IMG/VR virus record: IMGVR_UViG_3300029305_005387
Origin: a virus
Taxonomy: Duplodnaviria; Caudoviricetes
Length of the DNA stretch: 64,000 bases
Direction: 5' to 3' (one strand)
In this document: in pieces, positions 1 through 64,000 of the stretch
Layout: every line of letters starts with the position of its first letter
How positions within the stretch are numbered: position 1 is the stretch's first letter
The notes under the pieces: generated by a model
The model's input: the letters and a program-made list of their open reading frames with translations, nothing else
Database searches by the model: none
What the model was told of the DNA's origin: nothing
Translations under genes and position numbers: made by a program

Positions 1-152
1 GGATAGACGAATGTATATTTAGATTTAAATGTGAACGATATGTATTTATAGTAGATAATACTGTAAAGTATAAGGAATATATTGTAGATGAAATTGTAAA
101 CAAATCACATCTTGGAAAAAATAATGAATATGTAATAGTTATTGATAGATAG
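1..152 (+). CDS. 3' end of a hypothetical protein (partial, runs off window start)
   Basis: Frame open from base 3 to TAG at 150-152; converges on the hairpin at 145-176. Confidence 0.5.
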   Translation, partial: IDECIFRFKCERYVFIVDNTVKYKEYIVDEIVNKSHLGKNNEYVIVIDR

Positions 153-176
153 GGAAGCAACTGCTTCCCTATCTAT
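145..176. terminator. Bidirectional terminator-like inverted repeat (15-bp arms, 2-nt centre)
   Basis: atagatagggaagca-ac-tgcttccctatctat between convergent genes. Confidence 0.75.
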
Positions 177-180
177 ATTT

Positions 181-2094
181 TTACAAATCTACTACTTTAA
201 ATGATTTTGATTTTTTTCTTAATATATCAGCACGTGCATTGGCCCATGCTCGTAATTGTTTTATATCAGCATCAGCAAAATCCCACATGTAGGTATCCTT
301 GCCATCCGGACGTCTTCTAAGTCTGCCAGAAATTTGATCCGCCAAAATCCATGATTTATACTGATCACATACTATGAGTTTTGCTAGGTCTTTAACGTCA
401 AAACCAGTTCCACAAGATTTAATAGTACTAATAATGATATCACATTCAGCTTTCACCCGATCATTTTCAGTTTTGCTATTATAAGAATTAATAGTACCTA
501 TCTTCTTATCTGGAAACATTTTTTCAACGTATGATGCTAATACTGCACATGCATTAATTGTAGCCGCTAATATTAATGTACGACCATATTTAACTTCTTT
601 CTCAGCTGATTCAACTACCTTTAGTACATTCTTCAAGAATTTAGTCATTGTACCATCAGAAGGAATTACTAATTCAGTATAAGCAGGAATACTGATACCA
701 TATCTAATCCATTTTCCTTCACGTTCAGAATATCTCATGGAAGAAGTAACTTCTTTGATTTCTTCTTTTGATAATCCTGAATGTGTCCACATCATTTTTA
801 CATGCATATGAGGTTTCATTCCATATACATTACCAGGTTTTCTATTGAATAATGTAGGTTTCTTTTCCTCTTCTCTGAATATAGCTAAATCTCCGAACAT
901 TTCTTGATATATTGCATTTTCTGTATCTCCAGATCTGCCAAAAGTACCTGTCAAATACCAGTTATTAGCAATATTGGAATTAGCATCTACATTGATAATA
1001 TTCTTAAACCACATCTGTACTTCATCAATGACTTTGATACCGAATTTATTATTCTGCATAATCTTTTCCAGATTATAAGTCTTATTTAATACATTTAAAG
1101 AAGCTTGGCTAATTACAACAAAGTCTTCTTTTACATTAATGAAGTCTTTTGGTTTACTAACAACCTTTACTTTTTCCGGTGGTACATTAAACATATCGGT
1201 GAGTGTTTCACCCCATTGTTTTTTGATACCACTAGTAGGAACAATTATCAATGTACGCAAACCTACCTTAATAGCAGAATAACAAGCCATGAACGTATTA
1301 TGAGTAATAATATTATCTTCTGTTACATATAGATTATATTTATCATTTACCATTATACATTTAGCTTCTTCTCTATGAGAAAATTCAATTTTTTCAATCT
1401 TTAACATTTTATATGTGGAAAAAGAATTGTCAATAAATGAAGGAACAAAATATTCTATATTGGAAGATTGCAAATTCAACATTAATTCTTCCAATGTTAG
1501 AGTTACTAAATTATTGAAGACCAATTCATTTATTGTATCAACTGACCATAAATGTTTAAGACCGCACAATGCAGTTCTTCCATCATCAAATGTAATTTTA
1601 TAAATATCTTTCTCACCTTGTGGGTATACAGCCGTAACAGAAATCTGGCTACCGTCATGCCCAAAAATTACATCTCCAACTTTAATATTTCCCATTAATA
1701 TCCCCCCACGTGGTGATGGTATTAATGTGGAAATTGGTTGTTCTTTGCCGGTTCCAGGTGATAAAATCCCTGCAAGTTTCTGTTTCTTACTGGAGTTTTC
1801 TAATACGAAATTAATAAAATCAATCTGTAACTGATTTCGTGGTTGTGCATTATGTTGTACAGGTTGAATACGTGCATAATCCCAATGTTCTTTAGATTTA
1901 TCAATCCATTTTGCATCTTTAAATAACTTACGTATTGTCTGTTCCATACCAGTAGGCATTCCGATTACATTATAATCAGCGTCATAATACATAAATACAT
2001 TATCTAAACTAGCAACAAGATCTTCTAATTTTCTATGTTCTAAAGGGGTGTATTCAGTAAAAAGTAATCTAGTTCTCTCTTTCGTTATAATCAT
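181..2094 (-). CDS. SF2 (UvsW-like/DExx) helicase containing a mini-intein
   Basis: Walker A SPGTGK|T split by intein; motif II VIDEVQ; motif III LTGT; motif V GTGFDV; motif VI QISGRLRR. Confidence 0.85.
   Translation of the reverse strand: MIITKERTRLLFTEYTPLEHRKLEDLVASLDNVFMYYDADYNVIGMPTGMEQTIRKLFKDAKWIDKSKEHWDYARIQPVQHNAQPRNQLQIDFINFVLENSSKKQKLAGILSPGTGKEQPISTLIPSPRGGILMGNIKVGDVIFGHDGSQISVTAVYPQGEKDIYKITFDDGRTALCGLKHLWSVDTINELVFNNLVTLTLEELMLNLQSSNIEYFVPSFIDNSFSTYKMLKIEKIEFSHREEAKCIMVNDKYNLYVTEDNIITHNTFMACYSAIKVGLRTLIIVPTSGIKKQWGETLTDMFNVPPEKVKVVSKPKDFINVKEDFVVISQASLNVLNKTYNLEKIMQNNKFGIKVIDEVQMWFKNIINVDANSNIANNWYLTGTFGRSGDTENAIYQEMFGDLAIFREEEKKPTLFNRKPGNVYGMKPHMHVKMMWTHSGLSKEEIKEVTSSMRYSEREGKWIRYGISIPAYTELVIPSDGTMTKFLKNVLKVVESAEKEVKYGRTLILAATINACAVLASYVEKMFPDKKIGTINSYNSKTENDRVKAECDIIISTIKSCGTGFDVKDLAKLIVCDQYKSWILADQISGRLRRRPDGKDTYMWDFADADIKQLRAWANARADILRKKSKSFKVVDL
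1297..1743 (-). mobile_element. 149-aa class 3 mini-intein (no endonuclease) inserted in helicase Walker A
   Basis: GTGK|EQPISTLIPSP...; block B CGLKHLW; block F AKCIMV; block G IITHN|T; W-C-T triplet present. Confidence 0.85.
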
Positions 2095-2150
2095 ATTTAT
2101 TCACCTCATTTTTCATATCCATAATTGTTATTATGTCGTTGAAATAAATG

Positions 2151-2188
2151 AATAATAAGAGTGGGCTTCCGCACCCACTCTTATTATT
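2151..2188. terminator. Terminator-like hairpin
   Basis: aataataagagtggg-cttccgca-cccactcttattatt. Confidence 0.7.
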
Positions 2189-2340
2189 CCAGAAGAAAGA
2201 TTAGGATTTTTACATGACCAGTATAACGAAAAGTAAGGCAAACGAAGACATCCAGAAGATAAAACAATATTAACGAAAAGAAGGAATGAAGAACATTAAT
2301 TCGTTTCATCCAAGGATTAATTATTTGTAATATGGAATTA

Positions 2341-2348
2341 TATATTAT
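2341..2348 (+). promoter_or_regulatory. TATATTAT early-promoter-like motif
   Basis: Same motif and context (tatattattaatata) recurs upstream of many genes in this window. Confidence 0.5.
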
Positions 2349-2419
2349 TAATATAATAAGAGTCACCGCTAAATAATTTAGTTTTAAAGAATATTTAAAA
2401 GAAAGGATGTATATCATTT

Positions 2420-4414
2420 ATGGAAAAATATCGAGATATAAAAATTAATAATTCTTTAGATGCTGCTGTAAAAGATGGTAAATGGAAAGATCCAGGAGCA
2501 TCATTATATAGTAAACTTATTAATGCATCACATTATGACGGAAAGATGCCAGAAGATAGTAAAGAATTAGATGATATGATTAAAAAGAAGAAAGTTACTG
2601 GATTAGAAGATTATTTACAGGAAGCGTATCTTGTAGTTGAGAATAATAAAATTGTAAATAATCCATATGGTATTACTTCATTTAATCGTAGTGGATGTAA
2701 ATATCCTCATCACGTATTACGTGGAAATGATAAAGATGGATGGGAATTAGTAGTATCTATTCCAGGATTGAAGGCTGCATATACTCGTGCTAAACAACAG
2801 GGAATTTTCTCTGGTAAAGTAAAAGAACACTTGGAAAGACATTATAAAGAATTAGGCTTATATGAAGATTCTACTATGAATGCTGATAAAAAGATTCATG
2901 AGAATTTTGAATTTATTGAATCTACTATCAATGATTCTTTGGGTGTTGATTTATTTGAGGAAAATGTTGGTTTAGAAATAAATGAAAATGGCATTGGAAG
3001 TATAGATGAATCATTTGCGTGGATGGAAAATTTTTTAAGTGCTAAAAAATATGATTCATTTGTGGCAGCTAATCTGAATTCAGTACTACTAAATAGAACT
3101 CCAGAAGAATTACTTAGATGGATGAATTGTATTTCGTATGGATGGTATTCGTATGAAGATCAATCATTTCATGGTACTGATGACGATGATCCTACAGATT
3201 ACTTCTACAAATATTATCGTTTACAAACTCCGGAAGAACTAGTAAGACGACAGATTGGTGTATGTTGGGATTGTACCGAATTAGAAAGAGAATGGTTTGA
3301 AAAACACAATTATCAGTTTGGAATTTTCTATTTAGAAATTGATAATAGACAAGAGTGTCCATCTCATACTTTCTTAGTATATAGAGAAAACAATCGATAT
3401 TACTGGTTTGAACATTCCTGGTATGATTATCGTGGTATTCATGGATATGTAAGATTACAGGATCTATTATATGATGTAATCACTAAACATCAAAAAGCTA
3501 ATCGAGATGATAGATCTCCTGTTATTATTACATTGATGAAAGATCAACCTAAAACAAATGCAACGTGTCAAGAATTTATTGACCATGCTCACTCCCAGCA
3601 AAGATTCTATATTAATACATTACCAACATCATTAATTGATGAATCTATTAATTTATTAAATGAAAATATAGAAAATAACGATAAAATTGAATATGTTCCA
3701 GTATTTGGTGTTGCTTGTAAATATACCAATTCTAAAATCAGAAATGATGGAACCCCAAAAGATGAAAAAGACATGGAGTATGTGAAATTTAGTAAAAATA
3801 TTAAATTAAGTACTCTTGGTGATAACTATTCTCATGCGTTGATTTCTTTAGATGACTCATTCACAAAAATGTATTCTATCGATGATGATGGATTTTGTAT
3901 AGATAATATTCAAGAGAATAAACTCTGGCTAAGTACTGAAAGTATATATATTTGCGTAATGTTTTTGAAAAAAGAAGATGTCGAGCAAATGCAAAAGTTT
4001 GCTGATTATTTGACTACGCATAAGGATGAAACATTATATGCGTATGATAACCTGTTGAAACTAGCTATAGCTAAACCATCTAAAGTTGATAAAAGATTCA
4101 TTTGTAGTTCAATTACTGGATATCTATTGAATTTATCCAATCCTAAGAATTTACATCGTGATTATTCAAGATTACGTCCAGAAGATATAACAATTCTACC
4201 AAGAGCATTCTATGTAATGAATGTGAAGGATAAATTTGAGTTTAATCAACGTTATGTAGAATTGAAACAAAAAGTCGAGAGTATTTATAAAGATCATTAT
4301 AATGAAATTGATGATTATAATAATCAGCTTCCTAAAATCATGCTTCAAGACAGGGTTGATGAATTGAAAACATTTGATAAAATATTCAGTTGGGTAATAG
4401 CTAAGGTATTATAA
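2420..4414 (+). CDS. Multidomain probable head-associated protein with transglutaminase-like and permuted papain-like (YiiX/NlpC-P60) domains
   Basis: GVCWD...SHTFL...WFE (C-H-acid); C-terminal YSHALIS...FICSS (H before C); acidic linkers with FIES/IDES/LNEN motifs. Confidence 0.55.
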   Translation: MEKYRDIKINNSLDAAVKDGKWKDPGASLYSKLINASHYDGKMPEDSKELDDMIKKKKVTGLEDYLQEAYLVVENNKIVNNPYGITSFNRSGCKYPHHVLRGNDKDGWELVVSIPGLKAAYTRAKQQGIFSGKVKEHLERHYKELGLYEDSTMNADKKIHENFEFIESTINDSLGVDLFEENVGLEINENGIGSIDESFAWMENFLSAKKYDSFVAANLNSVLLNRTPEELLRWMNCISYGWYSYEDQSFHGTDDDDPTDYFYKYYRLQTPEELVRRQIGVCWDCTELEREWFEKHNYQFGIFYLEIDNRQECPSHTFLVYRENNRYYWFEHSWYDYRGIHGYVRLQDLLYDVITKHQKANRDDRSPVIITLMKDQPKTNATCQEFIDHAHSQQRFYINTLPTSLIDESINLLNENIENNDKIEYVPVFGVACKYTNSKIRNDGTPKDEKDMEYVKFSKNIKLSTLGDNYSHALISLDDSFTKMYSIDDDGFCIDNIQENKLWLSTESIYICVMFLKKEDVEQMQKFADYLTTHKDETLYAYDNLLKLAIAKPSKVDKRFICSSITGYLLNLSNPKNLHRDYSRLRPEDITILPRAFYVMNVKDKFEFNQRYVELKQKVESIYKDHYNEIDDYNNQLPKIMLQDRVDELKTFDKIFSWVIAKVL

Positions 4415-4435
4415 TCAAGAGAGGAGTGATAAAAT

Positions 4436-5599
4436 ATGAATGAATTTGAAAATCTCAATTTATTTATGGAATCAAACGAAAATATTGGAATTCTTTTTAA
4501 CAGTTATAAAGAACGTCAAGTTTCAATAAAAAACTTTCTTGGTCTGGTTGAAGAAAAAATCTCCATTCTTTTAAAGGATCCAGTATCAACAAATATCAAT
4601 ATTGATAATGACATTGAAAATTTTAAATTATCTATGAAGGATGAACTCGTACCAGAACCTATCAATATCAATGATATTTCAGTTCTTAAAAAAGATATTC
4701 AAAAATATCGTTCTGAAATCGATGTGATATTGCGAAAGTTTTCTGGTTTAAAAAAGAAAATTTCATTCGGAGGTAACTGGTATAGGTTTGCAATTAATCG
4801 ACCTAAAGTTTATTTGAAAGATATTGATAATGACAATCATAGTCAAATTAATGATAACATCAGACGTATCAATAGAGCTCTTGACTGGATTGAAAATTCT
4901 TTAATCAGTTTATATAACCTCATTGATCAAGATTTGAATATACTTAACGTAGTCAATATTGTTTATAACAAACATCATATTTACGAATCTGCCTCTATTG
5001 ATGAATTTGATTTATTAAATGAAAATATAGAAGAATCTAAAGAAGAAGTTCCAGAACCTCCATCAATTGAAGATAAACCTGAAGAGGAACCTAAAAAGGA
5101 ATCTCTTCCAAAGCAAACGGATAAAGCTGAATCAAATAAGAATGGTGTTAGAAGAAAGCAACTTTATATTGCATTCATTGAATGGTGTAAAGAATATAAT
5201 TCTAAAAATACATTTGGTTCTATATTCGATAAAGATGCTTTTAATGTTTCATATCCATTCGTTCCTCATGAGATGAGATATTTTTATCGATTGGCAAATC
5301 CGATGCTTTGTGTATTATCTGGAGATTTAACTTTCTTCCCAGTTGCAGAATTACGTAAGCTGAACTCAAAGAATTCTAAATTACAAGAGATGATGATCTT
5401 TGCTGCAACACCAAATGATTTCCGTGTATTCAATAATAAAGATAAAAAAGTATATCGAGGAACAGATGAGAATGGTGCAATTAAATTACAGGAAGAATTA
5501 GGACCTACATTTGATCTATATATTCAAAATATGATCAAGAAAGGTGATATTCTAAATGCTCCATTAGAAGATAAACAAGACAATATGCAAACTGAATAG
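4436..5599 (+). CDS. Hypothetical protein, probable internal head protein
   Basis: RBS gaggag; FMES, IYES, LNEN motifs; Pro/Glu-rich linker. Confidence 0.5.
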   Translation: MNEFENLNLFMESNENIGILFNSYKERQVSIKNFLGLVEEKISILLKDPVSTNINIDNDIENFKLSMKDELVPEPININDISVLKKDIQKYRSEIDVILRKFSGLKKKISFGGNWYRFAINRPKVYLKDIDNDNHSQINDNIRRINRALDWIENSLISLYNLIDQDLNILNVVNIVYNKHHIYESASIDEFDLLNENIEESKEEVPEPPSIEDKPEEEPKKESLPKQTDKAESNKNGVRRKQLYIAFIEWCKEYNSKNTFGSIFDKDAFNVSYPFVPHEMRYFYRLANPMLCVLSGDLTFFPVAELRKLNSKNSKLQEMMIFAATPNDFRVFNNKDKKVYRGTDENGAIKLQEELGPTFDLYIQNMIKKGDILNAPLEDKQDNMQTE

Positions 5600-5603
5600 A
5601 TTA

Positions 5604-5632
5604 ATAGGTGGAGGGATTATCCCTCCACCTAT
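5604..5632. terminator. Inverted repeat (14-bp arms, 1-nt centre), terminator-like
   Basis: ataggtggagggat-t-atccctccacctat directly after stop codon. Confidence 0.75.
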
Positions 5633-5723
5633 ATTTTTGTAGTATATACAAAGTCATGATTTATATATTCTTATTATAGATCAATATGAAAATATTGATA
5701 TTTAATAAATTTAAAGGAGGGAT

Positions 5724-5801
5724 ATGACCATGGAAGAAATGAATTATGAAACAGGAGATCGTTCTCTAAATGATACTGATATTGAAATTGAAGAAGAATA
5801 A
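5724..5801 (+). CDS. Small acidic peptide (25 aa, MTMEEMNYETGDRSLNDTDIEIEEE)
   Basis: Strong RBS aaggagg; TATATTCT motif at 5664-5671. Confidence 0.4.
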   Translation: MTMEEMNYETGDRSLNDTDIEIEEE

Positions 5802-5821
5802 GAGAAAGGAGATAATGATTT

Positions 5822-6433
5822 ATGAGAGAACAGCTAAAATATAAACCTGGTGATTTAGTTAGTATCTCTAAAGGAGAATATCGAGGTAAATATGCACATG
5901 TGGAAGGTATACGTTTAAATATTCCAGATGAACGTGGAAACTATCCAGTTCATTATGTATTAAAACTTTTTGATGATGAAAATCAAGCTGAAATATTTCT
6001 TACAGAAAATTTTATCACTTATGAAGGACATTTCAGAAGTCTATATGAAATGGCTGGTAGGCTTCCAGGTGAGATTAAAGTTGATAAACGTCATAAAGTA
6101 ATCGTTGCTGTAGGTGCTGATGAAAATATGGGTGAGAAACATTTTCATGTATTTCGTAACGATATAGACAGAATAAAATGGCGTAACAGTGCATGTTTGC
6201 TATTTGAAGAAAATCGATACTTTGATCACTCTAGACATTCAGAGGTATTAACAAAAGATGAACTACAAGCATTGGTTGATCATTTAAAGAAAAAACATAT
6301 CAAACATAATATGACAAATTGGGAATATTTGATAACATTATGGAATGATAATAACGAAAACTTTAAAATTCCGGAGGATTTAGAAATGCCGGAATATAAT
6401 TATAAAACTATCAAAAGATATAGGGAGGAATAG
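5822..6433 (+). CDS. KOW/SH3-like + DUF4160-like protein (paralog family member 1)
   Basis: YKPGDLVSISKGEYRGK; LYEMA; HFHVF; TNWE..W; MPEY. Confidence 0.55.
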   Translation: MREQLKYKPGDLVSISKGEYRGKYAHVEGIRLNIPDERGNYPVHYVLKLFDDENQAEIFLTENFITYEGHFRSLYEMAGRLPGEIKVDKRHKVIVAVGADENMGEKHFHVFRNDIDRIKWRNSACLLFEENRYFDHSRHSEVLTKDELQALVDHLKKKHIKHNMTNWEYLITLWNDNNENFKIPEDLEMPEYNYKTIKRYREE

Positions 6434-6437
6434 AATT

Positions 6438-6932
6438 ATGATTATTTGTGGTTATCCATGTATTGGAAAAAGCTCCTGGGCTAAAAGTCAATCCATGATT
6501 ACAGTAGACTTAGAGAGTTCATATTTTAAAATTCCTGGAAGAGATAACACAGGATGGGAAGAAAATTACTGTAAAATGGCGATTGAATTAGATACTCCAC
6601 GTAATAAAGATGCAATCTTTATGTCAACACATCCAGAGGTAATTAATTATCTTATCAAAGAAGGAGTTGACTTCGTAATTGCATTTCCATCACTTAAGTT
6701 GAAAGAAGTATGGATTGAAAGATCATTGGAGAGATATGAAAAATCTGGACTTGAAAAGGATCTCAGGGCTCATGAAAGAATTCGTGACTATTTTGAAGTA
6801 GATACTCAAGCTCTGATGGGTATTCCAAATGTAAAAAAATATGTGATTGAAGATCCATTTTATTATGGAGCTACAGAATTCATTAATTCAGTAATTACTG
6901 AATGTTATGATAAAAATAGTAAGGAGGACTAA
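6438..6932 (+). CDS. Small P-loop NTPase / nucleotide kinase-like protein
   Basis: N-terminal IICGYPCIGKSS, then VDLESS. Confidence 0.65.
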   Translation: MIICGYPCIGKSSWAKSQSMITVDLESSYFKIPGRDNTGWEENYCKMAIELDTPRNKDAIFMSTHPEVINYLIKEGVDFVIAFPSLKLKEVWIERSLERYEKSGLEKDLRAHERIRDYFEVDTQALMGIPNVKKYVIEDPFYYGATEFINSVITECYDKNSKED

Positions 6933-6935
6933 AAG

Positions 6936-7070
6936 ATGAATGTAATTATTAGAGGAATTGGTAAATTAGTTGTATCAACAATCACTGTGACTATCATTAG
7001 TGTAGGATCTATCATTCTTACAGATGAAGCATTAAAAGTTATCAACAAACACAGATCCAAAAAGAATTAA
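6936..7070 (+). CDS. Small membrane peptide (44 aa)
   Basis: RBS aaggagg; hydrophobic core LVVSTITVTIISVGSIIL; basic tail. Confidence 0.5.
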   Translation: MNVIIRGIGKLVVSTITVTIISVGSIILTDEALKVINKHRSKKN

Positions 7071-7104
7071 AAGAAAGGCGGTCATCAACGACCGCCTTTC
7101 TTTT
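7069..7104. terminator. Bidirectional terminator
   Basis: aaaagaaaggcggtc-N6-gaccgcctttctttt between convergent genes. Confidence 0.8.
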
Positions 7105-7112
7105 TTGTAATG

Positions 7113-9380
7113 TTAACGACTAGTTACACCAGAAATAGCAACCCATCCAGGAGCTCTAAATCCATAACCAAATGAAGGATCGTTTTTATATGAAGTATTA
7201 TATACAAACATTACACCTGTAGCTGCATTGATATATAATACCCTCCAAGTGATATCTACTTCAATAACTTCTGAAGTATCTGGATCAATCCTTATATCAG
7301 TAAATCTCCTATCTGGAGTAGGGTCAACTTGATCGATATGAAGATATGGGGTACAAACTGCATTTGGATTATTTGTACTCACAGCATCTGGATTTCTATT
7401 CATTCCATCCATCAATAAATCCATCATGAATTTATAATAGTTATTGAAATTATTTGTATCTCCATTTGAGAATAATAATGCCTTGATATCTCCAGGTCGT
7501 TCAACACCCATAGGACCTTGATCAACCCATTTGCCTGTAAACACTTGTACTCCATCCTGAATTACCCATGTAGGATTTTCAGTATTGATTACATATCTAA
7601 ACAGGTGTACATGAGCACCTGCAGTTGCATTTCCACCATGTTCATATAAAGAAGTACCTGAAGTATTTTCAGATGGACTTGGGCCACCTCTACCAGAGTT
7701 AACTCCAGAGTATGCAGGTCCAGCAGCTGTTGATCTAATCCCAATTTTTCCACCCTGAGAATCAGTTAATTTATTATCGGACCATCTAGTACTATTATCA
7801 GATGCAATAGTAGGAACTACATCTACATATGCATACAAATTATTCTTTAATTGTGTTGCACAGTTTGTAACAATGCCTTTAGATTTTATAGCCAATTTAG
7901 CACCATATCCAGTACTTGAAGTATTAATAAATTCAACACCAATTCCATTTGTAGAAGGATCTTGATCATATACATTATCATTTTTAGAAATATAATGACC
8001 AGATTGAATTTGACCATTTGATCCTACATTAGTAACTTCATATTCAAATGAATCGTCACCAAACGTCCATCTTAATATATCACCTACTTGATATCCTTGA
8101 CCTGAAGATACAAGATAAATCTCTATTTCTGAAGATGGATATACAATATCAATTCTATTATATCTCCATTGATATAATTGAGACCTATCAAATTCATCTG
8201 TTTGAGATAAATCCATATAAGGAACTGGTTCGTATCCTTCAATTGCAACTTCCATATTATTGGGATTCAATGCCATTGCCAAATAAGAATCTTTATAAGT
8301 TATTCTATCAAACCAGTTAGGTGACCATCTACCATCCATGATATAGTAATTATTAGGTCTTCTAGCTCCTGGAGTTTGTGAGTTTGTTCTAGTAGTTTGT
8401 TTTTGACCTACAAGATCCACCTTTTCTAATTCTTCTAATGAACGGAATACTCCAGGTACAAATCCTTCAGAATGGTATACACTGGAAAAGTTTACATTCT
8501 GATTATAAGAATTAACAGCTTCTCCTTGACGTGTACTTCCTGCATCAGTTTGTGTATTTTGTTTTTTACCACCATCTGATTCTCCATATGAAGGAAGACC
8601 ATTTAAACCTGTAAATTGATTTTCAATATATTTTCCTTCTTTATCTTTAGATATTTCAGGATAAACAAAAGTTCTATCATCTAAGTTATCCACAATGAAA
8701 CGGTTAGAATGAGAGAAATTATTGTCAGTATGTTTGTAATCTGGATCTGAAATAAAATTTAAATCATTTACGAGATGTGTGATTCTTGTTGGAATATCGC
8801 AAATACGTGCTACAGATCTTTCTGGAATTTTATTAGATCTAGTTTCATTGTTCACATACGTAGGTTCATCATTGGATAAAAGATATACTCTACCATCGAA
8901 TGGATCAAAAAGCATCATAGCCATTCTATTTTCTGTAGAATCGCTCATATCTTCATTTTCATCTAATCCATAACCAGATTTTCCTTTAATTTTAGCAAGT
9001 GCACCTAAAGTCACTCTATTTACAATATTCTTTTTAGATTCTTCACTAATAGATTTGTCCCATTTTTCAACATTATGAAGAAATCCATATACACCACTAT
9101 CTACATTGATACCAGCATATCCAGCAGATGCTCCATTATCGGCGAATGTATGAATTTCCATTCTTTGATAAAAACCTTCATTATGAACTTCTGCTGCATA
9201 TTTGAATAAACGAGTAGGATCAATATAGTCTACATCTTTATTGACCTTTAAATGCCATCTTAAACGTTCTTGTCGTAATAGTTGTCGTAAACCGTCTGGA
9301 TCTAAATATCTTAGTATCTCTTCAGGAACGACTTTTAATTCCTCTCCACTAGGGAGAATTGTTCTAGACATATAAGCCAC
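7113..9380 (-). CDS. Hypothetical protein, probable virion (tail/baseplate) component
   Basis: 755 aa, G/S/N/T-rich beta-type composition; SSGQGYQVGDIL motif typical of phage structural proteins. Confidence 0.45.
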   Translation of the reverse strand: MAYMSRTILPSGEELKVVPEEILRYLDPDGLRQLLRQERLRWHLKVNKDVDYIDPTRLFKYAAEVHNEGFYQRMEIHTFADNGASAGYAGINVDSGVYGFLHNVEKWDKSISEESKKNIVNRVTLGALAKIKGKSGYGLDENEDMSDSTENRMAMMLFDPFDGRVYLLSNDEPTYVNNETRSNKIPERSVARICDIPTRITHLVNDLNFISDPDYKHTDNNFSHSNRFIVDNLDDRTFVYPEISKDKEGKYIENQFTGLNGLPSYGESDGGKKQNTQTDAGSTRQGEAVNSYNQNVNFSSVYHSEGFVPGVFRSLEELEKVDLVGQKQTTRTNSQTPGARRPNNYYIMDGRWSPNWFDRITYKDSYLAMALNPNNMEVAIEGYEPVPYMDLSQTDEFDRSQLYQWRYNRIDIVYPSSEIEIYLVSSGQGYQVGDILRWTFGDDSFEYEVTNVGSNGQIQSGHYISKNDNVYDQDPSTNGIGVEFINTSSTGYGAKLAIKSKGIVTNCATQLKNNLYAYVDVVPTIASDNSTRWSDNKLTDSQGGKIGIRSTAAGPAYSGVNSGRGGPSPSENTSGTSLYEHGGNATAGAHVHLFRYVINTENPTWVIQDGVQVFTGKWVDQGPMGVERPGDIKALLFSNGDTNNFNNYYKFMMDLLMDGMNRNPDAVSTNNPNAVCTPYLHIDQVDPTPDRRFTDIRIDPDTSEVIEVDITWRVLYINAATGVMFVYNTSYKNDPSFGYGFRAPGWVAISGVTSR

Positions 9381-9480
9381 CTCCGTGAAAAATTATTTTA
9401 TATTCAAAGTATTTCGAATTCTATTTATAAAGGCGGTTGCAATATAACATATATTCAAAATCGTTAAAAATAAGGAGAAT

Positions 9481-9747
9481 ATGAATATGGATGAAAATAT
9501 ACACTCAAGAGATTTAATTGAAAATTTAATACCAATTGAAGAAGTTATTAATGATATGATGCATGAAGATAGTAGTATTGCTAAAAGTGCTAGAAGATAT
9601 TATTATCGTTATTATGCAACACCTGAAGAACGTGAGAAAATGGATGCTGAAGATAGAACTTCTAGAAGATGGATGAGATTATTCCTATTTCTTTATGGAA
9701 TGATATTAGCTACAATAATTATATTTATTATAAAAAGATTTATTTAA
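9481..9747 (+). CDS. Small protein with C-terminal transmembrane helix
   Basis: LFLFLYGMILATIIIFII; RBS aaggag. Confidence 0.6.
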   Translation: MNMDENIHSRDLIENLIPIEEVINDMMHEDSSIAKSARRYYYRYYATPEEREKMDAEDRTSRRWMRLFLFLYGMILATIIIFIIKRFI

Positions 9748-9762
9748 AGAAAGGATGATACT

Positions 9763-10416
9763 ATGAAACTAGGAAAATTTATTGTAATCGAAGGAATGGA
9801 TGGTGCTGGTAAAAGTACACAGGTAAAATTACTTCATGAAAAAATGAAAGAAAATGGAGTAAATATTTATGTAACTAGAGAAGCTTCTGATGGACCAATT
9901 GGAAAATTACTACGAAGTGAATATTTAAGTGGTAAGAGACAATGTGATGAACATGTGCTGAATTATTTATATGCAGCTGATCGACTTGATCATTTTAGTA
10001 ATAAAGAAGATGGAATGCTAAAATATATTGAAGAAGGAACTAACGTATTATGTGATAGATATTATCTTTCTTCCTTAGCTTATGATACCTATATGCACTG
10101 GGGAACTAAAGAATATAGTAAACAAATGAATGATATCATCAACCGTAATATGTTAAATATTCAATTATTATCTCCAGATTTAACTATCTTTATTGATCTA
10201 CCAGTAGAGGTATGCTTAGAGAGGTTACAGCGAAATAGAGATGAACTGAGTATCTATGAGACTAAAGATAAATTGGAGAAAATTAAATTGAGTTATATGG
10301 AATCAATCAATATTCTTCAGAATCAATATGATCATAACATTTGTATCATTGATGGTAACAGATCAATTGATGAAATTTCATATCTAATTTGGGAGAAAGT
10401 TAAAGAATTATTTTGA
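9763..10416 (+). CDS. tmk: Thymidylate kinase
   Basis: FIVIEGMDGAGKSTQ; TRE; AADR; LCDRYYLSSLAY; PDLTIFID. Confidence 0.92.
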   Translation: MKLGKFIVIEGMDGAGKSTQVKLLHEKMKENGVNIYVTREASDGPIGKLLRSEYLSGKRQCDEHVLNYLYAADRLDHFSNKEDGMLKYIEEGTNVLCDRYYLSSLAYDTYMHWGTKEYSKQMNDIINRNMLNIQLLSPDLTIFIDLPVEVCLERLQRNRDELSIYETKDKLEKIKLSYMESINILQNQYDHNICIIDGNRSIDEISYLIWEKVKELF

Positions 10417-10461
10417 TCTCTTCTAAATATTATCAAGCGATGAATAAAGGAGATCAATAAT

Positions 10462-11118
10462 ATGAAAATAACAATTGGTGAGTTGATAAATGAAGTCATG
10501 AAATATAGTTCATCTGTTGAAATGATAATGAAAAATGGAATTCCTTATGTTCATGCATATATGAGTAATTCTAAAAATCATATCATGTCTTACTTAAATA
10601 TAGCTCAAACAGATGAATTTATATATTATGCTATAGATGACATTAATGAAACATGTGGTGCACGATTTATTCCAAATGGAAGTACAAGTAAACCTTTCAT
10701 TAGAGAATTAGATAGAATTCATGAATTGTATGGAGGTATAGGTTTCATAGATGATTCATATACATTATCTGTCGAAAATGCTAATTATGAAGAATTTATG
10801 ATATTCTTTATCAATCTTTTGATTGATAGAGAAGTTATTAAAGTTACTCCAAACATTATGAAATTAAAAATTGAAGATATTGGATTTCATAATGTTAAAA
10901 TTCGTAGAATTATATCAAAAGTATTTAATGAAAGTAATATGAGAACAGGTACTATTCAAGATTTAATCTATTTAATTTTAGTATACAAAAAGAAATTCAA
11001 TATTTCATCATTAAGAAGTAAAGATATTCAATTTGTATATGATAAATTGAAAGATTATGGGATTATTTGTGAAATTAAAGATGGAATAATTAATGGAATC
11101 ACATTTGAAAAACGTTAA
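10462..11118 (+). CDS. Hypothetical protein with possible RNAP alpha-CTD-like C-terminus
   Basis: LKIEDIGF...TIQDLI...ISSLRSKDIQFVYDKLKDYGI resembles the alpha-CTD pattern. Confidence 0.4.
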   Translation: MKITIGELINEVMKYSSSVEMIMKNGIPYVHAYMSNSKNHIMSYLNIAQTDEFIYYAIDDINETCGARFIPNGSTSKPFIRELDRIHELYGGIGFIDDSYTLSVENANYEEFMIFFINLLIDREVIKVTPNIMKLKIEDIGFHNVKIRRIISKVFNESNMRTGTIQDLIYLILVYKKKFNISSLRSKDIQFVYDKLKDYGIICEIKDGIINGITFEKR

Positions 11119-11141
11119 GAAGAAAAGGAGATGTAATTACA

Positions 11142-12197
11142 ATGAAAATGATTAATCAGAGTGTAGAGTTGATGACTAACATTCCTGAACCTACTGACAG
11201 AATGGGTGTATTAAAGTTCTTGGAGAAAATTGGTCGCACATGTTACAAGAGCGAAGATAAAATTACAAATGAATCATGTGTTAAGTTCATTGAAGGACTC
11301 AAGAAACGTAAGCATTGGGCAATGCTAGAACACTATGTATTTGTATTTAGAGTACCTGGATGGATCTTCAATGATATGAAGAGTATGGATAAACTGGATT
11401 CTTCTCAATATGATCTTATTGAAAAAATGAATTATATCAGAATGAGCTATGAAGAAGTAGATGGTGAAATTGAATACTTTGTATCTGGATCTGCTACTGC
11501 TTTCAATTACTTGTGGGAAACTAAATACTATAGACATAACCCTGCAAGTGGACTTGCTCATATTTGTACTTTCTTGAATTCTCGATATCCTGAACTTATG
11601 ATGGTTCCTGAAAAAGATGAACAATGGGCATATGATCCAAGAATTGATTTTGTCGGTAGAGAAGAGATGTCTTATATGAGTGATCATGTGAGATTGATTC
11701 ATGATAGCGTATCTGTGAAGTTTATTGTAGATCGTGGGGTATCGCACGAACTGGTGCGTCATAGACCTGCTTCATGGGCACAAGAATCTACTAGATACTG
11801 TAATTATGGAAGTGATAAATATAATAGTGAGATCAACGTTATTCTTCCGAAATTCTTTGATACTGGTATGGGTGAACAAAGTAATTCTTTAGTGTTTGAT
11901 GAATGGAAAGCAGCAAGTGAATCTTCTGAATATCATTATAATAAACTAATTGGTTATGGAGCAACACCTCAACAAGCAAGAACTGTTCTGAATAATTCTT
12001 TGAAAACAGAAGTTTGGATGACTGCTCGTATGTATGAAATGAAACATTTCTTCAATATGAGAGTTGATAAACCTGCTCATCCTCAGATGAAAGAAGTTGC
12101 AGCACCTCTACTTCAACAGTGTATCGAGCATCATAACGATCTATTTAAAGATCAGGCTTGGAGATTGGAGGATAATTATGAGTTCTTGTCAGTTTAA
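11142..12197 (+). CDS. thyX: Flavin-dependent thymidylate synthase
   Basis: HWAMLEH; RGVSHELVRHRPASWAQESTRY signature; QARTVL; AHPQMK. Confidence 0.93.
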   Translation: MKMINQSVELMTNIPEPTDRMGVLKFLEKIGRTCYKSEDKITNESCVKFIEGLKKRKHWAMLEHYVFVFRVPGWIFNDMKSMDKLDSSQYDLIEKMNYIRMSYEEVDGEIEYFVSGSATAFNYLWETKYYRHNPASGLAHICTFLNSRYPELMMVPEKDEQWAYDPRIDFVGREEMSYMSDHVRLIHDSVSVKFIVDRGVSHELVRHRPASWAQESTRYCNYGSDKYNSEINVILPKFFDTGMGEQSNSLVFDEWKAASESSEYHYNKLIGYGATPQQARTVLNNSLKTEVWMTARMYEMKHFFNMRVDKPAHPQMKEVAAPLLQQCIEHHNDLFKDQAWRLEDNYEFLSV

Positions 12198-12447
12198 TGA
12201 ACATGAAGAATTATCAGAAATGAAACCGGTAGTTGTTCGATATAAATGTGAATTCTGTAATGATGGAGAACAAGTACTTGTTAATGATAAACCTATAATT
12301 GTTCCATTAGTTAATAGATCACAACCAATGAAATTACATCGATGCAATAAATGCGGTAAAGAAATGATGTTACCAAAAGTATATCCATTCATAACGTGGT
12401 TAAGTATGGAAGAATATGAATCCGTGAAAGATAAAATTAAATCATAA
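12178..12447 (+). CDS. Small zinc-ribbon protein
   Basis: CEFC...CNKC; start reassigned to ATG 12178 after ggagg. Confidence 0.6.
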   Translation: MSSCQFNEHEELSEMKPVVVRYKCEFCNDGEQVLVNDKPIIVPLVNRSQPMKLHRCNKCGKEMMLPKVYPFITWLSMEEYESVKDKIKS

Positions 12448-12481
12448 TAAAAGTGGGAGTCACTTGACTCCCACTTTTATT
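12446..12481. terminator. Bidirectional terminator / near-perfect palindrome (2-nt centre)
   Basis: aataaaagtgggagtca-ct-tgactcccacttttatt. Confidence 0.8.
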
Positions 12482-12483
12482 TT

Positions 12484-14277
12484 TTATGAACCATTTGCAA
12501 CGTAAGGATTTGCCATATTTTCGATTCCCATAAGAGCATCATTCGCAACATCCTGTAAATATTCACCCTGTTCAAAGTATTGTTGTAAACCTTTAAACAT
12601 AGCAATTCTTTGTCTAGTATAAGTATCTACAGATGGTTGTAAACCTCCTAAATTAGCCATATAATCATTTAATGTTTCATTAAATAAAAATGAAGCTGGA
12701 TCATTAGCAGGAGATATGGACATCGAATTATACAACTCTTGAATTGTAAAAGTAACTTTTACATCTAAAGGAAAACCATTAACAGATACATGTTTAGCAG
12801 ATGGATTTTTAACTATCTGCATACTTGATATAATACCTAACTGACAAGTACACATACCAGGAATGAATGCTTGTACTAAGAATGGTGAAGTTATACTATT
12901 TGCTGTAACCATTCTAGGAGATGCTAATGCAATTAGATGCATTAATGGAACTATGATGTTCATATAATAATTATACACATCTCCATATGGAGTAGATAAA
13001 TTTACTGTAAAAGTGTAATTCATTTCACTATTAGATGATTTATAAATTTTTGGATATATCATCTTTTGACCTTTTACAGATTGAAGAGCTCCATGGAACA
13101 GATTTGATGTAAAACCACCAGCAATAGGTTCTACTAAACCATTTATAAAGTTAGCAGCTGTAGAAACTGTATCTCCAAGAAAATCTGTCATTCCTTCTAC
13201 CAAACCAAGATCAACATTGGATCCTGTAATAAAAGCAATTTCTTGACCAATAGAACTATTAATCGCATCAATTGTTGATTCAATAACAGATGGTTCTGCA
13301 GAGTTAGTTAAACTTTCTTCAAATTGTACAGGTTCTACCATAAATAATACAGAACAAATTTTATCAGATAATATATCAATTACAGCAGTATCTGAAGCTG
13401 TTGAGAAGTTACTTGAAGCATTTTCACCAATATTTGAAACAGCTGTAGATGCATTTCCTTGTATTACACCTAAGAGATCTTCAGATCCACCTCTACCAGA
13501 AAATGTACCTGCAACTGCACTAGCGGCAGCTGATGCGGAATTCCCAATAGCATTTAAACTTTCTTTAATAGAATTTGCAGCTGTTTTTACAGAAGCACCT
13601 ATTAATGTAGAACTACCAATAGCATTCAAATTATCAATAGGACTTGGTGTTGCTCGTCCAGCTAACATTCGGTAATTTTCCCATTTCATAGTTTCAAACT
13701 TTTGTAATGTGGCATATCCATTATTACCATTTGCATAGGTATAAGTACTATATCCATTGACATTTGTTGTGAGGTTTAAAAAAGTTGCCATTGATCTACA
13801 CATATAGTTTACATGTGACATATAACTGTGATAAGTTTCTCTAAACCCAAACATTCTTTTTTGTAATTTGGAACCTTTTGAAAATACTGTACCACTTGCA
13901 AGCTCAGTTAACAATGATTCAACAAATCCCATTCCTTGTTGAGTTCCAACATAGATATCTCTAATACTGTTAGCTAAACTTTCACTATCTGTACCACCAG
14001 TATATTTTGGCATACCTGGCTTAATATGAAGAATAGGGCTGTTCAAAATAAAGTTACGTAAATATTCATTACCAACATGAATGTTTACATCTTCGAATCT
14101 TCTATCTACAGAATCTATCAATTGAAATGGTGCTCCAAATATTCTATTTGTATATTGATCAATATAAACAGTACCGGAGTTAATCCCTGATCCTTTCTCA
14201 GGATGTTGAGATTGGATACCGTCTAGATCAGCTAACTCTTGAGCTAAGATACTTGTTAAACTTCCCATATGATTCAC
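12484..14277 (-). CDS. Probable baseplate/tail-tube-initiator protein (T4 gp48-like tube fold)
   Basis: C-terminal YPKIYKSS..YTFTVNL...ISSMQI...PLDVKVTFTIQEL pattern of contractile tube-fold proteins. Confidence 0.5.
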   Translation of the reverse strand: MNHMGSLTSILAQELADLDGIQSQHPEKGSGINSGTVYIDQYTNRIFGAPFQLIDSVDRRFEDVNIHVGNEYLRNFILNSPILHIKPGMPKYTGGTDSESLANSIRDIYVGTQQGMGFVESLLTELASGTVFSKGSKLQKRMFGFRETYHSYMSHVNYMCRSMATFLNLTTNVNGYSTYTYANGNNGYATLQKFETMKWENYRMLAGRATPSPIDNLNAIGSSTLIGASVKTAANSIKESLNAIGNSASAAASAVAGTFSGRGGSEDLLGVIQGNASTAVSNIGENASSNFSTASDTAVIDILSDKICSVLFMVEPVQFEESLTNSAEPSVIESTIDAINSSIGQEIAFITGSNVDLGLVEGMTDFLGDTVSTAANFINGLVEPIAGGFTSNLFHGALQSVKGQKMIYPKIYKSSNSEMNYTFTVNLSTPYGDVYNYYMNIIVPLMHLIALASPRMVTANSITSPFLVQAFIPGMCTCQLGIISSMQIVKNPSAKHVSVNGFPLDVKVTFTIQELYNSMSISPANDPASFLFNETLNDYMANLGGLQPSVDTYTRQRIAMFKGLQQYFEQGEYLQDVANDALMGIENMANPYVANGS

Positions 14278-14341
14278 ATCCTTTCGTTATTTAAACATTT
14301 TAACAGAATAGTTTATAAAGTATATTAAACTGATATACAGA

Positions 14342-14349
14342 TATATTAT
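14342..14349 (+). promoter_or_regulatory. TATATTAT early-promoter-like motif
   Basis: About 55 nt upstream of ORF 14402. Confidence 0.55.
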
Positions 14350-14401
14350 TCTATTAGAATAAGAAATTATTCTAAATATATTTCATTGGAGGTAATTTGA
14401 A

Positions 14402-14695
14402 ATGATTACTAGGAAGGAACTTTGTAAGTTGATTTTGAAACATAAACTCAATGTTGTTGAGAGTGTTATTAACGATGATGTTATGAAAGAAATCATCAAG
14501 AAACGTGGTGGTGATGAGCTTGTTTATGAATCATCCGTACTTGGGATTTGCATGGATGAACTTGGTCTGATTGACGATCCACAATGTCAGGAATATATTA
14601 ACTCACGAGCAGGTGTTCTGATGTTTAATCCTTATATGGATGGACAGTGTGATATGTTGACATTACGTGATCTGCTGGATTCAATGAAAGAATAA
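14402..14695 (+). CDS. Hypothetical protein
   Basis: RBS ggaggt; own promoter motif and terminator. Confidence 0.6.
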   Translation: MITRKELCKLILKHKLNVVESVINDDVMKEIIKKRGGDELVYESSVLGICMDELGLIDDPQCQEYINSRAGVLMFNPYMDGQCDMLTLRDLLDSMKE

Positions 14696-14735
14696 AATAA
14701 AAGAGGAGGGAAATTTCCCTCCTCTTTTATTTTAT
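14692..14735. terminator. Perfect 44-bp palindrome, bidirectional terminator-like
   Basis: ataaaataaaagaggagggaaa|tttccctcctcttttattttat. Confidence 0.8.
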
Positions 14736-14736
14736 A

Positions 14737-15636
14737 TTAAAACTTAGAAATTACAGATTCATTGATCAATACACCTTTGTTATATCTAATCATAGAAACG
14801 AATTCTTTGAATTCCCCAGCTTTCTGATTAAATACAACATCGAACTGATGAAGAGTAGCTTCTCTAATAGCTAAACCAATCATTTCTTCCTGCTGTTTAT
14901 GAGTTAAAGTTTTATTCTCTTTCATCAGATGTTTATTGAGATAATTCATACCAACTGCAACAGCGGATTCCTGAGCAACTTCTTGATCTACGGGTGGTTC
15001 AGTATTGAATGTCATATCCTGCTCTTCTTTTTTATTATTGATGATTTCAGAAACATCAGCAACAATTTTGTCGATAGTCTTTTTCTTTAATACATCAATA
15101 AATGTTTCATATTCCATATCATTTTTAATATCTACAAGCTGACCTGAAACTTCTTCATCTGTTGTTTCTGCTTCTTTAGGTTCAGCTACAGGAATATCAT
15201 TTTCTTGTGCTTGTTTTAATTCTTCTTCAGCCTCTTCCATATATGTTTTACCAATATTATCAGCTGAACGAAGAATAAACTCAAGTAGAGGAGCTTTAGT
15301 AGCTTCAGAACAGCTCATCAAGTATTGAGTAGCATTCATACCCTTCTTATCAAGCATTGCATCAATATCAGAAGTCATCTGACCCTGATGTCCATCTACA
15401 TAATCTTTATCTAAAGGAATAATCTTACAATAGATATCCAATAGAATGTGTTTGCAGCATTTGTCTTTTAAGTTATCTCTACACTTTGCAGCTTTATGGC
15501 GATATGCTAATTCACCAGGTGACTGATCAAGTCCTCCAGGAGCTCTTGTAACATTCATAGGTTTAGATACCATATCTGGTTTAGCAAGATCATCTTTAAG
15601 TGCATCATAGAATGAAGTTAGAGAATTATGTTCCAT
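14737..15636 (-). CDS. Hypothetical protein, probable head protein
   Basis: Acidic; AQES, IREA, INES motifs. Confidence 0.45.
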   Translation of the reverse strand: MEHNSLTSFYDALKDDLAKPDMVSKPMNVTRAPGGLDQSPGELAYRHKAAKCRDNLKDKCCKHILLDIYCKIIPLDKDYVDGHQGQMTSDIDAMLDKKGMNATQYLMSCSEATKAPLLEFILRSADNIGKTYMEEAEEELKQAQENDIPVAEPKEAETTDEEVSGQLVDIKNDMEYETFIDVLKKKTIDKIVADVSEIINNKKEEQDMTFNTEPPVDQEVAQESAVAVGMNYLNKHLMKENKTLTHKQQEEMIGLAIREATLHQFDVVFNQKAGEFKEFVSMIRYNKGVLINESVISKF

Positions 15637-15689
15637 AAATTACACCTCTTTCATTTATATTTCTTTTTAAAGTTACTAACTTGGTTGCA

Positions 15690-18461
15690 TTAGGTTTCCT
15701 CTGATATACTAATACTTGATTCATCAACTCTGATAATTTCTGGTACGTTTGTTTGTAACTGATTTTCATTCAATTCAGAAATATCACTATATTTCACAAA
15801 AATAGATTGTTTATTAGCATCATAGTCATTGAAACCTAAGAATCTCAAATATCGTACATTAGGATTATTCTTGATAATATCAGAAATAATATCAGAAGCA
15901 TGTAAATCCAAACTTGAAGTATTTAAGTTATTGAAAGTTTCAGTTATCTGATTAATAACTTCATTTACTGTTTGAGTATAGATACTTCTATCATATACTG
16001 ATATAACCAATCTCACTTTTACATATACATTGTCCAATAGAATATCAGAATTCTTAAGATGAACTTCTCCATCTTTAGGACCAATATAGTAGTTATTTGA
16101 TCTACCATATGTATTGTATAATTTAAAGTCAATAAATGAGTTGCCATCTAATTTACTTGTAACTGGTTCCATGGCTTTATATTGAGCTTCAAACGCCTGA
16201 ATGAAATAAGTCATCTTTTCATCATCTAATGGAATATCGTATCTTAAAAATGGAAGCATTGATACGTCTATTGTGTAATTATTATTCTCACCAGAAAATT
16301 CAATCATAGATCTCATCATATTCATAGGTTTATATAATGTGAGATCTCTATGGGCATTTCTGAATCGATTTGTCATTGTATACCCATCATATGATGGATC
16401 ATTAAACAGACGAGAAGTATTTGTTATAGAAGTATCTTTCATCATCACAGCAAAATGAAAACTACTTTCTGCAGAATCAATAAATACCTTTCCTTCTCGA
16501 GATCCATTTGTTATTAGTGAATGAATGTTTGGAGTTCTTTCCATATCAACTTCAAGCATCATATCTGAATTGATATTATCATAAACAGCAATATCAGTTT
16601 CGAACAATATTGCTCCTCCATTTCTCAGTTCAGTTGGTACCATCTCGATATATCCGGTTTCACCGTCAGCTGCAGTTTTAGTAATTAGGACTACACGCAG
16701 TTTATTCTGATTGATTGGGAATTCTTCACCAATGCCTTCTACATATTTCATAGTTTTATCAGTAGTAACAACAGGCACACATATTACTTCAATATGATAC
16801 ATGTTATTATGTTTAGCCGATAAAGTTCTTTCAATAGTAAACTGAGCCATTTGGAATTGATAGAATGATTGTGTATTGATAGGCTCGTCTTCAGGCCATG
16901 ATGTATGGTTAATCAAATAATTGTAACTCATTGAAGTTGTTGGGTATCGATGAATTTTAATGAAAAATGGGTTTACAAACATAAATGGTCTGTTTGTATT
17001 AATACTAGGAATAGCTTCGTCTGTAATCATAGCCATTCCATTAGTACCTTCAACCATTCTCAATCTATTACGTACAATTCCATCTTCTTCTGTATCGTCA
17101 TATTCCCATAAATGACCAGGTTTGATAATAAATTCAGAATTCATTCCACTTGCATCTGAATTAACATAATCAAATTGATCCTGATTTACACGAATATTCA
17201 GTGTATTAGTAGGATAGATATAAGTATTATTCATTATTGCAATAAATTGTGCAAATAAAGTTCCTGAAGGATCATCTCTACGTTTAAAGAATTTAGCTTT
17301 AGTTCCATAACGTTTTGCATATCTATTAAACCATATATCTAGATCAGTATCTGTAGTTAACACATTCACAGTATTATGAGCTAAAATACTTTCATCACGA
17401 ACATCTTCGATAGTACCTCTGTCAATACCACCTGTTGATCCACTATAACAAATTGCAACCATTGTAGTATCAGTATTGTATGGATATCTTTCTCCAGTTT
17501 TCTTTACTGGTAATCCAGATCTACTATCATATGATGTAAAATTGGAAGAAGCTCCACTACACATATACACAGTATATTCAACTTTGGAATTGAAATCAGG
17601 TGACCAATAACCATCATTATTACTGAATGATAGAGCGATGGTATTATCATCCACCATTCGATACCAAGCAAATGGTTCAACATCAGCTTTTGTATATTGA
17701 GTTTTTAGTTTCATCGGAATACGCTGACCTGTTGGAGAAATATATACAAGATCAAGACCAGCTAACTGTCTAGTCCATCTAATAAATATTTCACTATTGG
17801 TGGTTAACAAATTATCAGTGATGGATTCTTCGTCGGTCTTACGTTCAAATTCTAAAAGATCAATGAATAATACAAGCCAATCAATTGTACTCACCTGATG
17901 TTTGATATATTTATTAGTAACTCTTGATACAGAGTTAGTTTCAGTCATATCATAATAGATGTTGAATACACGTTTATTATTTACCATACTATGATCAATA
18001 AAAATATCATAATCAAGTTTATACGTATTATCTCCAAGAATAATTTTTGTATCTTTATCTAGGATATAACGCATCGTATTTGTATTCTGTACAGCAGATG
18101 AATTTTTAATTACATCTGTGAGATTTAATTGAATTGCAAAACTGCATTTGGATGGTGTTGCAAATATATACCCAAGATCGAATAATGACGCATGACCATA
18201 AATAGAGCTTGGTAATACTGCTTTCGTAATAAATGATTCATTCATCATTAATGAAGCAGTACCATGAGCATCTTCAATACCTTGTGATATATACTCAGAA
18301 ACTACTCCAGTGAATCCTAGATTTAATTTATTCATAGGAATATCTGGAAAAGCTTTAGGTATTAAAACTTCTTGAATATATTCTTTGATGTTAAAATTGT
18401 CCGTATAATTACGGACAATTATATCTTTATTTCCTACTTTTTCAAGCACGTTTAATTCCAC
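15690..18461 (-). CDS. Probable baseplate wedge protein (T4 gp6/baseplate J-like)
   Basis: NESFITKAVLPSSIYGHA...GY; SGSTGGIDRGTIEDVR...VLTTDTD pattern. Confidence 0.6.
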   Translation of the reverse strand: MELNVLEKVGNKDIIVRNYTDNFNIKEYIQEVLIPKAFPDIPMNKLNLGFTGVVSEYISQGIEDAHGTASLMMNESFITKAVLPSSIYGHASLFDLGYIFATPSKCSFAIQLNLTDVIKNSSAVQNTNTMRYILDKDTKIILGDNTYKLDYDIFIDHSMVNNKRVFNIYYDMTETNSVSRVTNKYIKHQVSTIDWLVLFIDLLEFERKTDEESITDNLLTTNSEIFIRWTRQLAGLDLVYISPTGQRIPMKLKTQYTKADVEPFAWYRMVDDNTIALSFSNNDGYWSPDFNSKVEYTVYMCSGASSNFTSYDSRSGLPVKKTGERYPYNTDTTMVAICYSGSTGGIDRGTIEDVRDESILAHNTVNVLTTDTDLDIWFNRYAKRYGTKAKFFKRRDDPSGTLFAQFIAIMNNTYIYPTNTLNIRVNQDQFDYVNSDASGMNSEFIIKPGHLWEYDDTEEDGIVRNRLRMVEGTNGMAMITDEAIPSINTNRPFMFVNPFFIKIHRYPTTSMSYNYLINHTSWPEDEPINTQSFYQFQMAQFTIERTLSAKHNNMYHIEVICVPVVTTDKTMKYVEGIGEEFPINQNKLRVVLITKTAADGETGYIEMVPTELRNGGAILFETDIAVYDNINSDMMLEVDMERTPNIHSLITNGSREGKVFIDSAESSFHFAVMMKDTSITNTSRLFNDPSYDGYTMTNRFRNAHRDLTLYKPMNMMRSMIEFSGENNNYTIDVSMLPFLRYDIPLDDEKMTYFIQAFEAQYKAMEPVTSKLDGNSFIDFKLYNTYGRSNNYYIGPKDGEVHLKNSDILLDNVYVKVRLVISVYDRSIYTQTVNEVINQITETFNNLNTSSLDLHASDIISDIIKNNPNVRYLRFLGFNDYDANKQSIFVKYSDISELNENQLQTNVPEIIRVDESSISISEET

Positions 18462-18478
18462 TCCTCTCTTTATTATTT

Positions 18479-20317
18479 TTATGCATTAAATAAGATTGAA
18501 TCAGTTCTTCTACTACTTGTATCTTTACGGAATTTCAATCGAATCTGTGTACGTTTTGTAGAACGATTGACATCATCTACCTGTAGATTCGTAGGGCCTA
18601 GATCCATTTCGATATAAGGTGCTCCAACATATGGACGTGAGCAATGAGCAAGATTTACATCAAATGCAGGTACCCAGTTCATTTCACCTTGAACATTTGC
18701 AACATGATTAAATTCAAGCAATGAAATAGGAGACATATCTTTTTTATATGAATATGCAAATTCAATATTCAATTTAGGTGTATCACCTACTGGAGTTCCT
18801 GAATCCCAACTTAATGCACTAGCACCAGAATTAATAGGATAAATGCCAAAATATTTTGTCCAATATAATACATCTTCTCCATCTGGACCACATTTGAATA
18901 CATAGCAAGATGCTCCATAATCCAAAGCTCTTCTATGAACATGACAATTTACATTTTGCTCATATTTTGGACTCCATGCACCTCTTGAAACGTTATCAAT
19001 ATAAGTCATCCAAAGTTTAATTAAATTAATTATTGAAAATTCAGATGTTTCATTAAATGCACAAGTAAATGTACCAGCAGTACGACCGGTATATTGCTCT
19101 GCATAATGCATTTCATGTTCACTCCATGATCTTCCTGCTCTGACAGTTGCTAATGTTTCATCTGTTAATGTAAAAGATGCCACTTGATTTGATAATAACA
19201 TATTAAAATTATTACCATCATTACATCTCGTATAGTCAGTTAATAATTTAAATAACTCTGGATTTCTTCTCCATAATAAAGCAGTATCAGTATGATTCAT
19301 TGTTTGAGAGTTTGCTTTATTTCCATTTTCTAATAGATTTAGATCCGGTCTCGTAAAAAAGATATGAGTAAATGTTTTATTGTGAGCAAGATTTGTATCA
19401 GGTACTTTAAAACGATTATACATATAGAATTTTACTGACCTTGCAATATCATTGTTTCCATGTACTGGTATACCTAATGATGCTCTGAGTTCAGTTAATC
19501 TTGAAGCTAGACTTTTATCAGATACCTTTTTTAAATTAGGATCATCTGGAATGAATTGGTAGTTATATTTTGCAGATAAACGAGATCTTACATTACCATC
19601 ACTAACCTTATGAGGGAAATTATAAGCATTCTGAATAATTCCAGTATCCATATTTAATAATTCTTCTCGTCTACCTTCATTTTGCCAAGAAGTTTTATAT
19701 CTAGCCTCATATATTGATCCAAGTTCTTTTACTGATTTAGGAAGAGTTCGTTCTCTACCTTTTGGTGTAACATTAATTTTTTTATAGGATGGAGTATAAA
19801 AACTAGCATCTCCATCGAAGAAAGAATCACTATTAAACTGAGTATTTGGATTTGTTAAATTTTCAACTTTTACACCTGATCCAATATTACTATCTTCACC
19901 AGTATACCATTCACCAGAATTTTTCTGAGTAGCAAATGGGTCATTTGATACACCGATGTCTATATTTACTTTTTCTCTAGCAATATCTTCATAAGTTGCT
20001 ATTGCTGGTTTAGGAACAGGAGGTGGTGGGGGAGGATCAGGTACGGGAGTTGGTTCTGATGTTTGTACAACCTGTTTGTATATATGCTGAGGTTGAACTT
20101 GCCATACAACAACTCCATTATTCGAACATCTTACCTTTGTAACGGAGTTAGGTAAACCCCATCTACCACCGGTGTTCCATCCATCAACTATTTTTTCTAC
20201 TGTAGCCCAAAGTGGACCGCCTTGACCATAGAGTCTACCTGCTCTGGCTTTACCACCATTAGTGACATCTATTCCGCCATCCACGATTTGGACTTTATCA
20301 CCTACTGAAACGTCCAT
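18479..20317 (-). CDS. Probable tail tube-fold protein (T4 gp19/gp54-like C-terminal domain)
   Basis: IFFTRPDLNL; FTCAFNE..IINLIKLW; YFGIYPIN; KLNIEFAY; Pro-rich N-terminal linker. Confidence 0.5.
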   Translation of the reverse strand: MDVSVGDKVQIVDGGIDVTNGGKARAGRLYGQGGPLWATVEKIVDGWNTGGRWGLPNSVTKVRCSNNGVVVWQVQPQHIYKQVVQTSEPTPVPDPPPPPPVPKPAIATYEDIAREKVNIDIGVSNDPFATQKNSGEWYTGEDSNIGSGVKVENLTNPNTQFNSDSFFDGDASFYTPSYKKINVTPKGRERTLPKSVKELGSIYEARYKTSWQNEGRREELLNMDTGIIQNAYNFPHKVSDGNVRSRLSAKYNYQFIPDDPNLKKVSDKSLASRLTELRASLGIPVHGNNDIARSVKFYMYNRFKVPDTNLAHNKTFTHIFFTRPDLNLLENGNKANSQTMNHTDTALLWRRNPELFKLLTDYTRCNDGNNFNMLLSNQVASFTLTDETLATVRAGRSWSEHEMHYAEQYTGRTAGTFTCAFNETSEFSIINLIKLWMTYIDNVSRGAWSPKYEQNVNCHVHRRALDYGASCYVFKCGPDGEDVLYWTKYFGIYPINSGASALSWDSGTPVGDTPKLNIEFAYSYKKDMSPISLLEFNHVANVQGEMNWVPAFDVNLAHCSRPYVGAPYIEMDLGPTNLQVDDVNRSTKRTQIRLKFRKDTSSRRTDSILFNA

Positions 20318-20374
20318 GACAGAACCTCCTAATAAACTTAAAGTTATTCTTAGGTAAAGGAGTGATTAGTTGTT

Positions 20375-23323
20375 ATGAGCCAATTGCGGGAAAAGAAAAT
20401 TAACTACATGCGTACTTGGATTGATCCAAACAATCCAACCGTAATTCCCAATCTTGACTATGATATTATATATCCAATAACAGTCTATGAAGCGATTTAC
20501 AGAACTATGGATGAGGGTTCTACAACTTTAGATGCAGAACTTGAAAGTATATATCGTCTAATCGCAGATAAACAGGATGCCATCCAAGGTGGTGTTCCTG
20601 GAAAATTAATGACTTGGACTAATATCAAGGGTCAAATTGGAGAAACAGAAATCGTCAGATCAATAGGTGATGAACAAAGTTCTAGATCTCATACAAAAGT
20701 CCCTTCTGAGAAAGCAGTTGGCCAGGCACTAGACCTCAAAGCTAATGCTTCTTCATTTAATGAACATAATTGGGACAAAGAACGACATATTCTTGAGTCA
20801 GAACGTGAACGTTGGAATGAAATGACTCCAAAAGAATCATTCAGAGATCATTCAGAAAACGAAGAAATTCATATCACTGAATCTGAACGTAAAGCGTGGA
20901 ATAATAAAGCAGATCAAGAAAAATTTAATTCTCATCTTGCTAATGCTAATAATCCACATAATGTAACAGCACATCAGGTCAATGCATATACAAGAGAAGA
21001 AGTTGACATGATGTTCGAAAGTATCAGAGAATCATTTTTCAATTACAGAAATATTGAATATGATGATAGAACTGATATTGCTAAACTGGTAGAATATGAA
21101 TCTACTAACTGGAATCCAAATTATATTTTAGCATATGCGGATTCTCTACCAGAAGTAACTGATCAATCACTGACTTATTTTGCATTGAAACCAGTTACTG
21201 ATTATGCAACTAATGAAAGTCAGGAATGTATTATCTATATTAAGAAACCAGGTTTAGTTTGGAAAGAAGTTGGTTTACAGACAATGAATCCCGGTGATAT
21301 GGTAATCAGATATCCTGATACGACTATGTGTGTTTGGGTACAAGGAAGATTCATTAGTTTGTTTACTGGTAGTACAGCTGCTGGTGAAAATACAGGAAGT
21401 GTAACATCATCTGGATGGGTATGGAGACCTGTTATTACAGAAGATGGATTATTAGCATGGACTAAATCTTCTGAAGTAAACCCTCCAGATCCAATCACAA
21501 TTAAAGGTGCACCTGGATATACTCCTATTAAAGGTGTCGATTATTATGATGGAGCTCCAGGTATTGGTGTTCCAGCTGGAGGTAGACTCGGTGATATCAT
21601 AGTTAAAACAACTGGAGAAGACTATGACACAAAATGGATTTCATTTTCTGATTTCTTAAATGATTACTTTGAATCTGATGAAGTTCCAAATGGATTCTTT
21701 AAATGGGATAATATTGTAGGAAAACCTGAAATTCATAATTCTACTGGAGAAGATGAAAATGGTTTAATGAGTCAGAAATCTATTACTGATGAATTTACTT
21801 CATTAAACAAAAAGATTACTGATTTGATTAATCAATTGGGATCTTCTGGAACTGGTGGAATTAGTGAAGCGTTGAAGAATCATATGACGGATTATAATAA
21901 TCCTCACAGAGTAACTCCTGAAAGTATAGGAGCTGTTTCTAATTCTACATTTATTACACATACATTGGATCAGAAAAATCCTCACAATATTACTGCGAAA
22001 GAAATTGGGCTTGATAATGTTAATAATACCTCAGATATTGATAAGCCTGTATCAAAAGCAACACAACAGGCATTAAATTCAATATTAGAAAAAATTAATA
22101 TTATTAATGGCATCATAGATAGTGGTAGTTTAATTACCAATGTAATTTGGAATAATACTTCATGTAAATTAACATTTACATTCAGAGACGGATCTGAAAT
22201 GGACGTAGTAATTCCAATTATTGAGATTTTCAATACTATCTACTATGATGAGAATAATAAAGAATTAGTTATTATTTTACCTGATGGAAGTGAAAAAAGA
22301 ATTAACATTAAATCTTTAATTACTTCCTATATTGGTGAGGAAAGTCTGAATATCAAAGTAGAAGTAAAAAATGGTAAAATCAATGCAACCTTGTTACCAG
22401 ATTCTATTACAGGTGATGAATTAGTTGCTTCTATTAACTTACGTGAGTCTCCGACAACTACTACACAACTTCCTGAAGACTCAAGTAATAAGATTGCAAC
22501 TACAAGATTTGTGAAGAATGTCGTTAAGAATGATTTGATATCTTATGATATAGATAGACCTCTATCTGCAAACATGGGTCGAATCTTAAATCAGAATAAG
22601 GTGGATATTGAAACTGTTTTACAGATTATTGCTGATACACCTTTGATGAATGTAGTTGATACTTTATCAAGTACTGATTCAGAAGCAGCTTTATCTGCAA
22701 ACATGGGTCATGAGTTATTCTTAACTAAAGCTCCATTAGTTCATACTTCTCCTTCAGGGTCAACATTTGGACGTGCAACTGTAAGTTTGTTTGGTCATGC
22801 CAGAGCAAGCGATCTTGACCCATTAATGGATGGATTAGCATTTGTTGGTACAGATGATGGTTATTATGCTAGAGCAGATCATCGACATCCTACAGATGTT
22901 TCTCGTGCACCGATGCATTGGCCTGATAAAACTAATGGTCTTTATAAATTTACAGGTGAACCAAGAGCTGCAACTCCTCCAGTAGATTCTAATGATGATC
23001 GTATTGCTACAACAGAATGGGTTCGTATGCATGGAGGACAATCCGATGTATTTACAGCATTAACTTCAGAAATCATATTTAATGCTGCAGAGAATGCATA
23101 TAATTCAGTAATCTCAGCTTCAGAAGCTCCTATTTCATTTAATATTGAAGATAAGAATCTTGTAGCTGAATATGATGAAACTAAACATTCTGAACCAAAT
23201 CTTAGTATTGATGATAATGGCGATTTGATTTTGAATTCATCAGATACTGTAATTGATCAATACTTGGAAGGAACTTCATTTGATGTAGTTAATGATAATC
23301 TAATTATAACCGAGGAGGGATAA
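20375..23323 (+). CDS. Tail fibre-like protein
   Basis: Repeats HxxExERxxWN x2, NPHxVT/IT x3, GLDNVNNTSDIDKPVS, LSANMG x2, IATT x2; short collagen-like GxPG. Confidence 0.75.
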   Translation: MSQLREKKINYMRTWIDPNNPTVIPNLDYDIIYPITVYEAIYRTMDEGSTTLDAELESIYRLIADKQDAIQGGVPGKLMTWTNIKGQIGETEIVRSIGDEQSSRSHTKVPSEKAVGQALDLKANASSFNEHNWDKERHILESERERWNEMTPKESFRDHSENEEIHITESERKAWNNKADQEKFNSHLANANNPHNVTAHQVNAYTREEVDMMFESIRESFFNYRNIEYDDRTDIAKLVEYESTNWNPNYILAYADSLPEVTDQSLTYFALKPVTDYATNESQECIIYIKKPGLVWKEVGLQTMNPGDMVIRYPDTTMCVWVQGRFISLFTGSTAAGENTGSVTSSGWVWRPVITEDGLLAWTKSSEVNPPDPITIKGAPGYTPIKGVDYYDGAPGIGVPAGGRLGDIIVKTTGEDYDTKWISFSDFLNDYFESDEVPNGFFKWDNIVGKPEIHNSTGEDENGLMSQKSITDEFTSLNKKITDLINQLGSSGTGGISEALKNHMTDYNNPHRVTPESIGAVSNSTFITHTLDQKNPHNITAKEIGLDNVNNTSDIDKPVSKATQQALNSILEKINIINGIIDSGSLITNVIWNNTSCKLTFTFRDGSEMDVVIPIIEIFNTIYYDENNKELVIILPDGSEKRINIKSLITSYIGEESLNIKVEVKNGKINATLLPDSITGDELVASINLRESPTTTTQLPEDSSNKIATTRFVKNVVKNDLISYDIDRPLSANMGRILNQNKVDIETVLQIIADTPLMNVVDTLSSTDSEAALSANMGHELFLTKAPLVHTSPSGSTFGRATVSLFGHARASDLDPLMDGLAFVGTDDGYYARADHRHPTDVSRAPMHWPDKTNGLYKFTGEPRAATPPVDSNDDRIATTEWVRMHGGQSDVFTALTSEIIFNAAENAYNSVISASEAPISFNIEDKNLVAEYDETKHSEPNLSIDDNGDLILNSSDTVIDQYLEGTSFDVVNDNLIITEEG

Positions 23324-23329
23324 GTTTAA

Positions 23330-23854
23330 ATGAATAAGACTCTTATACGTTCATATGTGAAAATGATTAAACATGGGATATGTTCAGTTAAACAGATTCC
23401 TGAAAAGTATCAAGAAGCTGTTAATGAAGAAATTATTAATCCTTCTTCAGTAGATGAAGTTGTTGAAGAAAATAAGAATTTTGAAAATAAGATTCATGGT
23501 GCTTTGTATATTCCTGAAATTAAAAATTGCAAAGTTGATACAACTATATTAGAATATGATCATGAGTATGATATAATCTTCAAAACAAACGATATTTTTA
23601 CTCCAGAAATCATGTCTAATAATCCACCAATACAAGATATTGAATATTCAATTATTAGAATTGAGAACCTATGTGGAACAAATGGTTACGATTTAGATAT
23701 TAATTTATTCAATGATGAAGATGGTTTTACTATTAGTCTTGATGGAAGAATTCATGAATTTACAGGAAATACAAATTTACTTCGTATCGATATAGGTGTA
23801 AAAAGTTCAAACTATGAAGATATGAGATTTATGATATTTTTCACAGCAATGTAA
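23330..23854 (+). CDS. Hypothetical protein, N-terminus CD1375-like (tail-fibre associated)
   Basis: SYVKMIKHGICSVKQIPEKYQEAV; follows the fibre gene. Confidence 0.45.
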   Translation: MNKTLIRSYVKMIKHGICSVKQIPEKYQEAVNEEIINPSSVDEVVEENKNFENKIHGALYIPEIKNCKVDTTILEYDHEYDIIFKTNDIFTPEIMSNNPPIQDIEYSIIRIENLCGTNGYDLDINLFNDEDGFTISLDGRIHEFTGNTNLLRIDIGVKSSNYEDMRFMIFFTAM

Positions 23855-23889
23855 AACATGGAGAGGGGTTTGAAACCCCTCTCCATGTT
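23855..23889. terminator. Palindrome (1-nt centre), bidirectional terminator-like
   Basis: aacatggagaggggttt-g-aaacccctctccatgtt. Confidence 0.8.
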
Positions 23890-23891
23890 GT

Positions 23892-25754
23892 TTATACATA
23901 TACTTCCATTGAATCCTGGTGACTTTCTGTTACATCACTATCAATAAATACACACTGATTTCCAGAAATAAGGATCTTAATAAGTTCAGAAGCAGCTGAA
24001 ATTACCATTGTATCTGTTTCTGCAGAAGTAATGATTTTTGGATTGAATGTAAGTGTTTCCAAATCAAATACTTCATTACGTTCAATAGATTCTTTAATAA
24101 TATTTTCAGCTTTCTTACGAGCTTCTTCCTGTAATGCTTTTACTCCATCTTCAGTTGTGAATTCCCAACGAGGTAATGTTTTAATAATACCAACGTAATC
24201 AGGACCATGAAGTACTCGTGAATAGACATCCATTACACTAACAGCAATTAGTTCAGAAACTGCTACTTTCAATTTATTGTACTGAATTTCTTCTTCACTT
24301 TCAGTTTTATTGTTAATTTCAGATGTAATTTCCCGACAAGCTTTAATGATGGATAACTGGCATCCAGGAACGACACCGTGTTTTGTTGCAGATCTTAAAC
24401 ATTTGATAACATCTTCGATAGTACCCTGAAGAATCTGCTTTTGAAGTTCACTATCAGCTCCTACGTAGTAAATGAAATTCTTCATTTCAAGCTGGAGAAT
24501 TCTAGAACGAGCTTCATATACTTTAGATGCAAAAGACTGTTTCTCATAATCAATATGAACTAAAACATCTTCAAGTTCTTTCTGAGCACGTTCCATTGCT
24601 TGCTGATAATATTCATCTTCCTCAATATTCTTCACATCAAAGATGCATCCATTTTTACAAGAAATCAAAACAGAATCAGCTGTACCAATACAACGATGGA
24701 ACATATACTGAGGATTTTCTTCAATTTTTTCTACCATTGTATCAACATTAGACTTTTCAATTTCTTCAATCATTCCTTTTGCTAGTTCCTGTGTAATTGT
24801 TTTAGAACGAAGAATAATAGCAAGGTCTTCTCTCTGATATGGTGTTAACTTACCAGTATTATACTGTGTAAGAACAAGGTTAAGCTCACGATACTTGTTA
24901 TATTCATAATTCACATACTGAGGAAGTACTGTTTCGCACATATACTTATCATATGCAGGAGCAATTACGATAAGTTTCTTTTTCTTTGCTCTCATGACTT
25001 CATTTAAGTGAACGATCAAATTATTAAATGTATCAGTTTCAATGGTATGGTCAAAGATAATTGTAGCTACATCTGTTTCTGTTGCAGTAAGATCTTGATT
25101 ACGTACGTAACAATTATCAATTGCATTAGTAGGGAATTCAAAACCATTCACTGGACTGATGTAAGATTTATTGCTTGGAGAATCTTTCATTTTAATAGCA
25201 GGAGACTTAGCGGTTCTGTAGGTATCTGCAATTGCAGAAGAAATCTCTTTATTACCATTAGAGACAACATATGCAATGTTATAAATGGTATCATAATCTT
25301 CTGGGTCAATCGGAGTACTCATACCTTTTACTCTTTCAATAATTTCATCGATTACTTCTTCCCAAGCCTTAGTGAAATGACGAGGGAGACGATACAAAGA
25401 ATCAAAGTAACCACGCTGCTGCTGATAACGATTATACATTGCATTCGTTAATGTGATTGCAGTTGTAGTACCATCACCAACTGTATTGTTCATCTTTGTA
25501 CAAGGTGCTTTAATGAGATTATATATCATCTTCTTATAGCGGTTATTAAAGGTATAATTCTTTAAAATAGAATAACCGTCTTTAGTAGCTTCGATTAATG
25601 CACCATTAAAAATAGTTGCAGAAGATCCTAAAGGACCAAGAGAACGACTTAAGTTCTCAGCAATAACTTGAAATACTTCTCTAGTAAGATTTTCGAAATC
25701 TTCTTGAGGGATAATGTTTAAATTGGTTTTGTTAAAATATTCCATGCAGTTCAT
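23892..25754 (-). CDS. groEL: Phage GroEL-like chaperonin
   Basis: SLGPLG; TKDGYSILK; VGDGTTTA; IEDVIK...GVVPG. Confidence 0.88.
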   Translation of the reverse strand: MNCMEYFNKTNLNIIPQEDFENLTREVFQVIAENLSRSLGPLGSSATIFNGALIEATKDGYSILKNYTFNNRYKKMIYNLIKAPCTKMNNTVGDGTTTAITLTNAMYNRYQQQRGYFDSLYRLPRHFTKAWEEVIDEIIERVKGMSTPIDPEDYDTIYNIAYVVSNGNKEISSAIADTYRTAKSPAIKMKDSPSNKSYISPVNGFEFPTNAIDNCYVRNQDLTATETDVATIIFDHTIETDTFNNLIVHLNEVMRAKKKKLIVIAPAYDKYMCETVLPQYVNYEYNKYRELNLVLTQYNTGKLTPYQREDLAIILRSKTITQELAKGMIEEIEKSNVDTMVEKIEENPQYMFHRCIGTADSVLISCKNGCIFDVKNIEEDEYYQQAMERAQKELEDVLVHIDYEKQSFASKVYEARSRILQLEMKNFIYYVGADSELQKQILQGTIEDVIKCLRSATKHGVVPGCQLSIIKACREITSEINNKTESEEEIQYNKLKVAVSELIAVSVMDVYSRVLHGPDYVGIIKTLPRWEFTTEDGVKALQEEARKKAENIIKESIERNEVFDLETLTFNPKIITSAETDTMVISAASELIKILISGNQCVFIDSDVTESHQDSMEVYV

Positions 25755-25868
25755 AATATTTAACTCCTTTCAATATTCGAATTTAATTTATTATGTCTAT
25801 GGATTAATTAATAAAATAATTTACAAGTTGAGAACATCAAGACTAAAACAAAAGGAGGTGTATCAGAA

Positions 25869-26480
25869 TTGGCTGAAAAGAAGAAGAGAAGAGAAGATAT
25901 AATGTATGACCAACAGTTTGGAATGATACCAAATGATCAATTAGGTCGTATTGCATACATTCTCGGAAATAAAATTAATAGTAAGAAATATAATGATTCA
26001 ATCAATGCTGAAGCAAAAAAGATAAAGAAAATTAAATATAAGAAATTTACATTTATAATGTGGAAGATTGTTAAACCATCAGCTCGTCCAAGAGCGAATA
26101 CACGCATGGGATATGTAAATATGTATGTACCTCATGCAAAAGAAAATGGAGACTGGTTTGAAGATTTTGCTAAAGAAAATAACTTACCTTACGTAGATAC
26201 TCCATGCAAAGTAAATATTAAAGTGTATGAAAAGACACCATCATCATTTAGTATGAGGCATAAAGTACTTGCAGAGTTAGGTTTATTAAGACCTTGGAAG
26301 CGTACAGGAGACGTTGATAACTATGCTAAAGGTGTATTAGATGCAATACAACACGGTATGTTGAAAGATGACTGTTTAGTTATTGAATCCACACAAGAAT
26401 TATTTTATTCAATTAAACCTCATGCAGAAATTGAAATTATCTATATGGAAAAACATCCTGAAGAAGTTTTAGGTAAATAA
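25869..26480 (+). CDS. rusA: RusA-family Holliday junction resolvase
   Basis: PSARPR; GDVDNYAKGVLDAI...KDDCLV. Confidence 0.85.
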   Translation: MAEKKKRREDIMYDQQFGMIPNDQLGRIAYILGNKINSKKYNDSINAEAKKIKKIKYKKFTFIMWKIVKPSARPRANTRMGYVNMYVPHAKENGDWFEDFAKENNLPYVDTPCKVNIKVYEKTPSSFSMRHKVLAELGLLRPWKRTGDVDNYAKGVLDAIQHGMLKDDCLVIESTQELFYSIKPHAEIEIIYMEKHPEEVLGK

Positions 26481-26496
26481 AGGTAGGTGATGAATT

Positions 26497-27117
26497 ATGA
26501 TGGGTAAAGACATAGAAGCAATTGTTAGTGGTATAGATGCTGTTAAGAAAGCCACCGTATCAGCTATACAACAAGTTGCAACTGGTTCTGCATATCAATT
26601 AAAATGTAAAGAACAACATGGTGGTATTAGTACTGGAGAATGTTTACCAAAAGAAGAACCAGTTCCACTAGGTGATATTGTTGCTCCTATAAGTGCTGCT
26701 TTAGGAGCAATGTCTGGATCATGTGGAAAAATGAAATCTATGGGTTCATCATTATATACTGGAGCATCTAGTTTCAATAATAGTATTGGAAGTCCATGGA
26801 GCGAAATCGCTGATATTGAAGAAGCTGTTGGTAAATTAGAATCATATTCAGGTTCCGCTTCTCCACTAAATTATGTAGGAGATAAAGCAGGTATGTTAGG
26901 AATGCTAAATATGATTCTATCATTATGTGTAGATACTAAATGGGCAATAATTACATATCATGATTTTGTCCAAAGAGGTTTCGATTCGATGTTCAATGGA
27001 AACACTGCATCTGTAACATATACTTCTGGATTAAATGGAAAACAAAGTATTGGTAACATTGATCAGCAATTTGATGAAAACGTTCATATTCCTCAACCAA
27101 GTATAGATCCATATTAA
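26497..27117 (+). CDS. Hypothetical protein
   Basis: 206-aa ORF with RBS aggtga. Confidence 0.55.
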   Translation: MMGKDIEAIVSGIDAVKKATVSAIQQVATGSAYQLKCKEQHGGISTGECLPKEEPVPLGDIVAPISAALGAMSGSCGKMKSMGSSLYTGASSFNNSIGSPWSEIADIEEAVGKLESYSGSASPLNYVGDKAGMLGMLNMILSLCVDTKWAIITYHDFVQRGFDSMFNGNTASVTYTSGLNGKQSIGNIDQQFDENVHIPQPSIDPY

Positions 27118-27130
27118 GGAGGTAAAAATA

Positions 27131-27382
27131 ATGGAACTCAGTTTAGCTTTAGCAGATCTAATCACATTTATTCAGTCAAACTTTTGGTATTTGCTGTGTA
27201 TATTTGTATTATTAAAATACAGAACACCTTGGGGAATATTGTTACTATTCTCACATGTAATTTTAGGATTCAAGATCTGGGTTTATATTCCAATTATGAT
27301 TATTGCCCTAATAGATTATACAAGTGATCCTAGATATATCAATAAAGAAATTATTAAAGATAATGAAAAAGAAAAAGAATAA
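27131..27382 (+). CDS. Small membrane protein
   Basis: Two to three hydrophobic segments; charged C-terminus; RBS aaggagg. Confidence 0.55.
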   Translation: MELSLALADLITFIQSNFWYLLCIFVLLKYRTPWGILLLFSHVILGFKIWVYIPIMIIALIDYTSDPRYINKEIIKDNEKEKE

Positions 27383-27384
27383 CT

Positions 27385-27413
27385 ATAAGAGGATCCGTAA
27401 TGGATCCTCTTAT
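27385..27413. terminator. Bidirectional terminator
   Basis: ataagaggatcc-gtaat-ggatcctcttat. Confidence 0.75.
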
Positions 27414-27416
27414 TTT

Positions 27417-28559
27417 TTATAAAGTTAATGGTTCATTGATATATTTAGTAAGTTCTTCTAATGAGATTACATCTTCATATTGTTTATTGATAAATTGATA
27501 AATCTTATCAGTAATTTTTAAAGAGTTATCAAGAATGAATTCATACTCATCTGAAACTTCTTCTTTAGTTTCTTCAATAATAGATGTATTTACTTCTTGA
27601 ATCATTACTTTTATTATTTTATCATTGAATAAAATATCCTTGATATTCTCTTTAAACTGTTGAACATTATCCTCAGATGGTTGAAATATCAATCTTATTT
27701 TTCCAACTTTTTCACCACTAAATACATCACTATTTTCAGATTTAATTTTTTCAATTTCTCTAATTAATTCATCAACATCTTCATATATTTCAGATTCAGG
27801 TTCGAATTTATATGTTTTATATACATAAGCTTCTGTGTTTTCAACAAATGTAAATTTACCATTTTCAATTATACCATAACCTTTTGGAGTTTCTTCACCA
27901 AATGAATCTCTGAATAATGATCCTAAATAAAATACATTGTTACTCATTTCAACATATTGATGATAATGTCCAAATACAGTTAGGTCTGATATTTCTGAAA
28001 ATTCACCAGCTTTAAAATGTGGAACTTGTTTTTCTGTATTATTTGAAGATCTTCCATATGATACAGCTGCAGGCATCCCTTCTTCAATTACACCATGCCC
28101 AAAGATATAATTATATTTTTTATTAGAATATAGAGATTCTTTGTAAAAATCATGTTTATTGAAAATATACTCCTCAGGAACATACAAAATCGTTGTATCT
28201 TTATTGATTCTTTCTTCAGTTACAGTCGTAAATAATTTCACGTCAACTTTAGAAGATGTAAAATGATAATTAAATAAACGATACTGTTCCATTTCATGAC
28301 CAGCTGTTCCATAAACTATTCTGATTTTTGTTTTATTTTTTACACATGCTCTGATAAGATATGTCATGACATTAATAGCCAATGAAACATATTCTTCATT
28401 AACTCTGAATAGTTTATCAAAGTAATCACCTAGAATTACAACTACATCCGTTTTGGTAAAGATAACTTCTTTTTCAATAATGTCTGTCAATACTTTATAA
28501 CAATAAGCAGTATCTTTTATACTACCTATATGTATATCTGCCAATAATAAGATTCTCAT
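27417..28559 (-). CDS. sbcD: SbcD/Mre11-like (T4 gp47-like) recombination nuclease subunit
   Basis: LADIHIG; LGDYFD; GTAGHE; FGHG; FGHYH; YLGS..RDSFGE..PKGY. Confidence 0.8.
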   Translation of the reverse strand: MRILLLADIHIGSIKDTAYCYKVLTDIIEKEVIFTKTDVVVILGDYFDKLFRVNEEYVSLAINVMTYLIRACVKNKTKIRIVYGTAGHEMEQYRLFNYHFTSSKVDVKLFTTVTEERINKDTTILYVPEEYIFNKHDFYKESLYSNKKYNYIFGHGVIEEGMPAAVSYGRSSNNTEKQVPHFKAGEFSEISDLTVFGHYHQYVEMSNNVFYLGSLFRDSFGEETPKGYGIIENGKFTFVENTEAYVYKTYKFEPESEIYEDVDELIREIEKIKSENSDVFSGEKVGKIRLIFQPSEDNVQQFKENIKDILFNDKIIKVMIQEVNTSIIEETKEEVSDEYEFILDNSLKITDKIYQFINKQYEDVISLEELTKYINEPLTL

Positions 28560-28597
28560 TATAATACACCTCTTTCATTTTTTTATTCATCTCTTTA

Positions 28598-28609
28598 ATA
28601 ATATATTAT
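28598..28609. promoter_or_regulatory. Overlapping divergent TATATTAT motifs (palindrome ataatatattat)
   Basis: Lies between divergent sbcD (-) and ORF 28682 (+). Confidence 0.55.
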
Positions 28610-28681
28610 CAAGAGAATGATAATTTAATAAGTATCATTAAAACGTAATGTAATAAATTTAACACAAGGAGGACTCGTAAT

Positions 28682-29449
28682 ATGAGAACACAACAAAATA
28701 TGATGAAAGATTTAAATGAACAAAATTACATCAAGACTAATAATGTCATTATTATGCTTAATTCATCAAGTGATGTTATTAGATATATGAATGATAACGA
28801 TATCATCCGATCTAGTTATAAAGTACATATCTTCGTTACAGATTTTAGAATCTTTAATGAAGAATTTGTAAAAGAGTTTGATCAGTTGACAGATTTCGCC
28901 AAGTATTATATCCATATTCCTAAGAAGTTGAAAGATATTAAACCAATTGCAGAAAAGTATATCAGCGAATTATTGAAACACAAGGAAATTAAGATCCTAC
29001 TGGAAAAGGTTGGACCCATTTTTAGAACTTCTTCTATGCGATATGGATATTACCCGATCTGTGTAACGTATCATGATGAGTATTTAGAAATTTATTTACA
29101 ATTAAAATCATCTGGATTTAACAGCACATATTTTGGTATTGGATCTGTAGCAGAAGGTGCGTTTAGAAATGGTCCACAGATGGCGTATCCAGAAATCTTT
29201 AAACAAAATATCATCAATAACTTTAAATCTGTAACACCTCTCGGTATTCTTAAAACATTCAAAAATGAAGAAGATATTTGGGATTACATTAATCACAAAG
29301 GTGAATGGGCAATATCAGAAAATAAAAAAGATATCAACGCTGGAAAAGTTAATTTAAATATTCCTGCAGGAAAGACAGCTCAGGATGTAAAAGAGTCCTT
29401 GATGAATTCATTAAAAGAAAATGGTTTTGATGTTAAGGAGGTTAAATAA
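28682..29449 (+). CDS. Hypothetical protein
   Basis: 255-aa ORF; RBS aaggagg. Confidence 0.6.
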   Translation: MRTQQNMMKDLNEQNYIKTNNVIIMLNSSSDVIRYMNDNDIIRSSYKVHIFVTDFRIFNEEFVKEFDQLTDFAKYYIHIPKKLKDIKPIAEKYISELLKHKEIKILLEKVGPIFRTSSMRYGYYPICVTYHDEYLEIYLQLKSSGFNSTYFGIGSVAEGAFRNGPQMAYPEIFKQNIINNFKSVTPLGILKTFKNEEDIWDYINHKGEWAISENKKDINAGKVNLNIPAGKTAQDVKESLMNSLKENGFDVKEVK

Positions 29450-29450
29450 T

Positions 29451-30101
29451 ATGGGATTAATAAAATCGCTTTCAGAATTATTTAGACCAGTATTGAGTGA
29501 TAGAACTATTCTGAAATATAATAAGAAAGGTTTATTGATTGAAGGAGAATTAAAAGAATCTCAAATTCAACCAAATAGTATTGATCTTACACTGGGAGAT
29601 ACATGGAAAACATTGAAGCCTAATTGGTCATATGATAATAAAGATATTATCAATCCAAAGAAAGAAGTTCTTTATAAAGAAGGAACTTTTATGAAACGTA
29701 AAATTGAACTTCCAGAAGATGATAATGATATCGTAATTCCTGAACAGTGTTATATTTTGAAACCTAAACAGTTCTGTTTAATGGCTTCTAAAGAAGTTTT
29801 GAACATCCCGAATGGAGTGATTGCATTTGTTCAGGGAAGATCTTCGATTGCTCGTCTAGCGGTACAAACAGAACAGGCTGGATTGATCGATGCTGGTTTT
29901 AGAGGTACAATTACATTCGAAGTATTTAACCAATCGGATTATCCAATTATATTATATCCAGGAATGAGAATTGCTCAAGTATATTTCTTCAAAGCTCAGT
30001 ATGCTGATAAATTATATGGATCTGAAAAGGGTTCTAAATATAATGGACAAATTGAAGCTACTGGCAGCAAAGTATATCTAGATCCTGAATTAAATAAATA
30101 A
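29451..30101 (+). CDS. dcd: dCTP deaminase
   Basis: QIQPNSIDLTLG; GRSSIARL; AGLIDAGFRGTITFE; LYPGMRIAQ; KYNGQ; start reassigned to ATG 29451 after aaggagg. Confidence 0.9.
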   Translation: MGLIKSLSELFRPVLSDRTILKYNKKGLLIEGELKESQIQPNSIDLTLGDTWKTLKPNWSYDNKDIINPKKEVLYKEGTFMKRKIELPEDDNDIVIPEQCYILKPKQFCLMASKEVLNIPNGVIAFVQGRSSIARLAVQTEQAGLIDAGFRGTITFEVFNQSDYPIILYPGMRIAQVYFFKAQYADKLYGSEKGSKYNGQIEATGSKVYLDPELNK

Positions 30102-30106
30102 TTCAT

Positions 30107-30138
30107 ATGGAAGAGGTGGATAATTCCACCTCTTCCAT
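30107..30138 (+). terminator. Terminator
   Basis: atggaagaggtgga-taat-tccacctcttccat followed by T-rich tract. Confidence 0.75.
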
Positions 30139-30199
30139 TTTATTTCTGTTTCATGATAAACTTGTTTTCTAACGAATTGAATTTATATATTCTCGATTT

Positions 30200-30466
30200 A
30201 TGAACGAAAGAAAGGAGATGATGTTTTTTATGAATGCTAAACACACAAAGATCACTAGAGAAGTCATCGCTGAACCAAGATGGAAATGGTTCACACCTCC
30301 GTTATGGTGGTGCTTTAGATGGGCTTATAAAATTTCCAAAACCGAAACTTTGGAAAACGATAAAGTGATCAATATCAGACAATATCAACGAGGAGGAAAT
30401 AATTCTACACAAGTTCAAATTGGTATTGTTCATGAATATAATACGAATGGCATGGAGGACTTATAA
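30200..30466 (+). CDS. Small Trp-rich protein (paralog A)
   Basis: PRWKWFTPPLWWCFRWAYK; true start may be a few codons downstream (after aaggag). Confidence 0.55.
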   Translation: MNERKEMMFFMNAKHTKITREVIAEPRWKWFTPPLWWCFRWAYKISKTETLENDKVINIRQYQRGGNNSTQVQIGIVHEYNTNGMEDL

Positions 30467-30753
30467 TGAATGAAAATAAATATACAATGGATATTCTTTA
30501 TGTGGTCGTTAGTCCTAGATGGAAGTGGTTTCAACCGCCTCTGTGGAAATGTTTTATGTGGGCATATAAGAAAGAGAAGGAACTATTATTGAAGAATTGT
30601 TATCCTAAATCGATGAATACTAACGTAGATGAATCTTCAGTAAACATTGAATTTCAGTCATTTCCATATGAAAATGAAAAAATTAATGATATGACAAATG
30701 AAATACTAAAACGTTTTGGGTTAGAAAAAGATAAAAAGGAGGACGATGAATAA
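30466..30753 (+). CDS. Small Trp-rich protein (paralog B)
   Basis: PRWKWFQPPLWKCFMWAYK; TAATG coupling on both sides. Confidence 0.6.
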   Translation: MNENKYTMDILYVVVSPRWKWFQPPLWKCFMWAYKKEKELLLKNCYPKSMNTNVDESSVNIEFQSFPYENEKINDMTNEILKRFGLEKDKKEDDE

Positions 30754-31916
30754 TGCTAGCATATTTAAACAAGTTACCTAGTGACTATCGAGATCAATTA
30801 AACATTGACTTGATGAACAAAGCATTTGATAAACCTTTGGAGGAATATATTTACGATGCCTTTAAAGGTTTTGAAATTCTACCAAATATCAAGATTCTTG
30901 GATATGAATGGGTACCAGACGAAGACAAATATGATGCAAATGATCATATCATTAGAAGAAATTCTAATAAAAATAAGATCATTAAAAGCATCAGTGAAAC
31001 TCGTTGTGGTGTAATGTATGTGGACGTTGAAGTATCTGGATTAGATAAAAATGGTACTACAAAAGTCCATTATATCAAGAAACCTATTATCATTCCAATT
31101 GAAGACAAAGATGGTTATTATCTGATAAAAGGTAAGAAATGTTATTTGATATATCAGATGGTAGATAAAATGATGTATCCTTCTTTTGGTGCAGTTACAA
31201 TTAAATCATTAATGCCTATCTCAGTTAAAACATCAAAGGATGATTTTACTGATACTGATGGGAATGTATATACTATTCCAACGTATACAATTCAGATTTT
31301 CAAAAATGCTATCAATGTATTACTTATCTATAGTAATCTTACTATTACTAAGACATTGAATTTCTTAGAAGTAGATAGATTTATTCATATCGAACAGAAA
31401 TCTGATGATCTTCCAAAATCAAATAATATCATTAGATTTGATTGTGGTAAGAAGAGTGACATCATTGTTGCTGTTCGTAAAGATATATTTGATCAGGAAG
31501 TTTATGTAAAATCAATTGTTGGATGTTTAGTAAAACTCTTTGGAGAAACTAAGATTCCATATAAAGATATAGATGACTGGGAACAGTGGATGATGATTGT
31601 CGGAGGTAAAGGAACAGTTAGAAGAGGTATTTATCAACATATATTCTTCAATCGTTTACTCGATGAAGTAACTAGAAAAGAATTGAAGATTAATGATCAT
31701 GATAAACAAGATATTTATTACCTACTTCGCTGGATTCTCCAAAATTATCATACTTTGTGGGCCAAAGACAACCTCTCAATGATTAACAAGCGTTTACGTT
31801 GTAGAGAGTATATCGGTTCCTTTATAACTGCTGAGGTGTCTAAACGTATAAATCGTATTGTTTCATTAGGTGATAAAGCAACAATACGTGATATGCTGAA
31901 CGCCTTTCGCTTCCCT
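30753..31916 (+). CDS. Multisubunit RNA polymerase beta subunit, N-terminal half, exon 1
   Basis: IPIEDKDGYYLIKGKKCYLIYQ resembles beta IPLMT..GTFIING.ERV..SQ; NKRLR resembles NRRIR; ends FRFP at predicted 5' splice site. Confidence 0.8.
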
Positions 31917-32307
31917 AAAATTTTGGGGTTTTCCTTTTAATTGCGGGAACATCTTGTTAGACTAACACTACTAACTTATCATAGTGATATAGATAAGGGC
32001 AACCAGTAATGTGGAAGGTATAGTAAAAAGGTGTTAGGTAGAGAAAATCCGCAGCTAAGCATCTCTGAATAAGAGATGAAAGTTCAACGACTATCCCATT
32101 AGGATCTGAATAAGATCAACAGGAGTAGGGCTGTAAGCTAATGACAGTGGGTGAGAATCCCTTAAATCGAAATGGAGGAACTCAGTGATGTATAATCACT
32201 GGGAAGATATAGTCTCAACGTACTGCGAGAGCAGTAGAAGTTTAATTACGACTGTTAAAGGAGTAATAAGAACTGCACAGTGTTGCGAACTGTGTGAAGA
32301 TAAATTG
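31917..32307 (+). mobile_element. ORF-less group I intron (subgroup IA-like), about 391 nt
   Basis: P aattgcggga 31939; Q aatccgcagc 32046; R gttcaacgacta 32082; S aagatatagtc 32204; P1 ccct^aaaatttt-gggg with U.G pair; P9 tactgc-gaga-gcagta; terminal G 32307 restores frame. Confidence 0.9.
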
Positions 32308-32853
32308 GAAGATATTTTCATAACTAGATTATATTCTTCCGGGGTACTTAGATATGCAGAGAATGATTCTGATATGGATATGGGTATGAAATTGAAATAT
32401 ACCGCAAAAGGTCCGAACAGTATCGGCAATGCGGACAATAGAAGAATCCCAATTCGTCAACGAACATTGCATCCTAGTATGGTGGGCTGGATTGACATCG
32501 CAGACTCCTCATCTAGTGATCCTGGAAGATCTGGCTCATTGAGCCCATATAATGAAATGAAATCAATGTACTTTGATGAATCTCTTTATGAGAATGAAAT
32601 GCATTATAAAATTGCTAAAATTCTTGATGAATGTCCTCTAGATGATGATTATGAGGAATTTAGAATCATTTGTGATAGTGAAGAAGAATATAATAAAGTA
32701 TTAGATTCTTTATATCATTATGGAAATGATAAAATCAAAATCTTTGGAGTTACGAACAATCCAATGGAAATCATCATTGAGAAAGACCCTAGAGAAAATT
32801 ATAGACAGTTTAATGAAGATGCATTTTTATTGTCAAAGGAAGAGAATAAATAA
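32308..32853 (+). CDS. RNA polymerase beta subunit N-terminal half, exon 2 (spliced product about 569 aa)
   Basis: YTAKGPNSIG...RTLHPSMVGWIDIADSSSSDPG resembles beta LSALGPGGL...[23 protein letters not shown]. Confidence 0.8.
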   Translation, partial: EDIFITRLYSSGVLRYAENDSDMDMGMKLKYTAKGPNSIGNADNRRIPIRQRTLHPSMVGWIDIADSSSSDPGRSGSLSPYNEMKSMYFDESLYENEMHYKIAKILDECPLDDDYEEFRIICDSEEEYNKVLDSLYHYGNDKIKIFGVTNNPMEIIIEKDPRENYRQFNEDAFLLSKEENK

Positions 32854-32868
32854 CACGGAGGATATAGT

Positions 32869-33558
32869 ATGAAACAGATTGTGAGATATAGATTCATGAC
32901 TATTCCTAGTAAGCTAACAGGAGAGTTAAGAATTACAATAGATGAAAGATCTGCTGAGTATAATTCTCAGTTTGATGGAGGTCGTTCAACTAATATTGCG
33001 TTGTTTCCTATCATAGCAGTTGCAATAACACGACCTAACGAAATAGATGAGAAAGGAAATAAAATCAGAGCACCTTGGAATCCGAATGATTCAATTGGTA
33101 TGACTAAGTTTACATTTCCTATTTTCATCAACGAATTAAAAGCAATGATGAGAGATATGAAGATTCCTGAACTGTATACATATCAAGGGAATCGTTTAGA
33201 ACTAAATACAAAGATTAGTGAAAAATATCGTCATGTATTTATGCTCGGTAATACAGCGATTGAATTTAGTCCGGTAGTAATCACTCAACCTGATGAAACA
33301 AAAGTAGAAGGTGTTAAACTGAAATTCAATAGAGAAGAATCTTCAGTTTTATTAACATTAAATGAATTGGAAGCTTTGTTATATAATCTCAATTCATTGA
33401 ATGTTGATTTACTATCTCTTCAATTGTATAAGACTTACATTACAAAAGTTTCTTACAGTGAAGGACGAGCTTATAGAAATCCTAATCCAGATAAATTGGT
33501 AGATGTTCCAAATAACAATCATCCTAAAGAAATGGATTTTCAAGAATTTGTAGATTAA
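32869..33558 (+). CDS. Hypothetical protein (co-transcribed with the RNAP subunit)
   Basis: 229-aa ORF; RBS ggagg. Confidence 0.6.
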   Translation: MKQIVRYRFMTIPSKLTGELRITIDERSAEYNSQFDGGRSTNIALFPIIAVAITRPNEIDEKGNKIRAPWNPNDSIGMTKFTFPIFINELKAMMRDMKIPELYTYQGNRLELNTKISEKYRHVFMLGNTAIEFSPVVITQPDETKVEGVKLKFNREESSVLLTLNELEALLYNLNSLNVDLLSLQLYKTYITKVSYSEGRAYRNPNPDKLVDVPNNNHPKEMDFQEFVD

Positions 33559-33569
33559 TAAAGATATAA

Positions 33570-33601
33570 GATTTAGGAGGATCAATTGATCCTCCTAAAT
33601 C
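33570..33601. terminator. Perfect 32-bp palindrome
   Basis: gatttaggaggatcaa|ttgatcctcctaaatc. Confidence 0.75.
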
Positions 33602-33648
33602 GTTTTATTATGAAAATAAAGTAGGATTAAATAACTACTATGAAATTA

Positions 33649-33656
33649 TATATTAT
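33649..33656 (+). promoter_or_regulatory. TATATTAT early-promoter-like motif
   Basis: About 50 nt upstream of ORF 33702. Confidence 0.55.
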
Positions 33657-33701
33657 CTCTATAATAAAACATATCTAACAAATAAAAATGGAGGTAAAGA
33701 G

Positions 33702-34598
33702 ATGATTGGAGTTATTCCTAGTGGAAATAAAACATATGAAATACTCGGAAGTTTTGAATCAGAAAAATTAGTCGAAGGTAAATTGTATTATAGACCCAAA
33801 GACAATCGATTGTATTATTATTCAAAGATCGAAACTAGATCAAATCCAAATACTGGATATTTTCCTGTATGGAACGGTAGCAGAGTATTTGAATCAAATT
33901 TCTCAAATCGTAAATATTTCGATAAAGACACAATAATCACTGATGTAAATAATTTAGCAATATCAATCAACAATTCAGTTGCCAAAAATATTATTTATAA
34001 TCAAAGAAAAAGTACAAATGGTTCATTATTGAAACCAGAGATCAAAGATGAAGATAATATGTTTACTCAATGCATTAAAAGCGTAATATGTGCAATGGAT
34101 ATCACAATGGTAGATCTGTTTGATATGTGTGCTCCTAAACTTAGTGAGAAAGTAATTGAGAATTATTATTCTGCGTTAACAAAGATTTCTTTTATGAGAC
34201 TTGATAGATGGAATATATGGCTCAATACTATTCTACATATGTCATATGTTTTAGAAGTCTATAATGGTGATAGAAAACTATTGACATATTCATATCCATC
34301 AGATACATTCGATACTGGAATTGTTAAGTATGACAACATCATTCAAACAGCTGATGATCCATATAAGAAAATTGTTAAAGTATTAATGGTGATGGAAAAT
34401 ATTACAAAGTCTACATTAAAGACTGATGAAATTGATGATTATACCATCAATAACATGATGACTACATTGGGTAGTAAGAAACCATTATCAGCACAATTAT
34501 TTAGTAGATTCATTCGTATGGCTAATCTTGCATATACAATCACCATATATGACAAAGATAAAGTCATGTTTGAATATAAAGAACAGGGAGGAAATTAA
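33702..34598 (+). CDS. Hypothetical protein with tandem duplicated helical (possibly HTH/Cro-like) domain
   Basis: EDNMFTQCIKSVI..MDIT..DL...YVLEVYN aligns with DDPYKKIVKVLM..ENIT..TL...YTITIYD. Confidence 0.5.
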   Translation: MIGVIPSGNKTYEILGSFESEKLVEGKLYYRPKDNRLYYYSKIETRSNPNTGYFPVWNGSRVFESNFSNRKYFDKDTIITDVNNLAISINNSVAKNIIYNQRKSTNGSLLKPEIKDEDNMFTQCIKSVICAMDITMVDLFDMCAPKLSEKVIENYYSALTKISFMRLDRWNIWLNTILHMSYVLEVYNGDRKLLTYSYPSDTFDTGIVKYDNIIQTADDPYKKIVKVLMVMENITKSTLKTDEIDDYTINNMMTTLGSKKPLSAQLFSRFIRMANLAYTITIYDKDKVMFEYKEQGGN

Positions 34599-34600
34599 AC

Positions 34601-34864
34601 ATGAAGAAATTAGGAAAGAAAGTATTATTAACAGGAGCAGTGTTAGCAGTAAGTGGTCTAGTGATGACTGGATGTAATAAACAGATTATCGATACTACAT
34701 TCAATTATGACTATGCGTATATCTCTATGCCGAATGGAGAAGTTGTAGAAGGAGAAATTGAGTCATGGAAAGATTTTGAAGACGGTGATCAGATCCAGGT
34801 AAAGATCGATGGAGATATGTATCTAGTACATTCTTCAAATATTATCATGATTGATAAAGATTAA
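34601..34864 (+). CDS. Lipoprotein
   Basis: Basic N-terminus, hydrophobic stretch, lipobox VMTG-C. Confidence 0.75.
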   Translation: MKKLGKKVLLTGAVLAVSGLVMTGCNKQIIDTTFNYDYAYISMPNGEVVEGEIESWKDFEDGDQIQVKIDGDMYLVHSSNIIMIDKD

Positions 34865-34887
34865 AAAAAGAAAGGTAGGTAAAATAT

Positions 34888-35391
34888 ATGAAGTATTACG
34901 ATAAAGCAGGTAAAATTCATAATTCATTAGCAGGAGCAGCATTCAGTAATTTTCGAATCAAAGTAGACAAGACCATGAAGGATAAAATTCCTGGATATGG
35001 TTTAATGAAAGAGGCAAAGAAATATAATAACGAAAATATTGAAGACGATGTTATTGATGCTGAATTTGTAGAAGACAATACAGATGATTTGGAAGATAAT
35101 AATGTTGTTACAAACGTGACAGATGTAGAAATTGATTATGAAAATGGAAATCTTGTTTCTGTTGACGGTGATGGAAATGTAGTTGCAGAAGATCCTATTC
35201 CGGAGAATCTCCAGAGACAAACATGTACAGATCTTTTCATGGATGAAAGAGATCCTAATCCACGTAAAATTTATACAGTTCCTTACGAATATAGATGTCG
35301 CTGTGGACTGAAGAAATCTCCATATGTATTGGACGAGACTTGTAACATTTGCGGAACAAAGATTGATATTCAAAAAGAAATCACTGAATAA
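34888..35391 (+). CDS. Acidic hypothetical protein with C-terminal zinc ribbon
   Basis: CRCG...CNICG. Confidence 0.55.
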   Translation: MKYYDKAGKIHNSLAGAAFSNFRIKVDKTMKDKIPGYGLMKEAKKYNNENIEDDVIDAEFVEDNTDDLEDNNVVTNVTDVEIDYENGNLVSVDGDGNVVAEDPIPENLQRQTCTDLFMDERDPNPRKIYTVPYEYRCRCGLKKSPYVLDETCNICGTKIDIQKEITE

Positions 35392-35405
35392 AAAATATCT
35401 TAAAA

Positions 35406-35432
35406 GAAAGGAGGGAATTCATCCCTCCTTTC
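35406..35432. terminator. Terminator between convergent genes
   Basis: gaaaggaggga-attca-tccctcctttc. Confidence 0.65.
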
Positions 35433-35475
35433 CTTTTCCTCATATTTTCTTAATGATAATTATTTTTAATGATAA

Positions 35476-36315
35476 TTATTTTTTATCTTTGTCATCCGCT
35501 TTAACAGCTTCAAGACCTTCCAATTCAGAAGGAATCTTCTTGTCAACTACGATCATATAGCACTGACGAGCATCCTTCCAGCCGAAATGAGTGATGAACA
35601 TATCTTTTACACTCTGTGTAGTTTTAATGTAGAGAATCTTATATTCTCCAAGTTCATCTTTGAACTTCTCATTAGCATCGTCAACTAATTTAGAAATATT
35701 ACCTTCTTCAGTATCACAGATACCGATAACCTGCCATAATCTTGCCTGAAGAGCTCTAACTGCTGCAGGAGAGAAGATCAATGATTCGACACCAATAGGC
35801 ATAGTAATTGCACCAACAATCAATCTAGACCAAATCTTAGACTCTCTAAAAGGAATATCATTATTCTTCATGAATTTCTTGAAATCATCTTTGATCTTTT
35901 CAACAATATCTTTGATGTCTTTTTTGTCAGATTTATCAACTCTCTCAAACATAGGTCCACTGATAATAGAGTTGTAAATAGCTTCAGCTACAGCTGCTTC
36001 AGTGAATTCTTCCTGATCCTGTTCAGTTGTAGATTCAACAATTGTACAGCTCTGAAGAATACCTAAAAGTTCATAAGACTCTTTAAAGCTCTTCTGAAGA
36101 TCTGCAATTGCAGAATTGTATGCTTCTTTAGTAATAGTGGAACCTGCAGGAATAGAAGGACCAAATTCACCACCCTCAGGTTTTGCAGTAGGTTTTTCTG
36201 TGAGACCACCAGGTACAGATGGACCCATATTTTCTACACTTTCGTTCAATTGCATATTAAGAATGTCATCATCTTTCGCATTCTCAAAAATGCCTAAATT
36301 AAATAAACCATTCAT
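35476..36315 (-). CDS. Probable internal head protein with long acidic propeptide
   Basis: IFEN, LNES, FKES, IVES, FTEA, VAEA motifs in N-terminal half; AACA-N6-TA motif upstream. Confidence 0.5.
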   Translation of the reverse strand: MNGLFNLGIFENAKDDDILNMQLNESVENMGPSVPGGLTEKPTAKPEGGEFGPSIPAGSTITKEAYNSAIADLQKSFKESYELLGILQSCTIVESTTEQDQEEFTEAAVAEAIYNSIISGPMFERVDKSDKKDIKDIVEKIKDDFKKFMKNNDIPFRESKIWSRLIVGAITMPIGVESLIFSPAAVRALQARLWQVIGICDTEEGNISKLVDDANEKFKDELGEYKILYIKTTQSVKDMFITHFGWKDARQCYMIVVDKKIPSELEGLEAVKADDKDKK

Positions 36316-36360
36316 ATTAACGTCTCCTTTACTTTAATAAATTTAATTGTTAGTCTAAGT

Positions 36361-36372
36361 TAACGACATGTT
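36361..36372 (-). promoter_or_regulatory. AACA-N6-TA late-promoter-like motif (AR9 type)
   Basis: AACATGTCGTTA on minus strand upstream of ORF ending 36315; similar at 44486-44497 and 54510-54521. Confidence 0.4.
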
Positions 36373-36379
36373 CTATTAT

Positions 36380-37921
36380 TTATCGTTCTGTAAACCCATA
36401 ATCTGTAGCAACAAATTCACCATTTTTTCTGATACCAATATTACCCCAATGGATATCAGTTAGTGATATCTTTAATCCTGCGTTAATTCTTGCATCATGA
36501 ATATCATCTAATAATTTATCATATTTCTTTTGGTGGCTAGAATCATGGCGATCTACAGTATCAGTATCTACCAATTCCATAGATATAACGCATTTATTTT
36601 TAGAAATGTTTTCAACTCTTGTCAACAAATGATCAGAATTATTCTTTTTGAATGCGTCAAATACCATTGCTTCAGCATTATTAGATCTAACACCATATTG
36701 AGATAATGCAACTTTAATAGCTACTGGTTCATTTAATGGGAATAACGCTAATCTTGTTTGACCCATTTTAGGTCTTCGTTGATCTGCATTTCCTCTCATA
36801 CGTTTACTACAAATTGCAAATGTATTCCAAGCAATATATTTTGGAGGAACATTTCCAGTTATACAACCTTCGACGAATTTAGATAAATCTTCATTATTGT
36901 CAATCATCTCTGCATACTTAGCATCTATCTCATAAATATGATTCATACATGTGGTGATAGCGTTAATACCGAATTGAAATCTCCAAGATACATCAGCAAT
37001 GAAATTTAGAGCTTCACGAACAATAACACTGTTTTCACCAGGAATGATACTAGGATCATCATAGAAAGATAATGCCTTATGAATATCTTGAATAACTTTA
37101 TTTACTTCTTCAATATTCTTTATATCTGCAACGAATTTGTTAGGTACAGAAGCACCAGTATTCCAATATTGTTTAAATTTATTCACTTTATTGACAAATT
37201 GAGTTTCATTAAAAATACCACCTTCATATTCTTTAGCATTTAATGAAGAGATAATATCTTTAAGTAGATTTAGTTTATCAGGATTGATAATCATATCAAA
37301 AGTGAATACAATAGCATTCCAAGAATTATTTAACGGAGCATGTCCAGGTACAGCATTTCTACCTCGGTTAACCATATTGGAATCTTGAACATAATTTACT
37401 CGAAATAAAAAAGAACTTCCATCTATTTTACATTGTAAATCTTTATATGCTAATGTGATATTTTCTGTATGATCCGTTTTATCATCACCAACAATTGGAT
37501 TGAATGGAATACTGATAGATTTTTGTTCACTTACACTTTTATTAGATTCCAAAGATTTATCATTTGCTGATATTAATGTCTTTTGTGATTTTATACTTTG
37601 ATTATTAGATGGAGATTTAAATACTTCATCAACAATTGCATCTACACTTTGAGTTTTTCGTTTAAATAAATTTTTAACCCAATTAGTGAAACGATTCCAC
37701 TGTTTTGCAATCCAAGTAAATATCTTTTTAATTGTCTCCATAATACGAGTTATAAGATTTTTCTTTGTAACTGGTTTGGAAGTAGCCTCTGATAAAACTT
37801 CTTCCATATATGATGTTCCATCTTCAAAATAATTAATGAAAACATCTTCCTTTAAAATGTTTTAACATTTTAAAGGATTAAAATCAAATTTTTCATTGAT
37901 TACTAAGTCAATATTATTCAT
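36380..37921 (-). CDS. Head-protein-leader + minimal Ser/Thr-type kinase (kinase A); leader interrupted by in-frame TAA at 37862-37864
   Basis: GQTR..VAIK..NNAE..ISMELV..DIHWGN..TDYG; in-frame ATG at 37921 with aaggagg RBS; leader aligns to kinase B. Confidence 0.75.
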
Positions 37922-37940
37922 TTTATCCTCCTTAAAATAT

Positions 37941-37975
37941 AAAAATAAAGGGATCTAAACAATCCCTTTATTTTT
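37941..37975 (-). terminator. Terminator downstream of the phosphatase
   Basis: aaaaataaagggat-N7-atccctttattttt. Confidence 0.65.
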
Positions 37976-38706
37976 TATGAATAGAATACTTCCATGTCAT
38001 CTAGACGAATACATGACAATCTACCACCATAATTAGGATAAGCTGCTCCACAATCAATTCCAATAATGTCGTTATCTTCATAGATTTCCATTGGAGAAAC
38101 TTTATTTTCATCCTGATGCAAATGGATTGTTGGTGTGTGACCAAATATAAACTTAACCTTTCCTTGTCCTGAATCTGCTAAATAATGTACTGCTTCACGA
38201 TCCCATACGCAGAAGAATGCTTTTGATTCTTTCAAATCGTCTCCAAGTGTTTTCTTGAATTCATTATAAATGATCTCTGGTGCCGCATGACATAAAACAA
38301 ATTTTTTATCTCCAGCTTCAGTAATGATGTTCAAAGGAAGTTTAAGTAGATAATTGATGATTTTAATCTGTTCGTCTTTATTCAGTTTTAACAACGATTT
38401 GTGAGTAATACCTCCTCCATTATGATACCATAGATCACGATCTTCTTTCAGGTTTATAACCTGATCTTTTTCGTATGGAAATCCTAATGAAGACAGCATC
38501 ATGTATTCGTGGTTACCCAAAATCATTTTTGCGTTTGGCATATTCATAATTCTTTGAAGAATATTAATGCCATATTTACCTCTGTCAACTACATCCCCAA
38601 GAATAAATAATTCATCTTCGTCAGAAAAGTTAATCTTCTTGAGAATAGAATTGAACGCCTCTAAGTTACCGTGGATATCTGATAAAACATATTTCATTTT
38701 ACACAT
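37975..38706 (-). CDS. PPP-family (lambda-phosphatase/PrpA-like) Ser/Thr protein phosphatase
   Basis: SDIHG; GDVVDRG; GNHE; W..NGG; HA; FGHTP; IDCGA; likely start at ATG 38697. Confidence 0.88.
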   Translation of the reverse strand: MCKMKYVLSDIHGNLEAFNSILKKINFSDEDELFILGDVVDRGKYGINILQRIMNMPNAKMILGNHEYMMLSSLGFPYEKDQVINLKEDRDLWYHNGGGITHKSLLKLNKDEQIKIINYLLKLPLNIITEAGDKKFVLCHAAPEIIYNEFKKTLGDDLKESKAFFCVWDREAVHYLADSGQGKVKFIFGHTPTIHLHQDENKVSPMEIYEDNDIIGIDCGAAYPNYGGRLSCIRLDDMEVFYS

Positions 38707-38731
38707 CTCCTTTTCTTATTATTCTATATTA

Positions 38732-38739
38732 ATAATATA
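38732..38739 (-). promoter_or_regulatory. TATATTAT early-promoter-like motif for the phosphatase
   Basis: Part of a 29-bp sequence (38712-38740) identical to 61253-61281. Confidence 0.65.
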
Positions 38740-38770
38740 TCTTTCTTAAGAAAAGAGATGCGTTAATCAA

Positions 38771-40246
38771 TTATTTGCTAATTGCTTTAAGAGAAGTTCT
38801 ATGAGTAAAACCATAATCCAGTGCAACTATTTTACCATTCTTTTTACCAACATTGAAAACGTGTAAATCTGTAATAAGGAATGGAATATTATGATCTGAA
38901 ATTAATTGTTGCATTTCTGTTTTCAATTTTGAAATATCGTCCTGTTTCACTTTCAGAGGATGGATAATCTCAACTCGTTCAGAATCAATTATTACATGAT
39001 CATTATAATCTTTATTACAAACTGCAATTAAATGGTCTCCATTATATTTCTTATACGCATCAGATATCTGATGTTCTGAGAAATTACTTCTAATTCCCCA
39101 ACCGGATAATGCAATCTTATGAACAATTGATTTATCTTCAGGGAAGAAAGTAACTCTAGACTGACCCCAGCAAGGTTTATTAGCTTCAGAATCGGTTCCT
39201 CGAATTTTCTTAGAACTAATCAGATATGTGTTATATGAAACATATTTTGAAGGAATACCATTATCAATCATTTTCTTTACAAATTTTGATAATGTTTCAA
39301 CAGAATCAATACTTCCATAATATGATCCATCGATTAAAGCAACTTCCTTCAAAGAACTAGTAATAGCATTCATACACATCTGCATAGCGGCCAATATACC
39401 TGATATTGCATTTAATGTAAGAATAATAAAACTGACATCTCTATCTTCTTTAAATGAAGAGAAAGGATCATCAATCTTTCTAATTATTTGATCTGCTTCA
39501 TTTAAACTTTTCTGAAATGTAATTAATTGATCAATTGTGTATTCAAATGTTTTATTCATTTGATCAAATTTCATTTGTTTATCTGAATACTCTTTAGTAA
39601 ACTTATTACATTTATCCTGTAATTCCTTTGTAATAACATCTGCGTTTACTATCTCATTTAACAGATCTTTGATTTTGTCAAATTCTGCAGGATTTTGAAT
39701 ATATTCCATACATGATAAAAATGGACCCATTGTCATTGGCGTATCCTTATGACCTTTAATTTTACCATGCATTTTATATCCCATTTTCACTGCATTCCAT
39801 ATAAAGTTAAATTTGATCTTTTTATTATCCATAAATTCAACTAGTACTGGTTTACATACTAATTCAATCTCTTCATCAATTTTAACTTCAGAATTATCAT
39901 GTGATGGAATTTTAATTCTCATATTGTTAGCGAAATTTTTATCAACTTCATGTCGAGGAATATTCATTTCTATTGCTAACTGGTCTACTGTCTTCATATT
40001 CTGTCTGAGAATTTTTGTCTTACAGAAGTTAATAAATTTTGTCCATTGTAATGATAGCCAACCAAAAAGTTTTTTGATTAATTCCCATAAACGTTTGAAG
40101 ATATTTTTCTTAGATACAGCTTGTGATGCTTCTGTAATCACATTTTCTAAGAATTGTACACCTTCAGAAAATGAACAAAAATCTTCACGTATCATATCTA
40201 ATGGATCACAGTTAAATGATTCCATAATAAATGCATTTTCGTACAT
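38771..40246 (-). CDS. Head-protein-leader + minimal Ser/Thr-type kinase (kinase B)
   Basis: GQSR..IVHK..NFSE..DLHVFN..LDYG; leader IMES...ITEA followed by amphipathic KNIFKRLWELIKKLFGWL. Confidence 0.78.
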   Translation of the reverse strand: MYENAFIMESFNCDPLDMIREDFCSFSEGVQFLENVITEASQAVSKKNIFKRLWELIKKLFGWLSLQWTKFINFCKTKILRQNMKTVDQLAIEMNIPRHEVDKNFANNMRIKIPSHDNSEVKIDEEIELVCKPVLVEFMDNKKIKFNFIWNAVKMGYKMHGKIKGHKDTPMTMGPFLSCMEYIQNPAEFDKIKDLLNEIVNADVITKELQDKCNKFTKEYSDKQMKFDQMNKTFEYTIDQLITFQKSLNEADQIIRKIDDPFSSFKEDRDVSFIILTLNAISGILAAMQMCMNAITSSLKEVALIDGSYYGSIDSVETLSKFVKKMIDNGIPSKYVSYNTYLISSKKIRGTDSEANKPCWGQSRVTFFPEDKSIVHKIALSGWGIRSNFSEHQISDAYKKYNGDHLIAVCNKDYNDHVIIDSERVEIIHPLKVKQDDISKLKTEMQQLISDHNIPFLITDLHVFNVGKKNGKIVALDYGFTHRTSLKAISK

Positions 40247-40262
40247 TTCATTTCCACTCCTT

Positions 40263-41588
40263 CTATTCTAGATTATATATCTCTTTGATCATATTGTTAA
40301 TATAATCATGTGATACTGTTATGAGAAGACGGTAAGTTCTATGTTGATCCGGATTAGTCAGATGCAACTCCCTTTTATACCAATCAATATAGAACATCTC
40401 ATCATCTAAAATTTTTCCATTCTCACGGAATTGAATTTTAATAAATCTATCCATTGGAATCCCATATTGTAGATGATAATCAATTACAGCATTTAATGAC
40501 TGATTTAAAATATTTTCAATTGAAATAGAACTTTCTTCCATTTTCAATTTGAATATAGGCCATCCTAAAATAGTCCATCCAACAGGGATTTCAAAATCAT
40601 CAAGATTAATTACGTCTGAAAACATTGGTACAATTGCTTTATTTTCATCATTATTATTTACTACCACAGATTTTTTCAAATCAGGAGAATTTAGTGTGAA
40701 ATAACCAATTGTATTAAACTCACAGCGTACAGTAAATGTGATATCAAAGTTCCTTCGTACTTGTCCATCTTTTACTCCAGGTCCTGCTTGAGGGTCTTGA
40801 ATAACTGTATCAATATCAGCAATGTAATACATAAAGAATTCATCTGAATTAGATCCCCCTTTGAGTTTATACGTAATAGGATGATAAAACATACTATTCA
40901 TCAATGTTAAGAAATCATAAACAGAATTATTTTCATCCTTTACTGGAACTTTAGATAGATTTCCAACTAATTCACAGAATCTCTCAGGAATATACAATTC
41001 TAATGGAGCTTTAATGAATTGATTATGTCCAATTGGAAGTGTATTGAATAAATAAGACATCCAATTGATTTGTTCTGAATAAGTATTAAACGATAATACT
41101 ACATCCACATACATAACAGCACGATTATAATGTCCATGAATATATAGATTCTTTTGACGATGTTTAGCTAATTCTATTAATGATCCATCTCCCCATAATG
41201 CATGAGTATTAGTAATTCTACTATTAAGTAGAGTATTTCCAAGAAAACGATTGTCTTCTTGACCAAATACAACTCTTGGAACTAATACCATCATAGGACA
41301 TTCTTTTTTGTGTAATTGATGAGGTAAATGATTTAACTGTCTACTTGCAAGTGTGGTACTAGCAGTAACTGTCTTAAATAAATCTGCTGGAAATACGTCT
41401 AATAAATACTTTTCTACTACACTTAACACATTTCCATATGTATGAGCAGCAGATGTATTACAGATAGCAGTTGTATTTCGTATATGCTCTCCATATGCAG
41501 CTCCGCTATTCTTTTCATATTGCATTCCAACTTCTCTTATTTCAGGATTCGATTTATTAGGATTTACCTGATAATCACGTGGTAACAT
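40263..41588 (-). CDS. Probable neck/tail-completion structural protein (T4 gp15-like?)
   Basis: 441 aa in structural cluster; PMMVL...VDVVLSF..YSEQ...FDITFTV pattern. Confidence 0.4.
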   Translation of the reverse strand: MLPRDYQVNPNKSNPEIREVGMQYEKNSGAAYGEHIRNTTAICNTSAAHTYGNVLSVVEKYLLDVFPADLFKTVTASTTLASRQLNHLPHQLHKKECPMMVLVPRVVFGQEDNRFLGNTLLNSRITNTHALWGDGSLIELAKHRQKNLYIHGHYNRAVMYVDVVLSFNTYSEQINWMSYLFNTLPIGHNQFIKAPLELYIPERFCELVGNLSKVPVKDENNSVYDFLTLMNSMFYHPITYKLKGGSNSDEFFMYYIADIDTVIQDPQAGPGVKDGQVRRNFDITFTVRCEFNTIGYFTLNSPDLKKSVVVNNNDENKAIVPMFSDVINLDDFEIPVGWTILGWPIFKLKMEESSISIENILNQSLNAVIDYHLQYGIPMDRFIKIQFRENGKILDDEMFYIDWYKRELHLTNPDQHRTYRLLITVSHDYINNMIKEIYNLE

Positions 41589-41629
41589 ATTTTCTCACCT
41601 CTTTTCCGTTAATAAAACGTACGCAAATT

Positions 41630-41671
41630 AAATATAAAAGATTGGGGAATATTCCCCAATCTTTTATATTT
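41630..41671. terminator. Perfect 42-bp palindrome
   Basis: aaatataaaagattggggaat|attccccaatcttttatattt. Confidence 0.78.
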
Positions 41672-41676
41672 TTCTT

Positions 41677-42063
41677 TTATATTTTTCTTTCTCTTTTAAA
41701 GAAGACTTTCATTATTTCTTTTAACATATTTGGATTATAAACTTTAATAATCGGATAACAAAATTCAGTTACATTTTTGAATCCATTAACTCGTAATAAT
41801 GCTAACCATAATTCTGTAGTTCCATATAATTCCAAACTTAATAACTTTGGTTTATAAAACATACTTTCTGGAACTGTATACCATTGAATAGTACTTTCGA
41901 GTTCTGCTTTATGCTTTAAGAAGAAATCATCAATTGGAATTCTGTATATATGATTTTCATCGTTAATATCTCCCACTAAAACTGTATCGTAGATGTTATG
42001 TAAAGATATTACTTCTTTTTTACCATCTGTAATATATCTATCTACATAAGTTGTATTTGCCAT
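41677..42063 (-). CDS. Baseplate wedge protein, T4 gp53/LysM-like
   Basis: YKPKLLSLELYGTTELWLALLRVN. Confidence 0.65.
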   Translation of the reverse strand: MANTTYVDRYITDGKKEVISLHNIYDTVLVGDINDENHIYRIPIDDFFLKHKAELESTIQWYTVPESMFYKPKLLSLELYGTTELWLALLRVNGFKNVTEFCYPIIKVYNPNMLKEIMKVFFKRERKI

Positions 42064-42065
42064 TA

Positions 42066-42518
42066 TTATTCACCTCCACCAGGTAGAGAAGAAGCATCAC
42101 CTGCATTTTTATTATGACCTCTGATAGCTGCTTCAGTACCAAAATATCTATATTTCATATTAGGATTACCACCTAAACATTTTAAAATGAATTGTCTGCC
42201 TTTTTTTGTATTATCCGTTCCGCCATAGAATTCTAATGGAGCTCTACCAATGAACTGTGTCGTTAGGTAATTTTGACACTTGGTAGTTTTAGCAAATGAT
42301 AATTTAGTTTCATCATCATTTAAAAATATAGTATTATCTATAACTTCAGGTATTTCTGAAGCTTCTTCGAATGGAATATTAGGCATTAAAGCGTTTGCAT
42401 GTATTTTATACATTCCAATATCAGTAAATTTATAATCCTTCGCAGAACGACATGTACTTTCTTCTGCAACTCTATTCACGGAATATGTTCCATTTATCAT
42501 TATATCAACTCCAATCAT
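42066..42518 (-). CDS. Hypothetical protein (possibly baseplate-associated)
   Basis: Coupled to the gp53-like gene; start may be 42500. Confidence 0.5.
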   Translation of the reverse strand: MIGVDIMINGTYSVNRVAEESTCRSAKDYKFTDIGMYKIHANALMPNIPFEEASEIPEVIDNTIFLNDDETKLSFAKTTKCQNYLTTQFIGRAPLEFYGGTDNTKKGRQFILKCLGGNPNMKYRYFGTEAAIRGHNKNAGDASSLPGGGE

Positions 42519-42558
42519 TTATCACTTATTAATTAGAATTGTTTATAATAAAAGAATA

Positions 42559-42598
42559 AAACAGATGCGTATGACCACTTGGTCATACGCATCTGTTT
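42559..42598. terminator. Near-perfect palindrome (19-bp arms, 2-nt centre)
   Basis: aaacagatgcgtatgacca-ct-tggtcatacgcatctgttt. Confidence 0.75.
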
Positions 42599-42624
42599 GT
42601 AGCTTATCTACATTTTACAATGAA

Positions 42625-43683
42625 TTATGCCTTTTTGCCGTCCTTTGCACCAGAACCGATTTTAGTTTTGATGTAACCTTCTAATGCATTCAACATTCTC
42701 TTACGATAGCTCAGATATCTACTATATACACTAATTGTAGCTCCAACACAACCTACGATAGTTGTATAAGCTTCATTCATCTTAGCAATATCTTCTGCAT
42801 TAGGTGTTTCACCTTCAGCTGCTTCAGCAGGCTGTAACATCTTTTCGATTTCAGGTTCCAAAGCTTTAAGCTTGTCTACGAACTTCTGAATCTTATCATA
42901 ATTTGCCTGAATCATTAATCCGGAATGCTGTACATTCTTACTTGCACCCAAAATAAGATCTTTAACGTTGTCCATATGGTATTTCTTTTTACCCTTAACC
43001 ATCTTCTGGCAAACCTTGATCAAGTCTTCAATAGGAATAGCACAAACATCTGTACTACCACCAGAAGATCCATTCAACTTAACAAGTTCATTAGAAAGAA
43101 CTACACACATGTAGAATTCAAACAAACCTAAATCATTACCCTTAGGTGCATCAGCAGCATATTTCAACTTCAACTGATCTCTGAAAGGCTGATACTTTCC
43201 ATGATAAGGAACTGTATTATCCTGACCATCTGCTTTATCGTTCCAGATATCTCCCTGAATCTTATTGATTGTTTCAATATCTTCTCTAGTTAATTCAATA
43301 CCTCTTAAAGATTCAAGAACTTTGTTAGACTGCTTACCAACGTCCGTTAAAGAAGCTGCACATTTAGAGAAGAAGTTAATGACGTTTCTCCACAATTTTC
43401 TGAAACCATTTCTAATTTTTGTAATAATAGAAACTTTCTTAGCTTCTTTAGCTTCCATAATAGACTGAACAGTTGCATCATCAACAGATTCAGCAAAGAA
43501 GCTTTCAGTCAAAGTAATGTTTTCTTTGGTAATCTTTTCCTGCTGTTCCTGCATAAATTCCTGATTCTCTAAGAATCTTTCCATTACAGAAAGTTCAGAG
43601 CATTCTTTAAAAAGGTCGTACGCCTCATTGGAATGAGGATACATACTACATTCAACTACAAGGTCTTTGTAAGTCTGTGCCAT
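42625..43683 (-). CDS. Internal head protein (phiKZ internal-protein-like architecture)
   Basis: Acidic leader with LTES, FAES, IMEA, then amphipathic KIRNGFRKLWRNVINFF. Confidence 0.6.
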   Translation of the reverse strand: MAQTYKDLVVECSMYPHSNEAYDLFKECSELSVMERFLENQEFMQEQQEKITKENITLTESFFAESVDDATVQSIMEAKEAKKVSIITKIRNGFRKLWRNVINFFSKCAASLTDVGKQSNKVLESLRGIELTREDIETINKIQGDIWNDKADGQDNTVPYHGKYQPFRDQLKLKYAADAPKGNDLGLFEFYMCVVLSNELVKLNGSSGGSTDVCAIPIEDLIKVCQKMVKGKKKYHMDNVKDLILGASKNVQHSGLMIQANYDKIQKFVDKLKALEPEIEKMLQPAEAAEGETPNAEDIAKMNEAYTTIVGCVGATISVYSRYLSYRKRMLNALEGYIKTKIGSGAKDGKKA

Positions 43684-43737
43684 AATAATTATCTCCTTTA
43701 CTTTTAAAATTTAATATTGTTATAGACTTGGATTACA

Positions 43738-44448
43738 TTAGTGTTGAGTCTGAGGCAATAGTTCACTTGCGGCATCTCTTGCCACTGAACTATTATTAGT
43801 AGTGGAAACCATTACTAAATATTTCTGAGCTAAGTTTTTAGCTTCATCATATTCCTCTTTCTGAATATTAACACTTGCTTGCTTTTTAATAGCAGCTGCT
43901 TTCTTAAACATCTGCCACTGTTCAGTATTCTTTTTCTGTGCAATTAATTTTGCACATACATTGATTAACTGAGACATTCTTGTTTCATCATCGAAACTAA
44001 TGATATTCTTTTCAGTTAATACAGCTGCTTCAGATAAAGCATCATTCTTCTGATCAGAAATATCTCTTTCAAACTTCTGAGAGACAAGTACTGGAGTGAA
44101 GATTTTATTGAGTTCATCCATCAGTTCTTTTTCATCATAAGATGAAGATTCTGGTGAATCATTACTCACAGGTAGATCCTCCATATTCTGATAGATTCTA
44201 GGATCTACCATATGTTCCATGATACAATTCATTGCTTCCAACATAGTAGTCCAAGTCATTAAGTTACTTTTCATGACTCCATTATCAGAAGTTGCAGAAA
44301 GATGATTAGGATTATTATGTGGAATATCAGAAAGATCTTTACCTTTACTATCCATACTATCAAGAGTGTCATCTAAAAGAGATTTATAATGTTTATTGAT
44401 CTGATCATCAGATGCTACTCCACCAGTCATAGAATCTTTAAAACTCAT
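43738..44448 (-). CDS. Probable head protein
   Basis: MLEA, IMEH, LSEA, LTEK motifs; AACA-N6-TA at 44486-44497; adjacent to portal. Confidence 0.5.
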   Translation of the reverse strand: MSFKDSMTGGVASDDQINKHYKSLLDDTLDSMDSKGKDLSDIPHNNPNHLSATSDNGVMKSNLMTWTTMLEAMNCIMEHMVDPRIYQNMEDLPVSNDSPESSSYDEKELMDELNKIFTPVLVSQKFERDISDQKNDALSEAAVLTEKNIISFDDETRMSQLINVCAKLIAQKKNTEQWQMFKKAAAIKKQASVNIQKEEYDEAKNLAQKYLVMVSTTNNSSVARDAASELLPQTQH

Positions 44449-44500
44449 TTATGAATTTCCTCCCTTCCTTAGTTATTCCATAACTTATGAAAATGTTTCA

Positions 44501-46837
44501 TTATTGTTCAACTTCCTTCAGATCTTTTTCTTCAATATTGAACTGATTTACTTTGTTCTGTAAAACGTCATCATTAGAATCAATATTAACCTTATTAATG
44601 ATCTCATCCAATTCATCGAAATCAAATTGAGCTAAATATTTCTTAGCCAACTCTCTTCTCAGATTAATTTGTTTCACAGTAGGATTTCCATCTTTGTCTT
44701 CCATTTCATTTTTAGGATAGTAAATCGCCATAACCATTTCAACCATACTATTGAAGTTTGTGATCATTTCGGATGTAATTACCAATTCTTGTTGTTTGAT
44801 CTCATTAAACTTAAATTTGAAACCATTGATGACCTCTGCAGGCATATCAGTACTACTTCTCATAATAGCTTGATATAATTTAGTTAAACCTCTATTCATA
44901 TCAATTTTATATGAAGATACAGTTGATAAGAATCTTGTATTTGCCATTTCCAGAGTTTTAGCAAAATCAACTTCATCTATTGCATTAATGATTAACAAGT
45001 GAGGTACACCTGTACCAGATAATGCCTGTCGTCTTTGTTGTTCTAGGAATTCAATGTTGATTGGATTTGGAACAGCTTCAATTGTATCAGTTTCTAATGC
45101 CTTATAATCGTTACGACCAGCAGGAAGAACCATTTCTCCCATACCACCGACTTTATTTAACACACCTGAATAGGAATAAATATCATCAATGGTAATTCTT
45201 CTCTGTTGGAACTTTCTCATAGTTCTCTGAATCTGGGAAGCATAATCTTTATTTAATCCAGATGATTTTAAGTAGTGAATTCTAGTCGTATTATTATTCA
45301 ATGTATAAAGCATATTATACATATTTAACATTAAATACATACGAGCTGGGAATAAACTAGGTTCAAGAACAGAATGTCCTCTTCCTTCTTCATCTTCATT
45401 AATAATGAGACGAATTACTTCATTTTCTGGGATATAAATAAAGGAAAGTTTTCCTTCAGAGAATTTATGTGCCATTATGATTTCAGCAATTTCATTCTTC
45501 AACTTAATGTTTCTTTCCAACATTTTCTTGTCGAATGACTTGATAATCATATTAGCTAATCTATCAACCATATTACGATCTCTCACATAATTCTGATATG
45601 ACAGATCAACTATACCATTTGGATTAGCAGAGTTTGTCTGTAAGTCCATTGTAGTAGAAATGTAATAATAACCAATTACACGTCTATCCATACGAATTGG
45701 AACAATTCTTAATCCGTCAAGATACTTTATATAACATCCTTTAATTTCAGAATATGAACTGAAATCAATTGCATCCTGATCAATATTAGCATATGTACCT
45801 TGATTAACTCTGCCATAGTTAGCTTGTGCTTCCATGAAGTGCTGTCCAGGATAATTGGAACTTTTTGTAGGTCGTGTTTCTTTATATTCTTTTAACACTA
45901 ACTCAGCAAATCCTTCTGGACCCATTTCTGACATCATTATTGAAGAATGATTATACACTTCAATATTTTCAAGAATGCATCGCATGTTATTCTTAGTAAC
46001 TTTATCAGGATTGAAATCATTTCCACTAATTCCAATTTCATTTTCAGAAACCTTTTTATCATCTGAAGAATCTACTTTACTAATGGATGATACAGATTCC
46101 ATTAAAATATTTAAATTTTCTTCAGAATACAAAGATTTCGAACCACTGAAACTACTCATCACGTGATTTGGTATACTTTCTCTAAAAGTTTCACCTAATG
46201 CAGAAACTTTTTTATTTTTATTTTTACCACCAGAAAATCTAGAATCATGTATAGATTCTAATTCTGCAAATAGTTTTGCATATGGAACTACTTGGATATA
46301 CATCTCTCCATGCATTAATGTTTTAGGAACAATAAAATTCTTAATAGCCATTAATAAATCATGACGAGTTTCAATTTCTTTAGCTTGTGTTTCAAAACTT
46401 TCATCATCTTCATGATTTTCAAATAATAAAGTTCTTGAAACTTCACCAGTTGAAACATTGCATTCAATGATTGAATCTCTTATAACATTTATAACATCAT
46501 GCATTTCAGGCATCTGAGTGCAGATATTATAAATATCTCTTCTTAACAACAATTCACTTTGATTCAATGTATCAGCTGACAAATAATCCGTTTTAATGTT
46601 ATTTAAAACATTCTTCATCATTGATTTATCATGTTTTTCATCGAGATCAATATCTCTCATCTTTTTGATAAATCCTTCATCATCAAATGTAGAAGAATTG
46701 AAAGTTTTTAAAGCTTTATTCAATGTACTTGTAAATGAAGATGAAATATTATCCAGATCATCTTCTTGTATATTACCAACATCCTTAGTTATATCTGCTG
46801 ATAATTTATCAATAAAATCATTTAAATTTGCAGGCAT
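44501..46837 (-). CDS. Portal protein (T4 gp20-like)
   Basis: QMPEMHDVINVIRDSI; HGEMYI; SVLEPS...; DTIEA..IEFLEQQRRQALSGTGVP. Confidence 0.7.
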   Translation of the reverse strand: MPANLNDFIDKLSADITKDVGNIQEDDLDNISSSFTSTLNKALKTFNSSTFDDEGFIKKMRDIDLDEKHDKSMMKNVLNNIKTDYLSADTLNQSELLLRRDIYNICTQMPEMHDVINVIRDSIIECNVSTGEVSRTLLFENHEDDESFETQAKEIETRHDLLMAIKNFIVPKTLMHGEMYIQVVPYAKLFAELESIHDSRFSGGKNKNKKVSALGETFRESIPNHVMSSFSGSKSLYSEENLNILMESVSSISKVDSSDDKKVSENEIGISGNDFNPDKVTKNNMRCILENIEVYNHSSIMMSEMGPEGFAELVLKEYKETRPTKSSNYPGQHFMEAQANYGRVNQGTYANIDQDAIDFSSYSEIKGCYIKYLDGLRIVPIRMDRRVIGYYYISTTMDLQTNSANPNGIVDLSYQNYVRDRNMVDRLANMIIKSFDKKMLERNIKLKNEIAEIIMAHKFSEGKLSFIYIPENEVIRLIINEDEEGRGHSVLEPSLFPARMYLMLNMYNMLYTLNNNTTRIHYLKSSGLNKDYASQIQRTMRKFQQRRITIDDIYSYSGVLNKVGGMGEMVLPAGRNDYKALETDTIEAVPNPINIEFLEQQRRQALSGTGVPHLLIINAIDEVDFAKTLEMANTRFLSTVSSYKIDMNRGLTKLYQAIMRSSTDMPAEVINGFKFKFNEIKQQELVITSEMITNFNSMVEMVMAIYYPKNEMEDKDGNPTVKQINLRRELAKKYLAQFDFDELDEIINKVNIDSNDDVLQNKVNQFNIEEKDLKEVEQ

Positions 46838-46898
46838 AAATATCGATTAACTCCTTTCTTTCTAGATTTACAATGAAATGTCAATCTATTTAGTTGTT

Positions 46899-46932
46899 AT
46901 AATGGAGAGGACTGATCAGTCCTCTCCATTAT
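46899..46932. terminator. Perfect 34-bp palindrome
   Basis: ataatggagaggactga|tcagtcctctccattat. Confidence 0.75.
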
Positions 46933-46943
46933 CTTATTCAGAG

Positions 46944-47777
46944 TTAACGGATATTATCCATAACCATCTTCTTAGCATCCTCAACACTCTTTGTCAAAGC
47001 TCCAAGTTTCTTAAGAATTGCATCCCTTGCATCAGTTGTAGTTTCTCCACCAGCTGCTTCTGGTTCAGAGTCCATTTCAGCTACTTTATCTTTTACTGCT
47101 GAAGTGACTGGGTTATCATCCGGAGGTGTATCATCACCAACAGGTTCTGCAGGAACTTCCCCTTCATCTTTAGGAGGTTCTTCAGCACTAGTATCACCAG
47201 CAGGAGCTGGTTCTTCTCCAATGCTAATAGCCTCGCTTAGTAAATCAAAGTTATTATTCTCTAATTTAGGTTCACTCTCTTTAGGAGGTTCTTCAGCACC
47301 AGAATCTTCATCTTCAATTGGTTGATCCAAGATATCGTCAGTATCAGAACTACCAATAGGAGCTCCAACTTGTTCAGGTTCTCCATTACCTGCATCACCG
47401 AAGCCACTATCAATTTTCTGAGAAAGAATATCGTCGTCAGCAATTGCTTCTCCAGCATTTACAGGAGGAGTAGGTAATACATCTTTCTGAGTGTTTGTAG
47501 CAAGGTCTAATTCAATACCAAGAATATCATCAACACCTGCTTCAATAGGTTCACCAGTCTGTTTTCCAACAGGTTCTGGTAGATCATCGTTTCCAGGAAC
47601 GACTGGATTTTCTGGTTCATTCACAGGTTCTTCGTCTTTGATATCAGGATTTTCAATTTCTTCAGGTCCTTCATTTAAAATGATAGCATCATCAAGATCT
47701 TCATTTTCCAATAATAGATCAGCTGCTTCCTGATATACTTTCTGTTTTCCAATAAGCTCTTTAATCGTATTAAGCAT
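46944..47777 (-). CDS. Acidic Pro/Glu-rich protein, possible prohead scaffold/core
   Basis: Disordered composition; LLEN, LNEG, LSEA motifs; helical C-terminus; upstream of portal; start reassigned after aaggag. Confidence 0.5.
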   Translation of the reverse strand: MLNTIKELIGKQKVYQEAADLLLENEDLDDAIILNEGPEEIENPDIKDEEPVNEPENPVVPGNDDLPEPVGKQTGEPIEAGVDDILGIELDLATNTQKDVLPTPPVNAGEAIADDDILSQKIDSGFGDAGNGEPEQVGAPIGSSDTDDILDQPIEDEDSGAEEPPKESEPKLENNNFDLLSEAISIGEEPAPAGDTSAEEPPKDEGEVPAEPVGDDTPPDDNPVTSAVKDKVAEMDSEPEAAGGETTTDARDAILKKLGALTKSVEDAKKMVMDNIR

Positions 47778-47922
47778 TATAACTGCTCCTTTCATTTTAA
47801 AATGTGATTTTAGATTCATTGTATATATTCAGACACAAGGTTATTAGTAAGTCGTTATTATTTAATCCATTATTAATGTATATTTACTAAAATTTAATAA
47901 AAAATAAAAGGAGGTTAAGATT

Positions 47923-48036
47923 ATGATTAATCCTAGAGATATTGAAGGCAAATCCGATGAAGAATTAAAAGAACTCCTCGGAGAAGACTTTATGGACGAA
48001 GTGTCCAATAACAAAGGAGAGGAGGATGATGACTAA
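47923..48036 (+). CDS. 37-aa acidic peptide translationally coupled to the endolysin
   Basis: RBS aaggagg; MINPRDIEGKSDEELKELLGEDFMDEVSNNKGEEDDD; TAATG overlap with endolysin start. Confidence 0.6.
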   Translation: MINPRDIEGKSDEELKELLGEDFMDEVSNNKGEEDDD

Positions 48037-49373
48037 TGGCTGCTACACAGAAATTCTCAAATAGTGGTTTAATCTGCTATACAAAACTTAGTCCAAATCA
48101 TTCTGGGCTCAGAACACATAATATCGAACAAATTGCAATTCATACGATGGCAGGAAACTGTAGTGTTGAAACTTGTGGAGAAATTTTTGCTCCAAAAAGT
48201 AGACAGGCTTCTTCCAACTACGGCATTGGATCAGATGGTAGAATTGCTATGTATGTAGAAGAAAAGAATAGAAGCTGGTGTACTTCTTCTTCTGCAGTAG
48301 ATCAGAGAGCTATTACGATCGAAGTAGCTAGTAGTGTAAACAGATCTCCATGGCCATGTACAGATGCTGCTTATGAGTCATTGATTGATCTCTGTGTGGA
48401 CATTTGTCAGCGTAATCCTCACATCAAGAAAATTATGTGGGTAGGGGATAAGAGTTTACTTAATAAAACTGATAAACAGAATCTTGTACCACACCGCTGG
48501 ACAGCAAACAAGAGTTGTCCAGGAGATTGGTTATATGAGAGATTTGATGATATCAGAGACGAAGTTAATAAGAGATTATCTTCTAATGGATCAAATGTCA
48601 GCTCTAATACAGCTACTGTTATTACAAAAGAATCCAATGAATCTTATATTTGGAACTTCTTAACAGAGAAAGGTTTAAATGCATATGCAGTTGCTGGTAT
48701 TATGGGTAACTTGTTTGCTGAATCAGCTTTAATTCCTAATAACTTACAGAATACTTATGAAAAGAAATTAAGTTTAAGCGATTCTGAATATACTTCTAGA
48801 GTAGATTCTGGTAAGTATACTAACTTTGTTAAAGATAGTGCAGGATATGGTTTAGCTCAGTGGACTTATTGGTCTAGAAAACAGGCTTTACTTAACTATG
48901 CGAAGAAAACTAAAAAATCAATTGGTGATCTTCAGATGCAGTGTGAATTCTTATGGACAGAAATGCAGGGTTATAAGAAAATGATGACTGTTCTCAAGAG
49001 TGCAAAATCTGTTAGAGAAGCTTCTAATATTTTCTTGACTGAATTTGAAAGACCTGCAAACATGGGTATAGAAGTACAGAATAAGAGAACCTCTTATGGA
49101 GAAAAGTATTATAAAAATAATGCCAATACTTCTACAAGTAAACCAGCATCTTCTACTACAAGTGGTGCTAAAGTTCCTTACTTAGTAAAAGTTACTGCAA
49201 GCTCTTTGAATATCCGTAAAGGTCCTGGTACAAACTATGGAATCAACAGAGCTATTACAGATCGCGGAACATACACAATTGTAGCTGAAAGCTCTGGTAA
49301 GGGTGCTAGTAAGTGGGGCAAACTTAAATCAGGAGCTGGTTGGATTAGTCTTGATTATTGTCAGAAACGATAA
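48036..49373 (+). CDS. Endolysin: Amidase_2 + phage-tail-lysozyme-like domain + SH3b
   Basis: IAIHT, ASSNYGIG, ITIEV, PHRW..KSCPG; AGIMGNLFAES, GYGLAQWT, FERP; LNIRKGPG...WGKLKSGAGWISL. Confidence 0.88.
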   Translation: MAATQKFSNSGLICYTKLSPNHSGLRTHNIEQIAIHTMAGNCSVETCGEIFAPKSRQASSNYGIGSDGRIAMYVEEKNRSWCTSSSAVDQRAITIEVASSVNRSPWPCTDAAYESLIDLCVDICQRNPHIKKIMWVGDKSLLNKTDKQNLVPHRWTANKSCPGDWLYERFDDIRDEVNKRLSSNGSNVSSNTATVITKESNESYIWNFLTEKGLNAYAVAGIMGNLFAESALIPNNLQNTYEKKLSLSDSEYTSRVDSGKYTNFVKDSAGYGLAQWTYWSRKQALLNYAKKTKKSIGDLQMQCEFLWTEMQGYKKMMTVLKSAKSVREASNIFLTEFERPANMGIEVQNKRTSYGEKYYKNNANTSTSKPASSTTSGAKVPYLVKVTASSLNIRKGPGTNYGINRAITDRGTYTIVAESSGKGASKWGKLKSGAGWISLDYCQKR

Positions 49374-50139
49374 AATGACAAAAAAACAATAGGGATGGAA
49401 ATACCATCCCTATTGTTTTTTTTGTCATTTTATTTTTATTCTTTGGAGGATCATATTTCCAAGTTTTTGGAATAGATGTGGTTGATGGAACATATGATGG
49501 ATTGTCTTTATACTCTTTATCATACTTACCTAGAAAATATTCTCGCCGCTTAATATCGAAACCATATTCCATATTCCATAAGTAGCATGCCATTTCCCAG
49601 TTAGTATAATTTGGAAAATCTTCATGATAATCCATCAGTAAATTTCTAATTTTATTCAAATCAGTTTTTCTCACATACCAATCAATGTATTCATCCTTAT
49701 GATATTCCATTTTATTATCTAAGAAATGAAATCTGGCAACTTTTGTTTCGCCACTTTTTAATTTTGATGAATTGAATACTTTGAAGTATGGAACTCCTAT
49801 ACGTTTCCTATCAGGGTTAACTTGAATTCTGAAGTTATGTTTTCTATCAATTGTAACGGTAGCCATCTCTGTAAGATATTCAGCTGCTTCTAAATATCCT
49901 TCCGGTTGCAATGATAAAAACTCTTCTCTACTCATTAAATCTGTATATAATTCCAAACATGATTCTTTCTGAATACTAAAACGTTCTTCTTCATCATAAT
50001 CTACTGAAATTAAATAGTCAGATTCATAAAGTTTATCATAATATTCACCATTCAATTTTACAGATTCAACGATACCTATACAATCATGCCAATGATCACC
50101 AATTATTTTAACAATGTCTCCTTCTTTAAATTTTAACAT
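49345..50139 (-). CDS. KOW/SH3-like + DUF4160-like protein (paralog family member 2)
   Basis: FKEGDIVKIIG; LTEMA; VPYFKVF; TNWE...WN; 3' end runs through the hairpin at 49370-49433. Confidence 0.55.
   Translation of the reverse strand: MLKFKEGDIVKIIGDHWHDCIGIVESVKLNGEYYDKLYESDYLISVDYDEEERFSIQKESCLELYTDLMSREEFLSLQPEGYLEAAEYLTEMATVTIDRKHNFRIQVNPDRKRIGVPYFKVFNSSKLKSGETKVARFHFLDNKMEYHKDEYIDWYVRKTDLNKIRNLLMDYHEDFPNYTNWEMACYLWNMEYGFDIKRREYFLGKYDKEYKDNPSYVPSTTSIPKTWKYDPPKNKNKMTKKTIGMVFPSLLFFCHFIVSDNNQD
49370..49433. terminator. Long bidirectional hairpin (about 29-bp arms, one bulge)
   Basis: ataaaatgacaaaaaaacaatagggatgg-aaata-ccatccctattgttttttttgtcattttat. Confidence 0.75.
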
Positions 50140-50165
50140 TCATATCATCTCCTTTCTATAAAAAT

Positions 50166-50209
50166 AATATATCATCAATGGGATCATATGATCCCATTGA
50201 TGATATATT
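50166..50209. terminator. Perfect 44-bp palindrome overlapping a TATATTAT motif (50164-50171, minus)
   Basis: aatatatcatcaatgggatcat|atgatcccattgatgatatatt. Confidence 0.75.
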
Positions 50210-50215
50210 GATAAA

Positions 50216-52846
50216 TTAATTCTCTAATACAGCTACTCTTCGGAATAAACCACAATGACAAAGTCCTATCTCGTTACTTTCTCTAAACTCTTTACACATA
50301 CATTTTGTATCAGGAGTCTTTTCAATAACACAAGGACAATATCCATCGTTTTCTTTAAGCTTTTTCTTAATAAGTTCTACGTGTTCTTTATCTTCATTAG
50401 CAATAATTTTAGTTTTTACATTACCAGATACAGATTCTGCACTTATTTTGAAGGAATCTATAATTTTATTTAATCCTTCAAATACATGTAAAACTTTACC
50501 ATCAAGAGATGTTGATACTAATGTAGGGGTTTTTGTAACATTTAAAGCTCTTGCTAATTCGATATTTGCAGCTCCGATAATTACATCATATTCGGTTCCA
50601 TGGTTATCAAGGAACTTCTTAGCTTCTTTACAGTTAGGGCATGTAGAAGATACAAATAGAATATTTGATTTAAAGTTCTTGAAATAATCTTCAGATATTT
50701 CCAAAGTATTTTCTTCTTTTTTATCTTGATTTAATGGTCCTTCATGAGTTAACTTCGAAGTAGTAATGTTATAATTCTGACGATCATCAAATTCCTGTGT
50801 TTTACCATCATTCCAATTCTGTACAGGACGATAGTACCCAGTGATACGACTGTATACTTCTGTAGATTCACCGCAATGAGGACACTTATATTGTTCACCT
50901 ACTAGATATCCATGATTTTTACATACAGAATATGTTGGACTTAAAGTAATATATGGAAGTCTGTAATTATCGGTGATAGTTTTTACAAGTTTAGCAGCTG
51001 ATTTCCAATCAGATAATTTTTCTCCTAAGAAAGCATGGAATACAGTACCTGAAGTATATAGAACTTGTAATTCATCCTGTACATCAAGAGCTTCAAAAAT
51101 ATCATCTGTACATCCTACTGGTAAATGTGAAGAGTTTGTATAGTAAGGAGTACCATTTTCATTAGCACTGATAATATCAGGATATCTCTCTTTATCATGT
51201 TTTGCTAATCTGAAAGAAGTTGATTCTGCTGGTGTAGCTTCAAGGTTATACAGATCACCATATAATTCTTGATAATCAGATAATCTATCTCTCATAAAGT
51301 TAAGAACAGCTTTTGCAAATTCTTGAGATTCTTTATGAGTTAAATCTTTCTGAATCCATTTAGCATTTAAACAAGCTTCATTCATACCAACAATACCAAT
51401 CGTAGAGAAATGGTTATCTAATGTACCAAGATATCTCTTTGTGTATGGATATAATCCAGCTTCAAGAAGTTTAGTAATAATCGTTCTTTTCACATTTAAA
51501 CTTCTTGCTGCAAGATCCATCAAATTTTTTAGCTTTGCATAGAATTCATCTTTATTTTGTGATAAATATGCAATTTTAGGTAAATTCAGTGTTACTACAC
51601 CGATACTACCTGTAGACTCTCCACTTCCGAAAAATCCACCCTGTTTCTTTCGCAATTCTCTTAGATCGAGCAATAACCGGCAGCACATACTACGGATATC
51701 ACTAGGATTTAGGTCACTATTTACGTAATTTGTGAAATATGGAATTCCATACTTAGCAGCCATTTCAAATAGAAGCTTGTTATTTTCAGTTTCAGACCAA
51801 TCGAAATCTTTTGTAATAGAATAAGTCGGGATGGGATACTGGAATCCTCTTCCATTAGCGTCTCCTTCAATCATCAATTCAATAAATGCCTTATTAATCA
51901 TATCAATTTCTTTCTGACATTCACCATATGTGAAATCTTGTTGTTTTCCACCAACGATGGCAGGAAGATTTTTCATATCTTCAGGACAAGTCCAATCTAA
52001 TGTTACATTAGAAAACGGAGCTTGTGTTCCCCAACGAGAAGGAGTATTTACACCATAAATGAAACTCTGTAAACATTGTTTAGTTTCTTTATAAGAAAGA
52101 TTATCAATCTTTACAAATGGTGCGAGGTAAGTATCAAATGAAGAAAATGCTTGTGCACCAGCCCATTCATTCTGCATGATACCTAAAAAGTTTACCATTT
52201 GATTACATAAAGTTGATAAATGACTTGCAGGTGTAGATGTAATCTTTCCAGGAACACCACCTAGTCCTTCTTCAATTAACTGACGTAAAGACCAACCAGC
52301 ACAATATGCCGTTAACATACCAAGATCATGAATATGGAAATCACAATTTCTATGAGCATTTGCAATGTCTTGATCGTAAACCTCTGACAACCAATAGTTT
52401 GCTGTTACTGCACCAGAGTTAGAAAGAATTAATCCGCCAACTGAGTATGTTACTGTAGAATTCTCTTTAACTCGCCAGTCATTAATTTTCAAATACTTGT
52501 CAATTGTCTCTTTATAATCAATAAGAGTGTTGTTTACATTGCGTAATTTCTCTCGTTGTTTTCTATATAAAATGTAAGCCTTTGCTACTTCAGTATATCC
52601 AGTTTCAGAAAGCACATGTTCTACACTATCTTGAATATCTTCAACACTGATTTTGTTTTCAACAATCTTTTCTTCAAAATCAGAATTGACTCTGATAGTG
52701 ATCAATTCGACTGTAGTTGAATGTACCTTTTTATTTGTAGCATCGAATGCTTTAGTAATTGCAGAAATAATTTTATTGATATTGAAATCAACAATTTCTC
52801 CGCTACGTTTGACTACTTTAAAGTCGTTAGTTGAAAAATGTTCCAT
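50216..52846 (-). CDS. nrdD: Anaerobic (class III) ribonucleotide reductase fused to glutaredoxin-like and ferredoxin:thioredoxin-reductase-like domains
   Basis: ATP cone VVKRSG; HIHDL; AYCAG; RSMCCRL; EATPAE; CKNH/CPHC; YSRITGYYRP; then CPNC; then CPC-CMC-CHC. Confidence 0.92.
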   Translation of the reverse strand: MEHFSTNDFKVVKRSGEIVDFNINKIISAITKAFDATNKKVHSTTVELITIRVNSDFEEKIVENKISVEDIQDSVEHVLSETGYTEVAKAYILYRKQREKLRNVNNTLIDYKETIDKYLKINDWRVKENSTVTYSVGGLILSNSGAVTANYWLSEVYDQDIANAHRNCDFHIHDLGMLTAYCAGWSLRQLIEEGLGGVPGKITSTPASHLSTLCNQMVNFLGIMQNEWAGAQAFSSFDTYLAPFVKIDNLSYKETKQCLQSFIYGVNTPSRWGTQAPFSNVTLDWTCPEDMKNLPAIVGGKQQDFTYGECQKEIDMINKAFIELMIEGDANGRGFQYPIPTYSITKDFDWSETENNKLLFEMAAKYGIPYFTNYVNSDLNPSDIRSMCCRLLLDLRELRKKQGGFFGSGESTGSIGVVTLNLPKIAYLSQNKDEFYAKLKNLMDLAARSLNVKRTIITKLLEAGLYPYTKRYLGTLDNHFSTIGIVGMNEACLNAKWIQKDLTHKESQEFAKAVLNFMRDRLSDYQELYGDLYNLEATPAESTSFRLAKHDKERYPDIISANENGTPYYTNSSHLPVGCTDDIFEALDVQDELQVLYTSGTVFHAFLGEKLSDWKSAAKLVKTITDNYRLPYITLSPTYSVCKNHGYLVGEQYKCPHCGESTEVYSRITGYYRPVQNWNDGKTQEFDDRQNYNITTSKLTHEGPLNQDKKEENTLEISEDYFKNFKSNILFVSSTCPNCKEAKKFLDNHGTEYDVIIGAANIELARALNVTKTPTLVSTSLDGKVLHVFEGLNKIIDSFKISAESVSGNVKTKIIANEDKEHVELIKKKLKENDGYCPCVIEKTPDTKCMCKEFRESNEIGLCHCGLFRRVAVLEN

Positions 52847-52914
52847 TATTTTACATCTCCTTTTTTAATTTTGATTAATATATTGAAATGACTTTTTTAA
52901 GATTTAAAGTCATT

Positions 52915-52922
52915 ATAATATA
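52915..52922 (-). promoter_or_regulatory. TATATTAT early-promoter-like motif upstream of nrdD
   Basis: ataatata on plus strand. Confidence 0.45.
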
Positions 52923-52934
52923 CGAAAATAAAAT

Positions 52935-52966
52935 TGATAGGTGTGGGAAATTTCCCACACCTATCA
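52935..52966. terminator. Perfect 32-bp palindrome
   Basis: tgataggtgtgggaaa|tttcccacacctatca. Confidence 0.75.
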
Positions 52967-52972
52967 TTATTC

Positions 52973-54475
52973 TTAAGATACAACGATGTTCGGTTTATTT
53001 TCTTCAGTAAATACCATTGGTTGTCCACCATCATAAAGGTAATATAACTGAAGTTTATCTTTGTGCTTATTGCCACTAAGCATAATGTTGACATTACTCA
53101 TGTTAGTAGTTGCAGCACCGTAAGGCTGTACTAATAGGATACCTGCATATTCAGGATATTCTTCATTCGTTTTGTAATATACATTGTTTTCAATATAGAT
53201 ATTACATTTTGCATCACCTTTGGTACCAACACGAACCGCGTTACTGGAATATTCAAATACATTATCACGGATGTAGATATTTGCATTATCTTCTACATCA
53301 TAGATGTTGATAATGTTGTTAGAACATACAGATTCTTCAAAGTAGTTATTAGAAATAGAACTTCCATCAGTTAATTTCTGAACAAGTTCCATACCGTTGT
53401 AATAGCTACCTACTTCAGAAGTAACATTTGTACCAAAATAACATCCTTCAATTACAAGTTTAACTGGTTCATTTCCTCTAGCTAAGCAAAGATAAGATTT
53501 TTCCTGATAAGGTTCAATGTCTTTGATTACACAGTTTTCAAGTGAAACTGTTCCAGCTCCTGAAGTAAGATTTAAATATGCTTCTTTAGTAAGTGTAATA
53601 CCTTTCAAAGAAACATTTACATTTTCAGCGATATTGAAAGATCCACTAAATACAGTACCAGTATCTTTACCCTTGAAAGCGACTGTGTTAACTTTGATAT
53701 CAGGATTGCTACCTAAAATCTCTACATCTTTAGTGATATTAATTTTACCACTGACATCACCAGTAGGAAGATTTACAATACCAGATTCGGAAGAAGTAAT
53801 AGCTTCTTCAATTGCAGTTGCACTCATCTGAGTTACAGGAATTTCTTTATCTGCAAATTTAACTAACTTGATATCAATTTCTTTCACAGATCCATCTTCA
53901 ATGAATACAACTTTCTGAGGAGTCAACATAGAATCAGAAGTGATTGCAACAATCTTTGCAGTTACGTTCTTATCAACGCCATTATCCAAATCAAGATAAA
54001 TAAACTGCTGATAAATACTTCCTTCAAACAGATCAAATTCATTCAATCCATTGTCAGAAAGTTCAACCTCCATATGTACACCATACTTCAAACCAACAGA
54101 CATACGTTTTACAACATCACCATCAGGTTTGAATTCAAGAATTTCTCTTACAGGAACATTGATAACTTTAGAATGATATTGTTCAGAACAGTCAAGTGAG
54201 ATAGACTGTAGGGTTACATCTTCATCAAAGTAACTCTTTACGTCATCAATAGAACTGTAAACGTGTTTTACATTTTTCTTAGTGAAGCTAATCTTATCTA
54301 ATCGACCACTCACTACAGCAATGTCACCATTAAGAGCATATCGTAAATTCTCAATAATGTCTTCTTTTTCAAAGGCATCTGTAGTGATATCACCATTTTC
54401 ATAGATAGTATTGATCATTAACTTCAGCTTCTGAGATAAATGTGTTTCAATTACTCTTGCCATTTTAATTGTCAT
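52973..54475 (-). CDS. Probable virion protein with C-terminal right-handed beta-helix
   Basis: Repeating ISNNYF/IRDNVF/IENNVY/LENCVI/IEGCYF; AACA-N6-TA upstream (54510-54521). Confidence 0.55.
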   Translation of the reverse strand: MTIKMARVIETHLSQKLKLMINTIYENGDITTDAFEKEDIIENLRYALNGDIAVVSGRLDKISFTKKNVKHVYSSIDDVKSYFDEDVTLQSISLDCSEQYHSKVINVPVREILEFKPDGDVVKRMSVGLKYGVHMEVELSDNGLNEFDLFEGSIYQQFIYLDLDNGVDKNVTAKIVAITSDSMLTPQKVVFIEDGSVKEIDIKLVKFADKEIPVTQMSATAIEEAITSSESGIVNLPTGDVSGKINITKDVEILGSNPDIKVNTVAFKGKDTGTVFSGSFNIAENVNVSLKGITLTKEAYLNLTSGAGTVSLENCVIKDIEPYQEKSYLCLARGNEPVKLVIEGCYFGTNVTSEVGSYYNGMELVQKLTDGSSISNNYFEESVCSNNIINIYDVEDNANIYIRDNVFEYSSNAVRVGTKGDAKCNIYIENNVYYKTNEEYPEYAGILLVQPYGAATTNMSNVNIMLSGNKHKDKLQLYYLYDGGQPMVFTEENKPNIVVS

Positions 54476-54531
54476 CCTTTCTTTTTAATTTACTATATTT
54501 ACTATAGGTTATCAGCTTGTTTCACAGAAAT

Positions 54532-54561
54532 CGTCATGGACTGGAATTCCAGTCCATGACG
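54532..54561. terminator. Perfect 30-bp palindrome
   Basis: cgtcatggactggaa|ttccagtccatgacg; lacks a clear U-tract. Confidence 0.6.
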
Positions 54562-54708
54562 TTACAGAACGAAACCAAAAATTTCAAGCATAATTTCAGT
54601 TATGTCATTAGCAGTCATCGGAATCAATCCATAGTCTGCTAAAGTTTTGTCACCTATTACAGTTACACCATTAAGTATTGGAAGTCCCAAAAGTTCATCA
54701 TAATTCAT
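54562..54708 (-). CDS. Small protein (48 aa) resembling a fibre-associated repeat
   Basis: MNYDELLGLPILNGVTVIGDKTLADYGL...; RBS gaggag. Confidence 0.5.
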   Translation of the reverse strand: MNYDELLGLPILNGVTVIGDKTLADYGLIPMTANDITEIMLEIFGFVL

Positions 54709-54747
54709 ATATTGTAACTCCTCTCATTAATATTTTTATCAATGAGT

Positions 54748-55341
54748 TTATTTATTTAATACAGGAGCTATCTTTTCATACATCTCATCAATTAAATGAT
54801 GCTGACCGTCATTAGAAGCAGCAACTGCTAACTGATCTGCTCTTTCATTGAATTCGTGACCTGTATGTCCTTCTACATGATTCATGATCAAGTTAATATT
54901 CATTGATCTCAGCTGGTTCTGAATATTAATAATTTGCTCCCACAGATCTTTATTTTTCACATCTTTTGGTTTCTGACCATTGTAGTTAGATGTCAGCCAA
55001 TTATTTGATTGCCAGCGAGTAATCCAATTTTGTTTAATTGCTTTTACAAAATAATCAGAGTCAGAACTCAATGTAATCTGAGTTGGAATATCATTGATAA
55101 ATATACCATTCTTTATTTCATGAATGATTCTATTTAATCCATAAATTCCTGCCATGATTTCCATTCGATTGTTTGTACTCAAACGAAAACCTTGATTTCC
55201 TTCAATAGTCTTAGTTTCAGGCATTCCTTCAAAGTCATCATCTGAAAGCTCGGTATATTTGATAATATATCCAAGACCTGATGCTCCAGGGTTACGTAGA
55301 CTTGATCCATCTGTAAATAGTTCAATAGATTTATTAATCAT
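54748..55341 (-). CDS. rnhA: Ribonuclease HI
   Basis: FTDGS..NPG; TNNRMEI; SDSDY; VKNKDLW; HVEGHTG..NERADQLA. Confidence 0.93.
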   Translation of the reverse strand: MINKSIELFTDGSSLRNPGASGLGYIIKYTELSDDDFEGMPETKTIEGNQGFRLSTNNRMEIMAGIYGLNRIIHEIKNGIFINDIPTQITLSSDSDYFVKAIKQNWITRWQSNNWLTSNYNGQKPKDVKNKDLWEQIINIQNQLRSMNINLIMNHVEGHTGHEFNERADQLAVAASNDGQHHLIDEMYEKIAPVLNK

Positions 55342-55401
55342 AATTAATAAATACCTCCTTTGATTTATTATATTTTTATGTAATTTTATTTTCGTTAGTT
55401 T

Positions 55402-55433
55402 ATAATGGAGGAGAAAATTTTCTCCTCCATTAT
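55402..55433. terminator. Perfect 32-bp palindrome
   Basis: ataatggaggagaaaa|ttttctcctccattat. Confidence 0.75.
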
Positions 55434-55434
55434 T

Positions 55435-56865
55435 TTAGTACTGAGAAATTTGTTCGTTAATAGCCTTTTCTGCCTTGGTGACAAGTTTCTTGAATTTTGG
55501 ATTATTATTCAATTTAGTAATTCTCTGTAATAGTGCAGCTTCTGTCTTCTTATTCTGTTTAGCAACTTTCTTTCGTTCAGACTGTTGCATATTTTCAGTA
55601 GTCATATTCATCTTACGACGGAGTTCCATAACATTAATACCGTTGGACTCCATAAGTTTAAAGAATTCTTGAAGTTCTTTATCTCCATATGTCATATAAC
55701 GTTCACCAACAGGTCTCTGTTTAGCAATCTCTTCACTAACCACCAAATCATAGATAAATACGTCATCATCATTAGCCCAAGATCCATCGAATCGAAGATC
55801 ATCCCAGAAACTCTTCTCTTTCTTTTCAGGTTCAAAGATACTATTTGTAATTAACATAGTTCTAGGTGTATAACTATCACCCTCTCTATTGTTAGGATTA
55901 CTTTGAATCTTTCTGAGCATATCATGAAGACTTTCTTTAGCATATCTTTCTTTCTTACTAAGTTTCTTATTTTTCTTCTTAGAATTGAATGTCTTCCTAT
56001 CATAACCTTTAATCATTCTAGGTTTGATATCTTTAACTTTCATTTCAGGAGGAGAATCGACATTGTTCTGTAGGTATTCGGCCTCTTCAAGAGAAATAAG
56101 TCTAAAGAATTTATCTTCTTCAGATTCTTCTTCACATTCTTCTTCACATTCAATATCGTCGAATTGATCATACCAACTATCATATTGTTTCTTTGGATCT
56201 TCTTTTACTAAATCTTTTGGATCTAATTCTGGATTAGAAATATAATTGATAATTAAATCCATATTATATTTATCTAATCCTTTCATTCTTGGCATTATAA
56301 TAGAATTAGAATAAATAAATCCATCTGAAACCATTTCAAAAAATCTTTCTTTGCTATGCATATAGTTATCTTTAGATTCTAATAACTCCCATGCATCTAC
56401 AACTACTCGCATAGCTTCAATGTACTTATCAATCTGACGATATGTTTTCTTTAACCCATTGAGTTTCATTCGAAGTTCAGCCAATGTATCATTCTTTACT
56501 CTTTCTTCATCACTGATATGATATACATCATTTTCACCATAATCATGTACTATTGTAGTTTCACATGATTGGCGAATTGCATTCATCTCACTCTCAGTGT
56601 ATTTATATTCTCTTCTTTTCGTGTAACGTTTGAAATGGACATCTTCCTCAATTTCTATTGGACCTGTCGGAAGTACAAATCCATTTTCATCTGCCTCACC
56701 TTGATCTTGTTTCATTTTTACAATTTCACTACTTGTTAGGAAATCTTCATTATCTTCATCATCATAATTATATGAATTTCCAATAGTAGATGAATCTCCA
56801 AATGCTCCAAACAAAGCTTCTTGTTCGATCAAATCTTGATATTGTTCAAAAGTACTTTTAGCCAT
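55435..56865 (-). CDS. Highly charged hypothetical protein
   Basis: 476-aa ORF; TATATTAT at 56904-56911 (minus). Confidence 0.6.
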   Translation of the reverse strand: MAKSTFEQYQDLIEQEALFGAFGDSSTIGNSYNYDDEDNEDFLTSSEIVKMKQDQGEADENGFVLPTGPIEIEEDVHFKRYTKRREYKYTESEMNAIRQSCETTIVHDYGENDVYHISDEERVKNDTLAELRMKLNGLKKTYRQIDKYIEAMRVVVDAWELLESKDNYMHSKERFFEMVSDGFIYSNSIIMPRMKGLDKYNMDLIINYISNPELDPKDLVKEDPKKQYDSWYDQFDDIECEEECEEESEEDKFFRLISLEEAEYLQNNVDSPPEMKVKDIKPRMIKGYDRKTFNSKKKNKKLSKKERYAKESLHDMLRKIQSNPNNREGDSYTPRTMLITNSIFEPEKKEKSFWDDLRFDGSWANDDDVFIYDLVVSEEIAKQRPVGERYMTYGDKELQEFFKLMESNGINVMELRRKMNMTTENMQQSERKKVAKQNKKTEAALLQRITKLNNNPKFKKLVTKAEKAINEQISQY

Positions 56866-56928
56866 ATATTAGTCACCTATCCTTTCTTTATTTCATTATT
56901 TTAATAATATATAAACAAGAAAGAATTT

Positions 56929-56968
56929 AATATATTAGAGGAATCCAATTGGATTCCTCTAATATATT
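56929..56968. terminator. Perfect 40-bp palindrome
   Basis: aatatattagaggaatccaa|ttggattcctctaatatatt. Confidence 0.75.
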
Positions 56969-56976
56969 TTTTAATA

Positions 56977-59523
56977 TTAAATCTTTCGACCTTTACTATG
57001 TGCTTGCTGAATATAACGATACTGTGTTCTAATTGATCCAGTAATGATTTCAAATAATGTACCATATTGATTCTTAATAGCTAATTCGATTTTACTCAAA
57101 GCTAGCTGACTTAAATCAACCTGATTCAATACTTTATTTTCGTTATTATTTTGCTGTGTAGTTTGAGGTTGTTGTGTTTGATTTTCAGTTCCACCGGTTA
57201 ATGTAGGTGGTTTCTCATCAGGTTTTTGTTCTGTGCTTGGAGGATCAATCTTCTGTCCAACTATTTTAGATTTGATAGTTGTAAGAGCCTGATCAATTCT
57301 GTTATTCAATTCAGTAATTCCTTGACGAGTCTGATCACATTTAGCCACATTTTCAAACCAAACATTTGTTAATTCTGCTTTAATCTCTTCATGAGAATTC
57401 AAGGTTTTAGTTTTTAATTCAGTATTAGAACTACTAGGATCGATACCAAACAGAATCCAGTTTCTATATAATTCATTGATCTTCTTTGCTTCAATTTTGT
57501 CATTATTGAATATCTTGTTAAGATCCATTTTTTCAGTTACATACAAATTATGGATATATTTGTCCAGAGACTCCTGAGATTTCAATACATCAGAATTGAA
57601 AGCATTTAGTTTATTAATCAATGTATCAATATGACTGATGTATACAGAACTTTTATATGGAATAATATTTTCCATAGGAGGTGTAAAAGTCATCTGTGTT
57701 AATGAACTTTGATATTTCTTACACCATTCAATCGCTTCATTCAATTCTCTGTTTGTCCAGAAAGTATCCCATTTCTTTTTCAAACCAGCAAGCCACGCCA
57801 TAAGAGCGTTTGCAACATCTTTAATATTTACAGCTTCATTATAATACCAGAAGTCTTTCATACCTGGAAGAGATTCTACATATTCATCATACATAGTCAT
57901 TTCTTCTAAAGATGGTAAAGAATAATCATCAATAAGATCCAAAGGAATACGAGTTAATTCAGGAACACCACTCATCATATTATGACTAGAGCTGAAATCA
58001 GATTTCTCTCCACCAGGAATTTTTATTGTCAAATCATTTATTGTATTTGCAATTTTGATATTACGAATTTCATTGATCTTCATTTCAATATCTCTAGCTT
58101 TATATAAGAAAGCAACGTTCAGTTCTTTATAAAGTTCAAGAATGTTTTTAGCTAATTCTGTAGCTGTAGTTAATGCAGAATTGTTATGCTTCGGATTATT
58201 TGACTCGTGGTTCATAAAGTCTTCAATGATATGGAAAGACATTTTAAGTTTACTAAGCATCTGAATAATAAATTCACCTAAATCAGAAGCAAGTTTCTGA
58301 TATCCTTCAATAGTTTCTTTTTCAGGTTTAGTACCACGAATAACATGTAGCATTTCCTGTTTGGAAGTAGTAACATTTTCAATTGCATGTTTAGGTGATA
58401 AAGTCATTGCATTTAAAGAATCTTTAATTCTAACTAAATCTTGGAAATTTCTGCTATACAACTGATCAGCATATAATCTATTAGACAAGAATTCTCTTAG
58501 CTCATTAGAAATCAATTTAGATCCAAAATAGTTATTTTCTAACTCCGCAAGTTCAGGTACACCAGCCGGATTAAATGAATCTCTCTTATCTGCAAAGAAA
58601 TTGTATGATCCAATGGATTTTAAGAACTTTTCATAAACCTGAGATACTTCTACAAGTTTATGAATATCTTTAAAAATAATTTCATTTGCATCTCTCATAA
58701 CAGTAATCTCATTATCAGAAGGAACTGATTTAATATGAGATTTTACAGATTCATTATAACTTCTAAAGAAGATATAAGGACATACATATTGAGAGATTGT
58801 ATAAATACGTGTAGCATATGCAGTTAATACATAATTCATGTATTCAACTACATGATTGATTACGGAAATCATTAACTTTGGTTCAATTGATCTAATCTGT
58901 AAATGTTTATTCAAATCATAAATGATATATTCGGCTGTCTTCTCAATAGATTTGTAAATTTCTTTTACATCCATCTTTTCAAATAAATCTTTTCCAGAGA
59001 TAGATTTAAATAAAGCTGCTTCTGCTTTGCTGGCTTTCTTTCTTGGACTGAATTCATTACCTAATGTAAATACTTCATCAAGTAGACCTGCAACGCTATC
59101 TGCTCTACCTTTAAAAGCTTTATTCACAATATATTCAAAGTAATCTTCAATATCATCACTTTCTGTAAACTTATGATTTGTGATTCCTTTAAATATACCA
59201 TCTGCAAATAATATGATAGAAGCAAAATCATATTTACAATATAAATATGATTTAACATCTTTATATTCAATTGCATAAGGACCTTCAGAAGGATCACAAC
59301 TATTCATACCGTCAGTAATTTTATCAGCATATTCAGACCACATATTCAAGAAACTACTAACTTCTCCCATGTAATCTTTAATAACATCTTTATTGATGTC
59401 TTCTGACATAATAACAGCTTTGAATATGTTTTGCTTTAATTTAGAAGCAGCTTTTGTTATTTCATGAACAGATTTTCTGAGATCTGTATCATGCATCATT
59501 TTAAAATCATATTTAGAACTCAT
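56977..59523 (-). CDS. Large helical protein, probable internal head protein
   Basis: YNES, YVES, YNEA followed by amphipathic ALMAWLAGLKKKWDTFW; GACA-N6-TA at 59560-59571; start reassigned after aaggag. Confidence 0.5.
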   Translation of the reverse strand: MSSKYDFKMMHDTDLRKSVHEITKAASKLKQNIFKAVIMSEDINKDVIKDYMGEVSSFLNMWSEYADKITDGMNSCDPSEGPYAIEYKDVKSYLYCKYDFASIILFADGIFKGITNHKFTESDDIEDYFEYIVNKAFKGRADSVAGLLDEVFTLGNEFSPRKKASKAEAALFKSISGKDLFEKMDVKEIYKSIEKTAEYIIYDLNKHLQIRSIEPKLMISVINHVVEYMNYVLTAYATRIYTISQYVCPYIFFRSYNESVKSHIKSVPSDNEITVMRDANEIIFKDIHKLVEVSQVYEKFLKSIGSYNFFADKRDSFNPAGVPELAELENNYFGSKLISNELREFLSNRLYADQLYSRNFQDLVRIKDSLNAMTLSPKHAIENVTTSKQEMLHVIRGTKPEKETIEGYQKLASDLGEFIIQMLSKLKMSFHIIEDFMNHESNNPKHNNSALTTATELAKNILELYKELNVAFLYKARDIEMKINEIRNIKIANTINDLTIKIPGGEKSDFSSSHNMMSGVPELTRIPLDLIDDYSLPSLEEMTMYDEYVESLPGMKDFWYYNEAVNIKDVANALMAWLAGLKKKWDTFWTNRELNEAIEWCKKYQSSLTQMTFTPPMENIIPYKSSVYISHIDTLINKLNAFNSDVLKSQESLDKYIHNLYVTEKMDLNKIFNNDKIEAKKINELYRNWILFGIDPSSSNTELKTKTLNSHEEIKAELTNVWFENVAKCDQTRQGITELNNRIDQALTTIKSKIVGQKIDPPSTEQKPDEKPPTLTGGTENQTQQPQTTQQNNNENKVLNQVDLSQLALSKIELAIKNQYGTLFEIITGSIRTQYRYIQQAHSKGRKI

Positions 59524-59675
59524 TATTAGCACTCTCCTTTTATTTTTATATTCATGAATTAACTTTCTGTCTTAATACGCATACTTTTCATACTATTATT
59601 AAAATACATATTACATGTATTATAAAAATTTCTGCAATACCAAGATTAAATCTATATTAAAGGGGTGGTTACCAT

Positions 59676-60425
59676 ATGAAAATATACAGATGTCAACATT
59701 GTAAATTCAGTGTCGCTGTTAATAAAAATAAAAAAGGTATTCATAGTGCTAAATATATAATGGGTCATCATTATGAAACTAAACATAAAAACCTGTTACC
59801 AGAAGGAATGAGTGGTTACAGATGGTTTTATTATTTATTAACAAAAAAAGACAGAGGAAGTTGTGTCGAGTGTAAAGGTGAAACTGATTTCAATGAGATC
59901 ACTATGAAATATTCCCGTTTTTGTAATAATCCACAATGTAAGCAAAAATATAAAGAAGAACGAGATCGTAGAATGATGGGTAAATATGGCAAACTATATT
60001 TACTTGATGATCCTGAAATGCAAAAGAAGATGCAACAAGGAAGAAAAATAGCTGGATCATATACATGGAGTGATGGAAAAACAAAGATACCTTATTTAGG
60101 CACATATGAATTAGACTTCTTGAAACATTTAGATATTAATTTACACTGGCCTGTTTCCGATATTATTTGTCCATCTCCTCATGTTTATACATATGAATAC
60201 AAAGGAGAATCTCATTTCTATATTCCTGATGCATTTATCCCATCAATGAATTTAGAAATTGAAATAAAAAGTACGGAACGTATGTACAATCAAAATCAAG
60301 AGAGTATGGAAAAAGAAAAAATAAAAGATGATTTAATGAAGTCCTGCTCTAATATGTTTAACTATTTAAGAATTGAAAATAAAAATTATGCTCCATTTGA
60401 AGCATTGATTATGAAGGAGGATTAA
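59676..60425 (+). CDS. Zinc-finger + PD-(D/E)xK (TnsA-like) endonuclease
   Basis: CQHC...HYETKH; CVEC...CNNPQC; GTYELDF; YIPDAFIP..EIEIK. Confidence 0.7.
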   Translation: MKIYRCQHCKFSVAVNKNKKGIHSAKYIMGHHYETKHKNLLPEGMSGYRWFYYLLTKKDRGSCVECKGETDFNEITMKYSRFCNNPQCKQKYKEERDRRMMGKYGKLYLLDDPEMQKKMQQGRKIAGSYTWSDGKTKIPYLGTYELDFLKHLDINLHWPVSDIICPSPHVYTYEYKGESHFYIPDAFIPSMNLEIEIKSTERMYNQNQESMEKEKIKDDLMKSCSNMFNYLRIENKNYAPFEALIMKED

Positions 60426-60430
60426 GAGAC

Positions 60431-60640
60431 ATGATTCAGTATGATAAGAGTCAATATTATATTGACTTCAGTGATAGGGATAACTTAACTAATGATGAGA
60501 AGAAAGCATTAGAAAATATTCAGATGTTATATCGCCCAATAGAGAGAGTGGAGTACCTAATTGAATATCGGATCACTGGGAAGATTACATCTGATGAATT
60601 TGAAAAAATGACAGGATTACCATATGATTTCAATGGATAA
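60431..60640 (+). CDS. Small hypothetical protein
   Basis: RBS aaggagg; followed by palindrome. Confidence 0.55.
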   Translation: MIQYDKSQYYIDFSDRDNLTNDEKKALENIQMLYRPIERVEYLIEYRITGKITSDEFEKMTGLPYDFNG

Positions 60641-60642
60641 TT

Positions 60643-60686
60643 ATAAAAATAAAATGGGAGGTCATGACCTCCCATTTTATTTTTAT
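60643..60686. terminator. Perfect 44-bp palindrome, bidirectional terminator-like
   Basis: ataaaaataaaatgggaggtca|tgacctcccattttatttttat. Confidence 0.8.
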
Positions 60687-60701
60687 TTTTCTAATGACAA
60701 G

Positions 60702-61238
60702 TTAATCTGTATAACAGTTAACCCACTTATATTTCCACATATTTCCAGCACCTGTGATCACTGCATAATCCTGATATGGATGTTCCTGATGTTCTCTTGT
60801 GTCATGATTATTTTCTTTCAAGAAATCGATAAATTCCTCACGAGTAATGTCTCTGTCGAATGTAAAATCAATCATTCGATATCCGTCTCCATAATGAATA
60901 TGTTTAACAGAAGTCTTTTCGTCAATTACCTTGAAAGGAATCTTTTCAGGAACAACTTTTTCATCTTTAATACACTCAGATGTAGGAATTAAACTGTACA
61001 CGTTAATGAGATCATAAATAGAACCGGACTCTGTAATGATAGTAATGCCATTTTGTAACTTTTCGACATGAACAACTTTTGTTGTCAACCAGATACATTC
61101 GTTGTTAGTAATATCGATAAAACCAGCACGTTTGTAGTAGTCATCATGAACTTTGCTATTGGATTTAACTTTAAACAGTTTACCATTGAGAATCGCTTTG
61201 TCACCACTGAGTGGATTTTTAAGTGTATAAATATTCAT
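60702..61238 (-). CDS. Hypothetical early protein
   Basis: 178-aa ORF; TATATTAT at 61273-61280 (minus). Confidence 0.6.
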   Translation of the reverse strand: MNIYTLKNPLSGDKAILNGKLFKVKSNSKVHDDYYKRAGFIDITNNECIWLTTKVVHVEKLQNGITIITESGSIYDLINVYSLIPTSECIKDEKVVPEKIPFKVIDEKTSVKHIHYGDGYRMIDFTFDRDITREEFIDFLKENNHDTREHQEHPYQDYAVITGAGNMWKYKWVNCYTD

Positions 61239-61303
61239 ATTTTATACCTACCTTTCTTATTATTCTATATTAATAATATATTAGAGAATTATAAGAATAT
61301 ACG

Positions 61304-62512
61304 TTAATCAACGTTGAAGTTCATATTGTCAAATTGTTTAATGTCTGCATTTCCTTTACACATGATATTGTATAGATATTCATCTTTCTTATACTTCTTA
61401 ACCATTTTGAATCCACATTTATTATACAAATTCATTGCTACTTCGTTATCAGATTTTACAAACACATATAGTCCTTTATTTGGATTCATTTCAAGAATAA
61501 TATCTTTATAAATTTCATCCAATAATAAACTTGCTAATCCTTTGTGACGATATGCTAATTTTGTTTCAACATCATGAATCAATATCCAGTCAAATCCAGG
61601 CATATCATAATCAACAAATTCTATTTTACAAATAATTTCTTTATCTTTCTTATTTATGATATTATATTCTCGACGAAATTTCAATATCATAACATCTTCA
61701 GCAGTGACGCTTTCTTTCAACACATCTATTTTCTTTCTTGGAAAATCTGGATCTTCGTTATTATTCTCATGATAATTAATATTTAAACGTGTATAGTCAG
61801 GCATTACAAGGTTTCCATTTTTATATTTAAATACTTTATAAGGATCACCAAACGTTGAAATATAAGTGTCTGCAGCTCGCTCCCAACATGTTTCTGATTT
61901 ATTTAGAACACTTTTTATTGGCGTATTAAAGAATACTACTAATGCATCAATTTCATCTGGACTAAGAATTCTAGTATTCTTTAAATGATGTGCTGAATAA
62001 GTAGCACTATTGAGGGAAATATATGCAATTTTATTTTTACCATTAATGAATTCAATATGAACATGTGGATCATTAGTTCCTTCATTACGTTGCATAACCT
62101 TTATTCTGAAACCGAATCCTTTACGTTTATAATACTCATCACACTTATTCATATCAGGAATAATTTCAGCCATTTCACCAAAGAAGAAATCATATCCATC
62201 AATATATTCAACATCGTTACTATTATAATTTACAATTAATTCAGCATTCTCTTTTGCATTAATCATTGTAGATTCATAAACATCCAGAAATTCATTTACA
62301 TATTCCATCAATGCTTCATTCTCTGGAACTTTGAATATTTCACTTTGATAAAACCATTTACGAACACCATCTTCAAATTCTAATAAATAAGCAGGTTCAG
62401 TTGATACTGAAGTGAGTTGATGATTTACTTTCGAAATGATTCCATATTTATCAAATGATTTACCATTACTTTTAATAGCTACTTTGTCTTTTAAATTGTA
62501 TTCTACTTTCAT
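61304..62512 (-). CDS. KOW/SH3-like + DUF4160-like + GNAT acetyltransferase (paralog family member 3)
   Basis: YNLKDKVAIK; FGEMA; NEGTNDPHVHI; MPDY; GNAT motifs VETKLAYRHKGLAS and V..DNEVAMNLYNKCGF; TATATTAT at 62597-62604. Confidence 0.65.
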   Translation of the reverse strand: MKVEYNLKDKVAIKSNGKSFDKYGIISKVNHQLTSVSTEPAYLLEFEDGVRKWFYQSEIFKVPENEALMEYVNEFLDVYESTMINAKENAELIVNYNSNDVEYIDGYDFFFGEMAEIIPDMNKCDEYYKRKGFGFRIKVMQRNEGTNDPHVHIEFINGKNKIAYISLNSATYSAHHLKNTRILSPDEIDALVVFFNTPIKSVLNKSETCWERAADTYISTFGDPYKVFKYKNGNLVMPDYTRLNINYHENNNEDPDFPRKKIDVLKESVTAEDVMILKFRREYNIINKKDKEIICKIEFVDYDMPGFDWILIHDVETKLAYRHKGLASLLLDEIYKDIILEMNPNKGLYVFVKSDNEVAMNLYNKCGFKMVKKYKKDEYLYNIMCKGNADIKQFDNMNFNVD

Positions 62513-62617
62513 TTTATTATCCCTCTCTTAAAATATTTTTAATCATATTTCCCTTTGCCCAAAAATAATCATTTAGGATATATAAGATATATAAATATAA
62601 TATATAATTTAAGAATA

Positions 62618-62652
62618 ATTAAAGAAGGAGGGAAATTCCCTCCTTCTTTAAT
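62618..62652. terminator. Palindrome (1-nt centre)
   Basis: attaaagaaggagggaa-a-ttccctccttctttaat. Confidence 0.75.
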
Positions 62653-62656
62653 CCTT

Positions 62657-63517
62657 TTATTTATTAAACCAGTCTTTTAGCATTGATTGTGTTTTATTAC
62701 GAATGAATCTATCATTGATAGGCTGAACGTAAGTATTAGCTCCTTCGGTGATTACGACTGAATTACCTGTTGAAGTTAAACCAACAATATCTTTTTCGTC
62801 TAAACCAAAAGATTCACATATCCAATTGGCTTCTCTTGAATTAGCAGCAGCCATTTTTGCAAGTTCAGGTAAAAAGATAATTGTGCAACCAAGCTGTTTA
62901 GAAGCTTCTTCTACAGACTCCTGAATTGGTTGATTAATTTTAGCTTGTGCGAGTTTATGTGAGGGGTACAATACCCAGTCATATCCGATTAATTTTCGGA
63001 CTCGGACCACTGGTTTTCCATAAGTATTGTCAAGAGAGCCTAATACCCTAGCACTAAAGCATGGAATGATTTTTCCATCAACAATTTTAATAGCCATATT
63101 CATACCTGCATCAGTACCTGAATCTGTTTGAATAGATGCTTCAAGAAGATTACCAACGAGACGAGGTCTTCTAATATAATGAGAAGATCTTGTCATATCT
63201 ATATTTGATATACGTTGAATAGTTAATTCTTCACCTTGATATGCTGGAGTAGGATGATCAATCTCACCCATCCATGAATTTTGTTTCAACATAGATTGAA
63301 TATAATCATCATTATTGATACAATCCATAATATTTTGAGCTTCATAAATACGTCTATTTCTATTTTGATCACCAAAAGATTGAAGAACAGCATCAAATGT
63401 AAGGTAGAATCTATTACCTCTATCATGGACTTCATATCCAAAATTTCCAGCGTAGTCATCATCAAAAGAAGTCTGCTCATGTATATAGCAAAGTGTATTT
63501 AAATCAAGTTTTTGCAT
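62657..63517 (-). CDS. Prohead core protease (T4 gp21-like)
   Basis: LQ...NRNRRIY; GEIDHP; SHYI; FSARVLGS; YDWVLYPSH. Confidence 0.82.
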   Translation of the reverse strand: MQKLDLNTLCYIHEQTSFDDDYAGNFGYEVHDRGNRFYLTFDAVLQSFGDQNRNRRIYEAQNIMDCINNDDYIQSMLKQNSWMGEIDHPTPAYQGEELTIQRISNIDMTRSSHYIRRPRLVGNLLEASIQTDSGTDAGMNMAIKIVDGKIIPCFSARVLGSLDNTYGKPVVRVRKLIGYDWVLYPSHKLAQAKINQPIQESVEEASKQLGCTIIFLPELAKMAAANSREANWICESFGLDEKDIVGLTSTGNSVVITEGANTYVQPINDRFIRNKTQSMLKDWFNK

Positions 63518-63535
63518 ATTTATACACCTTCTTTC

Positions 63536-64000
63536 TTAACAACAATCCCATGTGAACATTACATGATCAAATCTATTTCTTGCAAGATCTTCTTTACTGA
63601 TGAAGAAGTTAGCAATACCACAATCGCCCCACATCATACCTGCTTCAGAATCTAACTGAAGTAATAGAATGCTATGTTTCTTATCGCGAGGGTCGAATTG
63701 TGTGAAGCTTGGATAGCCACCAAGTCTGGTTCCATAAGATTCATTAAGTTCACAATAAATCTTCCAAGCTACTTTATCTACTTCATTTGGAATCTGAGAC
63801 CATGTCTTCCAATCAGTTCCAAACTCAGCATTCAAATACTTACAGAGAAGATCTGAATAACTTAATTTATCACATTTACCATCAATTGTATACTCCGTAG
63901 AGCTCTGAATACCAATCTTCTGAACAGATGCAGTTGGATAATAAACACCCTGAATAGGTGCGTAATCATCTTCATCATACTTGTTATTAGTATCCTTCAA
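63536..64000 (-). CDS. DUF1963/YwqG-family protein, C-terminal part (partial)
   Basis: LGGYPSFTQ.DPR; LLLQLDS; MMWGDCG..NFFI...DL...FTWDC. Confidence 0.8.
   Translation of the reverse strand: MKDTNNKYDEDDYAPIQGVYYPTASVQKIGIQSSTEYTIDGKCDKLSYSDLLCKYLNAEFGTDWKTWSQIPNEVDKVAWKIYCELNESYGTRLGGYPSFTQFDPRDKKHSILLLQLDSEAGMMWGDCGIANFFISKEDLARNRFDHVMFTWDCC

Follow-up and report, generated by a model that had tools for sequence, protein, structure and literature searches.

Why would a bacteriophage carry two genes for kinase-like proteins, with a phosphatase gene between them, among the genes for its head? The question is raised by a locus of an uncultured animal-gut jumbo phage, of which a stretch of 64,000 nucleotides (the window) was analyzed here. 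An earlier note, made from the letters alone, had proposed that the two kinases (K1 and K2) are packaged in the head and injected to phosphorylate host targets, and that an early-expressed phosphatase then reverses or limits this action.

Locus organization

The gene order is portal, 236-aa ORF, phiKZ_IP-type ORF, 150-aa ORF, 128-aa ORF, 441-aa structural gene, K2, phosphatase, K1 and 279-aa ORF (Table 1). The portal homolog was identified by tblastn to annotated portal proteins of the Staphylococcus and Bacillus jumbo phages Machias, Internexus and BpSp, and the g272 protein of phiR1-37, to which the 441-aa product is homologous, is annotated 'phage structural protein' and confirmed by mass spectrometry; the 441-aa gene is kept at 56-72% identity in all close relatives. 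K1 and K2 are paralogs over their full length (29% identity, E 3e-52), as had been claimed, and of the ~490-510 aa given for both, K2 has 491 and K1 only 475.

Table 1. Features of the locus by position in the window; residue ranges are protein positions and arrows mark putative cleavage sites.
Feature	Coordinates	Strand	Description
K1	36380..37807	(-)	475 aa, open frame; minimal kinase domain at C-terminal end
K1 parts			remnant leader MEEVLSE↓A; basic Trp/Lys helix ~13-49; variable middle; helical pre-domain ~260-339 and minimal kinase domain ~340-475
K1 ancestral leader remnant	37808..37921	(-)	ATG 37921 and in-frame TAA
Intrinsic-terminator-like hairpin and T-run	37941..37975	(-)	directly after phosphatase stop codon; from scan
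PPP-family lambda-PP/NinI-like Ser/Thr phosphatase	37975..38706	(-)	243 aa; Pfam, phrog and PDB matches
Early-promoter-like motif AAAGATATATTAT	38732..38744	(-)	12/13 positions of AR9 early consensus
K2	38771..40246	(-)	491 aa; start 16 nt past upstream structural gene
K2 parts			acidic leader 1-39 (I-T-E↓A at 37-40); basic Trp/Lys helix 44-80; kinase domain ~350-486
441-aa structural gene	40263..41588	(-)	directly upstream of K2; phiR1-37 g272 homolog
Internal-head-protein-like ORF, non-enzymatic	42625..43683	(-)	Pfam phiKZ_IP match
Portal vertex protein homolog	44501..46837	(-)	tblastn; head-module marker
Head maturation (prohead) protease	62657..63517	(-)	phrog_3014 3.4e-25, phrog_207 1e-12

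A minimal kinase domain

The kinase motifs read earlier from the letters are present in both proteins and conserved across relatives, and both chains do end shortly after the DYG triplet, the counterpart of DFG, K1 4 residues and K2 12 residues past it. Among 136 family representatives the tail after DxG has a median of 7 residues and is no longer than 15 in 91%. Six positions do not vary among 62 diverse members: G and R of the GQxR motif, Lys in beta3, Glu in alphaC, Asn in the catalytic loop and Asp of DYG. The catalytic Asp and His are kept in at least 90% of them. D451 and D469 are 18 residues apart, which we take to be the spacing of D166 and D184 in PKA.

The structure check that the earlier note had called for returned a kinase fold for the C-terminal domain (model pLDDT 96.4). 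Foldseek with the domain model gave 93 PDB matches at E <= 1e-3, of which the best 50 are all kinases, with Rio2 (5e-5) the best among the matches listed and OspG at 6e-4. VIA-align gave Z 10.8 in a wide search and 12.5 in a second look, and 483 chains reached Z >= 8; the strong structural matches are all kinases, each alignment ending at the DFG region of the target, and the top protein kinases are CDKL1 (Z 12.5) and ULK4 (Z 10.8). For the full-length model the top matches were OspG and NleH1/2, which are minimal effector kinases, together with Rio2 and PRPK. Weak sequence matches in the PDB (14-16) are likewise all kinases, in register at the catalytic loop and DFG. In Pfam, K2 reached no family and K1 only ABC1, marginally (domain alone 23.9-25.2 bits vs cutoff 22.9), and neither kinase matched RIO1; K2 residues 361-485 match phrog_4301 at 3.4e-14 (function listed as unknown in phrog). 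The domain consists of the N-lobe and the catalytic and Mg-binding loops only, with all catalytic residues kept, and the predicted model together with the motifs supports the assignment of both C-terminal domains as kinase folds with a full catalytic set.

Clustered at 50% identity, the family makes up 521 clusters, of which 212 score E <= 1e-30; nearly all members are 470-580 aa long with the domain at the extreme C-terminus. All contigs on which it was seen are viral or from metagenomes, and its Atlas clusters are 100% viral as far as their taxa are known; a pattern scan of GTDB genomes found no relative, nor was the family detected in AR9, phiR1-37 or UFV_DC4, relatives with virion proteomes or transcriptomes. 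The jumbo phages that bear it come from animal guts and are distant relatives of the AR9/phiR1-37 group. This is a large, so far unannotated and undescribed kinase family of jumbo-phage head-module proteins.

N-terminal module and head-gene context

Of the 133 full-length members, 127 begin with an acidic leader followed by a hydrophobic-x-E-A-S/T site and then a basic Trp/Lys helix. At the putative cleavage site, P1 is E in 80% and P1' is A in 65%, with S or T at P2'; this short motif could instead cap a helix. An acidic leader had been claimed for both kinases, and K2 has one (9 acidic residues and 1 basic among the first 39, then a Lys/Trp-rich helix). K1 as called has a leader of 7 residues, because its ancestral frame, which starts at an ATG behind a strong RBS (AAGGAGG), is broken at codon 20 by the TAA at 37862-37864. 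A 13-bp hairpin (37848-37877; -14.2 kcal/mol, z -3.6) holds this stop in its loop, and stop and hairpin are identical in five other assemblies (L005-L009); in the ortholog on L014 the frame is intact (505 aa). With its leader mostly lost and two terminator-like hairpins ahead of it, K1 may be weakly expressed or left out of the head.

The non-enzymatic ORF at 42625-43683 matches Pfam phiKZ_IP (37.2 bits vs cutoff 27), a family (PF12699) for which K1 and K2 themselves fall below a match. Alignment of the kinase N-termini to the group of this ORF by hhalign gave 92% probability (E 5.8e-7, 36 columns); in that group the E is invariant and is followed by S/A. The HMM of the kinase N-terminus also matches non-kinase neighbors in IP-like gene arrays (1e-6 to 1e-3), and the kinase genes form tandem arrays with other leader-bearing proteins. 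Judged from these profile matches, the basic helix of the kinases is homologous to that of the neighboring phiKZ_IP-type protein. The earlier statement that the ORF carries the same leader thus holds for the x-E-A/S site and the basic amphipathic helix; a common acidic segment was rejected, that of the ORF being of a different sequence family. No early-type motif precedes K1 or K2. These results support an internal-head-protein-like N-terminus for both kinases and the placement of their genes inside the head module.

The phosphatase unit

The protein encoded between the kinases contains all PPP motifs (GDxHG, GDxVDRG and GNHE), matches Pfam Metallophos (52.8 bits) and phrog_246 (NinI-like, 5e-49) and aligns over its full length with lambda phosphatase (PDB 1g5b, 3e-13), which bears out its earlier assignment to the PPP family. 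Orthologs in L003, L004 and L014 share 42-52% identity with it. The motif and the terminator attributed to this gene were both located. The minus-strand copy of TATATTAT at 38732-38739 stands 25 nt ahead of the phosphatase start. Across the window TATATTAT is not over-represented (15 found vs 18 expected), but the copies are placed far from randomly: 11 of the 15 fall between genes, in a window with only ~10% non-coding DNA, and 10 stand 24-84 nt upstream of a same-strand gene. The experimentally defined early promoter of the AR9 virion RNAP has the consensus AAATATATATTAT-N6-G (PMC5312081). The ortholog in L014 has the exact 13-mer and that in L003 has TATATATTAT, and analogous terminators follow the phosphatase unit in both. 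These signals, an early-promoter motif of AR9 type and a terminator, support a separate, predicted transcription unit.

Proposed mechanism and alternatives

The family architecture (internal-head-type N-terminal module, variable helical middle and C-terminal minimal kinase domain) suggests that K1 and K2 would be produced late alongside head proteins and targeted into the prohead, where the head protease would trim them after Glu, removing the acidic propeptide and leaving the basic Trp/Lys amphipathic helix on the mature kinase. Stored in the capsid, the kinases would be ejected with the DNA, refold, and phosphorylate host targets ahead of any phage gene expression; the phosphatase, in its own early unit, may then limit or reverse their action. 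We consider packaged and ejected internal-head-type kinases, mechanism included, the best explanation and somewhat probable, a little above an even chance.

The place of the phosphatase in this scheme is a toss-up, since the gene could equally be an independent accessory 'moron' that landed in the head module and is functionally unrelated to K1 and K2, with host phospho-signalling, host kinase-based defence, or nucleotide or RNA-end substrates as its targets. Its unit is self-contained, its PPP relatives include ApaH, and it has a weak match to the phosphatase domain of bacterial polynucleotide kinase-phosphatase (Pnkp). NinI-like phosphatases of the same type are present in 321 GenBank phage records, among them those of Escherichia, Enterococcus, Clostridioides and Vibrio phages, whereas tblastn with K2 matched none, and the best GenBank match, in a 75-kb Oscillospirales phage (46.6% identity), is as close as the L003 ortholog. 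Synteny, proposed earlier as a check, gave a divided answer: the phosphatase adjoins the kinases only in three related lineages, namely the window, L014/L015 (kinase-phosphatase-kinase order kept at ~50% identity) and L003/L004 (phosphatase-kinase-kinase); near the kinases of L001, L002 and L016-L023 none was detected, and no homolog at E <= 0.001 turned up in either of two jumbo genomes that are 100% complete and carry 2-3 kinases each. Against an unrelated accessory gene, the phosphatase sits within the kinase cluster in three lineages at 42-52% identity and in two gene orders, a chance landing in a slot of 2-3 genes among ~250 or more is unlikely, and L002, although its kinase is sister to K2, lacks both the phosphatase and the K1-type paralog. 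The kinase/phosphatase switch of the earlier note is weakened by the confinement of the adjacency to three lineages, by the two complete kinase-bearing genomes and by the wide occurrence of such phosphatases in unrelated phages; the coupling is weak, and a phosphatase that may limit or reverse kinase action and an independent accessory gene fit the evidence equally.

For the kinases, it is improbable in our judgement that they are not ejected and instead act in assembly or late infection on head, scaffold, inner-body or host proteins, with the N-terminal module merely tethering them to prohead or membrane. The lack of an early motif at these head-module genes suggests late expression, the retained basic amphipathic helix could anchor to membrane or DNA, and K1 has lost its leader yet keeps an intact ORF, with the identical protein on 9 contigs; set against this are the homology of the helix module to that of the phiKZ_IP-matching neighbor, the tandem arrays with other leader-bearing proteins, and an extreme fold reduction that parallels injected OspG and NleH and the truncated kinases of polyvalent proteins, for which injection is predicted (PMC5512222). 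The fold is common to small-molecule and RNA kinases as well, so that protein substrates are putative. In VIA-align, aminoglycoside phosphotransferases (APH; Z 10.3 and 10.1) and the archaeal RNA kinase Ark1, a tRNA 2'-kinase (Z 9.7, rmsd 2.6, 18% identity), reach scores on a par with those of protein kinases, and the Atlas structural neighbors are short bacterial proteins annotated APH. The catalytic loop D-x-H-x-G-N resembles those of the APH and ABC1 families, the latter reached by K1 in Pfam. ArkI is presented as a reversible tRNA 2'-kinase (PMC9095486). Both the activation segment and the GHI subdomain, on which peptides would dock, are missing from the domain; OspG, NleH, Rio and Bud32 show that a protein kinase can do without these elements. 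We nevertheless think a non-protein substrate unlikely, be it RNA or tRNA, a nucleotide, a lipid or cell-wall precursor, or a small molecule of the antibiotic kind, as the best single matches are protein kinases (CDKL1, ULK4, and Rio2 first in Foldseek), a Ser/Thr-type phosphatase adjoins the kinases in three lineages, and the truncated kinases of polyvalent proteins, which are analogous, were placed nearer to protein kinases (PMC5512222). Ejected kinases with protein targets in the host remain our preferred reading.

Comparison with known systems

The phosphatase resembles lambda NinI (PDB 1g5b) over the full-length alignment with PPP motifs complete. T7 gp0.7 is a precedent for a phage kinase acting on host proteins, as an early gene product and not a virion protein; to our knowledge, no kinase-phosphatase pair exists in lambda or T7. 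K1 and K2 gave no sequence match to a T7-kinase family, in a library without the Pfam model for it. Rio1/Rio2 (VIA-align Z 10.0-10.3) and Bud32/PRPK (Z 9.8-10.0) are like the domain in having no activation loop and in having helices ahead of the N-lobe, but they keep C-lobe helices past DFG, where the K1/K2 family ends, and are cellular ribosome-biogenesis or KEOPS factors. OspG, NleH1 and NleH2 of Shigella and E. coli (PDB 4q5h, 4bvu, 4lrj, 4lrk; full-length-model TM by target 0.46-0.50) are likewise reduced to catalytic essentials and injected into a target cell, as K1 and K2 would be, but identity is only 11-18% with no detectable sequence-level homology, and they pass by type III secretion into eukaryotic cells, whereas the route proposed here is through the phage tail into bacteria. 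OspG requires E2~ubiquitin as an activator.

The earlier note knew of nothing similar. C-terminally truncated kinases predicted to be injected with DNA have, however, been described in polyvalent proteins of phages (Iyer et al., 2017; PMC5512222). Their Kinase-PolyVal domain (PF18762), among the nearest named clusters by Atlas features (score 0.87, a lead only), has also lost the C-terminal kinase subdomain with ATP-binding and phosphotransfer residues intact, and is phage-encoded with predicted delivery alongside DNA to modify host proteins. It differs in belonging to a multi-domain polyvalent protein, whereas the K1/K2 family has one catalytic domain behind an internal-head-protein-type leader and its own motifs (GQ[ST]R, D-x-H-x-G-N, DYG); it occurs mainly in Verrucomicrobia-Chlamydia and Bacteroidetes (pro)phages rather than animal-gut jumbo phages, and the PF18762 HMM matched neither K1 nor K2, nor any of three relatives and five related phage records. 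In the literature searched, no internal head protein was reported to contain a kinase domain. To the internal head proteins of phiKZ_IP type (PF12699) and of T4 the kinases are linked through the ORF at 42625-43683, whose x-E-A/S site and basic helix they share and which stands in the same head-gene array, and through the presence of a head protease. Prohead proteases of the T4 gp21 and phiKZ gp175 type cut sites of the form hydrophobic-x-Glu↓Ala-Ser/Thr.

Kinase domain and fold

The two ORFs on either side of the phosphatase gene, K1 and K2, are paralogs (29% identity end to end, E 3e-52), and each closes with a minimal kinase domain that stops shortly after DYG, as the earlier note had proposed. 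Conservation was read in 13 relatives found by word-indexed search and then in 62 diverse members, with the G and R of GQ[ST]R, K365, E379, D451-x-H-x-x-N456 and D469-Y-G kept (K1 numbering). Across the 62 members, the beta3 Lys, alphaC Glu, catalytic-loop Asn and DFG Asp are invariant, and the catalytic Asp is present in at least 90%. The catalytic set of the PKL superfamily is complete in K1 (K365, E379, D451, N456, D469), and D451 and D469 are spaced by 18 residues, the same spacing as D166 and D184 of PKA. Just 4 residues in K1 and 12 in K2 follow DYG; the tail after DxG has a median length of 7 residues in 136 representatives of the family.

A full-length AlphaFold model had a pLDDT of 70.7 overall and about 90 over the last 130 residues, and its first Foldseek matches were OspG, NleH1/2, Rio2 and PRPK. 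For residues 260-475, a model based on 62 sequences had a pLDDT of 96.4 and gave 93 PDB matches at E <= 1e-3 in Foldseek, kinases making up all 50 of the matches listed. The fold check suggested in the earlier note came out in favor of a kinase. VIA-align, which is independent of Foldseek, returned 95 chains with Z >= 8, led by ULK4 (10.8), an APH (10.3) and Rio2 (10.2), and in a second look CDKL1 scored Z 12.5 (rmsd 2.7, 126 residues). Because all alignments extend to the last residue of the model and to the DFG region of the target, the domain comprises an N-lobe plus the catalytic and Mg-binding loops, and nothing after. The model matches the bilobal fold of the PKL superfamily up to DFG, with the C-lobe beyond it missing, and this stop right after the DFG-equivalent motif is of interest for kinase structure. 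Three helices ahead of the N-lobe (K1 260-338) have invariant residues of their own and are part of the conserved unit; they may stand in for part of the role of the C-lobe.

Kinase family

An exhaustive profile search yielded 521 clusters (50% identity) at E <= 1e-3, 212 of them at E <= 1e-30, with lengths nearly all between 470 and 580 aa and the domain at the extreme C-terminus. Atlas neighbors are 100% viral wherever taxa are known, and a pattern scan of GTDB genomes produced 31 pattern matches and zero relatives. The K1 domain scores 23.9-25.2 bits against ABC1 (PF03109, cutoff 22.9) over profile positions 113-215 of 244 only, and K2 and 60 other members have no match; the family as a whole does not match the model of the ABC1/UbiB atypical kinases. 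K2 matches phrog_4301, which is labeled "unknown function". A kinase-domain profile found zero matches in the full AR9, phiR1-37 and UFV_DC4 records. The kinase tree resolves two pairs only, K1 with a 505-aa protein of the related locus L014 and K2 with a 503-aa protein of the related locus L002. With 521 clusters, viral wherever taxa are known, and near-absent Pfam annotation, annotating this family would alter how the head modules of many metagenomic jumbo phages are read.

The more distant loci L016-L023, from IMG/VR jumbo contigs, have two or three kinase paralogs in tandem, with non-kinase proteins (including ones of 1396 and 1020 aa) before or after them that carry the leader and helix module of the kinases. 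Weak matches to the kinase profile (positions 101-207) occur within 284-aa and 387-aa ORFs of G003 and G004, the records of L019 and L022 (E 7e-4 and 1e-5, respectively), and by sequence these ORFs may be further divergent kinase-like genes. Among the Atlas neighbors of the kinase domain are a 191-aa Bacillota cluster (TM 0.62/0.69; function unknown) and short mini-kinases annotated as APH, some of which, in Planctomycetota, are fused to PP2C phosphatases (a lead only). Resembling the truncated domain, the mini-kinases and the Bacillota cluster may be its cellular counterparts.

Coordinates of features in the window and in related records
Feature	Coordinates	Strand	Details
K1	36380-37807	minus	475 aa
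K1 upstream region	37808-37921		ATG at 37921
Hairpin within K1 upstream region	37848-37877	minus	perfect 13 bp, z -3.6
Terminator	37941-37975
Phosphatase	37975-38706	minus	243 aa; GDxHG, GDxVDRG, GNHE
Promoter-like motif	38732
~28-nt stretch, phosphatase copy	38712-38740	minus
~28-nt stretch, second copy	61253-61281	minus	promoter/5' region of 178-aa gene
178-aa gene	60702-61238
K2	38771-40246	minus	491 aa
IP-type ORF	42625-43683	minus	non-enzymatic
Portal homolog	44501-46837
Head maturation protease	62657-63517	minus	286 aa; phrog_3014 3.4e-25, phrog_207 1e-12
TATATTAT sites (including)	2341, 28598/28602, 33649, 38732, 50164, 52915, 56904, 61273, 62597
L014, small extra ORF	8790-9100		between phosphatase and terminator
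L022, kinase array	9059-14053
G003 (record of L019), weak kinase match	9234-9551
G004 (record of L022), weak kinase match	40112-40423

Head module and N-terminal leader

The window has a G+C content of ~31%, and its proteins have distant homologs (21-26% identity) in the jumbo phages AR9/PBS1, Staphylococcus S6-like phages and Yersinia phage phiR1-37. The 3.9-kb locus region had zero blastn matches among GenBank phages, and near-identical DNA is present in at least 8 metagenome runs of animal faeces or gut from several studies. GroEL, NrdD, an amidase endolysin and an RNA-polymerase-like gene are also encoded. The genes run in the order portal, 236-aa ORF, IP-type (phiKZ_IP-like internal head protein) ORF, 150-aa ORF, 128-aa ORF, 441-aa ORF, K2, phosphatase, K1 and 279-aa ORF, and this order is kept in relatives. 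The 441-aa ORF is homologous to g272 of phiR1-37, a structural protein in that record; g271 and g270, which occupy the slot after g272 and are structural per the record notes, are unlike the kinases, the leader module and the 279-aa ORF. The head maturation protease, identified through PHROGs, is likely the enzyme for the Glu-specific cuts proposed in head proteins. The T4-type prohead protease model PF03420 gave zero matches in four related records and zero in control genomes too, which makes its result uninformative.

The earlier note had described an acidic leader followed by an amphipathic helix on both kinases. An N-terminal module is indeed a family trait (127 of 133 full-length members), but the K1 leader is cut by a TAA. 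The module consists of an acidic stretch, with an L-E-x-F-x-L-D-P motif in about half of members, then a hydrophobic-x-E-A-S/T site (E in 80%, A in 65%) and a basic helix of roughly K-K-N-I-F-x-K-I-W-x-x-I-K-K. The same leader had been claimed for the IP-type ORF, and here the helix and a putative cleavage site are held in common but the acidic segment is not: by hhalign the kinase N-terminal region matches the group of this ORF at 92% (E 5.8e-7) over a 36-column helix only, and at 15-20 residues ahead of the helix the group shows an invariant E of its own with S or A next. The IP-type ORF scores 37.2 bits against PF12699 phiKZ_IP (cutoff 27), and neither K1 nor K2 reaches this model in Pfam searches. 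Since the helix matches and non-kinase neighbors at other loci are matched by the kinase N-terminal HMM, the kinases are best read as IP-type proteins whose C-terminus is enzymatic. In motifs of this kind, T4 and phiKZ prohead proteases cut after Glu. That of SPN3US does likewise (PMC10052503). We infer cleavage after Glu in the kinase N-termini, and packaging and ejection of K1 and K2 are plausible predictions. Indirect evidence for virion presence and processing comes from the conserved hydrophobic-x-E-A-S/T site, the protease gene in the window and the synteny of the head module.

Upstream of K1, an ATG behind AAGGAGG opens 19 codons of the family leader, codon 20 is an in-frame TAA, and the frame then runs on into K1. 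The TAA lies in the loop of the hairpin, which the scan flags as terminator-like; two such hairpins precede K1. Five other assemblies have the identical leader-stop region, and in L014 the ortholog of K1 has an intact 505-aa frame. Readthrough or re-initiation may produce K1, which may be without the targeting part of the leader.

Phosphatase and promoters

The phosphatase gene, reported earlier as a PPP-family gene with its own motif and terminator, has both as first described. The protein scores 52.8 bits against Pfam Metallophos (cutoff 21.5), and its best matches are phrog_246 ("NinI-like", 5e-49) and lambda phosphatase 1g5b (3e-13, full length, residues 6-195); motifs and family models predict a PPP-family, lambda-type Ser/Thr phosphatase. 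In AR9, the early promoter used by the virion RNA polymerase was defined by experiment as AAATATATATTAT-N6-G(+1), extended and AT-rich (PMC5312081). The phosphatase carries AAAGATATATTAT, which agrees with the AR9 consensus at 12 of 13 positions; the exact 13-mer lies upstream of the L014 ortholog, TATATATTAT is found in the related locus L003, and a terminator follows the phosphatase unit in the window, L003 and L014. These features fit the claim of an early-type unit. K2, 16 nt after the 441-aa gene, is without an AR9-type early motif. From the motif and terminators at the phosphatase units, together with the lack of the motif at K2, it is reasonable to expect by analogy that the phosphatase would be early and the kinases late.

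The core TATATTAT has no overall enrichment in the window (15 copies vs 18 expected) but is strongly concentrated in intergenic sites ahead of genes, with 11 of the 15 being intergenic and 10 of the 15 lying 24-84 nt upstream of a same-strand gene. Among the genes behind it are NrdD, the phosphatase and several of unknown function; the family scans identified no head or virion gene among them. These upstream sites, which match the AR9 early-promoter core, offer a provisional early-gene map of the phage. Sigma-70-type promoters show no enrichment (40 vs 40.4 expected), and ahead of the structural genes the matches to AACA-N6-T[A/G], the late motif of AR9, are too short to separate from chance. 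A near-identical stretch of ~28 nt, TATATTAT followed by taatatagaataataagaaa, is common to the promoter and 5' regions of the phosphatase and the 178-aa gene, which suggests a duplicated or mobile promoter cassette. In L014, the closest relative with the kinase-phosphatase-kinase order, a small extra ORF extends the phosphatase to a bicistronic early unit.

Association of kinases and phosphatase

The earlier note joined these genes in a timed phospho-switch. Adjacency hints at such coupling: the kinase-phosphatase-kinase order is kept in L014 and L015 (K1 44% and phosphatase 52% identical), the order in L003 and L004 is phosphatase-kinase-kinase, and L002, whose kinase is the sister of K2, is without both the phosphatase and the K1-type paralog. 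These same arrangements stand against the rival explanation that the phosphatase is an independent accessory gene. Speaking for an accessory role, no phosphatase adjoins the kinases (one to three per locus) in L001, L002 and the more distant L016-L023, and the phosphatase has no homolog at E <= 0.001 in two genomes that are 100% complete (294 and 231 kb) and carry 2-3 kinases. Further, 321 GenBank phage records of many kinds contain a phosphatase of this type, the closest being that of an Oscillospirales phage (46.6%); K2 has zero tblastn matches among GenBank phages. The phosphatase tree is a polytomy that does not separate one acquisition from several. Weighing this evidence for and against, we give the accessory role about an even chance and regard true kinase-phosphatase coupling as rather doubtful.

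In the boldest reading, capsid-stored kinases, from an unrecognized jumbo-phage family of >500 clusters of ejected kinases, would be injected with the genome and would phosphorylate host proteins within seconds, for shut-off or anti-defense; a co-injected virion RNA polymerase would make the first phage transcripts, encoding the phosphatase; and this early lambda-type enzyme would erase or bound the phosphorylation, making the three genes one cassette for a timed switch. Taken together, these steps are improbable. If packaged and ejected, the kinases would act before any phage gene expression, at the stage when host defenses most threaten the incoming phage DNA. The original interpretation is partly supported: the fold of the kinases, their IP-like architecture and the early-type unit of the phosphatase stand, and support for the phospho-switch is weak.

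Substrates and known systems

The fold alone is insufficient to tell the substrate. The motif D-x-H-x-G-N is found in ABC1, APH and YihE-type kinases. By VIA-align, APH enzymes and Ark1, the latter a tRNA 2'-kinase (PMC9095486), score on par with many protein kinases. We lean towards proteins as substrates, given the top single matches, the injected minimal kinases OspG and NleH, and the neighboring Ser/Thr-type phosphatase.

The earlier note knew of no described system with this architecture. In a literature search of limited extent, no report of a kinase belonging to the internal head proteins or ejection proteins of a jumbo phage came up, but the truncated-kinase design is already on record, as a monophyletic kinase group in phage polyvalent proteins (Iyer et al., 2017; PMC5512222). 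The present family shares with this group, Kinase-PolyVal (PF18762), the truncation of the kinase, with the catalytic set kept, as well as the predicted logic. PF18762 had no match to five family members at E <= 10 or in a six-frame search of five related phage records. The two also differ in architecture and phage group, the present proteins having one catalytic domain behind an IP-type leader. Should packaging and ejection hold, this would be the first class of kinases that a phage capsid delivers ready-made.
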